The notes beneath the pieces were generated by a model. The model saw nothing but the letters and a program-made list of their open reading frames with translations. It ran no database searches and had not been told where the DNA came from. From Macrostomum lignano (lineage: Eukaryota), in NCBI GenBank assembly GCA_002269645.1, contig NIVC01001275.1, positions 1-64,000 of the forward strand: DNA of 64,000 bases. Reading direction: 5' to 3'. The translations under genes were made by a program, and so were the position numbers. Position 1 is the stretch's first letter. Each line of letters starts with the position of its first letter. Shown here in pieces: positions 1 through 64,000 of the stretch.

Positions 1-265
1 TAGTCAGTTGATGATTGACAGGTGAGCTAGTCAGTTGATGATTGATAGGTAGTCAGCTGATAATTGACAGGTGAGGTAGTCAGTTGATGATTGACAGGTG
101 AGCTAGTCAGTTGATGATTGACAGGTGAGCTAGTCAGCTGATGATTGATAGGTGAGGTAGTCAGTTGATGATTGGACAGTTGAGCTAGTCAGTTGATTAT
201 TGACAGTGAGCTAGTCAGCTGATGGTTGACAGATGAGCTAATCAGCTGATAATTGACAGGTGAGC
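1..265. repeat. ~27-bp tandem repeat (AGGTGAGCTAGTCAGTTGATGATTGAC), runs off window start
   Basis: About 10 degenerate copies visible directly. Confidence 0.9.
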
Positions 266-899
266 AAGGTGCTTGAAAATCTTTTGATAAAGAAAAATGC
301 AGCTGAAACCCTGACTGAACCCGCACACACAGACGGGCCAGACCTACCGACTGTCTATCACCAGGCCTCAGCCTGCAGCCAGAAAGGTGTTTATCTCAAA
401 GCACTTTGTCATAATAGAGGGTTTTGTTCTGCCCCCATTTAGTTAGCATATAAATAATGCGAACCCGTCTGCGGTGCTGTGATCCAGATAATATTTATTA
501 AGTGGCTTAATGCCTGTTCTACCTGAGCTGGCTTATCTGTCTCAACTGCTGTGAGCTGCTTTCATTTTCGTTTTTGCGGTTGTGTGAATTTACGTTATTA
601 AATATTATTTTCATTTCATTTTCACCAGCGGCAAATAATTATTTTCATTTGCCGCTGCATCTGTGCATTGTTGGCCTTTTTTCAGTGTATATCGATACTG
701 TCGTTATGTTGTGATCCTCATTGTTAGTAACGTAAATTTTAACACATTCTTTTGCTTTTGCTATTCTTTTTTATCCAATATGCATCTCAGAAAATTAGTT
801 AGTAATTCTGATCAGTTTGGAAAGTGGAGTTCTCACTCTGACCTTCGAATATTTTCGATTCAGCAATAATCAGCAACGTCCGAACCATCAACAGCAACG

Positions 900-1370
900 A
901 AACTCACTCCCTGCCCCTCCAAACCGCACTCCGACAGCCACCTCACTCCCTGCCCCTCCAAACCGCTCTCCGAAAGCCACCTCACTCCCTGCCCCTCCAA
1001 ACCGCTCTCCGACAGCCACCTCACTCCTGCCCCTCCAAACCGCACTCCGACAGCCACCTCACTCCCTGCCCTCCAAACCGCTCTCCGACAGCCACCTCAC
1101 CCCTGCCCCTCCAAACCGCTCTCCGACAGCCACCTCACTCCCTGCCCCTCCAAACCGCTCTCCGACAGCCACCTCACTCCCTGCCCTCCAAACCGCACTC
1201 GGACACCACCTCACTCCCTGCCCCTCCAAACCGCACTCGGACAACCACCTCACTCCCTGTCCCTCCAAACCGCACTCGGACAACCATCTCACTCCCTGCC
1301 CCTCCAAACCACACTCTGACAGTCACTTCACTCCTGCCCCTACTGCACACTCCGACAGCCACCCCCCCAC
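900..1370. repeat. ~39-bp C-rich minisatellite (CCGACAGCCACCTCACTCCCTGCCCCTCCAAACCGCACT)
   Basis: About 12 tandem copies; explains ORFs 817..1380, 860..1057 and 1059..1307. Confidence 0.9.
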
Positions 1371-1495
1371 TCTAAATTAATGCTCTAGATGGAAAAGGTA
1401 TATCCACTATATACTAAATTTTTTCCATCGTCTCATCTCTTCGATAGATACAACAGTAATAAATTGAATTTCTTACAACCTGCCCATTTCGCCAG

Positions 1496-2907
1496 CTCCC
1501 TCCCAGCCGGTCATTCTGAAAGGCGAGTGCAAGTCGGAGAACAACACTCTACAATCGCTTGGTCGGCTGGTCGCTCTGGCCCGACGCCCGAAGCTTTAGT
1601 CTGGAAATTGACGACGGAAGAGGTAGTGGATTCAAGGTGAGATACGCTTTGGAAGTTTAGAAGACGGAGAGGGGCTGATTCCAGGGGATTCCTATGGTTG
1701 GGGTTCGCTTATAGTCAGGAAAATCTTCAAAATCCACCACAGCGCTGCTACGCGGCCAGATTCGGCCTGCTGCGTGCAGTCGCTTCGATTTGACGCCGTC
1801 TACCAGGCCCGGGTTCGAGCTCACGGCCCTACAGGTGACTCAGCCTACAGCGACTTTGTCCGGCTGCGCACTGCCGCCCGGGCTAGCTTCCAGTTCTGCC
1901 CGGATGCCTCTCACCGCACCTGGTGTTCACCAACCGGCGGCTGCACCGCCACCGCCTCAGTCCTGGACGATCGGTCGCGCTCTGCTCGGCGGGGCTGTCC
2001 CGCGGCCAGCACTACTGGGAGTTTTCCGTGGACCGCTACGACGACAAAGGCGATCCGGCGTTCGGTGTTGCTAGGATCGACTGTCGCAAGGACGAGAAGC
2101 TCGGTGGGTCTTGGACAGCATCCTTTCTCTTCCCAGCCCGACGGAGTCATGTACATTGCAGGAAACACCAGTTATGCTTTTTAACTACTCTTATGCCCTT
2201 CACACTGCTACTACTGCACTGCACACTCCGACAGCCACCTCACTCCCTGCCCCCCCAGGTTCCATACCGCACACTCCGACAGCCACCTCACTCCCTGCCC
2301 CCCCCAGGTTCCAAACCGCACACTCCGACAGCCACCTCACTCCCTGCCCCCCCCAGGTTCCAAACAGCACACTCCGACAGCCACCTCACTCCCTGCTGCC
2401 CCCAGGTTCCAAACCGCACACTCCGACAGCCACCTCACTCCCTGCCCCAGGTTCCAAACCGCACACTCCGACAGCCACCTCACTCCCTGCCCCCTAAACT
2501 AAAAACTCCGACTTTTGCCTTCCTTTGTAATCTAAGCATACATGTACATCATACTCCCAATCAGTGTTAAAACTAACTACGCTGGTACGCTGTCCCCCCC
2601 TGGACAGCCGCGACCACAAAGCCTGGTGCATGTACATAGACTTCAAGCGCAGCTGGTTCCTACACAGCGGCGAACACTTCGAGCGCACTGACGGCGGAAT
2701 CGCACGCGGTGCGACCGTCGGCGTCCGTCTGGACTGCGACAGGGGCACGCTGAGCTACTATCTGAACGGGGCGCCGCACGGCCCAGTGGCTTTCACCAAC
2801 CTGACTGCACTCTCTACCCGGCCGTCAGCTCAGTCGCCACGCAGGTGACGCTCAACGCTGGCCTTGAGGTGCCGCACGACCTGTCTGAGGATGAAAGTGA
2901 CGAGTGA
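1496..2907 (+). CDS. TRIM9: TRIM9/TRIM67 (MADD-2)-type E3 ligase, C-terminal FN3 + SPRY/B30.2 exons (~1496-1636, ~1743-2104, ~2608-2907); several frameshifts; 5' exons not identified
   Basis: Translated pieces include [87 protein letters not shown] and [41 protein letters not shown]. They are collinear with the remembered TRIM9 C-terminus ([54 protein letters not shown]). Stop TGA at 2905-2907. Confidence 0.88.
2215..2495. repeat. Intronic minisatellite sharing the CACTCCGACAGCCACCTCACTCCCTGCCCC core with the 900-1370 array
   Basis: About 6 copies of a ~45-bp unit inside the last TRIM9 intron. Confidence 0.88.
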
Positions 2908-4434
2908 TAGGATTTCCCGATATCAAATTGTTAAGGCTTTTGCACAGTCTGCATGTGCAGCGCGGGGGTTCACCAATCAGAGATGAAAAATTGAACGGCT
3001 GACGGGATTGTTGTTGACGTCACTAAAACGGAAAAGTCATAAGATTTACTCGCTCCAAGTCTAGTTTAAATTAGGCTCAGTGCTTGTACGTTTTGAGTAA
3101 CCCAGAAGACAGACTGCTCATATCTGCCCATTATTTTCTATGGATTCTGTACAATTCAGTACCGTCACGTCTTCTGTTGCCTGTCATGTTACTGATTGCT
3201 GTTATAAATATTTTCATTGAGCTCTCGCCAAAATCTCCATAGACGACCGGAGCGATCAAAAAGGGGGATTTCGCTCCCAGTTGACAGACAGCAGTTGCGC
3301 TGCTGAATGTAAATACATTCAATGCACAATATATAATCACTTGCAATGAAATCCCTTCCCAGAAATGGGAATAAAATGCCTTTGTTTGTGTTTTATTCCT
3401 GCAGACCACCTACCTGTGCGCAGGCTGAGGGGAACGGGCAAGCTATATCGACGCGGTTACCTGGGAGGAAAATGAAATCGGGATAATCGGGGCCAGCATG
3501 GCAAAGGGGGTTATTGGGAGTATTTTATTACCTGGGCTATTCGCAATATCATCGCATTTTAGCCTTGGGTTGCTTGGCGACGAGGCCCATGCAGCAGCGC
3601 TGCGCCATCAATGCTTCATTGCTTGGGCACAGGAGAAAGCTGCATTGGAAGTGCAGAGACGCTGCATCAAGGCTGGCCCAATTTAAGGTAGAAGCTGATC
3701 GACAGAAAAAGCTACCGCGCTCTGTATGAATGCACAGAGATTAGACAGTCAGGGCCGGTGTACACTCTTGGTGCGCTTGTATTGTGCTTGTGTCAGCGGA
3801 ATTGGCACAATTGCCTCAGCGCAGGTTTTTTGGGATGATATCGCCGAAGTTCTAAAGTTCCCATATGCATGCAAGTTTAGTTGCATAAATAATTCCAAGT
3901 GTTGTTATGCATCAGATCAAAATTTAGGTCAAGCTAACCACAGAACGTGAAGCTCACACGAGCGATAGTCACTGAATGGAGAATTGGGAGCTCGGCGGCG
4001 GCTTTTTCCGATGCAAATTTCATTTGGATGACTCAGTGTCCGGGACTCAGCACGCTGCGCACATGACTTGCGCAATCCGGGCGGATCATCCCGTCAGACA
4101 TTCGGCTTGCGTGAATGGAGATTTGAACTCGAGTTATCCTCAACAGCCTGTATCCTCAACAGACTATCGTTTTACCAACGATTAGCTATGGTTTGCCCCC
4201 GAGAATTATCCCCCATGTGTACAATGACGTGAGCAGCTATACAGCAAGCTTTGCGACTCAAAGTAATGTTTTGTAGATTTTTTAGATTGCAAAATTAATT
4301 GTGGTAGAGCTTTGGGAAGATAACTATTTTATTATCTTACAAGCTACTTGCAGTAGCAAGTAGTGTCTTTTGATTCTGTTATAATAGCTCAGATGAAACC
4401 TATTGCTAGCGAGATGCAGTTCGAATTTACTGCG

Positions 4435-5215
4435 GATGGGAAGGGAGCCGATGGGATGGGAAGGGAGCCGATGGGATGGGAAGGGAGCCGATGGGATGGA
4501 AAGGGAGCGGATGGGATGGGAAGGGAGCCGATGGGATGGGAAGGGAGCCGATGGATGGGAAGGGAGCCGATGGGATAGAAAGGGAGCGGATGGGATGGGA
4601 AGGGAGCCGATGGGATGGGAAGGGAGCGGATGGGATGGGAGAGAGAGCGGATGGGATAGAAAGGGAGCGGATGGGATGGGAAGGGAGCCGATGGGATAGA
4701 AAGGGAGCGGATGGATGAAAAGGGAGCGGATGGGATGGGAAGGGAGCGGATGGGATGGGAAGGGAGCCGATGGGATAGAAAGGGAGCGGATGGGATGAAA
4801 AGGGAGCGGATGGGATGGGATGGAGCCGATGGGATGGAATGGAGCCGATGGGATGGGAAGGGAGCGGATGGGATAGAAAGGAGTGGATGGGGTGGAATGG
4901 AACCGATGGATGGGAAGGGAGCGGATAGGATGGGAAGGGAGTGGATGGGATGGAATGGAGATGTGAAGGGAGCGGATGGGATGGGAAGGGAGCCAATGGG
5001 ATTGGATGGAGCCGATGGGATGGGAAGGGAGCGCGATGGGATGGAAAGGGAGCGGATGGGATGGTGGGGGCGGTGGGAGCGGATGGATGGTGGGAGCGGG
5101 TGGGATGGTGGAGCGGGTGGGATGGTGGGAGCGGGTGGGGTGGTGGGAGCGGGTGGGATGGTGGGAGCGGATGGGATGGTGGGAGCGGGTGGGATGGTGG
5201 GAGCGGATGGAATGG
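4435..5215. repeat. G/A-rich degenerate minisatellite (GATGG / GGGAAGGGAGCC units)
   Basis: Visible periodicity; source of the overlapping low-complexity ORFs between 4363 and 5272. Confidence 0.9.
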
Positions 5216-5978
5216 ATTGAAGGCCCAAGAGTTGCTCAACTCAAACAGCCGAACTCCCTAAAATGTTGGTGAACCAGCTGAGAGGCAGGAGAAAAAGGCC
5301 ACGCTAGTACAAAAAATACCGGTACATGTAACTAATTCTGTTCTATCAGTGTGTCGGTGTTTAACTTTGGTCAAGGCAGTGGGATTTAGTCCCAAACCAA
5401 ACGATTGATCTGCTGGACAGCGTTGCCTGGGGCAACCAACTTCCCGAGTGCAGCTGCAGAGTAATTTTTGTGAACTCATAATCGGTGAGCCATGGGCACA
5501 AAGCGTAGAGTGTTTGACTTTATTAGCAAACATAGCTGGTAGTTGGGTAGCTGCAGCAGAGCCTCTCAGTGCTGGCAATTAGTCAGTCAGTGCGGCGGCC
5601 CAGTTCGCCACACGATACTGTACGATCCACTGATTCCACTCTGTTGCGGAGCACGCATACACTTTATGCAAGTATCGCGTTTTCTTTCTAAATAAAACAG
5701 AAATTGTTTTAAGCTGAAGCTATGCAAACAAAGAAACGCTGTCTGGTTTTTTTGTGTTTTTTTGGGGGGGGATTATTTTTCCTGGGGAAATTAATTTGCT
5801 AATTTACGTTTTTCTGTACGCCCTCGCCTCCGGTCTTCCAATTGGCGACTGGGAGAATCTCCTTCCCTGTCCTTCCTTCCTTCCTTTACTGACCAGAGAG
5901 CAGCCTTGCTATATGTAAGCATCCGGCCTACTGCAGGGGAGCCAACTCAGGCCATTTGGCGTTTTCGACAGCTCGACA

Positions 5979-8271
5979 ATGCAGCCGTCCAGCCCAGGCA
6001 AGTCGCGCCAGTCGCGCCTGGACCTGCTGTACCTGGCCGCTGAGGAGACAACAGCTCACGGACTCAGCCGCACAGTGGGCAACCGGCACCCTGTGGTTCG
6101 GGTGCTCTGGGGCCTGGCCTTCCTCTGCATGCTGGGCGTCTTTCTCAAGCAATTCGTGGACTCCTGCAACCGCCTCTACTCAAGCCGGTGTCAACCTCAA
6201 TCGAGCCGAACACTGTGGATTTCCAGTTCCCGGATGTGCACATCTGCTCCGTGCCCATTGTGTCGGCCAGTTACGCCTCGCTGATGAGCCCGGCAGATCT
6301 GAATTTCACTGTCGAGCTCATGAAGCAGATTGAAAACCGGCTGAAGGCCGCCAATCTCCCAGTGCTGTACCTCGCGTCAGCTGTTCACCGGCAGCCTGCC
6401 GTACAACTTTCTGAGCAGAAACTTCGGCACTCGCAAGGAGCAGTCGGTCATCGGGGCGCTGGTGATGCCAGTGAACACGAATCTGCACTGTGTTGACATT
6501 ATCGACCTGCGGCATCACAAGTACCTGAACTGCTTCACCATGCGGCTGAGGGATCCTTCACTGCACAGCCTGCTGAACAATGTACTGGCTACCTGGATCT
6601 CAACCTGTACGCCGATGCCAGCTTCAACCAGAGCGAGATTCTGCGCTACTTCAACAACATCATGGACGTCCGCGACTAAACTTTGACGTCTACGAGGCCC
6701 TGATAGGCTCCGGGTTTCGCATATTTTTCACTCCGCGGGGCTACTACCCAGACGATTACAGCCGTCAGTGACTGTGAGCCCGGGATTCCAGCATCGGATC
6801 AGTCTGAGCATGCTCTACACAGAGTTGACTCCGGACAAGGGCCAGTGCGTTCGCGACAGTCCAGATGTTGTGTACCTGGACCAGTTCACCGGACAGCCCG
6901 TCACTTACCACTACGATCTGTCTTGTACGTGTGCAGAGTCACATTGGTGTCTCAAGTCAAGCAAATCGTTAGGAGTTTTATTTGGAATTTGGAATTTTGG
7001 CTTTACAGTTTTGGTACGGATTGGTCACTGTGGGATTCAGAGTTTGGTACGGATTGGCACTGGTATTCAGAGTTTGGTACGGATTGGACACTGGGATTCA
7101 GAGTTTGGTACGGATTGGCACTGGTATTCAGAGTTTGGTACGGATTGGACACTGGGATTCAGAGTTTGGTACGGATTGGACACTAGGATTCAGAGTTTGG
7201 TACGGATTGGACACTGGGATTCAGAGTTTGGTACGGATTGGTCACTGTGGGATTCAGAGTTTGGTACGGATTGGTCACTGGGATTCAGAGTTTGGTACGG
7301 ATTGGTCACTGGGATTCAGAGTTTGGTACGGATTGGACACTGGGATTCAGAGTTTGGTACGGATTGGTCACTGGTATTCAGAGTTTGGTACGGATTGGAC
7401 ACTGGTATTCAGAGTTTGGTACGGATTGGACACTAGGATTCAGAGTTAGGTACGGATTGGTCACTGATATTCACTTTAATTTTCGCTTTCACGCAGCTTG
7501 CTACGCCCAGTTTATGAACGAGATGTTCAAGAATGAATTTGGCTGCTTCCTGCCGGCTACTCGCCCATCCTGTACGAACACCGGGACTGCGCTTGTGCAG
7601 CAACCTGGCCTACATTGACTCCAACGCCACCGGTCAGTCAAGGAGTGGAAAGCTGAATTTCCTCTACGGCTTCACAACGGCACCTTCACGGAGCAGCTGG
7701 TTGGCAGCATGCACAAGATGATGGAGCGCTGCGGCAGAGCAGTCCTGCCAGGAGGCCAAGTACGTGTCCAGCCTGAGCTCTATTCGATTCCCGCTGAGTC
7801 AGGCCGTCAACAATGAGCTGATCAACACTTTCCGTACGCTGAACGGCCACCGAATCGCGAACAACTACTCCATCCCCGGCCGGATGTGGATGCAGCGCCT
7901 GTTTGAGTCTGGCGTCAATTCCACAGCGTCCAGCGCCACTTCGCTTGAGTACGTGCAGGCGGTGGAGGAGAACATTGTCCGGGTGCAGATCCACGCGGGG
8001 CGAGCTCACGTCCACCTTGTACAGGCAGCAGATATCCTACCTGCCCAGCGACCTGTTAGCCGGAGTTGGCGGTCTCATGGGTCTCTACATGGGCTGCAGT
8101 GTGCTCACCCTGATGGAGCTTCTCGAACTGCTAGCCGTGCTCATCTACGGGCGTCGTCTTGTCGCCGAACCGTCAGCCGTGACCGATCAGAGTCAGCAGC
8201 AGTCGCAGCAGCAGCTCAGTGGGCAGTCGGGCAGTAAAAGCGACCGTAAGATTGAGCTGGTCACCTTTTAA
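5979..8271 (+). CDS. DEG/ENaC (amiloride-sensitive) channel subunit 1; join(5979..6924,7497..8271); at least 5 frameshifts
   Basis: N-terminal TTAHG motif, then TM1 VLWGLAFLCMLGVFL, FQFPDVHICS, YLNCFT, GFRIF and VSPGF, a Cys-rich thumb, and TM2 LLAGVGGLMGLYMGCSVLTLMELLE with a GxS filter. The GT..AG intron 6925-7496 joins in phase (YDLS|SCYAQF). Confidence 0.9.
7000..7465. repeat. 31-bp intronic minisatellite (GAGTTTGGTACGGATTGGACACTGGGATTCA)
   Basis: About 15 copies filling most of the ENaC-1 intron. Confidence 0.92.
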
Positions 8272-8580
8272 CTACCAGAAGCGAGCAAGAATGCAAGCTC
8301 AAACGCTCTTTGATTTTTTTTTCAAAACAGAAAATTTAAGCATTGAGAAAGTAGAAATTCAGGTCTTACCAAAGGAATTGTTCAATAAAGTTTTGTCGCA
8401 CAAATCAGGCTTTGAAGCTACTTAGTAAGTAGATATTGAAGCACAGGACTTTTGACTGTTAAGTTATCAGTAATGCCATTAGCAGGGCGGAATTCAGTGG
8501 TAAACTTTTTGTTTTTTTGCATTCAATATTGACCGTTTCTATGTTTAACTTGTAGTCTAAATTTTCGATTCTTTACTTAG

Positions 8581-9900
8581 CTGTGTTTCACTCTACTCTG
8601 CTCTGTTTTACTCTGTTCCACTCTACTCTACTCTGTTCAACTCTACTCTGTTCCACTCTACTCTACTCTTTTCAACTCTACTCTACTCTGTTCCACTCTA
8701 CTCTACTCTGTTTCACTCTACTCTGTTCCACTCTACTTACTCTTTTCAACTCTACTCTACTCTGTTCCACTCTACTCTACTCTGTTCCACTCTACTCTAC
8801 TCTTTTCAACTCTACTCTACTCTGTTCTACTCTACTCTGTTCCACTCTACTCTACTCTTTCAACTCTACTCTACTCTGTTCCACTCTACTCTACTCTGTT
8901 TCACTCTACTCTGTTCCACTCTACTCTACTCTTTTCAACTCTACTCTACTCTGTTCCACTCTACTCTACTCTGTTCCACTCTACTCTTCTTTTCAACTCT
9001 ACTCTACTCTGTTCTACTCTACTCTACTCTGTTCCACTCTACTCTACTCTGTTTCACTCTGTTCACTCTCTACTTTACTCTGTTTCACTCTGTTCCACTC
9101 TACTTTACTCTGTTCCACTCTACTCTACTCTGTTCTACTCTACTCTGTTCCACTCTACTCTACTCTGTTTCACTCTGTTCCAGTCTACTCTACTCTGTTC
9201 AACTCTACTCTGTTCACTCTACTCTACTCTGTTCCACTCTATTCTACTCTATTCTACTCTACTCTACTCTGTTTCACTCTACTCTGTTCCACTCTACTCT
9301 ACTCTTTTCAACTCTACTCTCTACTGTTCCACTCTACTCTACTCTGTTTCACTCTACTCTGTTCCACTCTACTCTACTCTTTTCAACTCTACTCTACTCT
9401 GTTCTACTCTACTCTACTCTGTTCCACTCTACTCTACTCTTTTCAACTCTACTCTACTCTGTTCTACTCTACTCTACTCTGTTCCACTCTACTCTACTGT
9501 TTCACTCTGTTCCACTCTACTTTACTCTGTTTCACTCTGTTCCACTCTACTTTACTCTGTTCCACTCTACTCCACTCTGTTCTACTCTACTCTGTTCCAC
9601 TCTACTCTACTCTGTTTCACTCTGTTCCAGTCTACTCTACTCTGTTCAACTCTACTCTGTTCCACTCTACTCTACTCTGTTCCACTCTATTCTACTCTAT
9701 TCTACTCTAGTCTACTCTAGTCTACTCTACTCTGTTCCACTCTACTTTACTCTGTTCCACTCTACTCCACTCTGTTCAACTCTACTCTGTTCCACTCTAC
9801 TCTACTTTGTTCCACTCTACTCTACTCTGTTCCACTCTACTCTACTCTACTCTACTCTGTTCTACTCTGTTATACTATGCTATACTCTACTCTACTTTAA
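8581..9900 (+). repeat. (ACTCT)n-based degenerate satellite; left arm of an inverted pair
   Basis: CTCTA/CTCTG/TTCCA pentamer variants over ~1.3 kb. Confidence 0.92.
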
Positions 9901-10126
9901 TCTACTCCACTTAGCACATGCTTAAACGAAGACGGGCAGAAAAAAGTGTGTTTTTTTCTAATAGTTCGTTTGTTATAGTTTCACTCGTGGCATAAAATGT
10001 TGACACAGTCCAATGTGAGTACTGTGGACTTTTCCTCGTAAAGCAAAACAAATATTTTAAATTTGTAATTCTGGCAATGACTGCTCTTGCAAGCTTTTCT
10101 TGCTGATCGCTTAAGTACTGAATAAA

Positions 10127-10610
10127 ATATTGACTAAATAAACGTAATTGACTAAATGACTAAATAAACGTAATTGACTAAATGACTAAATAAACGTAAT
10201 TGACTAAATGACTAAATAAACGTAATTGACTAAATGACTAAATAAACGTAATTGACTAAATGACTAAATAAACGTAATTGACTAAATGACTAAATAAACG
10301 TAATTGACTAAATGACTAAATAAACGTAATTGACTAAATGACTAAATAAACGTAATTGACTAAATGACTAAATAAACGTAATTGACTAAATGACTAAATA
10401 AACGTAATTGACTAAATGACTAAATAACGTAATTGACTAAATGACTAAATAAACGTAATTGACTAAATGACTAAATAAACGTAATTGACTAAATGACTAA
10501 ATAAACGTAATTGACTAAATGACTAAATAAACGTAATTGACTAAATGACTAAATAAACGTAATTGACTAAATGACTAAATAAACGTAATTGACTAAATGA
10601 CTAAATAAAC
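10127..10610. repeat. Near-perfect 26-bp tandem repeat (TAAATAAACGTAATTGACTAAATGAC)
   Basis: About 18 copies, one carrying a 1-bp deletion. Confidence 0.95.
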
Positions 10611-10724
10611 ATAAAAGCCTTAAAACAGTATCAGATGTTACTGGATCTTACTGGATTATATGACAGATAGTAAAACTGTGTAGAGAACAACGTAGAACTT
10701 AGTAGACACGCGTAGAACAGGGCA

Positions 10725-11225
10725 GAACAGAGTAGAGTAGACTAGAGTAGACTAGAGTAGAATAGAGTAGAATAGAGTAGAACAGAGTAGAGTAGACTAG
10801 AGTAGAATAGAGTAGAACAGAGTAGAGTAGACTAGAGTAGACTAGAGTAGAATAGAGTAGAATAGAGTAGAACAGAGTAGAGTAGACTAGAGTAGACTAG
10901 AGTAGAATAGAGTAGAATAGAGTAGAACAGAGTAGAGTAGACTAGAGTAGACTAGAGTATAATAGAGTAGAATAGAGTAGAACAGAGTAGAGTAGACTAG
11001 AGTAGAATAGAGTAGAACAGAGTAGAGTAGACTAGAGTAGAATAGAGTAGAATAGAGTAGAACAGAGTAGAGTAGACTAGAGTAGAATAGAGTAGAATAG
11101 AGTAGAACAGAGTAGAGTAGACTAGAGTAGAATAGAGTAGAATGTTACGGAGTAGAAAAGCGTAGAACTGTGAAGAATAGAATAGAGTAGAACAGAATTC
11201 AGAGTAATATAGCAGTAAAACACAG
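10725..11225 (-). repeat. (AGAGT)n-based satellite; right arm, reverse complement of the 8581-9900 array type
   Basis: Unit GAACAGAGTAGAGTAGACTAGAGTAGACTAGAGTAGAATAGAGTAGAATAGAGTA is the reverse complement of ~9686-9737. Confidence 0.9.
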
Positions 11226-11396
11226 ATTAGTTCCCGACTGGACTGATTAGTCACTGCCAGCGCAAATCCATGTGCAAACACTCCTGACAGGACTTCCTTG
11301 ATGAGGTAATTGGATTACGAATAAGCGTTAAGCGATGAATTGGCGATCATATTGCTGGTCTGCTGATTGCCTGAGCGGAACGCTGCACAAATCTAT

Positions 11397-11572
11397 GCCT
11401 GCTCCGTGAATCTATGCCTGCTCCGTGAATCTATGCCTGCTCCGTGAATCTATGCCTGCTCCGTGAATCTATGCCTGCTCCGTGAATATATGCCTGCTCC
11501 GTGAATCTATGCCTGCTCCGTGAATCTATGCCTGCTCCGTGAATCTATGCCTGCTCCGTGAATCTATGCCTA
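11397..11572. repeat. 19-bp tandem repeat (ATCTATGCCTGCTCCGTGA)
   Basis: About 9 near-identical copies. Confidence 0.92.
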
Positions 11573-12066
11573 CTCCACACTTCGCACTAAGTGAATCTAC
11601 ATTCTACACGTATGCCATTCCAGCTCAAAATTCTACTCGAATTGTTATTATCGTTGACAGAAATCTGTGGAACAGCCGAGTACTGAACACAGTCCGCACT
11701 TCCCTCCCCTCTCCCCTCGCTCTCCACTGCTGAAGTTACCCAACAGTCAGAGCACAGCCGAGTCCTTAGCACTAATCCCCAGCAGTTCGCCAGCTGTTGC
11801 ACCAGGGTTCGCAGCGGCAGGCAGCTCACAGCTTTGCCAAACTTGGAAGGCAAAAATTGTTCTGTCCCTTGAAGAGGCAGCCAGCACAGAGGGGAAAAAT
11901 AGGCTAGTGGACGATACGCAGATCCCCAAGCCAACAAGTCAGAACCCAACTCTCTGCCAAAGCGTTTTTAGTCCTGGCGACAACTGGCCTCCTACTGATC
12001 GTTAAACCCGCGCTCTCTCTCTGTTACACTTCCAATTCGACTCGCTAACTAAATTATCGAACAAGA

Positions 12067-15000
12067 ATGAATCTAACAGCCTTGACAACTGTCTGCATAC
12101 TTTTTCTGATAGCTGTGCATCACACAGGTATGTAGCTGAATCAGCATCAATACTTGTACATTAGTTGCAAGAATATTTATATCATATATTATGCCATAGA
12201 CAAAACCAATCCTGCACACCCGGAGAGATCTGTGCCATAGACACAACCAATCCTGCACACCCGGAGAGATCTGTGCCATAGACACAACCAATCCTGCACA
12301 CCCGGAGAGATCTGTGCCATAGACACAACCAATCCTGCACACCCGGAGAGATCTATGCCATAGACACAACCAATCCTGCACACCCGGAGAGATCTGTGCC
12401 ATAGACACAACCAATCCTGCACACCGGAGAGATCTGTGCCATAGACACAACCAATCCTGCACACCCGGAGAGATCTATGCCATAGACACAACCAATCCTG
12501 CACACCCGGAGAGATCTGTGCCATAGACACAACCAATCCTGCACACCCGGAGAGATCTATGCCATAGACACAACCAATCCTGCACACCCGGAGAGATCTA
12601 TGTCATAGACACAACCAATCCTGCACACCCGGAGAGATCTGTGCCATAGACACAACCAATCCTGCACACCCGGAGAGATCTGTGCCATAGACACAACCAA
12701 TCCTGCACACTCGGAGAGATCTATGCCATAGACACAACCAATTCTGCACACTCGGAGAGATCTATGCCATAGACACAACCAATCCTGCACACCCGGAGAG
12801 ATCTGTGCCATAGACACAACCAATCCTGCACACCCGGAGAGATCTGTGCCATAGACACAACCAATCCTGCACACCCGGAGAGATCTGTGCCATAGACACA
12901 ACCAATCCTGCACACCCGGAGAGATCTGTGCCATAGACACAACCAATCCTGCACACCCGGAGAGATCTGTGCCATAGACACAACCAATCCTGCACACCCG
13001 GAGAGATCTTTGCCATAGACACAACCAATCCTGCACACCCGGAGAGATCTGTGCCATAGACACAACCAATCCTGCACACCCGGAGAGATCTATGCCATAG
13101 ACACAACCAATCCTGCACACCCGGAGAGATCTGTGCCATAGACACAACCAATCCTGCACACCCGGAGAGATCTATGCCATAGACACAACCAATCCTGCAC
13201 ACCCGGAGAGATCTATGTCATAGACACAACCAATCCTGCACACCCGGAGAGATCTGTGCCATAGACACAACCAATCCTGCACACCCGGAGAGATCTTTGC
13301 CATAGACACAACCAATCCTGCACACCCGGAGAGATCTGTGCCATAGACACAACCAATCCTGCACACCCGGAGAGATCTATGCCATAGACACAACCAATCC
13401 TGCACACCCGGAGAGATCTGTGCCATAGACACAACCAATCCTGCACACCCGGAGAGATCTATGCCATAGACACAACCAATCCTGCACACCCGGAGAGATC
13501 TATGTCATAGACACAACCAATCCTGCACACCCGGAGAGATCTGTGCCATAGACACAACCAATCCTGCACACCCGGAGAGATCTTTGCCATAGACACAACC
13601 AATCCTGCACACCCGGAGAGATCTGTGCCATAGACACAACCAATCCTGCACACCCGGAGAGATCTATGCCATAGACACAACCAATCCTGCACACCCGGAG
13701 AGATCTGTGCCATAGACACAACCAATCCTGCACACCCGGAGAGATCTATGCCATAGACACAACCAATCCTGCACACCCGGAGAGATCTATGTCATAGACA
13801 CAACCAATCCTGCACACCCGGAGAGATCTGTGCCATAGACACAACCAATCCTGCACACCCGGAGAGATCTGTGCCATAGACACAACCAATCCTGCACACT
13901 CGGAGAGATCTATGCCATAGACACAACCAATTCTGCACACTCGGAGAGATCTATGCCATAGACACAACCAATCCTGCACACCCGGAGAGATCTGTGCCAT
14001 AGACACAACCAATCCTGCACACCCGGAGAGATCTGTGCCATAGACACAACCAATCCTGCACACCCGGAGAGATCTGTGCCATAGACACAACCAATTCTGC
14101 ACACCCGGAGAGATCTGTGCCATAGACACAACCAATCCTGCACACCCGGAGAGATCTGTGCCATAGACACAACCAATCCTGCACACCCGGAGAGATCTGT
14201 GCCATAGACACAACCAATCCTGCACACCCGGAGAGATATGTGCCATAGACACAACCAATCCTGCACACCCGGAGAGATCTGTGCCATAGACACAATCAAT
14301 CCTGCACACCTGGAGAGATCTATGCCATAGACACAACCAATCCTGCACACCCGGAGAGATCTGTGCCATAGACACAACCAATCCTGCACACCCGGAGAGA
14401 TCTATGCCATAGACACAACCAATCCTGCACACCCGGAGAGATCTATGCCATAGACACAACCAATCCTGCACACCCGGAGAGATCTGTGCCATAGACACAA
14501 CCAATCCTGCACACCCGGAGAGATCTATGTCATAGACACAACCAATCCTGCACACCCGGAGAGATCTATGCCATAGACACAACCAATCCTGCACATCCGG
14601 AGAGATCTATGCCATAGACACAACCAATCCTGCACACCCGGAGAGATCTGTGCCATAGACACAACCAATCCTGCACACCCGGAGAGATCTATGCCATAGA
14701 CACAACCAATCCTGCACACCCGGAGAGATCTATGCCATAGACGCAACCAATCCTGCACACCCGGAGAGATCTGTGCCATAGACACAACCAATCCTGCACA
14801 CCCGGAGAGATCTATGCCATAGACACAACCAATCCTGCACACCCGGAGAGATCTATGCCATAGACACAACCAATCCTGCACACCCGGAGAGATCTATGCC
14901 ATAGACACAACCAATCCTGCACACCCGGAGAGATCTATGCCATAGACACAACCAATCCTGCACACCCGGAGAGATCTATGCCATAGACACAACCAATTCT

Positions 15001-17688
15001 GCACACCCGGAGAGATCTGTGCCATAGACACAACCAATCCTGCACACCCGGAGAGATCTGTGCCATAGACACAACCAATCCTGCACACCCGGAGAGATCT
15101 GTGCCATAGACACAACCAATCCTGCACACCCGGAGAGATCTGTGCCATAGACACAACCAATCCTGCACACCCGGAGAGATCTGTGCCATAGACACAACCA
15201 ATCCTGCACACCCGGAGAGATCTGTGCCATAGACACAACCAATCCTGAACACAGAAAAAAACTTACATCTTCGGTAGCAAAATCTAATTCAGCAGTTTAA
15301 ATTTCTGCCTCAACAGAACAGCTCACAGCTAATGGGACCATGACTGCTCCGCCGCCGACGACTGCCCATACGACTACGACCGCCCCACCGCCAACGACAT
15401 CGACAAATTCGACGACAGCGGCCAGCACGGCCAGCCCGGCCACAACTCGCACCTCAGCAGCCACAACCGCCCAGTCTACCAGTGCATCCACCACCAGTGC
15501 ATCCACCACCAGCGCATCCACCACCAGTGCATCCACCACCAGTGCATCCACCACTGCCAAGCCCAGCCCGACAACAACTACTTCTACTACTAGTACTACA
15601 ACTACTACGTCTACGACTACAACTACAACTACCACGGCGGCCACAACTACAGCTAAGAAGAAGCCAAAGCGACTGTGCAAGTTTCCGTTCTGGCATCGGA
15701 ACGAGTGGCAGCACGAGTGCATGCCATACGGCTCCAAGGGCGCGCACTGGTGCTCGCTGACTCGGAACTTCACTAGGGATGAGGAGTGGCGAGACTGCGC
15801 TAGTGAGCTGGGATTGAGAGCTGGGATTATTAGGATTGAGAACTGGGATTATTAGGATTGGGAACTGGGATTATTAGGATTGGGAACTGGGATTACTAGG
15901 ATTGGGAACTGGGATTTCCGGGATTGGGAACTGGATGACTGGGATTGGGAAGTGGGATTACTGGGATTGGGAAGTGGGATTACTGGGATAACTGGGATTG
16001 GGAAGTGGGATTACTGGGATTGGGAAGTGGGATTACTGGGATTACTGGGATTGGGAAGTGGGATTACTGAGATTGGGAAGTGGGATTACTGAGATTGGGA
16101 AGGGGGATTACTGGGATTGGGAAGTGGGATTACTGGGATTACTGGATTGGGAAGTGGGATTACTGAGATTGGGAAGTGGGATTACTGAGATTGGGAAGGG
16201 GGATTACTGGGATTGGGAAGTGGGATTACTGGGATTGGGAAGTGGGATGACTGGGATTGGGAGTGGGATTACTGGGATTACTGGGATTGGGAAGTGGGAT
16301 TACTGGGATTACTGAGATTGGGAAGTGGGATTACTGGGATTGGGAAGTGGAATTACTGGGATTGGGAAGTGGGATTACTGGGATTGGGAAGTGGGATTAC
16401 TGGGATTGGGAAGTGGGATTATTATGATTAGGAATGTGACTGAGAAGTTTGATTTCTGAAGTCCGGAGCTATTAAAGCGCCATCAGAAATATTTCAAACC
16501 TGCAGGATACGACCTGATGCGGTACAAGTGCTCTGTGCCATTCCACCACGCGGGCAAGACGCACACCGAGTGCCAGCCGCTGCAGCTGGAGCCACTGGCC
16601 CGGCGAATCTTCTGGTGCTCCCTGGTGCCCAGCATCTCCAGCGTCACCTGGGCGAACCTCGGCACCGACTGGACCTTCTGCGAGGCGGCCAACGCCACCG
16701 GCCCCGACTACCTGAAATCCGTGGCCGGCTATCGTAGCCAGGCCGACGCCCAGATTCACGGTAACCATGGCAACAAGAATGACACAACTATGGCGAAACT
16801 TATTGAGCACGCTGTGCAGCAGGCGGGCGACTCAAAATCGGCGAATTCCGATGGCGACTCCACCGGAAGTGGCGGAGCCGCAGCCGCCACGCCGAGCTCC
16901 GTGCTGGGCGTCGCTCTGGGCATCGTTGGTCTGATCTTGGCCGCTGTGGCCGTGGCGGCCGCCTTTGCCGTGCACAGGAGGTAATTCAGGGGGTGAGAAA
17001 CTGTCTCTGATGTGATAAGCGCCTTGAGATTTTCTAACTCTTTACTTCAGTGATTAGAGGTCCGCATTTCATGCTTCACCATTCACAATTCACGATTCAC
17101 GATTCACACTTTATCATTCACAATTCACGATTCACGATTCACGCTTTATCATTCACGAATCAAGATTCCCGATTCACGATTCACAACTCACGGTTCACGA
17201 TTCATGATTCACGATTCACGCTTTACCATTCGCGATTCACGATTCACGCTTCATGATTTGTGATTCACAATTCACACTATACTATTCGTGATTCACGATT
17301 CACGCTTTATAATTCACGACTCACGATTCATGGTTCACGATTCATGATTCACGATTCACGCTTTACCATTCGCGATTCGTGATTCGTGCTTTAAGATTCA
17401 CGATTCATAATTCACAACTCAAGATTCTCGATTCACGCTTCGTATTCTTAAATTATTGCACGATCTCAGTTCGCCACTTCACACGCTTTTTAAACTACTG
17501 TCGAGCTTCATAGTAGTCTGAAAGGGTTTTTAATTGAAGAATCAAGCTGGGTAAGAATAATTGCTATTAAACGAGCAATCCACCGGGCCCATTCCAGAAA
17601 TCAGTACAAGCGGATCGATCCGCTGCTCTCGTCTGAGCAGGGAGCCGACAAAAGCAGCTACGGTGGAATGCAGGCCTATCACGACTGA
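12067..17688 (+). CDS. Type I membrane protein: signal peptide, Thr/Ser mucin stalk, two fibronectin type II-like domains, TM, short Tyr-containing tail; join(12067..12127,15317..15802,16506..16980,17598..17688), 370 aa
   Basis: All three introns are GT..AG with compatible phases (1,1,2), and the exons total 1113 nt with no stop before the terminal TGA. Signal peptide MNLTALTTVCILFLIAVHHT. FN2-like CKFPFWHRNEWQHECMPYGSKGAHWCSLTRNFTRDEEWRDC and CSVPFHHAGKTHTEC...FWCSLV...DWTFC. TM VLGVALGIVGLILAAVAVAAAFAV. Tail HRRNQYKRIDPLLSSEQGADKSSYGGMQAYHD. Confidence 0.85.
12192..15250. repeat. 41-bp minisatellite (GCCATAGACACAACCAATCCTGCACACCCGGAGAGATCTGT), ~74 copies, intron 1 of the FN2 gene
   Basis: Head-to-tail copies with only point variants and no spacers. 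Confidence 0.97.
15810..16430. repeat. GGGATT/ACTGGGATT-based minisatellite, intron 2 of the FN2 gene
   Basis: Begins a few nt after the donor GT at 15803. Confidence 0.9.
17065..17450. repeat. 7-bp (TTCACGA)n degenerate repeat, intron 3 of the FN2 gene
   Basis: Visible periodicity. Confidence 0.88.
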
Positions 17689-18004
17689 CCGCGGCTCTGT
17701 CGCTTCCTCATCTTGCTTGCAATTTGTTCCTTATTAAACGTTTACTAATCATTGAAACTTCATGCTTATAATTATGATCAAACAATACAATTTAAACAGC
17801 TCATGCTGCCGTGTACGGCATTAACTTAAAATCTGATCGCTTGTGAGCTTGCCGATCACCATCCAGGGCGCGGGTTTTATTGTTTGATTTTTGAAGTGAT
17901 TTCATTCCAAGAAAGAATTATTCTGCGTCTGCCCATTCAGTGATAAAAATTAGAGAACTCATTGTGCTTTTCTGTGAATGGATCATCTCAGTGTATTCTC
18001 CCTA

Positions 18005-18305
18005 GATATTAGTCCAGTCTCACTAGATTTCAGTCCAATTCTCACTAGATTTCAGTCTAGTCTCACTAGATTTCAGTCCAGTCTCACTAAATCTCAGTCT
18101 AGTCTCACTAGATCTCATTTCAGTCTCACTAGATCTCAGTCCAGTCTCACACTTAGATCTTAGTCCAGTCTCACTCGATCTCAGTAATCTCATTCCAGTC
18201 TCACTAGATCTCAGTCCAGTCTCACACTTAGATCTTAGTCCAGTCTCACTAGATCTCAGTAATCTCAGTCCAGTATCACTAGATCTCAGTACAGTCTCGC
18301 TAGAT
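18005..18305. repeat. ~21-bp degenerate tandem repeat (TCTCACTAGATCTCAGTCCAG)
   Basis: About 13 degenerate copies. Confidence 0.85.
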
Positions 18306-19075
18306 CTCTGGGCTCTGAGTGTCTGTGATGACGAATGTCACTCAATTGTGATCAGGCGATATTTCGGTTGCTTGCATAATTTCAATGTACTTCAGTCAAG
18401 TTATAAGAAACTTTTATGTATTACTCTACTAATAGTAGAAAGGAAATACGTTACCAATAAAATCATTAAAATGTTTATTACATCTGCTGCCCTGGAAAAA
18501 TTAGCAGGTCTTAATCACTTCACTACATAAGGGTTGCAACTTTCTTAGTCATTTCTTATAGTTCATCTGCACTCGTCTCTGTTTACTGTTTTCTCTCCCT
18601 CTCTGTCCAGTTCAATCTTGTCATTCTTATCTCTCCCATTGCTGCCTTCTGATTGGCTGTTCAATCTCGCCTCTTTCCTTAGTCGCGCACTTCACTCCAC
18701 CCCTCCTTTTCCTATTTGCACTCAACCCCCAGTTAATGTCTTTTAAATGTACCTGTTTAAGTTCATCGCCCTACTTACTGTTTGGTTTCAACTCTAATCG
18801 AAAAGTTTTCCTAAATAAAATTTCATCACACAGAGCTGTCAGTTGAAGCAAAAGCTCGAAAACTCGATGAAAGTGTAGCGTTTACTAAAGGTTATTTTGT
18901 TTGTGGAGTTAAATTGCCGCGATATTTCTGAACCATAGGACATCGTGACAGCCAACATCCGGTTACCGGAAAGACCAACCGAAAAATGATTCCAGCGATC
19001 AACCTCTCTATTCTGACAGTATAAAATCAACAGTATTCACAATTGCAGCCAGTTCCCGGACAAGCATCTCCAATT

Positions 19076-20254
19076 ATGCTGCTAGTAGTTCAACTGTTTC
19101 TGCTGTTGCTGCTGAATCTGCAGGTGCAGGCATCAGAGTCGTCCAACAACCAAGAGCGATGCGAACCAATCGCAGTTCCAATGTGTCAGGGGCTTGGCTA
19201 CAATTTTACCACCAAGACGCATAGTCTGATGGGCAGTGACCAAGAAGAGATTGGCCTTAATCTGCACTCATTCAGGCCGCTGGTCCAGGTTGGATGCTCA
19301 AAGGACCTGAAATTCTTTCTCTGCTCTGCCGCACTTCCGATGTGCGCACCGAGTTACGCGCGGCCAATTGGTCCATGCCGTCATCTGTGTAAGAGAGCTC
19401 GGCGAGGCTGCCGACCCTTGATGCGGAAGTACGGATTCGACTGGCCAAGTATGCTCAGGTGCAGTCGCTTCCCGGATGCTGGAGGAAACAGACTGTGTTT
19501 GGGGGACCTGGATAGCGGTGGCGGTAGCTTCGGAAGCGGAAGCGCCGACCGAGATGGGAGCGGAAGCGCCGACCGAGATGGGAGCGGAAGCGCCGACCGA
19601 GATGGGAGCGGAAGCGCCGACCGAGATGGGAGCGGAAGCGCCGACCGAGATGGGAGCGGAAGCGGCGACCGAGATGGGAGCGGAAGCGCCGACCGAGATG
19701 GGAGCGGAAGCGCCGACCGAGATGGGAGCGGAAGCGGCGACCGAGATGGGAGCGGAAGCGCCGACCGAGATGGGAGCGGAAGCGGCGACCGAGACGGAAG
19801 CGGAAGCGGCGACCGAGACGGAAGCGGAAGCGGCGACCGAGACGGAAGCGGAAGCGCCGACCGAGATGGGAGCGGAAGCGCCGACCGAGATGGGAGCGGA
19901 AGCGCCGACCGAGATGGGAGCGGAAGCGCCGACCGAGATGGGAGCGGAAGCGCCGACCGAGATGGGAGCGGAAGCGCCGACCGAGATGGGAGCGGAAGCG
20001 CCGACCGAGATGGGAGCGGAAGCGCCGACCGAGATGGGAGCGGAAGCGCCGACCGAGATGAGAGCGGAAGCGGCGACCGAGACAGAAGCGGAAGCGGCGA
20101 CCGAGACGGAAGCGGAAGCGGCGACCGAGACGGAAGCGAAAGCGGCGACCGAGACGGAAGCGAAAGCGGCGACCGAGACGGAAGCGGAAGCGGCGACCGA
20201 GACGGAAGCGGAAGCGCCAACGACGGCGATAGAAGCGAAACCTGCGAATGTTAA
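19076..20254 (+). CDS. Secreted Frizzled-CRD protein (sFRP-like, CRD closest in style to Fz5/8) with ~28 x GSGS(A/G)DRD repeats; no 7TM and no netrin domain; 392 aa
   Basis: Signal peptide MLLVVQLFLLLLLNLQVQA. Ten-Cys CRD: CEPIAVPMCQGLGYNFT...CSKDLKFFLCSAALPMC...PCRHLCKRARRGCRPLMRKYGFDWPSMLRCSRFP...LCL. The ORF is uninterrupted and ends ETCEC*. Confidence 0.88.
   Translation: MLLVVQLFLLLLLNLQVQASESSNNQERCEPIAVPMCQGLGYNFTTKTHSLMGSDQEEIGLNLHSFRPLVQVGCSKDLKFFLCSAALPMCAPSYARPIGPCRHLCKRARRGCRPLMRKYGFDWPSMLRCSRFPDAGGNRLCLGDLDSGGGSFGSGSADRDGSGSADRDGSGSADRDGSGSADRDGSGSADRDGSGSGDRDGSGSADRDGSGSADRDGSGSGDRDGSGSADRDGSGSGDRDGSGSGDRDGSGSGDRDGSGSADRDGSGSADRDGSGSADRDGSGSADRDGSGSADRDGSGSADRDGSGSADRDGSGSADRDGSGSADRDESGSGDRDRSGSGDRDGSGSGDRDGSESGDRDGSESGDRDGSGSGDRDGSGSANDGDRSETCEC
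19530..20215 (+). repeat. 24-bp coding minisatellite (GGAAGCGGAAGCGCCGACCGAGAT)
   Basis: About 28 copies, in frame with the CRD. Confidence 0.92.
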
Positions 20255-20639
20255 ATAGGCAGCAGAGACGGCAGCGGCATTGACGATTGACTCAACTATT
20301 CTTCTTCCAGTTGACGAAACTTTATGATGAATTTTACTCATGTATGAAAAATTTAATAATACAGACAACTACACGTCCAAGGCTTTAGGCTTCTGCAGGT
20401 GATCTCATTCTATGTGTAGTTTGGGTTTGACTTTGTGTTGCGTCACTATGTTTCCTCAGTCAAGCGGCGCTTAGGGCTAGCGCTTTTTCATGCATTTTTA
20501 ACTCCTGCTGATAGTTAAAAACACACACCGGCATTGTACGTCTACTTGCACCCTGGCACAATAGCAATTAGTGCATAAAACATAGATATAAAGATTTTCC
20601 TGGACATATTTGCGTTCTCCAGGATTTTATTCTGATTTG

Positions 20640-23600
20640 AGTGAGTGGGTGACTGACTGACTGACTGACTTGAGTGAGTGGGTGACTGACTGACTGACTG
20701 ACTGACTGACTGACTGACTGACTGACTGACTGACTGACTGACTGACTGACTGACTGACTGACTGACTGACTGACTGACTGATTAACTGACTGACACTATT
20801 TGACTGACTGACTGACTGACTGACTGACTGACTGACTGACTGACTGACTGATTAACTGACTGACACTATTTGACTGACTGACTGACTGACTGACTGACTG
20901 ACTGATTAACTGACTGACACTATTTGACTGACTGACTGACTGACTGACTGACTGACTGACTGACTGACTGACTGACTGACTGACTGACTGACTGACTGAC
21001 TGACTGACTGACTGACTGACTGACTGACTGACTGACTGACTGACTGATTAACTGACTGACACTATATGACTGACTGACTGACTGACTGATTAACTGACTG
21101 ACACTATTTGACTGACTGACTGACTGACTGACTGACTGACTGACTGACTGACTGACTGACTGACTGACTGATTAACTGACTGACACTATTTGACTGACTG
21201 ACTGACTGACTGATTGACTGATTGACTGACTGACTGACTGACTGACTGACTGATTGACTGACTGATACTATTTGACTGACTGACTGACTGACTGATTGAC
21301 TGATTGACTGACTGACTGACTGACTGACTGACTGACTGACTGATTGACTGACTGATACTATTTGACTGACTGACTGACTGACTGACTGACTGACTGACTG
21401 ACTGACTGATTAACTGACTGACACTATTTGACTGACTGACTGACTGACTGATTGACTGATTGACTGACTGACTGACTGACTGACTGACTGATTGACTGAC
21501 TGATACTATTTGACTGACTGACTGACTGACTGATTGACTGACTGACTGACTGACTGACTGATTGACTGACTGACACTATTTGACTGACTGACTGACTGAC
21601 TGACTGATTGACTGACTGACACTATTTGACTGACTGACTGACTGACTGATTGACTGACTGACTGACTGACTGACTGATTGACTGACTGACACTATTTGAC
21701 TGACTGACTGACTGACTGACTGATTGACTGACTGACACTATTTGACTGACTGACTGACTGACTGATTGACTGACTGACTGACTGACTGACTGACTGACTG
21801 ACTGACTGACTGACTGACACTATTTGACTGACTGACTGACTGACTGACTGATTGACTGACTGACACTATTTGACTGACTGACTGACTGACTGACTGACTG
21901 ACTGACTGATTAACTGACTGACACTATTTGACTGACTGACTGACTGACTGACTGACTGACTGACTGACTGATTAACTGACTGACACTATTTGACTGACTG
22001 ACTGACTGACTGACTGATTGACTGACTGACACTATTTGACTGACTGACTGACTGACTGACTGACTGACTGACTGACTGACTGACTGACTGACTGACTGAC
22101 TGACTGATTAACTGACTGACACTATTTGACTGACTGACTGACTGACTGACTGACTGACTGACTGACTGACTGACTGACTGATTAACTGACTGACACTATT
22201 TGACTGACTGACTGACTGACTGACTGATTGACTGACTGACACTATTTGACTGACTGACTGACTGACTGACTGACTGACTGACTGACTGACTGACTGACTG
22301 ACTGACTGACTGACTGATTAACTGACTGACACTATTTGACTGACTGACTGACTGACTGACTGACTGACTGACTGACTGACTGACTGACTGATTAACTGAC
22401 TGACACTATTTGACTGACTGACTGACTGACTGACTGATTGATTAACTGACTGACACTATTTGACTGACTGACTGACTGACTGACTGACTGACTGACTGAC
22501 TGACTGACTGACTGACTGACTGACTGACTGACTGACTGACTGACTGACTGACTGACTGACTGACTGACTGACTGACTGACTGACTGACTGACTGACTGAC
22601 TGACTGACTGATTAACTGACTGACACTATATGACTGACTGACTGACTGACTGATTAACTGACTGACACTATTTGACTGACTGACTGACTGACTGACTGAC
22701 TGACTGACTGACTGACTGACTGACTGACTGACTGACTGACTGACTGACTGACTGATTAACTGACTGACACTATTTGACTGACTGACTGACTGACTGATTG
22801 ACTGATTGACTGACTGACTGACTGACTGACTGACTGACTGATTGACTGACTGATACTATTTGACTGACTGACTGACTGACTGATTGACTGACTGACTGAC
22901 TGACTGACTGACTGACTGACTGATTAACTGACTGACTGACTGACTGATTGACTGACTGACTGACTGACACTATTTGACTGACTGACTGACTGACTGACTG
23001 ACTGACTGACTGACTGACTGACTGACTGATTGACTGACTGATACTATTTGACTGACTGACTGACTGACTGATTGACTGACTGACTGACTGACTGACTGAT
23101 TGACTGACTGACACTATTTGACTGACTGACTGACTGACTGACTGATTGACTGACTGACACTATTTGACTGACTGACTGACTGACTGATTGACTGACTGAC
23201 TGACTGACTGACTGATTGACTGACTGACACTATTTGACTGACTGACTGACTGACTGACTGATTGACTGACTGACACTATTTGACTGACTGACTGACTGAC
23301 TGATTGACTGACTGACTGACTGACTGACTGACTGACTGACTGACTGACTGACACTATTTGACTGACTGACTGACTGACTGACTGACTGATTGACTGACTG
23401 ACTGACTGACACTATTTGACTGACTGACTGACTGACTGACTGACTGACTGACTGACTGACTGACTGACTGACTGACTGACTGACTGATTGACTGACTGAC
23501 ACTATTTGACTGACTGACTGACTGACTGACTGACTGACTGATTGACTGACTGACTGACTGACTGACTGATTGACTGACTGACACTATTTGACTGACTGAC

Positions 23601-26600
23601 TGACTGACTGATTGACTGACTGACTGACTGACTGACTGATTAACTGACTGACACTATTTGACTGACTGACTGACTGACTGACTGACTGACTGACTGACTG
23701 ACTGACTGATTAACTGACTGACACTATTTGACTGACTGACTGACTGACTGACTGACTGACTGATTAACTGACTGACACTATTTGACTGACTGACTGACTG
23801 ACTGACTGACTGACTGACTGACTGACTGACTGATTAACTGACTGACACTATTTGACTGACTGACTGACTGACTGACTGACTGACTGATTAACTGACTGAC
23901 ACTATTTGACTGACTGACTGACTGACTGACTGACTGACTGACTGACTGACTGACTGACTGACTGACTGACTGACTGACTGACTGACTGACTGACTGACTG
24001 ACTGACTGACTGACTGACTGACTGACTGACTGACTGACTGACTGACTGACTGACTGACTGACTGACTGACTGACTGACTGACTGACTGACTGACTGACTG
24101 ATTAACTGACTGACACTATTTGACTGACTGACTGACTGACTGATTGACTGATTGACTGACTGACTGACTGACTGACTGACTGATTGACTGACTGACACTA
24201 TTTGACTGACTGACTGACTGACTGATTGACTGATTGACTGACTGACTGACTGACTGACTGACTGATGACTGACTGACACTATTTGACTGACTGACTGACT
24301 GACTGATTGACTGACTGACTGACTGACTGACTGACTGACTGACTGACTGACTGATTGACTGACTGATACTATTTGACTGACTGACTGACTGACTGACTGA
24401 CTGACTGACTGACTGACTGATTAACTGACTGACACTGATTTGACTGACTGACTGACTGACTGATTGACTGACTGACTGACTGACTGACTGACTGACTGAC
24501 TGATTGACTGACTGACACTATTTGACTGACTGACTGACTGACTGATTGACTGACTGACTGACTGACTGACTGATTGACTGACTGACACTATTTGACTGAC
24601 TGACTGACTGACTGACTGATTGACTGACTGACACTATTTGACTGACTGACTGACTGACTGATTGACTGACTGACTGACTGACTGACTGATTGACTGACTG
24701 ACACTATTTGACTGACTGACTGACTGACTGACTGATTGACTGACTGACACTATTTGACTGACTGACTGACTGACTGATTGACTGACTGACTGACTGACTG
24801 ACTGACTGACTGACTGACTGACTGACACTATTTGACTGACTGACTGACTGACTGACTGATTGACTGACTGACACTATTTGACTGACTGACTGACTGACTG
24901 ACTGACTGACTGACTGACTGATTAACTGACTGACACTGACTGACTGACTGACTGACTGACTGATTGACTGACTGACACTATTTGACTGACTGACTGACTG
25001 ACTGACTGACTGACTGACTGACTGACTGACTGACTGACTGACTGACTGACTGACTGACTGATTAACTGACTGACACTATTTGACTGACTGACTGACTGAC
25101 TGACTGACTGACTGACTGACTGACTGACTGACTGATTAACTGACTGACACTATTTGACTGACTGACTGACTGACTGACTGATGATTAACTGACTGACACT
25201 ATTTGACTGACTGACTGACTGACTGACTGACTGACTGACTGACTGACTGACTGACTGACTGACTGACTGACTGACTGACTGACTGACTGACTGACTGACT
25301 GACTGACTGACTGACTGACTGACTGACTGACTGACTGACTGACTGACTGACTGATTGACTGACTGACTGACTGACTGACTGACTGACTGACTGACTGATT
25401 AACTGACTGACACTATATGACTGACTGACTGACTGACTGATTAACTGACTGACACTATTTGACTGACTGACTGACTGACTGACTGACTGACTGATTAACT
25501 GACTGACACTATTTGACTGACTGACTGACTGACTGATTGACTGATTGACTGACTGACTGACTGACTGACTGACTGACTGATTGACTGACTGATACTATTT
25601 GACTGACTGACTGACTGACTGATTGACTGACTGACTGACTGACTGACTGACTGACTGACTGATTAACTGACTGACTGACTGACTGATTGACTGACTGACT
25701 GACTGACACTATTTGACTGACTGACTGACTGACTGACTGACTGACTGACTGACTGACTGACTGACTGATTGACTGACTGATACTATTTGACTGACTGACT
25801 GACTGACTGATTGACTGACTGACTGACTGACTGACTGATTGACTGACTGACACTATTTGACTGACTGACTGACTGACTGACTGATTGACTGACTGACACT
25901 ATTTGACTGACTGACTGACTGACTGATTGACTGACTGACTGACTGACTGACTGATTGACTGACTGACACTATTTGACTGACTGACTGACTGACTGACTGA
26001 TTGACTGACTGACACTATTTGACTGACTGACTGACTGACTGATTGACTGACTGACTGACTGACTGACTGACTGACTGACTGACTGACTGACACTATTTGA
26101 CTGACTGACTGACTGACTGACTGACTGATTGACTGACTGACTGACTGACACTATTTGACTGACTGACTGACTGACTGACTGACTGACTGACTGACTGACT
26201 GACTGACTGACTGACTGACTGACTGACTGATTGACTGACTGACACTATTTGACTGACTGACTGACTGACTGACTGACTGACTGATTGACTGACTGACTGA
26301 CTGACTGACTGATTGACTGACTGACACTATTTGACTGACTGACTGACTGACTGATTGACTGACTGACTGACTGACTGACTGATTGACTGACTGACACTAT
26401 TTGACTGACTGACTGACTGACTGACTGATTGACTGACTGACACTATTTGACTGACTGACTGACTGACTGATTGACTGACTGACTGACTGACTGACTGACT
26501 GACTGACTGACTGACTGACTGACACTATTTGACTGACTGACTGACTGACTGACTGACTGATTGACTGACTGACTGACTGACACTATTTGACTGACTGACT

Positions 26601-27012
26601 GACTGACTGACTGACTGACTGACTGACTGACTGACTGACTGACTGACTGACTGACTGATTGACTGACTGACACTATTTGACTGACTGACTGACTGACTGA
26701 CTGACTGACTGATTGACTGACTGACTGACTGACACTATTTGACTGACTGACTGACTGACTGACTGACTGACTGACTGACTGACTGACTGACTGACTGACT
26801 GACTGACACTATTTGACTGACTGACTGACTGACTGACTGACTGACTGACTGACTGACTGACTGACTGACACTATATGACTGACTGACTGACTGATTAACT
26901 GACTGACACTATTTGACTGACTGACTGACTGACTGACTGACTGATTGACTGACTGACTGACTGACACTATTTGACTGACTGACTGACTGACTGACTGACT
27001 GACTGACTGACT

Positions 27013-27046
<34 letters not shown>

Positions 27047-27907
27047 TTGACTGACTGACACTATTTGACTGACTGACTGACTGACTGACTGACTGACTGA
27101 TTGACTGACTGACTGACTGACTGACTGATTGACTGACTGACACTATTTGACTGACTGACTGACTGACTGATTGACTGACTGACTGACTGACTGACTGATT
27201 GACTGACTGACACTATTTGACTGACTGACTGACTGACTGACTGATTGACTGACTGACACTATTTGACTGACTGACTGACTGACTGATTGACTGACTGACT
27301 GACTGACTGACTGACTGACTGACTGACACTATTTGACTGACTGACTGACTGACTGACTGACTGATTGACTGACTGACTGACTGACACTATTTGACTGACT
27401 GACTGACTGACTGACTGACTGACTGACTGACTGACTGACTGACTGACTGACTGACTGACTGACTGACTGATTGACTGACTGACACTATTTGACTGACTGA
27501 CTGACTGACTGACTGACTGACTGATTGACTGACTGACTGACTGACACTATTTGACTGACTGACTGACTGACTGACTGACTGACTGACTGACTGACTGACT
27601 GACTGACACTATTTGACTGACTGACTGACTGACTGACTGACTGACTGACTGACTGACTGACTGACTGACTGACTGACACTATATGACTGACTGACTGACT
27701 GATTAACTGACTGACACTATTTGACTGACTGACTGACTGACTGACTGACTGACTGACTGACTGACTGACTGACTGACTGACTGACTGACTGACTGACTGA
27801 CTGACTGACTGACTGACTGACTGACTGACTGACTGACTGACTGACTGACTGACTGACTGACTGACTGACTGACTGACTGACTGACTGACTGACTGACTGA
27901 CTGACTG
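20640..27907. repeat. 7.3-kb (GACT)n satellite punctuated by GACACTATTT / GATTAACT variant units
   Basis: Directly visible; source of all SVSQ-type ORFs. Confidence 0.98.
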
Positions 27908-28935
27908 GCATCAGACCAGTTTGAAGACCATGCATTTTTCACAAAGTTATTCAACACCGTTTCATTAAATTCGTGGTGAAAATACGAGCTAACATACTTA
28001 ATTATTTGGTAAATATGCATATTTCAAGCAGTTTTATCAACTAGTTTGACTCATCTGCTTGGCTCCCCCACCCACCCACGAACAGCCTGTCGCTCGGTGA
28101 GCTTAAAAAATTCAGAGACAGAGGCGAGGCAGCCCCTGCTTCAACCAAAAGACCGCAGTGGCCGTCTCAGCCCACCATACAAGGAATATCTGTAGGAAGT
28201 GCTTAGTTGAGGCAGTGGGAGGCCACAGCACAGCAGGCTGCACAGCGCATAGCGACTCTCCCCAATAACAATTCTCCCACAGTGGCAGACTGCGCGGTGG
28301 CTTCTGCTCCGCATGCAACCAGCAGTTTTTTTTCACTCTCGCAGCCCAGCTCTGCAGCTGAAAATTTCGCGTCCACGCGAATGGAACTTCGATTATCGAT
28401 TCGAGTTTTCTTTTGGAAGGAGGCGGGTGTAGAGAGGGTGGTGGGTGGGGGGTTACTGCGCAGAGAGAAGGAGCAAAATCATTGAAGGCGAACTGAAGGC
28501 AGCAATGTCTTTGGGAGGAAAACCTTGAGCTTGCTGACTGACTGAGTCTCCGGTCTGGTGGGTGGGTGAGGTTGGTTCTTTTTCCTGCTGGTAGCAAAGC
28601 GAGATCGGGCTGTGGTGGCTCGGATGGCCCGGTAGCGCCCTCCCTCCTCGCCCGCCCGTCCCCCGGAGCCGCAGCGCTGCAACGCCAACCAGTGGCCGCG
28701 GCGCTCGCTGACTGTCCGGTTCTTCAGGCCAGCCCCGCTCTGGCCTTGGCGCATTGAAAGCAGCAAAATAAGCTGACACTGAGAAGGGAGCGAACACGCA
28801 GAGACAGAGACAGAGAGGACAGGAGGATATCGCAAGCGGCTACTTCCCGATCTCTCCAGCCTCCCTGTTCCAGGTAAATTTTTCCCGAGCGACAACAGCA
28901 ACCGGGGGAGACTGTCAGGAAGTCACGGCTCGCTA

Positions 28936-31900
28936 ATGGCCTGTCGATTCCGGATTTTTGCAGCCTCGCTGCTGCTAATCGGTGAGTTCAACCTGGTGCC
29001 GTGTGCAGTTCCGCTTCTGAGGCTCTGTTGACGTCCGTTGGGGATTTTTTATACCTTTTGACATTACATGCACTCCTAAAGACCAGTGCGGACCATTTGC
29101 GACTCTTGGAGGACAGGAGATTTTTTTAGACATTAGATGACCATTAAATAACCATCTGTGACCTCTGGGAATCATTGAGAATCATAGAAGATCATTGGAG
29201 ACCATTGGGGAAAATTTTGGACCATTGGGCACCATGGGAGACCATTGGAGGCCATTGGGGAAAATTTGGGACCATTGGGCACCATGGGAGACCATTGGAG
29301 ACCATTGGGCACTGTGGGAGACCATTGGGGACCATTGGAGACCTTTGGGGACCATTGGGGACCTTTGGGGACCATTGGGGACCATTGGGGACCATTGGGG
29401 ACCATTGGGCACTGTGGGAGACCATTGAGGACCTTTGGGGACCTTTGGGGACCTTTGGGGACCTTTGGGGACCTTTGGGGACCTTTGGGGACCTTTGGGG
29501 ACCTTTGGGGACCTTTGGGGACCTTTGGGGACCTTTGGGGACCTTTGGGGACCTTTGGGGACCTTTGGGGACCTTTGGGGACCTTTGGGGACCTTTGGGG
29601 ACCTTTGGGGACCATTGGGGACCATTGGAGACCATTGGGCACCGCGGGAGACCATTGGGGACCATTGGGGACCATTGGGAACCATTGGTGACCATTGGGA
29701 ACCGAGGGAGACCATTGGGGACCATTGGGGACCATTGGGGACCATTGGGGACCATTGGAGACCATTGGGCACCGCGGGAGACCATGAGAGACCATTAAAG
29801 TAGTCCGTTAAAGCGATCTACTTTACCACCAGAGTTTTGTAAAAAAAACTTTCGCCGAATCATTTTGTTCAGTAATTTTCGAGTCTCTAAGCTGCCATGC
29901 CAGCGATGAGCCGACTCTGCGCGAGCTGATGGAGCAGGACCTGAAGGCCAAGCAGCAGGCCGAGCTGGGACTGTCGCCTACGCCTACGGCCGAGTCGTCT
30001 GGCAAGAAGGCGGCCACGACGGCTGCCAGCTCATCGGATGACAAGTGAGAGACTGCAGCATCCGCTTGCTGGGATTATTTGGGCAGCAACTGCTTGCAGT
30101 AATGCTCACACGATGTTCCATAGCAGGGGCAGGCAAACTCCGGCTCCGTGAAACTTCACGGATTGAATAGCAATCCGGCCCGCTTAAAGTTTCTGTCTCG
30201 TATCAGCCCCCTATTCTTTTTTCTCCTCTCTCCTCTCTCCTCTCATCTCCCCTCTCCTCTCTCCCTCCTCTCTCCTCTCTACCTCCTCTCTCTTCTTTCC
30301 CTCCTCTCTCATCTCGTCTCTCCTCTCCTCTCCTCTCTCCCCTTTTCTCTCTCCCCTCCTTTCCTTTTCCTCTCCTCTTTCCTCTCTCCCCTAGTTGTTC
30401 CTTGTTCCTTGAGTTCCCCTAGTACTTGTTCCTTCCATGATTAAAACAAACTACCGCGCTCCCTTACCATCCAACTCGCCTCGAGTCAGAGTGCTCACTC
30501 CAGCTCGTCTCGAATCAGAGTGCTCACTCCAACTCACTCGTCTCGAATCAGGGTGCTCACTCCATCTTGTTTTGAATCAGAGTGCTCACTCCAACTCACT
30601 CGTCTCGAATCATAGTGCTCAATCCAACTGGTCTCGAATCAGAGTGCTTACTCCAACTCACTCGTCTCGAATCAGAGTGCTCAATCCAACTGGTCTCGAA
30701 TCAGAGTGCTCACTCCAACTCACTCGTCTCGAATCAGAGTGCTCACTCCAACTCACTCGTCTCAAATCATAGTGCTCACTGCAGCTTATATTGAATCAGA
30801 GTGCTCACTCCAACTGGTCTCGAATCAGAGTGCTCACTCTAACTCACTCGTCTCGAATCAGAGTGCTCACTCCAACTCACTCGTCTCGAATCAGAGTGCT
30901 CACTCTAACTCAATCGTCTCGAATCTGAGTGCTCACTCCAACTGGTCTTGAATCAGAGTGCTCACTCCAACTGGTCTCGAATCAGAGTGCTCACTCCAAC
31001 TGGTCTCGAATCAGAGTGCTCACTCCAACTGGTCTCGAATCAGAGTGCTCACTCCAACTCACTCGTCTCGAATCAGAGTGCTCACTCAGAAGCTGAGTAG
31101 CTGCTCCAACCCATCTCTAAGCAGGGTTACGGCTTACTGCTCAACTTCACTTGGAGTCTGAATGTCTGCTTTAACTCACCTCAATGCTGCGTCTTTGTTT
31201 CAACTCTCCGGTCGTGCCAGCTACACCAACTATCACTGTGGCTTCGCTTTTTCAGGAAAGGCAAAAAAGACAAGAGTAAAAAGGGAAAGAAAGATGAAAA
31301 GAAGGACAAGAAGGACAAGAAAGATGACAAGAAGGACAAGAAGGACAAGAAGGACAAGAAAGATGACAAGAAGGACAAGAAAGATGACAAGAAGGACAAG
31401 AAAGATGACAAGAAGGACAAGAAAGATGACAAGAAGGACAAGAAGAAGAAAAAGAAGGCCGCCGCAGCTGTGGCCAGCCACCAAGAGATGGCGGCCCAGG
31501 CGCAGCACCAGGCGCCGGTTAAGCAGAGCGGCGGCTCGGCTCCCAGCGGTGCCACCCTCGGCACCTCCGCCATGATCGGCATCGGCGTTGGCGTCGGCGT
31601 CGCCTGCCTGGTGGCCGTCGGCTCCGTTATCGGTGTGCTGGTGCACCTCAGGTGAGACTATTTGGTGCCAGTTGGCAGGGGAGCATTTGGCAAACCTTCT
31701 GGTGAAGCTTCGTGCACGAGGTAAAAATGAATGCGGACGCTCATGGAATCGAACCCCGGGTAACTTTGATTCGAGAGTTGACCGCAGAGCTGCTCTGACG
31801 TCTTGTGCAGGGTTTCAGATGTAATTATCCAACTGAGGGACTTATGACAATTCGTAGATAATTTTTTAACGCATCGGTGATACTTAACATATTTGGTGAG

Positions 31901-34085
31901 CCGTGTGGTTATTTTGGAGCGATCCGGGACACTTAGGCAAATCCTCAGACACAGTTTGATACTTCAGCATGCAGACAGGCAGTGCTAGTGGTGGGAATGC
32001 CCGAAGTGCCCGACAACTGCAACCGACTCCCCAGTTCAGTGCAGCAATCGATCGATTCTTCTCTAGCAAGAAGTTGCTGCTTGCAACCATGCAGGGACAG
32101 CAAAGTAGCCCAGTGCTGTCTCTCCAGCGCCCAAGTTGCTTCTTCTAGAAATGCCTTCCTCAATTCTGCCTGTTGTTTAACTTGCTGCCGAAGCCAACTG
32201 GGGTGGGGAGTCGGTGCGGTAGTTTGCTAGCAGATAGCAGCTTGACTCGGCAAGACAGGGAATGCCTATTTGGCTGCTGCGTAGTCTTTTTGAAGACTAC
32301 AATGCTTTACAAGATTGCTGCAAGATGACCAAAGGAGGAGCGGAGTAAAGCAGGAACGGTTCGGTTGAGTTGGAGACACTCGTATCTGTTGCAGGAACGG
32401 TTTAACCAGAGTTGGAGACACTCCTATCTGTTGCAGGAACGGTTTAACCAGAGTTGGTCACACTCGTATCTGTTGCAGGAACGGTTTAACCAGAGTTGGT
32501 CACACTCGTATCTGTTGCAGGAACGGTTTAACCAGAGTTGGTCACACTCGTATCTGTTGCAGGAACGGTTTAACCAGAGTTGGTCACACTCGTATCTGTT
32601 GCAGGAACGGTTTAACCAGAGTTGGTCACACTCGTATCTGTTGCAGGAACGGTTTAGCCAGAGTTGGTCACACTCCTATCTGTTGCAGGAACGGTTTAAC
32701 CAGAGTTGGTCACACTCGTATCTGTTGCAGGAACGGTTTAACCAGAGTTGGTCACACTCCTATCTGTTGCAGGAACGGTTTAGCCAGAGTTGGTCACACT
32801 CCTATCTGTTGCAGGAACGGTTTAGCCAGAGTTGGTCACACTCGTATCTGTTGCAGGAACGGTTTAACCAGAGTTGGTCACACTCGTATCTGTTGCAGGA
32901 ACGGTTTAGCCAGAGTTGGTCACACTCCTATCTGTTGCAGGAACGGTTTAACCAGAGTTGGTCACACTCGTATCTGTTGCAGGAACGGTTTAACCAGAGT
33001 TGGTCACACTCCTATCTGTTGCAGGAACGGTTTAGCCAGAGTTGGATACACTCGTATCTGTTGCAGGAACTGTTTGGCCAGAGTTGGTCACACTCGTATC
33101 TGTTGCAGGAACGGTTCGGTTGAGTTGGAGACACTCGTATCTGTTGCAGGAACGGTTTAACCAGAGTTGGTCACACTCGTATCTGTTGCAGGAACGGTTT
33201 AACCAGAGTTGGTCACACTCGTATCTGTTGCAGGAACGGTTTAGCCAGAGTTGGTCACACTCCTATCTGTTGCAGGAACGGTTTAACCAGAGTTGGTCAC
33301 ACTCGTATCTGTTGCAGGAACGGTTTAACCAGAGTTGGTCACACTCCTATCTGTTGCAGGAACGGTTTAGCCAGAGTTGGATACACTCGTATCTGTTGCA
33401 GGAACTGTTTGGCCAGAGTTGGTCACACTCGTATCTGTTGCAGGAACTGTTTGGCCAGAGTTGGTCACACTCGTATCTGTTGCAGGAACTGTTTGGCCAG
33501 AGTTGGTCACACTCGTATCTGTTGCAGGAACTGTTTGGCCAGAGTTGGTCACACTCGTATCTGTTGCAGGAACGGTTTGGTTAGAGTTGGTCACACTGGT
33601 ATCTGTTGCAGGAACGGTTTGGTTAGAGTTGGTCACACTCGTATCTGTTGCAGGAACGGTTTGGTTAGAGTTGGTCACACTCGTATCTGTTGCAGGAACG
33701 GTTTGGTTAGAGTTGGTCACACTCGTATCTGTTGCAGGAACTGTTTGGCCAGAGTTGGTCACACTCGTATCTGTTGCAGGAAATGTTTGGCCAGAGTTGG
33801 TCACACTCGTATCTGTTGCAGGAACGGTTTGGTTAGAGTTGGTCACACTGGTATCTGTTGCAGGAACGGTTTGGTTAGAGTTGGTCACACTGGTATCTGT
33901 TGCAGGAATGGTTTGGTTGGAGTTGGTGACACCCTAGACAGAAAAATACCAATAGGTTCATATCGCTCATCCCGAACTAGTCTTCATTCAGTTCAAGAGC
34001 CCAAACCGAACCACCCCATCGCAGAAGGCGCAAGGGCAAAGCGTCCCAGCTGGAGAAGCAGAAGACCTACGGCGGCACCGAGTAA
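28936..34085 (+). CDS. Small type I membrane protein with a Lys/Asp (KKD) repeat ectodomain; join(28936..28981,29873..30044,31256..31651,34025..34085), 224 aa
   Basis: GT..AG introns with phases 1,2,2 give 675 nt in frame. Signal peptide MACRFRIFAASLLLI|VIFESLSCHA, then SDEPTLRELMEQDLKAKQQAELG, about 68 residues almost entirely K/D, TM MIGIGVGVGVACLVAVGSVIGVLV, and tail HLRRRKGKASQLEKQKTYGGTE*. The last exon is the least certain, because an in-frame TGA follows HLR if the 31652 donor is not used. Confidence 0.78.
29195..29800. repeat. 10-bp minisatellite (GGGACCATTG / GGGACCTTTG), intron 1 of the KKD gene
   Basis: About 60 units. Confidence 0.93.
30200..31090. repeat. CT-rich tract (30200-30400) plus a 29/34-bp minisatellite (TCGAATCAGAGTGCTCACTCCAAC[TCACTCGTC|TGGTC]), intron 2 of the KKD gene
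   Basis: About 19 copies of two unit variants. Confidence 0.9.
32350..33935. repeat. 42-bp minisatellite (CCAGAGTTGGTCACACTCGTATCTGTTGCAGGAACGGTTTAA), intron 3 of the KKD gene
   Basis: About 37 copies; the 14-aa period in the ORF track confirms a 42-bp unit. Confidence 0.95.
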
Positions 34086-35719
34086 GAGCATGTTGTCGGC
34101 AGCCGATCGGCGGTTGAAGCTTCCAGCAGAACACTGAATCAATTAAGAATGCTTGGTGTAGTGGTCCTATAATTTTGCTCTCTGTTTTAATCCTCTTTTT
34201 TTCTAATATTCTTACTTTTCGCTGTAGTTCTAGTGCACGGGGTACCAAAGTGTGCAGAAGTGTTTGATGTTGCCCTTTTTGCATGTGTACCAGTATGATA
34301 TGTATGACTCTAATCTTCCTAAACCTGACAAGCTGTTCGATAGTTTCCGATGGAGAATCGGTTTCTCAAACTTCTACATTTTTTTTCAACATTGGACTGT
34401 CTTGTAAAATCGCTTTTTTGAGGGGGGAGCATGCAGCGCACAGCTGTTGGAGAGGACTGGTGACTTCCCAGATCGGTCGAGTGCGTGCTACATATCGGCA
34501 ATAGCAATGAGCAGTGCGAGAACCGGCGCCAAGAGATCGAATTAACCCAACTGATCAACTGACCTCTTTTTCTCTTGGTTTTCGTCACTACTATTTCTTT
34601 AGTTTTCTTTTAGTCGCACCGACAAACTGATGTTTATCAATAGAGTATCGCTAACGCCATCGCCTCATCCTACAGTACAGCGTCCCAAGCGAAACTACGT
34701 ACGGTTCATCGAGTTCGCTTTTGTTTTGAAAAAAACAGTTTCTTTTATTTATTTGTTTATCTAACCGATTTGAGCTGTCAAAGTTTAACTTGTATATTGC
34801 GCTTACCGACTGTTCTGCGTTCCCCAGAGAGACTGCATAAGCTGAGTGCCTTAGGACCAACTTTTTTAACTTTATTTTCTGTTATAATTTTTATTTCTGC
34901 TGCTATATATTAATCTGCTTTTAACCTGGTGGCTGGAAAGACTGACAGACTGACTTTTGCCTCCCCCCCCCCAAAAAAACCCACTTTCCTTGCGTTAATT
35001 CAACCGTTAGTAAGTGCGCCTGCAATGAAGCAGTTAGCAGAGTCTGCGCCATTGCCGTGTTTAGCCTGATCGACAGAGACGTCGGATACCCAACCTGCAA
35101 TTGGTGTGCGCTGCAGTGTCCCCCCCCCTATGCGAGACTTAAAACACTTTAAATGGCCGCAAAGTAAAATTTGGTGTTGGGTTGACGGGGTGGTTAAGTA
35201 GTAACATTACCAATTATAAAATGACACTATCACGCGGGGCATCCAAGGGCTGCTGCGAATGTTTGTCAATCAAATTGAAACTGGCTCTCTTTTGTCGGAG
35301 TAGTTTTTTTAAGCAATACATTTTTTGTCGGAAGTAAAATCCCAAATAGTCTACTGATGATAGCCGTACCAGTAGTTTAGCTTGCGTTTTGTATTGATTT
35401 CGTCGAGTCAGCATTGTCATGGAGATTTTTCTGGCACAGTGGCTATCTAATGATAGCTTTATAACGATGCAAGCGCCGATAGACAAACTACTCAGCTGTT
35501 CTTTCAAGATTTCCAGCTCTACAAAACAGGGAGAGAGAGACGAACAGACGTTTCAACTGTTGCTATTTTTCATCATTTTTGCTATCCGGGCTCCAATTTC
35601 GAGTTGGACACAAGAAAATAAACCGAGAAGTTATAGTCAGTTTTTAATGGGTTATATTTATTAGTGTGTAACAAAAAAGTCATCTTCAGAAATTTCATCA
35701 ACACTTGGCCTTAGACACC

Positions 35720-35925
35720 AGACACTAGACACCAGACACTAGACACTAGACACCAGACACTAGACACCAGACACTAGACACTAGACACCAGACACTAGAC
35801 ACTAGATACTAGACACTAGACACTAGACACTAGACACTAGACACTAGACACTAGACACTAGACACTAGACACTAGACACTAGACACTAGACACTAGACAC
35901 TAGACACTAGACACTAGATACTTTC
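35720..35925. repeat. 7-bp (AGACACT)n repeat
   Basis: About 29 copies. Confidence 0.93.
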
Positions 35926-35982
35926 CATAGACACTTACCCATAGATACTATACTATTTAAACATCATAGCCCCATCCAGTAG

Positions 35983-37220
<1,238 letters not shown>

Positions 37221-37664
37221 CTTTGGCTGCCTACAATAAAGAGTTCTCAGAACGAATCCTCAGACTCCTTGGTATTATATCCCCAGTCCAGCAGCGTCTC
37301 ACCGTCACCATAAGATTCTCTGTCGTAACAATAAATAATTTAACCGTTGCATTTCTTAGGCAAACCCTTGGTTTGCTTGAGTTTGAGTTTGAGACATGAA
37401 TTATGCAATACTTGAGATCCATTCCTTTGTATGCGGAGACGCCCACTCTCTCTCTGGTACTGCGATGCTGCTGAGAAGATATTGGAGGCTGAGCTGGGTC
37501 AAAACTGCCTACGAGACTTGCCTCACCAAGCACTGCACTTGGTTTATAACTCAAAATCATCGCTTCTGTTTTCACCTTCTCTATGGGGGTTTAGGGCTTA
37601 AATACTGACACTGGAATCTGCTGCACCTCACATGCCAGGATAAAACAGATGTAGAACGCAGTTT

Positions 37665-38240
37665 ACCATTCCCCATGAGCCTTAAGCATCTCACAGCCAT
37701 TCCCCATGAGCCTTGAGCATCTCTCAGCCATTCCCCATGAGCCTTGAGCATCTCACAGCAATTCCCCATGAGCCTTGAGAATCTCTCAGCCATTCCCCAT
37801 GAGCCTTGAGCATCTCACAGCAATTCCCCATGAGCCTTGAGCATCTCAAAGCAATTCCCCATCAGCCTTAAGCATCTCACAGCCATTCCCCATGAGCCTT
37901 GAGCATCTCACAGCAATTCCCCATGAGCCTTGAGCATCTCACAGCAATTCCCCATGAGCCTTGAGCATCTCTCAGCCATTCCCCATGAGCCTTGAGCATC
38001 TCACAGCCATTACCCATGAGCCTTGAGCATCTCACAGCAATTCCCCATGAGCCTTGAGCATCTCACAGCAATTCCCCATGAGCCTTGAGCATCTCACAGC
38101 AATTCCCCATGAGCCTTAAGCATCTCTCAGCCATTCCCCATGAGCCTTGAGCATCTCTCAGCCATTCCCCATGAGCCTTGAGCATCTCTCAGCCATTCCC
38201 TAAGAGCCTTGAGTATCTCTCAGCCATTCCCCATGAGCGT
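37665..38240. repeat. 31-bp minisatellite (GAGCCTTGAGCATCTCACAGCAATTCCCCAT)
   Basis: About 18 copies. Confidence 0.93.
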
Positions 38241-39084
38241 TGCCATTTTAAGGCTTTCTACTGCTTCATTAGGAATTGAAAAGTTCATTTCTTGAATATC
38301 AAATAATATGAAGATGGAGCTCCCTATTCCAGCATGAGGGAGAAAAAAATCGATATTGGAAAGTTCCAATATAATAATCATATTTGCCAGCAAATACCCT
38401 ATGAAAATTCTGGCATTTTGGTTATTTTTCTCCAATCCAAATCAACTCCGGTCGCATCAATCACGCAGCTGCGGCTGTCTGTTCTTGAGAACTTTTTCCC
38501 AGAATCTTTTGGGCAGGAGGGGCACGAAAATCAGGATGCTGGTGTCTGCGGCCTTCCCTGCTGCCCCCCAAGCTCCATACTTTTATCATGCTGCTCAGCC
38601 AGACTGACCCTGGATTTGTCTGGCGCAGGCCCAGCCTGAGCAATTTGTCACCTTCACTCTGAAGTATATGCAGTTATCCAGCTGTGCCCATTTTCCCCTA
38701 ATGGGAGTTTCGCATCACTCCGTGAGACATTGATAACATCGGAGAATTATGTTCGAGTCATTTCGAGCTTCACTTGCTGCGTTTCTATTCCCAGCACCTC
38801 ATTCAGAGAATTCCTTGTCAAACTTTTTAAATACGCATTGCAATTCGTGCTTGAGTCCTCTGATTTTCGGTTTGAAGTCGGCTAATTTAAAAAAATGAAC
38901 CAAACATCAATCAGAAATCCGTTGGTTAGATAACATGAAAATTTGTGTTCCCCCCCAAACTGGGACACTGCAGCTGGCTTTGAACTGCTGGACTGTGAAA
39001 TTAGCAATTCACTTGCTAAATTTATTCGTTTCCAAGTTGCCAGTTAATCACAAGTTGCGAGCTGACCCAGTCTGCTTTAGTAAG

Positions 39085-40225
39085 CCTATGTCACCAATCC
39101 TACTGTCACTAATCCTGCTGTCACTAATCCTGCTGTCACTAATCCTACTGTCACTAATCCTAATGTCACCAATCCTACTGTCACCAATCCTACTGTCACC
39201 AATCCTACTGTCACCAACCCTACTGTCACGAATCCTACTGTCACCAATCCTACTGTCACCAATCCTACTGTCACTAATCCTGCTGTCACTAATCCTACTG
39301 TCACCAATCCTACTGTCACCAATCTTACTGTCACCAATCCTACTGTCACCAATCCTACTGTCACCAACCCTACTGTCACCAATCCTACTGTCACCAATCC
39401 TACTGTCACTAATCTTGCTGGCACTAATCCCATTGTCACCAATCCTACTGTCACCAATCCTACTGTAACTAATCCTACTGTCACCAATCCTACTGTCACC
39501 AATCCTACTGTCACTAATCTTACTGTCACCAATCCTACTGTCACCAATCCTACTGTCACTAATCCTGCTGTCACTAATCCTGCTGTCACTAATCCTGCTG
39601 TCACTAATCCTACTGTCACCAATCCTACTGTCACCAATCTTACTGTCACCAATCCTACTGTCACCAATCCTACTGTCACCAACCCTACTGTCACCAATCC
39701 TACTGTCACCAATCCTACTGTCACTAATCTTGCTGGCACTAATCCCATTGTCACCAATCCTACTGTCACCAATCCTACTGTAACTAATCCTACTGTCACC
39801 AATCCTACTGTCACTAATCCTACTGTCACCAATCCTACTGTCACCAATCCTACTGTCACCAATCCTACTGTAACTAATCCTACTGTCACCAATCCTACTG
39901 TCACCAATCCTACTGTCACCAATCCTACTGTCACCAATCCTACTGTCACGAATCCTACTGTCACCAATCCTACTGTCACTAATCCTACTGTCACCAATCC
40001 TACTGTCACCAATCCTACTGTCACCAATCCTACTGTCACCAATCCTACTGTCACCAATCCTACTGTCACCAATCCTACTGTCACCAATCCTACTGTCACT
40101 AATCCTACTGTCACCAATCTTTCTGTCACTAATCCTACTGTTACTAATCCTAATGTCACTAATCCTGCTGGCACTAATCCCATTGTCACCAATCCTACTG
40201 TCACTAATCCTACTGTCACCATTTT
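39085..40225. repeat. 15-bp minisatellite (TGTCACCAATCCTAC)
   Basis: About 75 copies; source of the GDSRI, VTVGL and LLSPI ORFs. Confidence 0.95.
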
Positions 40226-40900
40226 CGTTGTGATGAATCCTGTCATGAACCAATCTAATTGTCATTAGATATACGCACTATTAATCTGTAAAACCACCGA
40301 CGTCTAAGCATTTAAAGAGCACCAATATAAATTTGACAGAAAAGCAACGGGTTAACATGTAGCTTCCAAGTATATTTTAAATTATGGAGAGTGTCAGAGC
40401 TTAACTCTCTTTGACAGGTATCGTGGCGCAAGATAGCCATCTTTTATATTCATAAGGTTGCTAGCGACTGCGAAGTTTCCTTAGAAATGGGGAAAAGTCA
40501 GGTGAGCATGGACCTCCGTTATATAAAAGTTTAGTAGTACTTAATCTTAAGTAGTCTGTGCATTTCCTTAATATTTTAGTATGTTAAATTACAACTTTTA
40601 GGGTACACTGAAATTTTACAAAAATCTCAATTAAACTGATAAAAAGTATTTTATTATGTTACAATGAGATAGCTATATACGAGCGTGTGTGTCCCGCTTG
40701 AACTTCATTTATTCTGGAATCTCGATTGGGTATCTGGAATCTTGATTGAGTATCTGGAATCTTGATTGAGTATCTGGAATCTTGATTGAGTATGTGGAAT
40801 CTCGATTGGGTATGTGGAATCTCGGTTTGATATCTACAATATCAGTAGGTATGAGGAATCTCGATTAGATATCTGGAGTCTTGACTGGATCTTCGAGTTT

Positions 40901-43582
40901 TCAAGTGTCAGCCCTTTCTGCATTCTCAGCCTTCTTCTTCAGCCGCCTGACGGCCAGCAGACGAACGAACAGCTCGACAAATTCGAACGTGCTGATGATG
41001 GACACGCCCAGCCAGAGGCCCAGAATGCCGCCAATGTCCGAGGCCAGGTTCCTGGCTAGGTAGGCCGGGGTCTCCAGCACGCGGTTGCCACGCGTGGAAT
41101 GGCTGTATATATTTAGTCTGGCGAACGATTTGATGGCCTCCAGCGACTGGTTCTCCAGGCTGCGCCGAATCTCAGCCAGGGTGACGAGGTCGTCACCGCG
41201 CTGTCTGGCCAGCTCCGTTGTGGCGTCGACACGACGCAGCAGCGCCTCCTGGGTCTCCTCCGCGTCGCTGGGCCAGCGGTTCTGGGTCACGCGCATCTCG
41301 TACCTGGTGTTGCGGCACCGCAGGGGGCAGCTGTGCCCCGAGCCGGACGTGCGCTTGTGAATCTCTTCAACAGCATCGTCGTGACATCGGCGCCGATTTT
41401 GGGCGGCTCTGTGCGCCTCAGCGTCGGTGCTGTCGTCTTCCGATGGCGCTACGTTGGCGCCACCTTTAGCGCTGTCGGCGCCGGCTTGCAGCAGGGTGTC
41501 CCGGTCGATGTTGTGGCAGTAGTGGAACACTTTGCCGCCGCCGGAGTCGATGCCAACGGTGCCAAAGGTCGCCGGCAGGGGCAAAGTCTCGGACACGCAG
41601 GTACAGTTTTTGTGCAGGAAATCCTGGTACGTTTTCACCAGACAGTCGCGAAGAGTGTATCTGAGAATTTGTTTGTTTAATGATGTGTATAAAAGATAGT
41701 CTTCTATTTAGCAATTAAGATCACCTGACGAAGAGAACGAACTCTGTAACCGGTTCTGGTTTATTGAAGTTTGAATCTCACGTTTGGACACACGTAGGTA
41801 CAATTATAAAACCCCACAATGGTTCCCTGATTAGGAGTTCATTTATTCGAATGTGAATTTCTGACACCTTTTGTCACTGCTCTGTAGACCTGACAATGTG
41901 CTTTTTAACTTGTTGTTTCTTTGGTTTCGTTGTACGTAGAATTTCCGGAACTTTCAAGCATGACTTGCGAGGGGTTCAATGAACTTGTAGCTGTCAACGT
42001 TGGCAAACTTTTGAAGAGGAACACGCAATGACAGAGAGTGGTCGCAGTTATTTCCATCGAAGCCTGACGCTCCGAAAAGCGGAATAAAAATTCGCCTTGA
42101 GGGCTGCTCAAAATTGATTCGCCCCGACCAGACTAAGTAATGAATCCCCAGCACATTGCTCTCCTAAAAGCGGAATTGGAATTTCTAGATTTCAAATCCG
42201 ATAGGAAATTTTATTTCCACCCTTCGTGCAGCCGGTCTGTTGCCATCGGATCATTACGAGCGTAGGATATTGGGATTGGATGTGGATGAGACGCGTTGGA
42301 ATTGATTCTGTTAGTTGTTTGATGGGACAGTCGACTCAAGAAGCTTACAAGTTAAGCTAGCTTTATCAGTCTGAGCTATAAGAGAAAACAAATCGTACTC
42401 GTACTCAACATCTTCAACAATTTTTTTAGACTAGAATCTAGATAATTGTTTAGATAATTGTAGAAAATTATGGCTTAAGAAATCCGCGATTGCAGACTTC
42501 AGAAATTCTCCAATTGAAACTGCAATCTGATCAACTGGCGGAGTTTCACTTGGAGAATTTGTTGAAATTCACCTGTACTCTCGTGTGTGGCCGTGTCGAT
42601 CAAGGAATTGGATTGGCTGCAGCTGCAGCTCCTCCTCGGTCTTGCAGTTGCGCAGCACTGTCTCTTCCGTGTAGCCCAGCTGCACGTAGGTGCTGGTTGT
42701 TTCCTGGACGTAGAATCCCTCAAGCAGGTCGGGTCGCGTCCCCTGTTCGTGGATGACGACGCGGAATCCCCGGGTGTAGCTCAGCGACTCCTCTTCCGTG
42801 AGAAGGTTCATCGTGTCCCCGACGTACAGGATCACGCGCAATCCTCCGTCGCGCTCTCCGCCAACGAGGAGATGCCGCTCAGTGGGCGAGAAGGTAAAGC
42901 AGCTGAAGAAGTTCGGGTCAACGTATGCCGCAAAGCTTTCATAGCTGCAGTCATTCCCGGCAAAGTCGCAGTGAATGAACATCTCCTGTCGCTGCTTGGT
43001 CACATTAATTTCCTGTAGGTATGTTTTAAGCGAGTTCAACAGATCCGCGTTGATATCTCCGTCATCGAGTTGGTTTGCCGGATCCCAGACTCGCCTGATG
43101 CTAGCCACCAGGTCGGACATGGTCATGTTGTCCAGACTGGGCACCTTTGGGTTTGTCATGAACCGCAATCGGCTGAAGTGACTAGTGGCGCAAATAGTCA
43201 CATCTGGAAACACGAACGGTGTGCTGTAAACGCTTGTCTCCGTGTTTACTGGGCCCTCGATAAACCTGCTGAACAGGGAGACCAGGTGAGCGCTAAATCC
43301 AGAAAAGGCCGTGACGATAATGCAAATCCAGGCAAGCTTGTGCCACGTACTGCCGCTCTGAAACACCTTGTGAAATCCGTGCGCCGAGGTGCACGTGCAA
43401 AACTCCTTTATCAGCTTCTCCGAGGGACTATCGCCGAACTTTTCTCTGCGAAGCTGGCGAACCATCTTCATCAGACGGTTAGGACGAAAGTTGCCGGCGC
43501 GCTCATTTTCCAGTCCAACCCCCAGGCGGGTCAGGGGCACCGTCACCTCCTCTGGGACCTCGCCCTCTATTGCTGGCTCCAT
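40901..43582 (-). CDS. DEG/ENaC channel subunit 2, intact; complement(join(40901..41660,42573..43582)), 589 aa
   Basis: Motifs TSAHG, TM1 KLAWICIIVTAFSGF, FVFPDVTIC, FFSCFTF, GFRVVIHEQG, thumb Cys, and TM2 LASDIGGILGLWLGVSIISTFEFVE. The phase-2 intron 41661-42572 joins EYR|YTLRDCLVKTYQ; 1770 nt with no frameshift. Confidence 0.92.
41718..41762 (+). ncRNA. Probable decayed hammerhead ribozyme relic in the ENaC-2 intron
   Basis: CUGACGA-A-GAG(AACGAA)CUC-U-GUAA-CCGGUU, with a palindromic ACCGGU stem III and a 6-bp stem I (AGAUCA/UGGUUU). The core GAAA is mutated to GUAA and there is one extra U. Confidence 0.4.
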
Positions 43583-45159
43583 TCTGCAATAGAATTCCAA
43601 CTTTTTGGGGTTGTATCCAGAACAGATCGATAGCTAGATGACAGGCAGTAAATATACGACTGTCGAAATGTCGCGTTTTGACAAGATTTTTTTCACAGTG
43701 TCTTTATCCCCAGGCTCTTGGCCCTAACTGGCTAGATCTGCCCCCGGCGGTCTGACCCAATAGCAACTGGGCGAGCTCGCGTGCTGTCTGACTCCTTGAG
43801 CCACAGATGCGCGAGTTCGAGCTGAGGTCTGGTCACGTCGTGTGTACTTCAGTTGATAGATTTGAATTGCTATTCATACTCGTACATTTATACATGCATG
43901 GCTTTGAATAATGTTATAAATGTAGTTAACATTTTATTTATGACTGCACACAATTTCTCTTGGGATAGGTTGAAGATAGTCAGGCATGCATATACGAGCT
44001 AGATTACGGTTAGCTGTCATACGCTCGTAAAATAAGTAAAAACTTTAAAATTAATGCTTTAAATGGCTTTAGCAATTTCTATAGTTGGTAAACTCCAACA
44101 GACTGTCTGAAGCATCGCGATAACCAGACTTGACTCGTAGTAGCCTCTACGAGCGTGAGGCTGTATGCGTCCCCGACAGAATCAGCCGCGTGTTAAGTGC
44201 ATGCATTATTTCAGTGCTTGTGTATATTTAACGTCATTGATATTGTACGTCATTCTGCTCTTTTAGAATCATAAATTAAAAATTTACAAAGCGCTAATTT
44301 TGCATTTTACTTCAACTTTGACTTTGGTTTAACCTTGTAGCTATAGTCGATACAGTTAAAAATCCCCTGAATGTGCCTGAAAATTAGCTACATATACTGT
44401 AACCTTTGTACTGTGCCGGCCTGGGTATGTTTCGTTGCATTTCTAAGAAGCGACGAAGGCTATTATGGCAAGTCAGAAATAATCTGTTGTGATGGTTCGT
44501 CAATATTAATTAGCATTCGCATTCGTTTCACAGCCTCTAACATTGTTCTTTTAATGATGTTAGTGGCGAGCTGGTGTTGGTGCTGTATGGTCTTGAATTT
44601 ATTTTCTCAAGTAATTTCGACTATTATTGCTACTATGATCAGCGCATTTGCTGCCTATCTGTTGAAATTCGTGCAGCTTCCGATGTGGCTACATAGTACA
44701 CAAATTTAAGACAAGTATAATTCTCAACCTTTTCTGATTGCTAACACATTATCAGTTGTACTAGATGGTCGATGGATCACACAATTGACTTTTTAAAAGG
44801 CGTTTACACTATAAAGGCTCTATAACATACACAAATGCAGACTACATGTACCACACAATATTATTTTAAACAAGCTGTTGAAACCCGCGGATTTTGAACC
44901 CGTGGAATTCCAATCCCCGGAACTACTTTTGCATGTATTCTGAAATCTAAGGCCATACACAAACAAATTAATGTTAGTAGGATAGAGGTAGACATAAAAT
45001 GGAGCACATTTGTGTAAAATTAAAGTTTGAGGCAAACGTTGATATTGTTTCCTGGGGTACTCCACAGAATGCCAGGCAATGTCTGTCTGACTCTAAAACA
45101 TGTATTGGCAAACTCAGGCCTTTCCCTGACTCTCCCTACGTCCCTTAGATCCTTTAAAA

Positions 45160-46790
<1,631 letters not shown>

Positions 46791-47629
46791 ACCGGTATTC
46801 CTTCTCCTTTCCACTCTCATCTGGCCCGCACATAAGCTAGATTTTTTATCTGGCTTTTGAAGTAAAAGTCTGCCGATCCCTGCTTCGAAAGCCAGTTTGT
46901 GGGACGTACTACTCTCATCGTTATTCTCATGCTTTGATCACGTCATCTTTCTTGCCAATTTGCAGCCCTGAAAGGAATTTGTGTATCTTCAGCTCCACTG
47001 CAGTCTGCATCAGTCTAACAACCAAGGAAATACGCATTTCTTAGGAGGCCATTTAAGTACTTTTAAGAGACGCTTAAAATTTCCATGGTGTGCGGTGTGC
47101 CTAATTTAGTAGGGTTGTATTTCATTGCATCGCATCGCCTTTTCATAAATATTTCGCTTTTACAAACCGTGCTGGATTGCCTCGATTTGCCAATTGCCAT
47201 CCACTGTTAAACTGCTGCAGAGTTTGCCTATACAGAGGGGAGGGCAGTGGTTAGAATTCTCACTAAACTGTTATGGCTAAACGTAGCCTCTCCACTCTCG
47301 GGGTGCGAGATTGCGAGAAGGCTATAGATAAAGTTATTCCAAACACTGTACATTTGCAATGTACATTCAGTCCTATCGCCTGACCCTTCGTCTGGCTCTG
47401 GGGGAATGAGTGAGTGAGTGGCACAAACAACAGAAAAAGCAGACAAACTTCACATGCTTACAGTTTCTTTTTCGGTTGAGTTACAGAGTTGAAACTTTAC
47501 ATTTAGATAGAGAATGAGTCAATGAAGAATTGTGTCAAGTTGGGAGTCAATCGCTTTACGTGGAGCAAACTTATGGCAGCTGAAAGTTAGTCAATTTTGA
47601 AACCATTTTACACATCTGGGCCCAGATCG

Positions 47630-48035
47630 GGATCGGGAAAGAGAGGCAGGCGGGCGGAGGTTGGGGTGGTTGCTACGCTGAAAAAAACAGCCTAACTTTA
47701 AAAGTGCACAGCACCGCTCAGGATTAACTTTGAGACTCGAAATTTTACACAATTGTGCCAAAATAGTTAAAGATCATCTGTGTCAAATTGGAAGAGAATC
47801 GGTAGAAGTGGAGCGGCGCTATGGAGGATTAAGTGAAAAAATCGCGCATTTTGAGCAGTTTTTTGCACTTTTAGGTGGGAAGACTCAAATTTAGGAAATT
47901 TTAAGGTAGCCTAAGACATTCTCCGTAGTAAGTTTAGGGTGGGTGTAAAGTTTGGTGTAATTTGGTTGAGCGGTTTGGGAGTCCATAGCGATCAAAATTG
48001 TCCACACACAGACAGAGTTTTGACTTTTATAGGTA
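47630..48035. mobile_element. Putative non-autonomous interspersed element (Helitron/Helentron-like 3' end: ...CACACACAGACAGAG-TTTTGACTTTTATAGGTA)
   Basis: The 3' end resembles the short-microsatellite-plus-TTTTA(G)TA ends of rolling-circle non-autonomous elements; this is similarity by eye only. Confidence 0.3.
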
Positions 48036-49773
48036 GACGAGTGGAACTCCTCCTTTGGAGGAGAAAGGGGAAGAACTCCCATCACCGGAATTCCATTCCC
48101 TGAATTATCCATCAACTGAAATTCCATGTCTTGAATCCCATCTTCCAAATCGTCTCCAAATTCTTTACAAACCTTTCAAAGACCATAGCTCAAAGACTCT
48201 TACGTCTCTCATATCTACTCTCTCCTCTCTTCGCTATTATCGTGACTCGCTTCTCTCTCCTCTCTCTCATCTCATCTCTACCCCTACTCTCTTATTTATC
48301 TCTACTCCCTTATTTATCTCTTCTCCCTCGTCTTTCGTCTTTCTCTTCTCCCTCTCCTGTTTACTCTCCTATCTTCTATCTTATCTCTCCCCTTTTCTCT
48401 CCTCTCTCATATCTCATCTCTAATCACTTATCTATCGTCTCCGCTCTACTTTCTCTCTTCCCTTTTCTCTCTTCTCTCTGCTCTCATTTCTCGTATCTCT
48501 TATACGCTCTCAACCTCTCCTTTCTTATCTCCCATTTTTCTTCCCTCCTTTCTACTGCATCACCTGTCTCCTCTCCTCTCTTTTCTCTCCTCTCCATTCT
48601 CTCTTCTCTCCTCTCATCTCCCCTCATCTCTTCTCTAATCTCTAATCTCTTCTCTCTCTTATTTTCTCACTCATCTCTTTTCTCATTGCATCTCTCATCT
48701 CTCCTCTCTCTCCTCTCATCTGTACTATCTTATTTATCTCTTCTCCCAGGTCTTTCAAATTTACTCTCTCCTGTCTCCTCTCTCCCCTCGTCTTTCCTCT
48801 CTCATATCTCTTCTCTACTCACTTATCTATTCTCTCTCCTCTGCTCCCCTTTTACACTTTCCTATATGCTTTCACTCTCACCCTCCCCTTTCTTATCTGC
48901 TGTTTTTACACTCCTTTCTACCACCTGTCTCCTCTCGTTTCTCTCCTCTCTGCACTCTCATCTTTACCCTCTTCTTTCTCCTCACTACTTTCTTCTCTTA
49001 AATCTCTGATCTCTGATCTTTCATCTCTCTCCTCTCACCTCTCACCTCTCTCCTCTCTTTCCTCTCTTCTATTGCCTCTGTACGCTCTTATCCCTCCTTT
49101 CTTCTCTCTCCTGTCTCCTCTCTGCTATCTCACATCTCCTCTCTCATATCCTCTCCCTTCATCTCCTCTCTCCTCTTCTCTTCTCTCTCCTTCGTTCCCG
49201 CCTTACTCCCCTCTTCTCTCCCATCTGTCATGTCTAATCTCTCCACTCATTTCTACTCTGTTTTCTATCATCTCATCTCTCTTCTCTTTTCATTCTTCTC
49301 TTTACTCTCTTCTCTGACTGATTGAAGATGCCAAATCCATCAAGATCCTCTCCGCGAAGCAGAAAAATCCTGTCCGTGCAACTGAAAACCATCGAAATCC
49401 TCTCCGTGAAACTGGACTCCTTCGAAATCCTCTCCTTGAAACTTAAATCCATCAAAATGGTCTCCATAAAACAGAAATCAATCATAAATTATCTCCGCGA
49501 AACAGAAATCCTCTCCGTGAAGCTGAACATCATCGAAATCCTCTCCGTGAAACTGAACATCATCGAAATCCTTTCCACGAAACTGAACACCATTGAAATC
49601 CTCTCCACGAAACTGAACACCATCGAAATCCTCTCCACGAAACTGAACACCATCGAAATCCTCTCCACGAAACAGAAATCCTCTTCGTCAAAATTAAAAC
49701 ATTGAAATCGTCTCTGCTAAACTGGACTCAATCGAATTTTTTCCGTCAAACAACTCAACTCTCCGGATTCATT

Positions 49774-49803
49774 GGTTAGGGTTAGGGTTAGGGTTAGGGT
49801 TAG
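49774..49803 (+). repeat. Interstitial telomeric repeat (TTAGGG)4
   Basis: Direct sequence. Confidence 0.9.
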
Positions 49804-52196
49804 AACTACGCACTGCTTCGTGTTAAAAGGCACTGATAAAAATATTAAACTAATTGAATCAATTCATTGCGCAACTGATTTCACAGTCAGTCAGTCAATC
49901 TAGCCTATGGAGAGAAAAAAGGCGCCAATAATAAAACCAATTGAATCTCGACACAGTCCTATCTATTTACACTGTACAACTGCTATGTACACTCAGCCCA
50001 AGCCCAACCCCCGTTCTGGGGGAAGCATTAAATTTAACTCGACCCCCCAATACGCGGGGGTTTTATTTGCATTGAACGCAGAACACGCGCACCCACCACC
50101 CCTCAATACACAGCGGCCCGCGGGCGGAGGTAGGGGTGGCTATTTTTACAAACTGGCTGCAGCCCCAGTCAGAGTGGCCAAAGAAGGTTATTGGGGGTTA
50201 AAAAAGCAGTTTTCTGCGTTTTTAGGGATGTTAAAATGTGAAAATTAAAAATTAAAATAGCCTAAAGCCTGCTCCGGAAAATTTGCAGTTTTCCCATATA
50301 AGTTTCGACGCTGACTTGGCAGTATTGTAGGAGTTCACTTGCTACATACAGACAGACAGACAGACAAACATCGCGTCGGTTTTAGTATTAGGACGAGTGG
50401 AACTCCTCCTCCGGAGGAGATAGGGGAAGAAATCCCATCACCGGAATTCCATTCCCTGAAATCCATCAGCTGAAATCCCATGACTTAAACCCCATCTTCC
50501 AAATCGTCTCCAAATACTCTGTAAGGCCTTTCAAATATCATATCTTGTTTTCCATGTTTGCAAAAACTGACTGCCATTGTCTAGACTCAGAGTCTTCTGT
50601 CTCCTCTCTCCTCTTTGCTATCTCATCTCTAGTCTCTCATCTGTCCACTCTCATCTCTACTGTCTTATGTATCATCTCTCATCTCCCAACTCTGCGTCCT
50701 GCGCTCTCATTTTTCTCCTTTCTCCTCTCATCTTCTCCCCCTCTCTTCTCTTCTCTGTAATCTCTTCTGTCTCTTCTTTTCTCGCTCATCTATTTTCTCA
50801 TCGCATCTGTAATCCCACCTCTCCCATATCTATTCTCTTTTCTACCATCTCTCCTCTCTTCTCTGTTCACTTCTCTCTAATCGATCTTATCTGACTGACT
50901 GAAGGTGGCGAATCGATTGAGCTCCTCTCCACGAAACAAAAATCTATTAAAATTCTCTCTCATTTTATCTCTACCCCTACTCCCTTATTTATCACTTTTC
51001 TCTTATGTTCTCACTCATCTCTTTTCTCATCGCATCTCTCATCTCTCCTCTCCTCACTACTTTCCTCTCTTAACTCTCTCATCTCTGATCTTCCATTTAT
51101 CTCCTCTCTCCTCTCTCTTCTCCTCTCGCTTCTCTCTCCTCTCTCTCATCTCATCTCTACACCCTTATTTACCTCTTCTCCCTCGTCTTTCGTCTGTACC
51201 CTCTCCTGTCTCTTGTATCTCCTCTCATACATGTATCTCTCCTCTTCACTTCTGTCTCCTGTCTCCTCTCTTCTTTCTTATCTCTCCCCTCTTCTCTCCT
51301 CTCTCATCTCTCATTTACTCTCTCATGTCTTTACTCTCTTATCTCTCTCCTCTAACCTCTATCTTTTCTTTTTCTCTCTCCTCTCTGCTCCTATTTTTCA
51401 TATCTCCTATATGCTCTCACCCTTTCCTTTCTTATCTCCATCTTTCTTCCTTCCTTTCTACCATCTCTTATCTCCTCTCTTCTCTCTTTTCTATCCTTTC
51501 TATTCTCTCTTCTCTCCTCTCATTTTCTACCTTCTCTATTCTCTAATCTCTTCTCTCCTATTTTCTCACTCTCTTTTCTCATTGCATCTCTCATCTCTCC
51601 TCTCTGCACTCTTATCTTTAACCCTCTTCTTTCTCCTTACTGCTTATTTCTCATAACTCTCACATTTTTTCTGATCTTTATTCTCTCTCCCTTCTCCTCT
51701 CTCTTCTCTCTCCTCTCTCTCTTCTCTTCTCTCTCCTTCGTTCCCGCCTTACTCCCCTCTTCTCTCCCATCTGTCATGTCTAATCTCTCCACTCATTTCT
51801 ACTGTTTTCTATCATCTCATCTCTCTTCTCTTTTCATTCTTCTCTTTACTCTCTTCTCTGACTGATTGAAGATGCCAAATCCATCAAGATCCTCTCCGCG
51901 AAGCAGAAATCCTCTCCGTGAAGCTGAACATAATCGAAATCCTCTCCTTGAAACTTAAATCCATCAAAATCGTCTCCATAAAACAGAAATCAATCATAAA
52001 TTATCTCCGCGAAACAGAAATCCTCTCCGTGAAGCTGAACATCATCGAAATCCTCTCCGTGAAACTGAACACCATCGAAATCCTCTACACGAAACAGAAA
52101 TCCTCTCCGTCAAAATTAAAACATTGAAATCGTCTCCGCTAAACTGGACTCAATCGAATTTTTTGACGTCAAACAACTCAACTCTCCGGATTCATT

Positions 52197-52226
52197 GGTT
52201 AGGGTTAGGGTTAGGGTTAGGGTTAG
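52197..52226 (+). repeat. Interstitial telomeric repeat (TTAGGG)4, duplicate copy
   Basis: Same flanks as 49774 (CCGGATTCATTGG...TAGAAC). Confidence 0.9.
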
Positions 52227-54597
52227 AACGCACAGCTTCGTGTTAAAAGGCACTGATAAAAATATTGAACTAATTGAATCAATTCATTGCGCAACCGATT
52301 TCACAGTCAGTCAGTATCAGTCTCAGTTAAAGTTCACAAAACATTGCGCAATCTAAATCAACCCTCCAATACACAGCAGCAGTGAGAAGTTGAACCCTTC
52401 CCCAACTTTATCTATTACGTCTCGCAAAACTGAGTACAATTTTTGCAGAAAGTTAAAAGTATGGAAATAGTTTTTTAAATGCGGTGCTTTTTCTTTTCAT
52501 ATTTAAAGCAACACAACTTATATCCCAGAACTCAGCGTTGCAAGATCTTTCCAGCAATATAAGTCTCTCCTCTCAAAGTTTAAAACTCAAGGAACAGTTA
52601 GCGTTTGAAATTTACCGATTTCCCGACTGCTTGCTAGAGAAGCTCGCAATTCATTGAATTTCACTGCTAAGCTAATACACAGGGATGCCTATGGAGAAAA
52701 AAAGGCGCCAATAATAAAACCAAATGAATCTCGACACAGTCCTATCTATCTGTTTACACTGTACAACTGCTATGTACACTCAGCCCAAGCCCAACCCCCC
52801 GTTCTGGGGGAAGCATTAAATTTAACTGAACCCTACAACACGCGGGGGGTTTTATTTGCATTGAACCCAGAACACGCGCACCCACCACCCCTCAATACAC
52901 AGCGGCCCGCGGGCGGAGGTTGGGGTGGCTATTTTTACAAACTGGCTTCAGCCCCAGGCAGAGTAGCCAAAGAAGGTTATTGGGGGTTAAAAAAGCAGTT
53001 TTCTGCTTTTTTAGGGATGTTAAAATGTGAAAATTAAAAATTAAAATAGCCTAAAGCCTGCTCCGGAAAATTTGCAGTTTTCCCATATAAGTTTCAACGC
53101 TGACTTGGCAGAATTGTAGGAGTTCACTTACTACATACAGACAGACAGACAAACATCGCGTCAGTTTTAGTATAAGGGGAGAGAAGAGGAGAGATTGTTT
53201 CAAGTCAAATCACAGTTTTATTTTAAATACTTGCAAAGCGATCAACTATTTTTAATCTTCCAGTAACCAAGAGCAAAGCATATATTGGACTGGGTTAGGG
53301 TTATAAGACTGACTTAATGGTCCGATGTAGTTTTGATTGTTAACATAATATATGATTCTATTTTAGACTTATTCTTTCTAATTACAGTTAGTCCTTCTTC
53401 CATAGTGGAGATCATGCTAATTGTAAACACCTGATTGAAAAGCAAAAAAACATAATTTCATGGGAATGTACGCCAAACTTCTATACTTTGTTATACTTTT
53501 AACATTGCAACGGTAAACGTATTGAATTAAAATACGCCAAACGATACATTAAATATATATACCAAATTTATGACCGGATTTTCGGTTCCCCGTTCAGTTC
53601 CACGAAACTAAATCAACAAAAAATCAAATGCACACTACAGCAAATGCAAGGAAAAGCTTTCTAAAATTAAACTAAAAGCATTTTTGCAATATAACATCTG
53701 AGTAGACTTTACACCAAAAATATATTTTCAATTGAACATCTGTGAGCTTCATGGCATATCCCGAATGCTGAAATGGAGAGATTTCTTCGTGCTTTTTTAT
53801 CTGTTGTGGAGACGCATCGTTCGCCACAGCGGCAAAAAACACCTGGGCTTGTTTGGCAACGCTGGCAACCTCGACATCTTTTCTTCGTCTGTTGAAAGCA
53901 CAGAGAAGTGAATTCAAGCGTTGTCGGCATAATGGAAGACCGAGATGCTGATTGTGTCTGCTGACGTCACAGCGGACCTAAAACACGCCACGGTGCAGAC
54001 GCACGCTGCCAGCAGTGGTTCATCACACCAGCGGTCTGGTGCTCCATGTGGAGGAGAACCTTTCATATGAGGGGGCCAGGCCCGAACCCATTGATCAATC
54101 CTACGTGTTCTCTATACACTAATCTTTGCAATCTGAACCGTATGTCATCACAGCCTTAAAAGGATCCCCTGATAAAAATCCTTCAGTAATGATCCTGGAG
54201 TTCCCGATTTGTGCCCAAGCAGAGTCCCATTATTCGGCTGCATGCTGCTCCCTGCTAGCTCAAACCCTTGATACCCATCCCAGGCGGGGCTCTGGCACCA
54301 GGTCACACAGAGTGGTGACAGCTGTGGGTCATGCAATAACCCGATTACCAAATTTTCACCTTAGATTAGCTATCGATGGGGCACATGTGGGCCCTTACCC
54401 CTCAGGTCTCTATAATAACACCACCAAAAAGCTATCAATAATGGGCGGGACAACCTGAAGGCGATCTGTCGGTCATAGCCTGGTCAATAGACGGCTGGCA
54501 GCCATCCCTATAGTCATACGATCTGATCCTTCCTCCATGAGAAGACGGTTCACTGGGGCGATTACATACATGTAAATTATCATATCAGTTCGACACT

Positions 54598-55535
54598 TCA
54601 TCAGTTCTGCAGGGCGACACTTTAGCGCCGTTTCTCTTGGTGCTGCTGCTGAACTGGGTGCTTCGGACCGCAGTCCCCTCGGCTAACGACGGCTTCCTGC
54701 TGCGCAGACGCATCGGTCGCCGCCACGGCGAAAAGCGCCTTATATATACGTGCAGCGTGCTCGGCTACGCCGACGACCTCGCCCTCCTGTCCTCGTCCGT
54801 TGAAGGCGCCCAGCGCCAGATCGACAGGTTGGTCGAGGTGGCATCGAGCGTCGGACTGGTTGTCAACACGCTGAAAACTGAGGTGCTGACTGTGCCGGCC
54901 AACATCCCAGCGGACCTGACATGTCGCTTCGCAGACGGGCAGACGACCACGCTCGCACGCTGCCAGCGCGCGGTTCACCTACCTCGGCGGTCTGGTGCCT
55001 CACGTGGAGGAAGACCTCCGGCGGCGCCGAGGTCTTGCCTGGACAGCCTTCCGTTCAATCCGGGCCGACGTCCAGTCCGAAGCGCTGCCCGACCGCCAGA
55101 GGGCTCGGCTGTGGCAGGCGGTGGTCGAAACCGTTACTGCTCTACAACCCCGAGACATGGACACTGACGGCTACGCTAGAGTGGCAGCTGGACTCTCGGC
55201 GAACTCAGGCTGCTCCGTGCGGCCTTTCGAGCTGACGAGAGCGTCGGGACCGAGGCCCTTGTACGATCGGGCTAAGCTGCAGCGCCCGTCCACCATCCTG
55301 CGCCGGCGGCGAATTCAACTGATGGGTCACACGTACGTGATCCGGGCAGGCGGGGTCAGGCCCAAACCCGTCGATACGTGAACTGCCTCCTACGCGACGC
55401 GAGGCCGCGCCCGACACTGCCAAATGCAACGGGGCGGACTTCGTCCGCTCTCAGGCGCTGCGGCGCGCCATCTGACGCACCCTGCTCTGTGACTTTGCTT
55501 GCGGGGCTGCGTAATTTGTTGTTATTGTTGTTGTT
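54598..55535 (+). mobile_element. 5'-truncated, frameshifted non-LTR retrotransposon (LINE, RTE/RTEX-like) reverse-transcriptase fragment
   Basis: VLQGDTLAPFLLVLLLNWVLR, GYADDLALLSSSVEGAQRQIDRL, GLVVNTLKTEVL, LLYNPETWTLT and RRRRIQLMGH; (TTG)n-like tail at ~55517-55535. Confidence 0.88.
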
Positions 55536-56694
55536 ATGAGCTAACTTTTACAGTGTATATATTTTTTATTCATTTAAGTAAAACAATTAGTTGAAACAAG
55601 TTATACTTCATATAGTCCCCAGGTAAAATTGTTTTTGTAGATCTTAATTAGAGTAAAAATTAAAACAAACTTCATCTACGCGTATTCAAATATTCAATAC
55701 CATCATTATAGAGTGACAGTTTGGCTCAGCAAAAGACTGGCGACCTTAATGCTTATATTTTTATTCTTAGTGTATGAAGTTACATTTCAAAGAAAGCGAT
55801 AAATTAAATATTATATTTTTATTTAATATAATATATTAATATAATATAAATTTATATAAAAAAGAGGTGTGTAAGGAAACTTTCTTTGCCCTAGTGTCTT
55901 TTCAACAGGACTTCGAAAGCATGTGCTTTTGAATTTCATATTCGTGCATAATTCCATAATTCCATATGCACGCTTAAGTGACTGATACAAAAAGTACAAA
56001 GAAATGTAAAATTATTTATCAAAAAGTATAATTCAATATAAGACAACGCTTTTTATTTTAAATTTTTTGTGTGCAATTGTAGCACAAAAGTTTTTACTTT
56101 GTTTATACACTTACTATTTAGAGGAAATCCGGAATGAAATAACTTAAATTTCGGAACTGAACGTACTGGAATATACGACGAGAGAGAGTTGAGAATAAAA
56201 AAATAGAAACCTTGTCCTTATGAAATCTAGCACTGCTTTTAGTTCATAAAACATTGGGTATTTTCTTTAGATTTAAGACTTAGGAGGTTAGGCCTACTGT
56301 ACTTATTTTACTTTATAATACTTAATTTTAGTAGTATTTTATATACAACTACAACACAAGTTTTTACTTATTAGGCCTATTGTTACATTATTGTTACATT
56401 TTTAACTTGTGTTGTAAATTGCTTGGATGACCTCTATCTTTATATCTGGCTAAAACTTTTGGATGGAAAAGCAAAGTCAAAGACTGTGCATTATATAATA
56501 TACATAATAGGCCTACGGCTACAGTCTTAGAAAAAATGCAAATTGATGTTTTTTCTGTGTTAATGTTGTTAGATTAATGCTTATTAATAACTATCAATAA
56601 ACTTTCATTCAACCTAATAAAATTAAGGGCTAAAAAGTTAGGTCCTAAAATTTTTGTTTCAGGCTTTTCTGAAAAGATACACTTTAGAGATTGG

Positions 56695-57223
56695 AAGTTC
56701 TCATTTTTTAGCACAAAAAATATTATTGCTTTTTATAAGAGGCACATGATCCAGTGTTTATCTTTTGATATTTTGTGCCTTTCCTATTGCTCTATCAATA
56801 TTCATAAAGCTTTTCATTCAAAGAATCAGGATTCTATGTTACTTTTTATTCTACTTATATTTGTATATATCTTATGCCTAAAAACAATTAAAATGGCATG
56901 GCTTAGCTTTTTGGTTTTATGAGTCTATTTTATTAATCTTAGCTAACTGTGTAGCAAATATTTCTAACAGAGATGATAAAAAAGATTCATAAAACCAAAC
57001 ATTAGAGCTGTGCCATGCATTTTTAGAATTGTTAGGTATAGGATATATAAAATAAAAATTAACATAGAATCCTAATTCTTTGAACAAAAAGCTTTATAAA
57101 TTTTGATAGAGCAATAAAAAAGACACAATATATCAAAAGATAAATATTGGATTTGCCTCACAGTCAATAGGCCCAAGGCCAAGGCAATAGGCCTAATAAT
57201 TTTTGTGCTATAAATGAAAACTT
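56695..57223. repeat. Imperfect ~530-bp palindrome (arms ~56695-56931 and ~56979-57223) in an AT-rich block
   Basis: For example ATCCAGTGTTTATCTTTTGATATTTTGTG...GGATTCTATGTTA versus TAACATAGAATCC...CACAATATATCAAAAGATAAATATTGGAT. Confidence 0.85.
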
Positions 57224-58643
57224 AGGCCTATTTCCATTGTGAAGGCCTATTTTTTAGATGAAATTATGGGATGAGAAAAAATATTATGGGATATCTTATG
57301 GGAAATAATGGAAAAGAATAAAATAAAACAGGTTTTCAAAATTTACTGTAACTCAAAATTCAAAAAGAGCATGTGTCATTGAAAATTAATGTGCCAGAGT
57401 GGCACTTAACCTTTAAATATTTTATGCCATTTATGAAATTTGGCACAAAAAACCCTGTATGTTTTCAAAAAATATTAGAAAATAATGTGAACAAAAAGTT
57501 TTATAATGACTTTTCCAAAATGCTAAAGTTGGTTATTTTTTACCTTTTATATTTTTACCTAAGTAGCATAGTTTTTAGTATATTAGAGATTGAAAAAATG
57601 CCATTTGCTATTTGCAATTTTGGACAAAAAACTCATGGATTCTTTGTTACTTGATTCATTTTAAAATGTTTGTTATTATATTTCAGTCATAATTTTCAGG
57701 GCTACAACATAGCATGGTTAAAAATGAAGATTTTAAAATATTTTTCTTTTCTGGCACCCTAATAATAATATATAACTTAGTCTCTCATATATTAGCTATT
57801 AAATAAATCTATTTGTATTATTGATAAATATTTTAGCAGCTTGTAGCACATTGTGAGTCTTAAATGAAAATGGTTGCCTTTTTATTTGATTGTGCCTATG
57901 GGCTAAATAGAGTAGCGCAGTATGTAAAAATAAAAGTGGTACCATAGACTAAAAGTCATTAGGCTAGTCACCACAATATTTTTAGTATTTACATAATTTT
58001 TAGCAATATAAGTATGTTGTTTTAAAATTGAGACATTCTTTAAATAGATAATATTAATAATTTGATTATACCTGTCCTAATGAGCAGATATGCAACTGAT
58101 ATTTCAACTATAGCTTTTTGTGTGGCTTATTTGATGGTTGCATAGGGCTATTTAATCTAAGAACTACGGATTGCCATATATACACAGCCTCAATTACTTT
58201 AGCTAATGCTAATACTTATGTTATAGCTGAGTGAACTGAAGCAATGCAGAGTTGTGTCTTGCTCAAGGATACAACTTGTTTTGAGTAGGTCAAGAATTCA
58301 AATAAAATCAACTTTTACTCCTCGATACTTATTATCAAGATTGACTTTAGAAACAGAATATACTGAAACTGATTAATATTATAGCATAATAAAGCACCAA
58401 GTAATCCAATTAGTTAAGAAATTTATATAGATGTAATTTGTATGAATATCATATAATCGATTTATTTTTACTGGCAATAAAAAGGCTCAAGCTATCAAGT
58501 ATAATAAGGAGCCTCATTTTGACAATTATATTTTGTGAAAAATGAATTTCACAAAGATACAAGTCGGTTAATAAAATCAATAACATGTTCACGATATTGC
58601 ATGACAAATAATTGACAAGGATAGATAGAAGTCTTCCATTACA

Positions 58644-59863
58644 ATGTCACCAAAGTCGTGGAATCCGTGGAAGGCGTTTGACATCAGCGAGAAGGAGCGC
58701 CAGCTGATTGACAAGAGGCGCCAGATGCGCGAGTTCTGGGCCCAGGAGTACGTGCGCAAGTCCACCTCGCCGCACAGGCCAAACTACAGGCTGGTGTTCG
58801 ACCCGGCTGTGCAGCGGGCCATCGCTGCCAACGCCACCATGGAGAACTTTTTCCGGCCAAACCGAAAGTCAACATTAGCGTTCCTTGGCTCGATTCTCTT
58901 CCCTGTGTGCTACGCCCTGAGCTATGACTACTTTTATCGGGTGAGTTTTCTTGGCTTACTTCGATATCTTTTGAAATTTGAGTGTTTTATGGTATGAAGA
59001 AATGGCCAGTTCACGTGTGTGCTATGGCATGAGAAATGGCCAGTTCACATGTGTGCTATGGTATGAGAAATTGGTAGTTCACGTGTGTGCTATGGTATGA
59101 GAAATGGCCAGTTCACGTGTGCTATGGTATGAGAAATGGGCAGTTCACATGTGTGCTATGGTATGAGAAATGGCCAGTTCACATGTGTGCTATGGTATGA
59201 GAAATGGGCAGTTCACGTGTGTGCTATGGTATGAGAAATGGGCAGTTCACGTGTGTGCTATGGTATGAGAAATGGGCAGTTTACGTGTGTGCTGTGCTAT
59301 GGTACGAGTATGAGAAATGGGCAGTTTACGTGTGTGCTGTGCTATGGTATGAGAAATGGGCAGTTCACGTGTGTGCTATGGTATGAGAAATGGGCAGTTT
59401 ACGTGTGTGCTGTGCTATGGTACGAGTATGAGAAATGGGCATTTTACGTGTGTGCTGTGCTATGGTATGAGAAATGGGCAGTTCACGTGTGTGCTATGGT
59501 ATGAGAAATGGGCAGTTCACGTGTGTGCTATGGTATGAGAAATGGGCAGTTCACGTGTGTGCTATGGTATGAGAAATGGGCAGTTCACGTGTGTGCTATG
59601 GTATGAGAAATGGGCCAGTTCACATGTGTGCTATGGTATGAGAAATGGCCAGTTTACATGTGTGCTACGGTATGAGAAATGGCCAGTCACGTTGGATACC
59701 TTGATAATAAGCATCAATGAGTAAAATTTAATTTCAGTATGAGAAATGGCGAACTCCTGTGCTTCACTAATCTGTTTGCCTCAAATTGCAGCAACCATTT
59801 CTGAAAGCCCTGGCGAACGGAGAGGTGCCCTACAGAAATCGCAAAGGCAAGGAGCTCTACTGA
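58644..59863 (+). CDS. NDUFB4: NADH:ubiquinone oxidoreductase subunit B4 (B15); join(58644..58940,59792..59863), 122 aa
   Basis: FDISEKER...REFWAQEYVRKSTSPHR...FDPAVQRA...NFFRPNRKS followed by a TM and GEVPYRNR parallels NDUFB4 (YNISPETR...KREYLLQYNDPNR...NPALLRW...NFRPTPKN). Phase-0 GTGAGT..TTGCAG intron. Confidence 0.85.
58990..59690. repeat. ~34-bp minisatellite (GTATGAGAAATGGGCAGTTCACGTGTGTGCTATG) in the NDUFB4 intron
   Basis: About 19 copies. Confidence 0.93.
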
Positions 59864-60736
59864 GAAGCGGAGGAGATTCGAGGCACATCTTCTGTTTCCT
59901 AAACTAAATGCTTGCAAAGTTACAGTAAATATGCTATAATTAGTACTCAAAATAGGCAGTGTAAGACCTGTTAGTAGAAGTCTAGTTTGCTAATGTTAGA
60001 TATTAGTGTTCACCCCATATAGCCCTAACACAAATCTAATATTTATGCACAAAGTTCTAAGCACTTAAAATCCTCTTCATGCTACTTGACACCCGGGATT
60101 TAGTAGTGCTGACTGACGTTACTTAGTTTTTTATTTTGCTCGGCTTCTGTAGAAATAGAAAGTTAAAATAAAAAATATACACAACCTGATCTATTAGTAT
60201 CAGCAGAGCTCGAGCATTTCTGTAAGTGTGTTGGATTAACTTACAGATCCGAAGTGCGTCCTTCCAAATCAAGCGCAGTCTGGTGTGTTTTGCATTCTTA
60301 CTCTGGGCAAATTCGCAATCAATAAAAAGCTAAAAAGTTCTGCTTACGATCGTAGATGAAGGCCAGTGGCCACCGAAGTCTGCTGAAACGTGATTCAGAC
60401 ACGTGGTGGTCAGAAATCCAGGTGAACTGTGCCTTTCTTTCATCGTCAGAATCACAGTGCCATTTTCAGAATGCCAAAAATTGTAAGCCAGAATGCCATC
60501 TGGCAGGCATCATGCAGTCAAAAGGTTCAAAACCAAGGAAAACACTAACATCTACTCTACCTTTTTCTTTCTCAGCCTCTCTGGCGCACAAGTCTGCAGA
60601 TTTCGTGTTTACAGATTCTCGAATTCGAGCTTGACAACTGATGGAAGTCTTGAAATCCCTGGGGATATGAAATCGTTGCTCGTCTAACAAGTAGTAAGAA
60701 AATAAACGCCAACAATAACATATACAATTTTTCTTT

Positions 60737-60780
60737 TTAACCAACGCGTTTCGTCAATCATAAGACTTCGTCAGGGCCAA
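60737..60780 (-). ncRNA. Minimal type I hammerhead ribozyme (Penelope-like element / retrozyme type)
   Basis: Minus-strand RNA: UUGGCC CUGACGA A GUC-UUAUGAUU-GAC GAAA CGCG UU GGUUAA. Stem I UUGGCC/GGUUAA (6 bp), intact core CUGANGA and GAAA, 3-bp stem II, palindromic ACGCGU stem III, and a GUU cleavage triplet. Confidence 0.8.
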
Positions 60781-61604
60781 TTCAATTCAACTGAATGCAA
60801 TACACCAGTGAACACACTGTACAGTCCAAAGGCGGGTCAAAACAGTCCGGTAGAGTTCAATAAGCCTAAGTACAGAATGGAGGGAGAGACAGAAGACACG
60901 ACACTGCTCCCGGCAAGATGTTTCCCTGCAAGATTCGCATGAATTACCCGACTGTTAACTGGTCAGCGATCCTGTTTGAAACAAGGAGACGTACGATTTC
61001 GTCACGCAAACAGGATTCATACAAGATAACATTTTGCCTAACCGGAATGGGTCATGTTATCTGGTTTATTTACCAGAGCGAGTACTCTGAGCTCATGCTC
61101 CATGATCCACTCCATTGCCAGCTAACTGCACGGTCAGTTGGGTTTGTGCATTCTGATTTACGAAGCTTCATTAACATAGAATCTTAATTTTCTAAACAAA
61201 ACAAAGAACATCAATACTAGTAGGGCTGTAAGAATAGATAAGGGACATATCAAACAATGAACATTGGGTCTGCCTCCTATCAAAAACCGTTGTACGTCAA
61301 AGTCAATTTTAGTCAAAGCTTCTTTCGAACCAAGCCAGCCCATGGGGCATGGCTTCGAGCCATACAGTTCTAGAAACTGAATTAACAGTAGCTAGCCTGA
61401 CCAACTTATTCGATCTGCCAGTCCTAGCGAGTACTTTTTCACATTTCTAGTCGGACTTCTCGTTCTCACAGATCCGATGACAGCTACATGTAGGGGTCGT
61501 CTGGATTATGCGCTGTCATGAGTTCCGTACTGTACTGGCATTTTTCATCCGAAGTTCTTCATAGCCTTTAGTGTTCTTATATGAGGACCCTCTGGTTCGA
61601 TTGT

Positions 61605-61899
61605 CAGGGGCGTCGCCACCGGGGGACAAGGGGGACATCCCCCCCCCCCAACCCAACCTATTGTGACCCGTTGTGGAAATAAAAAAATTGCTTGCTTCAG
61701 GGCGACAAAATGCTTCAGGGTGTGGCTGCGGCGCCAAAATCAGTGACTGCAGCGCTAAAATGAGTGACTGCGGCGCCAAAATGAGTGACTGCGGCACTAA
61801 AATGAGTGCTGACAATACCGATTCTGAAAATAATGTACATGTACATGTAGAATTCTTGGCTTTATCCCCCCCAACGTAAAATCCATGGCGACGCCCCTG
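61605..61899. mobile_element. MITE-like element, 295 bp, 14-bp perfect terminal inverted repeats CAGGGGCGTCGCCA / TGGCGACGCCCCTG
   Basis: TIRs seen directly; internal 21-bp repeat (GCGGCGCCAAAATGAGTGACT) x3-4; no clear target-site duplication. Confidence 0.75.
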
Positions 61900-63125
61900 A
61901 TTCTAATGTTAGATTTAGTTTTAAGCCAGAATCGGCTGCTACATGCATAAAATTGCGACTATGCAACCAATATTTCGAGTCCGGATTACAGATGCGAGTA
62001 ACTATATACGTACTGTATATTTAATGCCGTCCGCTTGTAAAAACCAATAAACTTAACAAATACGTTCGTACAAGCAACACACGCTCCATTAGGTTGTGCG
62101 TTCCATACATGTAAAATTACTGCAACGAACCTATATAGACCCATGAACTCGCTTTGCAGGCTTCTATAAAGGTACAGCAGTCCCCGTTAAGCCGCTCAGA
62201 ACTTGCTCAGGCGAAAAATGTTCTTATTATAGCGCTCGTGATTGCGTCATGCTTGACTGCTTGCGAGTTTCTCCATTAGGACACGAAGCTGTAAAACTGA
62301 TTGATATGCTCTCCCATATTCCTCCGATCAGCAGGGCGTCGTCTGAACGCTTTTTCTGAGGCCGTACAATGCCTTTCACATTTATTTAGCTATATATAGT
62401 CACGAACAACAAAACAGCCATGAAAAGGTCGGGCTTCACACGATGTTAAGAATTTTTTCTCAAAGATTTCCATTGCCTGCATGTACCAGCGTATATGCAA
62501 ATATTAATTACGGATGAAACAATTAAAATATTGTTTGCAATTGGGAAAGATGATGTAAGGAGCTATTACAACAATAGGTTAGCAGACTGTCACAGCTGCT
62601 ATTGACAATGTCGGCTAAAATGTATTCGACACACACACGCAGCGCAGGGACTGTTGAAACAAATACACTACGGTATTGAATGCTTTAAAAAATAGAATGA
62701 TGGCTGATTCACTCTCAGGCATCGGGTTGGATGACAGCTCACGCGCGCGAAAAAAGCTGACTAACAAAAATTCGACTGCGCGGCGAGTATTTTGCTGAAA
62801 AGACACAGCTGCCACGTGGGTGGCACGTGACTGTACAACTGGTGACTTTGACTCGTATCCATAGCGACAGGGGTTAGCAGTGTGACACAGGACGCACAAT
62901 ACGAGAGTACGATCGACAACAAATACATGTGCGCTGGGTTACGAGCATCAGTTTTGCTCAATTTCGAGCATTGCAAGCTCCAGCTGGCTAATAGAGGCTC
63001 AACTGCAGGCTCTTGATGACAACCTCCGGATTGAAGCGTGAACAATTATAGAGCTCGAAAAACTGCAGTTCGGAGACAAGTCTCACGGTCTAGTGAGCTC
63101 AGATTCTTTGCTATTCGGCGTCATT

Positions 63126-64000
63126 TCACAGGTGACTGACCATCACAGTAGTGCCCAGCAAGTCGTCAAGTTCCTCGCGCGGTCCAAACGCCTCGTCGCT
63201 GCGGCAGAGGCTCCGCGAGCTGCTGCCTACGGACACTGTCGAGCCCTGCGACTTGTTCCGCGGCTGCCGCTCGGCCAGCATGTTGTGCACCACCGAGTTG
63301 GCCACGTGCTGGCTGAAGGCTACGCAGGAGTTGCGCCGCTCGGCAGAGGGGCTGCCGTTGGACGGGATGCCGTAGATTATGCGTGGCGCTGACTGACAGC
63401 AGCCGGCAGGCCCTGGTGAGAGCTGCGACGTTGGCCCAGGCGTCGTCGCAGGCAGCTGCGGCAGCGGAACGGAGATTGTGTCGGTAGCGTTGGCTGAGTT
63501 GGCGGATGGTCGCCGCAGAGGATTATTTCTCCAGCGCAGGTGCGAACGGAAATGTTTGTTAAGCGCGGCGTAAATGAAAAAGTTGGCGTTGATGCAGAGC
63601 AGGTAGATCAGCTCGCACACCGGGTGCAGACGCCTGTACAGTGGACAGCAGGTCCAGAGCATGGAGCTGCCACAGGGACAGCGGCGGTACAGCAGAGCAA
63701 AAACGTCCTTGAACAGCAGAGAGCGGGGCACCTGGCCGCAGAGGAACACAAATATGACGACAATTAGCAGAACCGTCAGTCGCCTCTGGGCTCTGATGCG
63801 TTTCAGAGAGGCCTGCAACACCTTGGAGGCCCGCTTCGCCGACAGGTACCGACTACTGCTGCCGTCTCGAGCGCGCCTGCTGTGGCAGAGCACCAGCACC
63901 AGCAGCAGCGTGTTGTTGACGGCCAGCAGCAGCAGCGGCAGCAGGGTGGAGGCCCCGAGTCTGGCTAGCGAGTAGGCAGAATAGACGCTGGACCTGCCAA
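63126..64000 (-). CDS. Rhodopsin-class peptide-type GPCR (FMRFamide/myosuppressin-receptor-like), TM5-TM7 and C-tail; 5' part lies beyond the window
   Basis: TM5 STLLPLLLLAVNNTLL, basic ICL3, TM6 RRLTVLLIVVIFVFLCGQVP, TM7 CELIYLLCINANFFIY, helix 8 NKHFRSHL. The frame is open from 63998 to the stop at 63126. Confidence 0.88.
   Translation of the reverse strand, partial: GRSSVYSAYSLARLGASTLLPLLLLAVNNTLLLVLVLCHSRRARDGSSSRYLSAKRASKVLQASLKRIRAQRRLTVLLIVVIFVFLCGQVPRSLLFKDVFALLYRRCPCGSSMLWTCCPLYRRLHPVCELIYLLCINANFFIYAALNKHFRSHLRWRNNPLRRPSANSANATDTISVPLPQLPATTPGPTSQLSPGPAGCCQSAPRIIYGIPSNGSPSAERRNSCVAFSQHVANSVVHNMLAERQPRNKSQGSTVSVGSSSRSLCRSDEAFGPREELDDLLGTTVMVSHL

What the first reader, a model, noticed from the sequence alone, without database searches (positions are those of the whole stretch)
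19076..20254. Secreted Frizzled CRD fused to ~28 Asp-Gly-Ser-Gly repeats: candidate Wnt-binding proteoglycan decoy
Seen: signal peptide, intact Fz CRD, a (GSGS[A/G]DRD) array, then ETCEC and a stop, with no 7TM or netrin domain. Established: Ser-Gly dipeptides next to acidic residues are glycosaminoglycan attachment sites, Wnts bind GAGs, and Fz5/8 receptors carry a CxC motif in the linker before the 7TM. Inference: this looks like a Frizzled receptor truncated at that linker motif whose linker expanded into a GAG-acceptor array. That would give a secreted Wnt antagonist or carrier architecture I do not recognise, potentially relevant to axial patterning and regeneration.
Basis: partly seen in the sequence, partly recalled or inferred. 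Interest (0 to 1): 0.7.

Follow-up and report, generated by a model that had tools for sequence, protein, structure and literature searches.

The report
Secreted Frizzled-domain protein, Ser-Gly repeat tail
A gene of the flatworm Macrostomum lignano encodes a secreted Wnt-receptor-type binding domain followed only by a long, fast-changing acidic Ser-Gly repeat. It is probably a soluble Wnt-binding protein of unusual build; it is already annotated as a hypothetical protein but has never been studied.

Summary
Window 19076-20254 (+) is one uninterrupted 392-codon ORF. It encodes a signal peptide, an intact ten-cysteine Frizzled CRD (Pfam PF01392, E 6.7e-30), a 24-bp x 28.5 tandem array encoding (GSGS[A/G]DRD)n, the tail NDGDRSETCEC, and a stop.

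The organism is Macrostomum lignano. Three ~97%-identical copies are annotated from transcripts as hypothetical or 'FZ domain-containing' proteins. All three end in ETCEC-stop, with 15, 22 or 28 repeat units.

No Frizzled 7TM or netrin (NTR) coding sequence was found in the window or the paralogous loci. The gene is therefore neither a receptor nor a canonical sFRP.

The CRD is receptor-like: about 49% identical to Fz5/8, with the lipid channel retained. It cannot be placed in a subfamily; it is an orphan long branch.

The tail is predicted disordered, has net charge -34 and carries 39 Ser-Gly sites. Each unit also carries an Arg, which disfavours human XT1. The array is one of about 20 minisatellites in the window. 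GAG attachment is therefore plausible but unproven.

Verdict: a real, lineage-specific secreted Fz-CRD protein, a new variant of a known kind. The proteoglycan reading is an open hypothesis.

The parts
19020..19026 (+). TATAAAA box, 50 nt upstream of the ATG; likely core promoter
   Evidence: Read directly. It is identical in paralogs L001 and L002. The transcript-derived model P0003 starts 12 nt before the ATG, about 40 nt downstream of the box.
19076..19132 (+). Start codon and signal peptide (aa 1-19, MLLVVQLFLLLLLNLQVQA)
   Evidence: Hydrophobic core with V-x-A before S20. AF2 models a helix at 2-22. The cleavage site is inferred; no predictor was run.
19160..19498 (+). Frizzled-type cysteine-rich domain (aa 29-141, ten Cys; Pfam match aa 29-134)
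   Evidence: PF01392 at 104 bits, E 6.7e-30. Fz8 CRD E 3e-42. AF2 pLDDT above 90. Foldseek TM 0.90-0.93 and rmsd 1.0-1.2 A to Fz5/Fz8 CRDs. Lipid-channel residues F66, P68, M116, Y119, F121, W123 and P124 are retained.
19535..20218 (+). 24-bp x 28.5 tandem array encoding (GSGS[A/G]DRD)n
   Evidence: TRF score 1137, 96% matches, no indels. 25 matches against 0 expected. Unit string ABBBBCBBCBDEEABBBBBBBBFGEHHE. AF2 pLDDT below 50.
20219..20251 (+). Non-repeat C-terminal tail NDGDRSETCEC with terminal CxC
   Evidence: The tail is present in all three paralog copies. A CxC motif occurs in 18/25 Fz5/8-clade linkers and in 0/12 others.
20252..20254 (+). Stop codon TAA
   Evidence: The same stop is present in L001 and L002.
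20255..20649 (+). 3' flank, probable 3' UTR; AATAAT at 20355 and TATAAA at 20587, no canonical AATAAA
   Evidence: It is 98.4% identical to L001 and 92.3% to L002. The poly(A) site was not determined.
20650..27907 (.). (TGAC)n microsatellite of 7.3 kb bounding the gene downstream; stops in all three + frames
   Evidence: TRF gives 1862 copies. The same array follows the gene in L001 and L002.

Best explanation
This is a small, single-exon, TATA-driven gene of Macrostomum lignano. It is present in at least three near-identical copies. Its product is a secreted, soluble protein built from a Frizzled-receptor-type CRD and nothing else that folds.

The CRD keeps all ten cysteines and the hydrophobic channel that holds the Wnt palmitoleate. 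The most likely activity is therefore binding of lipidated Wnt outside the cell, without signalling. That would make it a decoy or carrier in the manner of an sFRP, but lacking the NTR domain.

The C-terminal 247 residues are a disordered polyanion with net charge -34. It was generated by slippage or unequal exchange of a 24-bp minisatellite, and its length changes quickly between copies. It may act as a soluble acidic spacer, or it may carry glycosaminoglycan chains. Which of these applies is not known. The terminal Cys-x-Cys could form intermolecular disulfides.

Shown: the ORF, the domain, the fold, the absence of 7TM and NTR, the copy-number variation, and the transcript-based models.

Inferred: secretion, Wnt binding, antagonist or carrier role, any GAG modification, and descent from an Fz5/8-like receptor.
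For: - ORF, CRD and array.
- Organism and annotated copies (PAA55948.1, PAA67090.1, PAA46849.1, UniProt A0A267E319).
- Origin of the annotation: RNA-seq and transcript assemblies, with ORFs called by TransDecoder (PMC5730564). The L001 CDS is contiguous through the repeat to the stop. The L002 model keeps 19 of the 24 in-register 24-bp windows at its own locus (22 repeat units plus the two windows that encode the tail).
- Receptor-like CRD: (49% identity, TM 0.9).
- Lipid channel: 6 of 8 mFz8 channel residues are identical, plus W129, and the other two are Q-to-S and I-to-V.
- N-glycosylation: the N43-F-T sequon aligns with the Fz8 NYT.
- No 7TM: ten Pfam-verified receptors used as tblastn queries found none in 64 kb plus three 11-21-kb loci, even at E<=10.
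- No NTR or any other domain: + strand ORFs 27.9-40.9 kb downstream, with most arrays and a few low-complexity ORFs left out.
- Tail disordered.
- CRD core differences between window and L002: 3 synonymous and 2 non-synonymous, weakly suggesting constraint.
- Conserved TATA box, with the transcript 5' end just downstream.
Against: - No binding, secretion or expression data exist for this protein. No paper mentions the gene IDs.
- Overall dN/dS between copies is about 0.95 over 459 bp (9 non-synonymous, 3 synonymous). That is too few changes to show selection.
- The CRD departs from four positions that are at least 90% conserved in relatives: T48 and H49 in place of the Pro-Asn of the 'MPN' motif, I59 and A86. 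Ligand specificity may have shifted.
- L001 has a 1-bp deletion in the signal peptide. This is either an assembly error or a dead copy.
- No Logan or ENA transcript-derived copy of the protein is in the 15-billion collection, so expression may be low.
- No ortholog outside M. lignano was found, so conservation cannot be judged.
Confidence: 0.6

Rival explanations
1. Proteoglycan decoy. The Ser-Gly array is xylosylated and carries many heparan or chondroitin sulfate chains, giving a secreted Wnt-binding proteoglycan.
For: There are 39 SG dipeptides, all with an acidic residue within 8 residues. There are 24 D-G-S-G sites with Gly at -1 and +1 and Asp at -2, and 10 SGxG sites. The rule is stated in PMC2063922. 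Gly at -1/+1 and acidic neighbours favour XT1 (PMC13038410). The protein has a signal peptide and the tail is disordered and accessible. There is a precedent for an Fz CRD on an HSPG that binds Wnt3a (PMC2270346).
Against: Each 8-residue unit has an Arg at -3 of the first Ser. Basic residues anywhere in the acceptor peptide lowered XT1 activity, and the same paper states that no consensus predicts GAG sites. In 17 of 28 units the second Ser is followed by Ala, not Gly. Unit number is unconstrained, at 15, 22 or 28. The flatworm GAG machinery and its specificity were not examined here.
Confidence: 0.3
2. Evolutionary debris. The gene is a transcribed but functionless remnant of a duplicated Frizzled-type gene, and its tail was overrun by a neutral minisatellite, like the many others in this region.
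For: About 23 kb of the 64-kb window lies in strong tandem arrays, several with periods divisible by 3 and with long artefactual ORFs. The array is 96% homogeneous and differs in length between ~97%-identical copies. Coding and flanking DNA diverge equally, at 2.4-2.6% versus about 3%. Overall dN/dS is about 0.95. Four near-invariant CRD positions have changed. L001 has a frameshift. No ortholog was found.
Against: All ten Cys, the fold and the lipid channel are intact although the CRD is no more than 54% identical to any relative. That much divergence without losing a single structural residue implies long purifying selection before the recent duplications. The ORF is open in the window and in L002. 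The TATA box and 5' end are conserved. Within the CRD core, synonymous changes outnumber non-synonymous ones, 3 to 2, on a third as many sites.
Confidence: 0.15
3. A soluble CRD with a non-Wnt ligand. It might bind free fatty acids or sterols, a Norrin-like ligand, or Frizzled CRDs themselves by heterodimerising.
For: Fz-type CRDs bind varied ligands. PDB neighbours include Fz4-Norrin, Fz-fatty acid and Smoothened entries. The window CRD has lost the near-invariant Pro-Asn of the 'MPN' motif and the Tyr in CS-x-Y. In NJ trees it groups with the Fz4 pair more often than with anything else, 87/200.
Against: The Wnt-lipid channel is retained. The best sequence and structure matches are Wnt-binding Fz5, Fz8 and Fz7 CRDs. 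No positive evidence points to another ligand.
Confidence: 0.1
4. First exon of a true receptor or sFRP whose remaining exons lie outside the window, or a mis-assembly.
For: In vertebrate sFRP genes the CRD is in exon 1 (my own knowledge). The 7.3-kb (TGAC)n array could hide a long intron. There is a weak donor-like GTTAA at the stop codon.
Against: The in-frame stop is present in three independent loci. Transcript-based models end there. No 7TM or NTR lies within 44 kb downstream in the window or within 10 kb in L001 and L002. Average M. lignano introns are 1.1-1.4 kb (PMC5730564).
Confidence: 0.03

Closest known systems
Secreted Frizzled-related proteins (sFRP1/2/5 and sFRP3/4)
   Same: Both have a signal peptide and an Fz-type CRD and lack a membrane anchor. 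Both are expected to bind Wnt extracellularly, acting as antagonist or carrier.
   Different: There is no NTR domain in the protein or downstream. The CRD scores far lower against sFRP3 (86 bits) and sizzled (59 bits) than against receptors (110-147 bits). Flatworms are reported to lack sFRP3/4 (bioRxiv 10.64898/2026.07.29.741434). The tail here is acidic, whereas the sFRP NTR is basic and binds heparin (my own knowledge).
Frizzled-5/8 receptors
   Same: These give the best pairwise sequence and structure matches for the CRD: 49% identity, TM 0.90-0.93. The lipid channel is conserved. A CxC motif after the CRD is typical of the Fz5/8 linker.
   Different: There is no 7TM domain or cytoplasmic tail. 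The CRD is not nested in the Fz5/8 clade. The score margin over Fz1/2/7 is only about 10 bits.
Collagen XVIII variant 3 (FZC18 module)
   Same: It is an extracellular proteoglycan core carrying an Fz CRD that binds Wnt3a and inhibits beta-catenin signalling (PMC2270346). This is the only documented 'Fz CRD on a GAG-bearing core' that I found.
   Different: It is a 170-kDa collagen with a few HS sites in an unrelated segment. Its CRD is active only after proteolytic release. It has no Ser-Gly repeat array and is restricted to vertebrates.
Serglycin / syndecan-type Ser-Gly GAG acceptor regions
   Same: Both have repeated Ser-Gly with acidic neighbours in a disordered secreted segment (rule in PMC2063922).
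   Different: Here one Arg is present in every 8 residues, which disfavours XT1. There is no experimental evidence of glycanation and no homology. The resemblance to serglycin and syndecan motifs is from my own knowledge.
CRD-only 'frizzled-5-like' proteins of corals (cluster of P0092 including XP_020607227.1; P0111, P0118)
   Same: These are short proteins with a signal peptide and a single Fz5/8-like CRD and no 7TM. This shows that stand-alone receptor-type CRDs arose elsewhere.
   Different: They are about 200 aa long with a Ser/Thr-rich linker and a hydrophobic C-terminus, so they are probably membrane- or GPI-anchored. They have no acidic repeat. They sit beside Fz5/8 in the tree, unlike the window CRD.

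Membership tests
Fz-type cysteine-rich domain (Pfam PF01392) | Score above the Pfam gathering threshold | tested here: met
   104.3 bits against a cut-off of 32.1, covering profile positions 1-108 of 110.
Fz-type cysteine-rich domain (Pfam PF01392) | Ten conserved cysteines and the mainly helical CRD fold | tested here: met
   Cys at 29, 37, 74, 83, 90, 101, 105, 112, 129 and 141. AF2 pLDDT above 90. Foldseek TM 0.90-0.93 and rmsd about 1.1 A to Fz5/Fz8 CRDs.
Frizzled receptors (class F GPCR) | Seven-transmembrane region (Pfam PF01534) following the CRD | tested here: not met
   It is absent from the protein. tblastn with ten Pfam-verified receptors finds nothing in the window or in L001-L003, even at E<=10.
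Frizzled-5/8 subfamily | CRD groups within the Fz5/8 clade | tested here: not met
   In the NJ bootstrap it is nested in Fz5/8 in 1/200 replicates, lies on the stem of the whole clade in 26/200, and is sister to the Fz4 pair in 87/200. The method is simple (NJ, 57 sequences, no flatworm receptors), so this amounts to 'unresolved' rather than 'excluded'.
Frizzled-5/8 subfamily | CxC or CxCxC motif in the linker after the CRD | tested here: inconclusive
   The motif occurs in 18/25 Fz5/8-clade representatives and in 0/12 others. The window ends in TCEC, which fits, but this is a 3-residue match at the extreme C-terminus.
Secreted Frizzled-related proteins | C-terminal netrin-like (NTR) domain | tested here: not met
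   There is no NTR in the protein. A Pfam scan of + strand ORFs at 27.9-40.9 kb, with most tandem arrays and a few low-complexity ORFs left out, finds none at E<=1.
Secreted Frizzled-related proteins | CRD closer to sFRP CRDs than to receptor CRDs | tested here: not met
   sFRP3 scores 86 bits and sizzled 59 bits, against 110-147 bits for Fz8/5/7/2/1/4/10.
Proteoglycan core proteins | Secretory-pathway entry plus Ser-Gly with flanking acidic residues | tested here: met
   There is a signal-peptide-like N-terminus. All 39 SG dipeptides have D or E within 8 residues, and there are 24 DGSG sites. The rule is as stated in PMC2063922.
Proteoglycan core proteins | Covalently attached glycosaminoglycan chains | not testable with these tools
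   This needs biochemistry. Sequence alone is not predictive, and the Arg in each unit is unfavourable for XT1 (PMC13038410).

The most novel reading that the evidence does not exclude
A Macrostomum-specific, secreted, multi-GAG Wnt-binding proteoglycan. A receptor-derived CRD is fused to a hypervariable GAG-acceptor array, and the length of that array (15-28 units between gene copies) sets how far and how strongly Wnt is sequestered or carried. This would be a previously unknown class of extracellular Wnt modulator acting in antero-posterior patterning and regeneration.
Probability: 0.15. Interest if true: 0.7.

Novelty: new variant of a known kind. Interest (0 to 1): 0.45.

Why it matters
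Extracellular control of Wnt range is central to axis patterning and to head-versus-tail decisions in flatworm regeneration. The known flatworm toolkit is described as Frizzled receptors, sFRP1/2/5 and Notum (bioRxiv 10.64898/2026.07.29.741434).

A stand-alone receptor-type CRD with a polyanionic tail would add a different kind of soluble Wnt binder in a transgenesis-capable model. It also offers a natural experiment, because gene copies differ almost only in tail length.

If the tail is glycanated, it would be a compact invertebrate counterpart of the collagen XVIII Fz-module proteoglycan. If the tail is not glycanated, the locus is still a clean example of a coding minisatellite creating a long disordered domain in a signalling protein.

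Tried and rejected
1. Looked for the missing receptor half. tblastn of 148 representative relatives, then of ten 7TM segments at E<=10, against the window and L001-L003 found only noise.

2. Looked for an NTR or any other domain downstream. A Pfam scan of most + strand ORFs of at least 35 aa between 27.9 and 40.9 kb found nothing. Most tandem arrays and a few low-complexity ORFs were left out.

3. Tried to find M. lignano Frizzled receptors, to test descent and intron positions. The word-indexed protein search returned only hits no longer than about 250 aa and none from M. lignano apart from this gene. The parent gene could not be identified.

4. Tried to find orthologs or the same architecture elsewhere. 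Among 2756 CRD relatives, none of the top 148 representatives has an SG-dense tail. The full-length query finds only its own cluster, and an exact-sequence look-up finds nothing.

5. Attempted subfamily assignment by NJ tree with bootstraps. It was unresolved. A first attempt timed out.

6. dN/dS between copies rests on too few substitutions (12) to be informative.

7. Considered the antisense and out-of-frame ORFs across the array (356, 279 and 260 aa). I rejected them as automatic by-products of a stop-free 24-bp unit.

8. Considered whether the tail DRSETCEC is a degenerate repeat unit, since it lies in register with the array. The similarity is too weak to decide.

9. Rfam and tRNA scans of the window were empty.

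10. Literature searches for the gene IDs returned nothing. The syndecan paper's text was not retrievable for the GAG consensus.
Full report
**What is in the sequence**

Window 19076-20254 on the + strand is a single open reading frame of 392 codons ending in TAA. It has five parts.

- Signal peptide. The N-terminus is MLLVVQLFLLLLLNLQVQA followed by SES. It has the shape of a signal peptide and is modelled as a helix at 2-22. No dedicated predictor was available.
- CRD. Residues 29-134 match the Pfam Fz domain (PF01392) at 104 bits against a cut-off of 32.1. All ten CRD cysteines are present.
- Repeat array. From 19535 to 20218, Tandem Repeats Finder reports a 24-bp unit, 28.5 copies, 96% matches and no indels. 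The unit matches 25 times within 3 mismatches, against none in 100 shuffles, and nowhere else in the window.
- Repeat translation. The array gives 28 eight-residue units: 17 GSGSADRD, 7 GSGSGDRD and 4 single-residue variants.
- Tail. The protein ends NDGDRSETCEC.

**Whose gene it is, and whether it is expressed**

The CRD retrieves three GenBank proteins of Macrostomum lignano at 92-97% identity:

- PAA55948.1 (BOX15_Mlig010918g1; UniProt A0A267E319, 'FZ domain-containing protein')
- PAA67090.1 (Mlig012237g1)
- PAA46849.1 (Mlig010918g2)

Their loci in assembly GCA_002269645.1 were fetched as L001, L002 and L003. L003 is the same copy as the window: its flank is 99.9% identical, but it is riddled with single-base indels typical of that older assembly. 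L001 and L002 are paralogous or homeologous copies, about 97% identical in coding and flanking DNA alike.

All three loci carry signal peptide, CRD, array and ETCEC-stop. The arrays have 15.4, 22.5 and 28.5 units.

The annotation of that assembly was built from RNA-seq and de novo transcripts, with ORFs called by TransDecoder (PMC5730564). The models are therefore indirect evidence that mRNAs contain the array and the stop.

- The L001 CDS is contiguous.
- The L002 model lacks 2 + 3 whole units relative to its own locus. That pattern is expected from collapsed short-read assembly, not from removal of the array.
- The L002 model begins 12 nt before the ATG, about 40 nt downstream of a TATAAAA box at 19020-19026 that is identical in the paralogs. 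This fits an independent promoter with the CRD in the first and only coding exon.

**What it is not**

There is no Frizzled 7TM region and no netrin-like domain in the protein.

I used 148 representative relatives as tblastn queries. Ten of them were verified by Pfam to carry PF01534. Nothing but the CRD itself was found in the 64-kb window or in the three loci. The 7TM segments alone gave only noise even at E<=10.

A Pfam scan of most + strand ORFs of at least 35 aa between 27.9 and 40.9 kb found no NTR and nothing else significant; most tandem arrays and a few low-complexity ORFs were left out. The stretch from 20.65 to 27.9 kb is a (TGAC)n array with stops in all frames.

The gene is thus neither a receptor nor a canonical sFRP.

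**What kind of CRD**

Against solved structures, the best sequence matches in bits are:

| Target | Bits |
|---|---|
| Fz8 | 142-147 |
| Fz5 | 139.5 |
| Fz7 | 132 |
| Fz2 | 129.5 |
| Fz1 | 127 |
| Fz4 | 121 |
| Fz10 | 110 |
| Fz3 | 91 |
| sFRP3 | 86 |
| Fz6 | 70 |
| sizzled | 59 |

An AlphaFold2 model built on a 55-sequence alignment gives pLDDT above 90 for the CRD. It superposes on Fz5 and Fz8 CRDs with TM 0.90-0.93 and rmsd 1.0-1.2 A. The alignment was rich in Fz5/8-like sequences, which favours that outcome.

The hydrophobic channel that holds the Wnt lipid in mouse Fz8 consists of Q71, F72, P74, I78, M122, Y125, F127 and P130, with W129 (PMC6873803). In the window it reads S65, F66, P68, V72, M116, Y119, F121 and P124, with W123. 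Six of the eight are identical and two are conservative changes.

The CRD is therefore receptor-like and looks competent to bind lipidated Wnt. Its subfamily is not resolved.

- True members of Fz4, Fz1/2/7 and Fz5/8 beat the next family by 40-55 bits. The window CRD does so by about 10.
- It is 47-49% identical on average to both Fz5/8 and Fz1/2/7 representatives.
- In 200 NJ bootstraps it is sister to the Fz4 pair 87 times, next to an unclassified pair 41 times, on the stem of the whole Fz5/8 clade 26 times, and nested inside Fz5/8 once.
- It departs from four columns that are at least 90% conserved in relatives: T48 and H49 instead of the Pro-Asn of 'MPN', I59 and A86.

No relative above 54% identity exists outside M. 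lignano among 2756 hits in a 1.8-billion-protein library. This is an old, divergent, lineage-restricted CRD that still keeps every structural residue.

**The CxC motif**

Of 25 Fz5/8-clade representatives with at least 80 residues after the CRD, 18 have CxC, and 11 of those have CxCxC, typically ...DCxCxCRxPL. None of 12 Fz1/2/7, Fz4 or other representatives has it.

Without the array, the window's TCEC would lie about 25-30 residues after the CRD. This is modest support for descent from an Fz5/8-like receptor truncated in the linker. It is still only a three-residue match, and it conflicts with the unresolved tree. I could not retrieve any M. lignano Frizzled receptor to test descent or intron positions.

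**The repeat tail**

The 247 residues after the CRD contain 69 G, 61 S, 59 D, 30 R and 18 A, with net charge -34, while the CRD is +7. AlphaFold2 gives pLDDT below 50 throughout the tail.

Points in favour of GAG attachment:

- All 39 Ser-Gly dipeptides have an acidic residue within eight positions. That is the rule quoted for xylosylation (PMC2063922).
- 24 sites are D-G-S-G, with the Gly at -1 and +1 that human XT1 needs (PMC13038410).

Points against:

- The same study found that Lys or Arg anywhere in the acceptor lowers XT1 activity. It states that no consensus predicts GAG sites. Every unit here has an Arg three residues before the first Ser.
- 17 of 28 units have Ser-Ala rather than Ser-Gly at the second serine.

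**The genomic setting weakens an adaptive reading of the array**

- About 23 kb of this 64-kb window lies in strong tandem arrays. These include a 41-bp x 75 array, a 42-bp x 37 array, a 15-bp x 76 array and the 7.3-kb (TGAC)n that starts 395 nt after the stop.
- Several arrays have periods divisible by three and produce long artefactual ORFs.
- The coding array is very homogeneous. Its unit strings in the three copies share their ends but differ in internal blocks. That is the signature of ongoing slippage or unequal exchange.
- A 24-bp unit can never break the frame, so an open frame says little.

GAG attachment is therefore plausible but unproven. I put it at about 0.3.

**Selection**

Between the window and L002, the first 459 bp differ at 12 positions, 9 non-synonymous and 3 synonymous, for dN/dS of about 0.95. 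Within the CRD core the split is 2 non-synonymous to 3 synonymous. The other non-synonymous changes fall at the signal-peptide cleavage region and after the last cysteines.

The numbers are too small for a test. The stronger argument for function is that the CRD is about 50% diverged from all relatives yet has kept all ten cysteines, the fold and the lipid channel.

**Most likely mechanism**

The product is a secreted, soluble, receptor-type CRD. It binds lipidated Wnt outside the cell and cannot signal, so it would act as a decoy or carrier. It is attached to a long, disordered polyanionic tail whose length drifts rapidly. The terminal Cys-x-Cys may give disulfide-linked dimers.

The acidic tail is the opposite of the basic, heparin-binding NTR of sFRPs (my own knowledge). 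It could keep the protein off the sulfated matrix, or it could itself be glycanated.

The ORF, domain, fold, lack of 7TM and NTR, copy-number variation and transcript-based models are shown. Secretion, Wnt binding and the direction of effect are inferred.

**Comparison with what is known**

- sFRPs have CRD plus NTR. The NTR was tested here and is absent.
- Frizzled-5/8 gives the best pairwise match and shares the CxC motif. The 7TM is absent and clade membership is not met.
- Collagen XVIII variant 3 is a heparan sulfate proteoglycan whose Fz module binds Wnt3a (PMC2270346). An Fz CRD on a proteoglycan is therefore not unprecedented.
- Serglycin and syndecan have Ser-Gly acceptor regions. The resemblance is only in composition.
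- Coral CRD-only 'frizzled-5-like' proteins carry a hydrophobic C-terminus.

None of the top 148 representative relatives combines a CRD with an SG-dense tail. A recent survey of flatworm Wnt components reports Fz1/2/7, Fz4, Fz5/8, Fz9/10 and sFRP1/2/5 in two other Macrostomum species and the loss of sFRP3/4. It describes nothing like this gene (bioRxiv 10.64898/2026.07.29.741434). No paper mentions the gene identifiers.

**Verdict**

It is already in GenBank and UniProt as an uncharacterised protein. Its architecture is a new variant of a known kind, the secreted Frizzled-CRD proteins.

The 'truncated Fz5/8' origin and the 'proteoglycan' function are reasonable hypotheses that the sequence neither establishes nor excludes. 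Interest is moderate at 0.45. It would rise to about 0.7 if glycanation and a patterning role were shown.

Noticed in passing
window 20650-27907: A 7.3-kb (TGAC)n microsatellite of about 1860 copies starts 395 nt after the stop codon. The same array follows the gene in paralogs L001 and L002.
   Followed up: partly
window, whole (for example 12192-15252, 32367-33932, 39085-40221, 8590-9911, 10131-10614): About 23 kb of the 64 kb is in strong tandem arrays, including 41-bp x 75, 42-bp x 37, 15-bp x 76 and 26-bp x 19. Many give long artefactual ORFs in several frames. The first 16 kb is collinear with L001 but has different array lengths.
   Followed up: partly
window 40904-41638 and 42572-43600, - strand: Two ORFs match the amiloride-sensitive sodium channel family (Pfam ASC, E 2.7e-22 and 1.1e-34). 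They cover the C- and N-terminal halves of the profile, so this is probably one two-exon DEG/ENaC channel gene.
   Followed up: no
window 58644-58997 (+) and 54637-55167 (+): There is an NDUFB4-like ORF (PF07225, E 8.5e-9). There is also a weak reverse-transcriptase fragment (PF00078, E 5e-5, below the Pfam cut-off).
   Followed up: no
window 31101-31652 (+): This ORF has a (KKD/KKDD)n low-complexity run followed by an Ala/Gly-rich stretch and a hydrophobic, transmembrane-like segment. It gives only sub-threshold Pfam noise.
   Followed up: no
L001 about 9923 (signal-peptide codons): L001 has a 1-bp deletion in the signal-peptide codons, which is why its annotated protein starts at the internal Met36. 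This is either an assembly error or an inactivated copy. L003 has five single-base indels across the CRD relative to the window, and these look like assembly errors.
   Followed up: partly
representative library hits P0004-P0040: Many proteins from unidentified sources carry 3-15 tandem Fz CRDs, for example P0004 (1834 aa, 13 CRDs) and P0025 (6305 aa, 15 CRDs). They outscore all single-CRD relatives.
   Followed up: no
P0092, P0111, P0118: These are coral-associated proteins of about 200 aa with a signal peptide, one Fz5/8-like CRD, a Ser/Thr-rich linker and a hydrophobic C-terminus. One cluster member is Orbicella faveolata XP_020607227.1. They may be membrane- or GPI-anchored stand-alone CRDs.
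   Followed up: no
window 19217-19222, 19250-19252, 19331-19333 (aa T48, H49, I59, A86): The CRD deviates from four columns that are at least 90% conserved in relatives: the Pro-Asn of the 'MPN' motif, an Ala, and the Tyr of CS-x-Y. This may indicate altered ligand contacts.
   Followed up: partly
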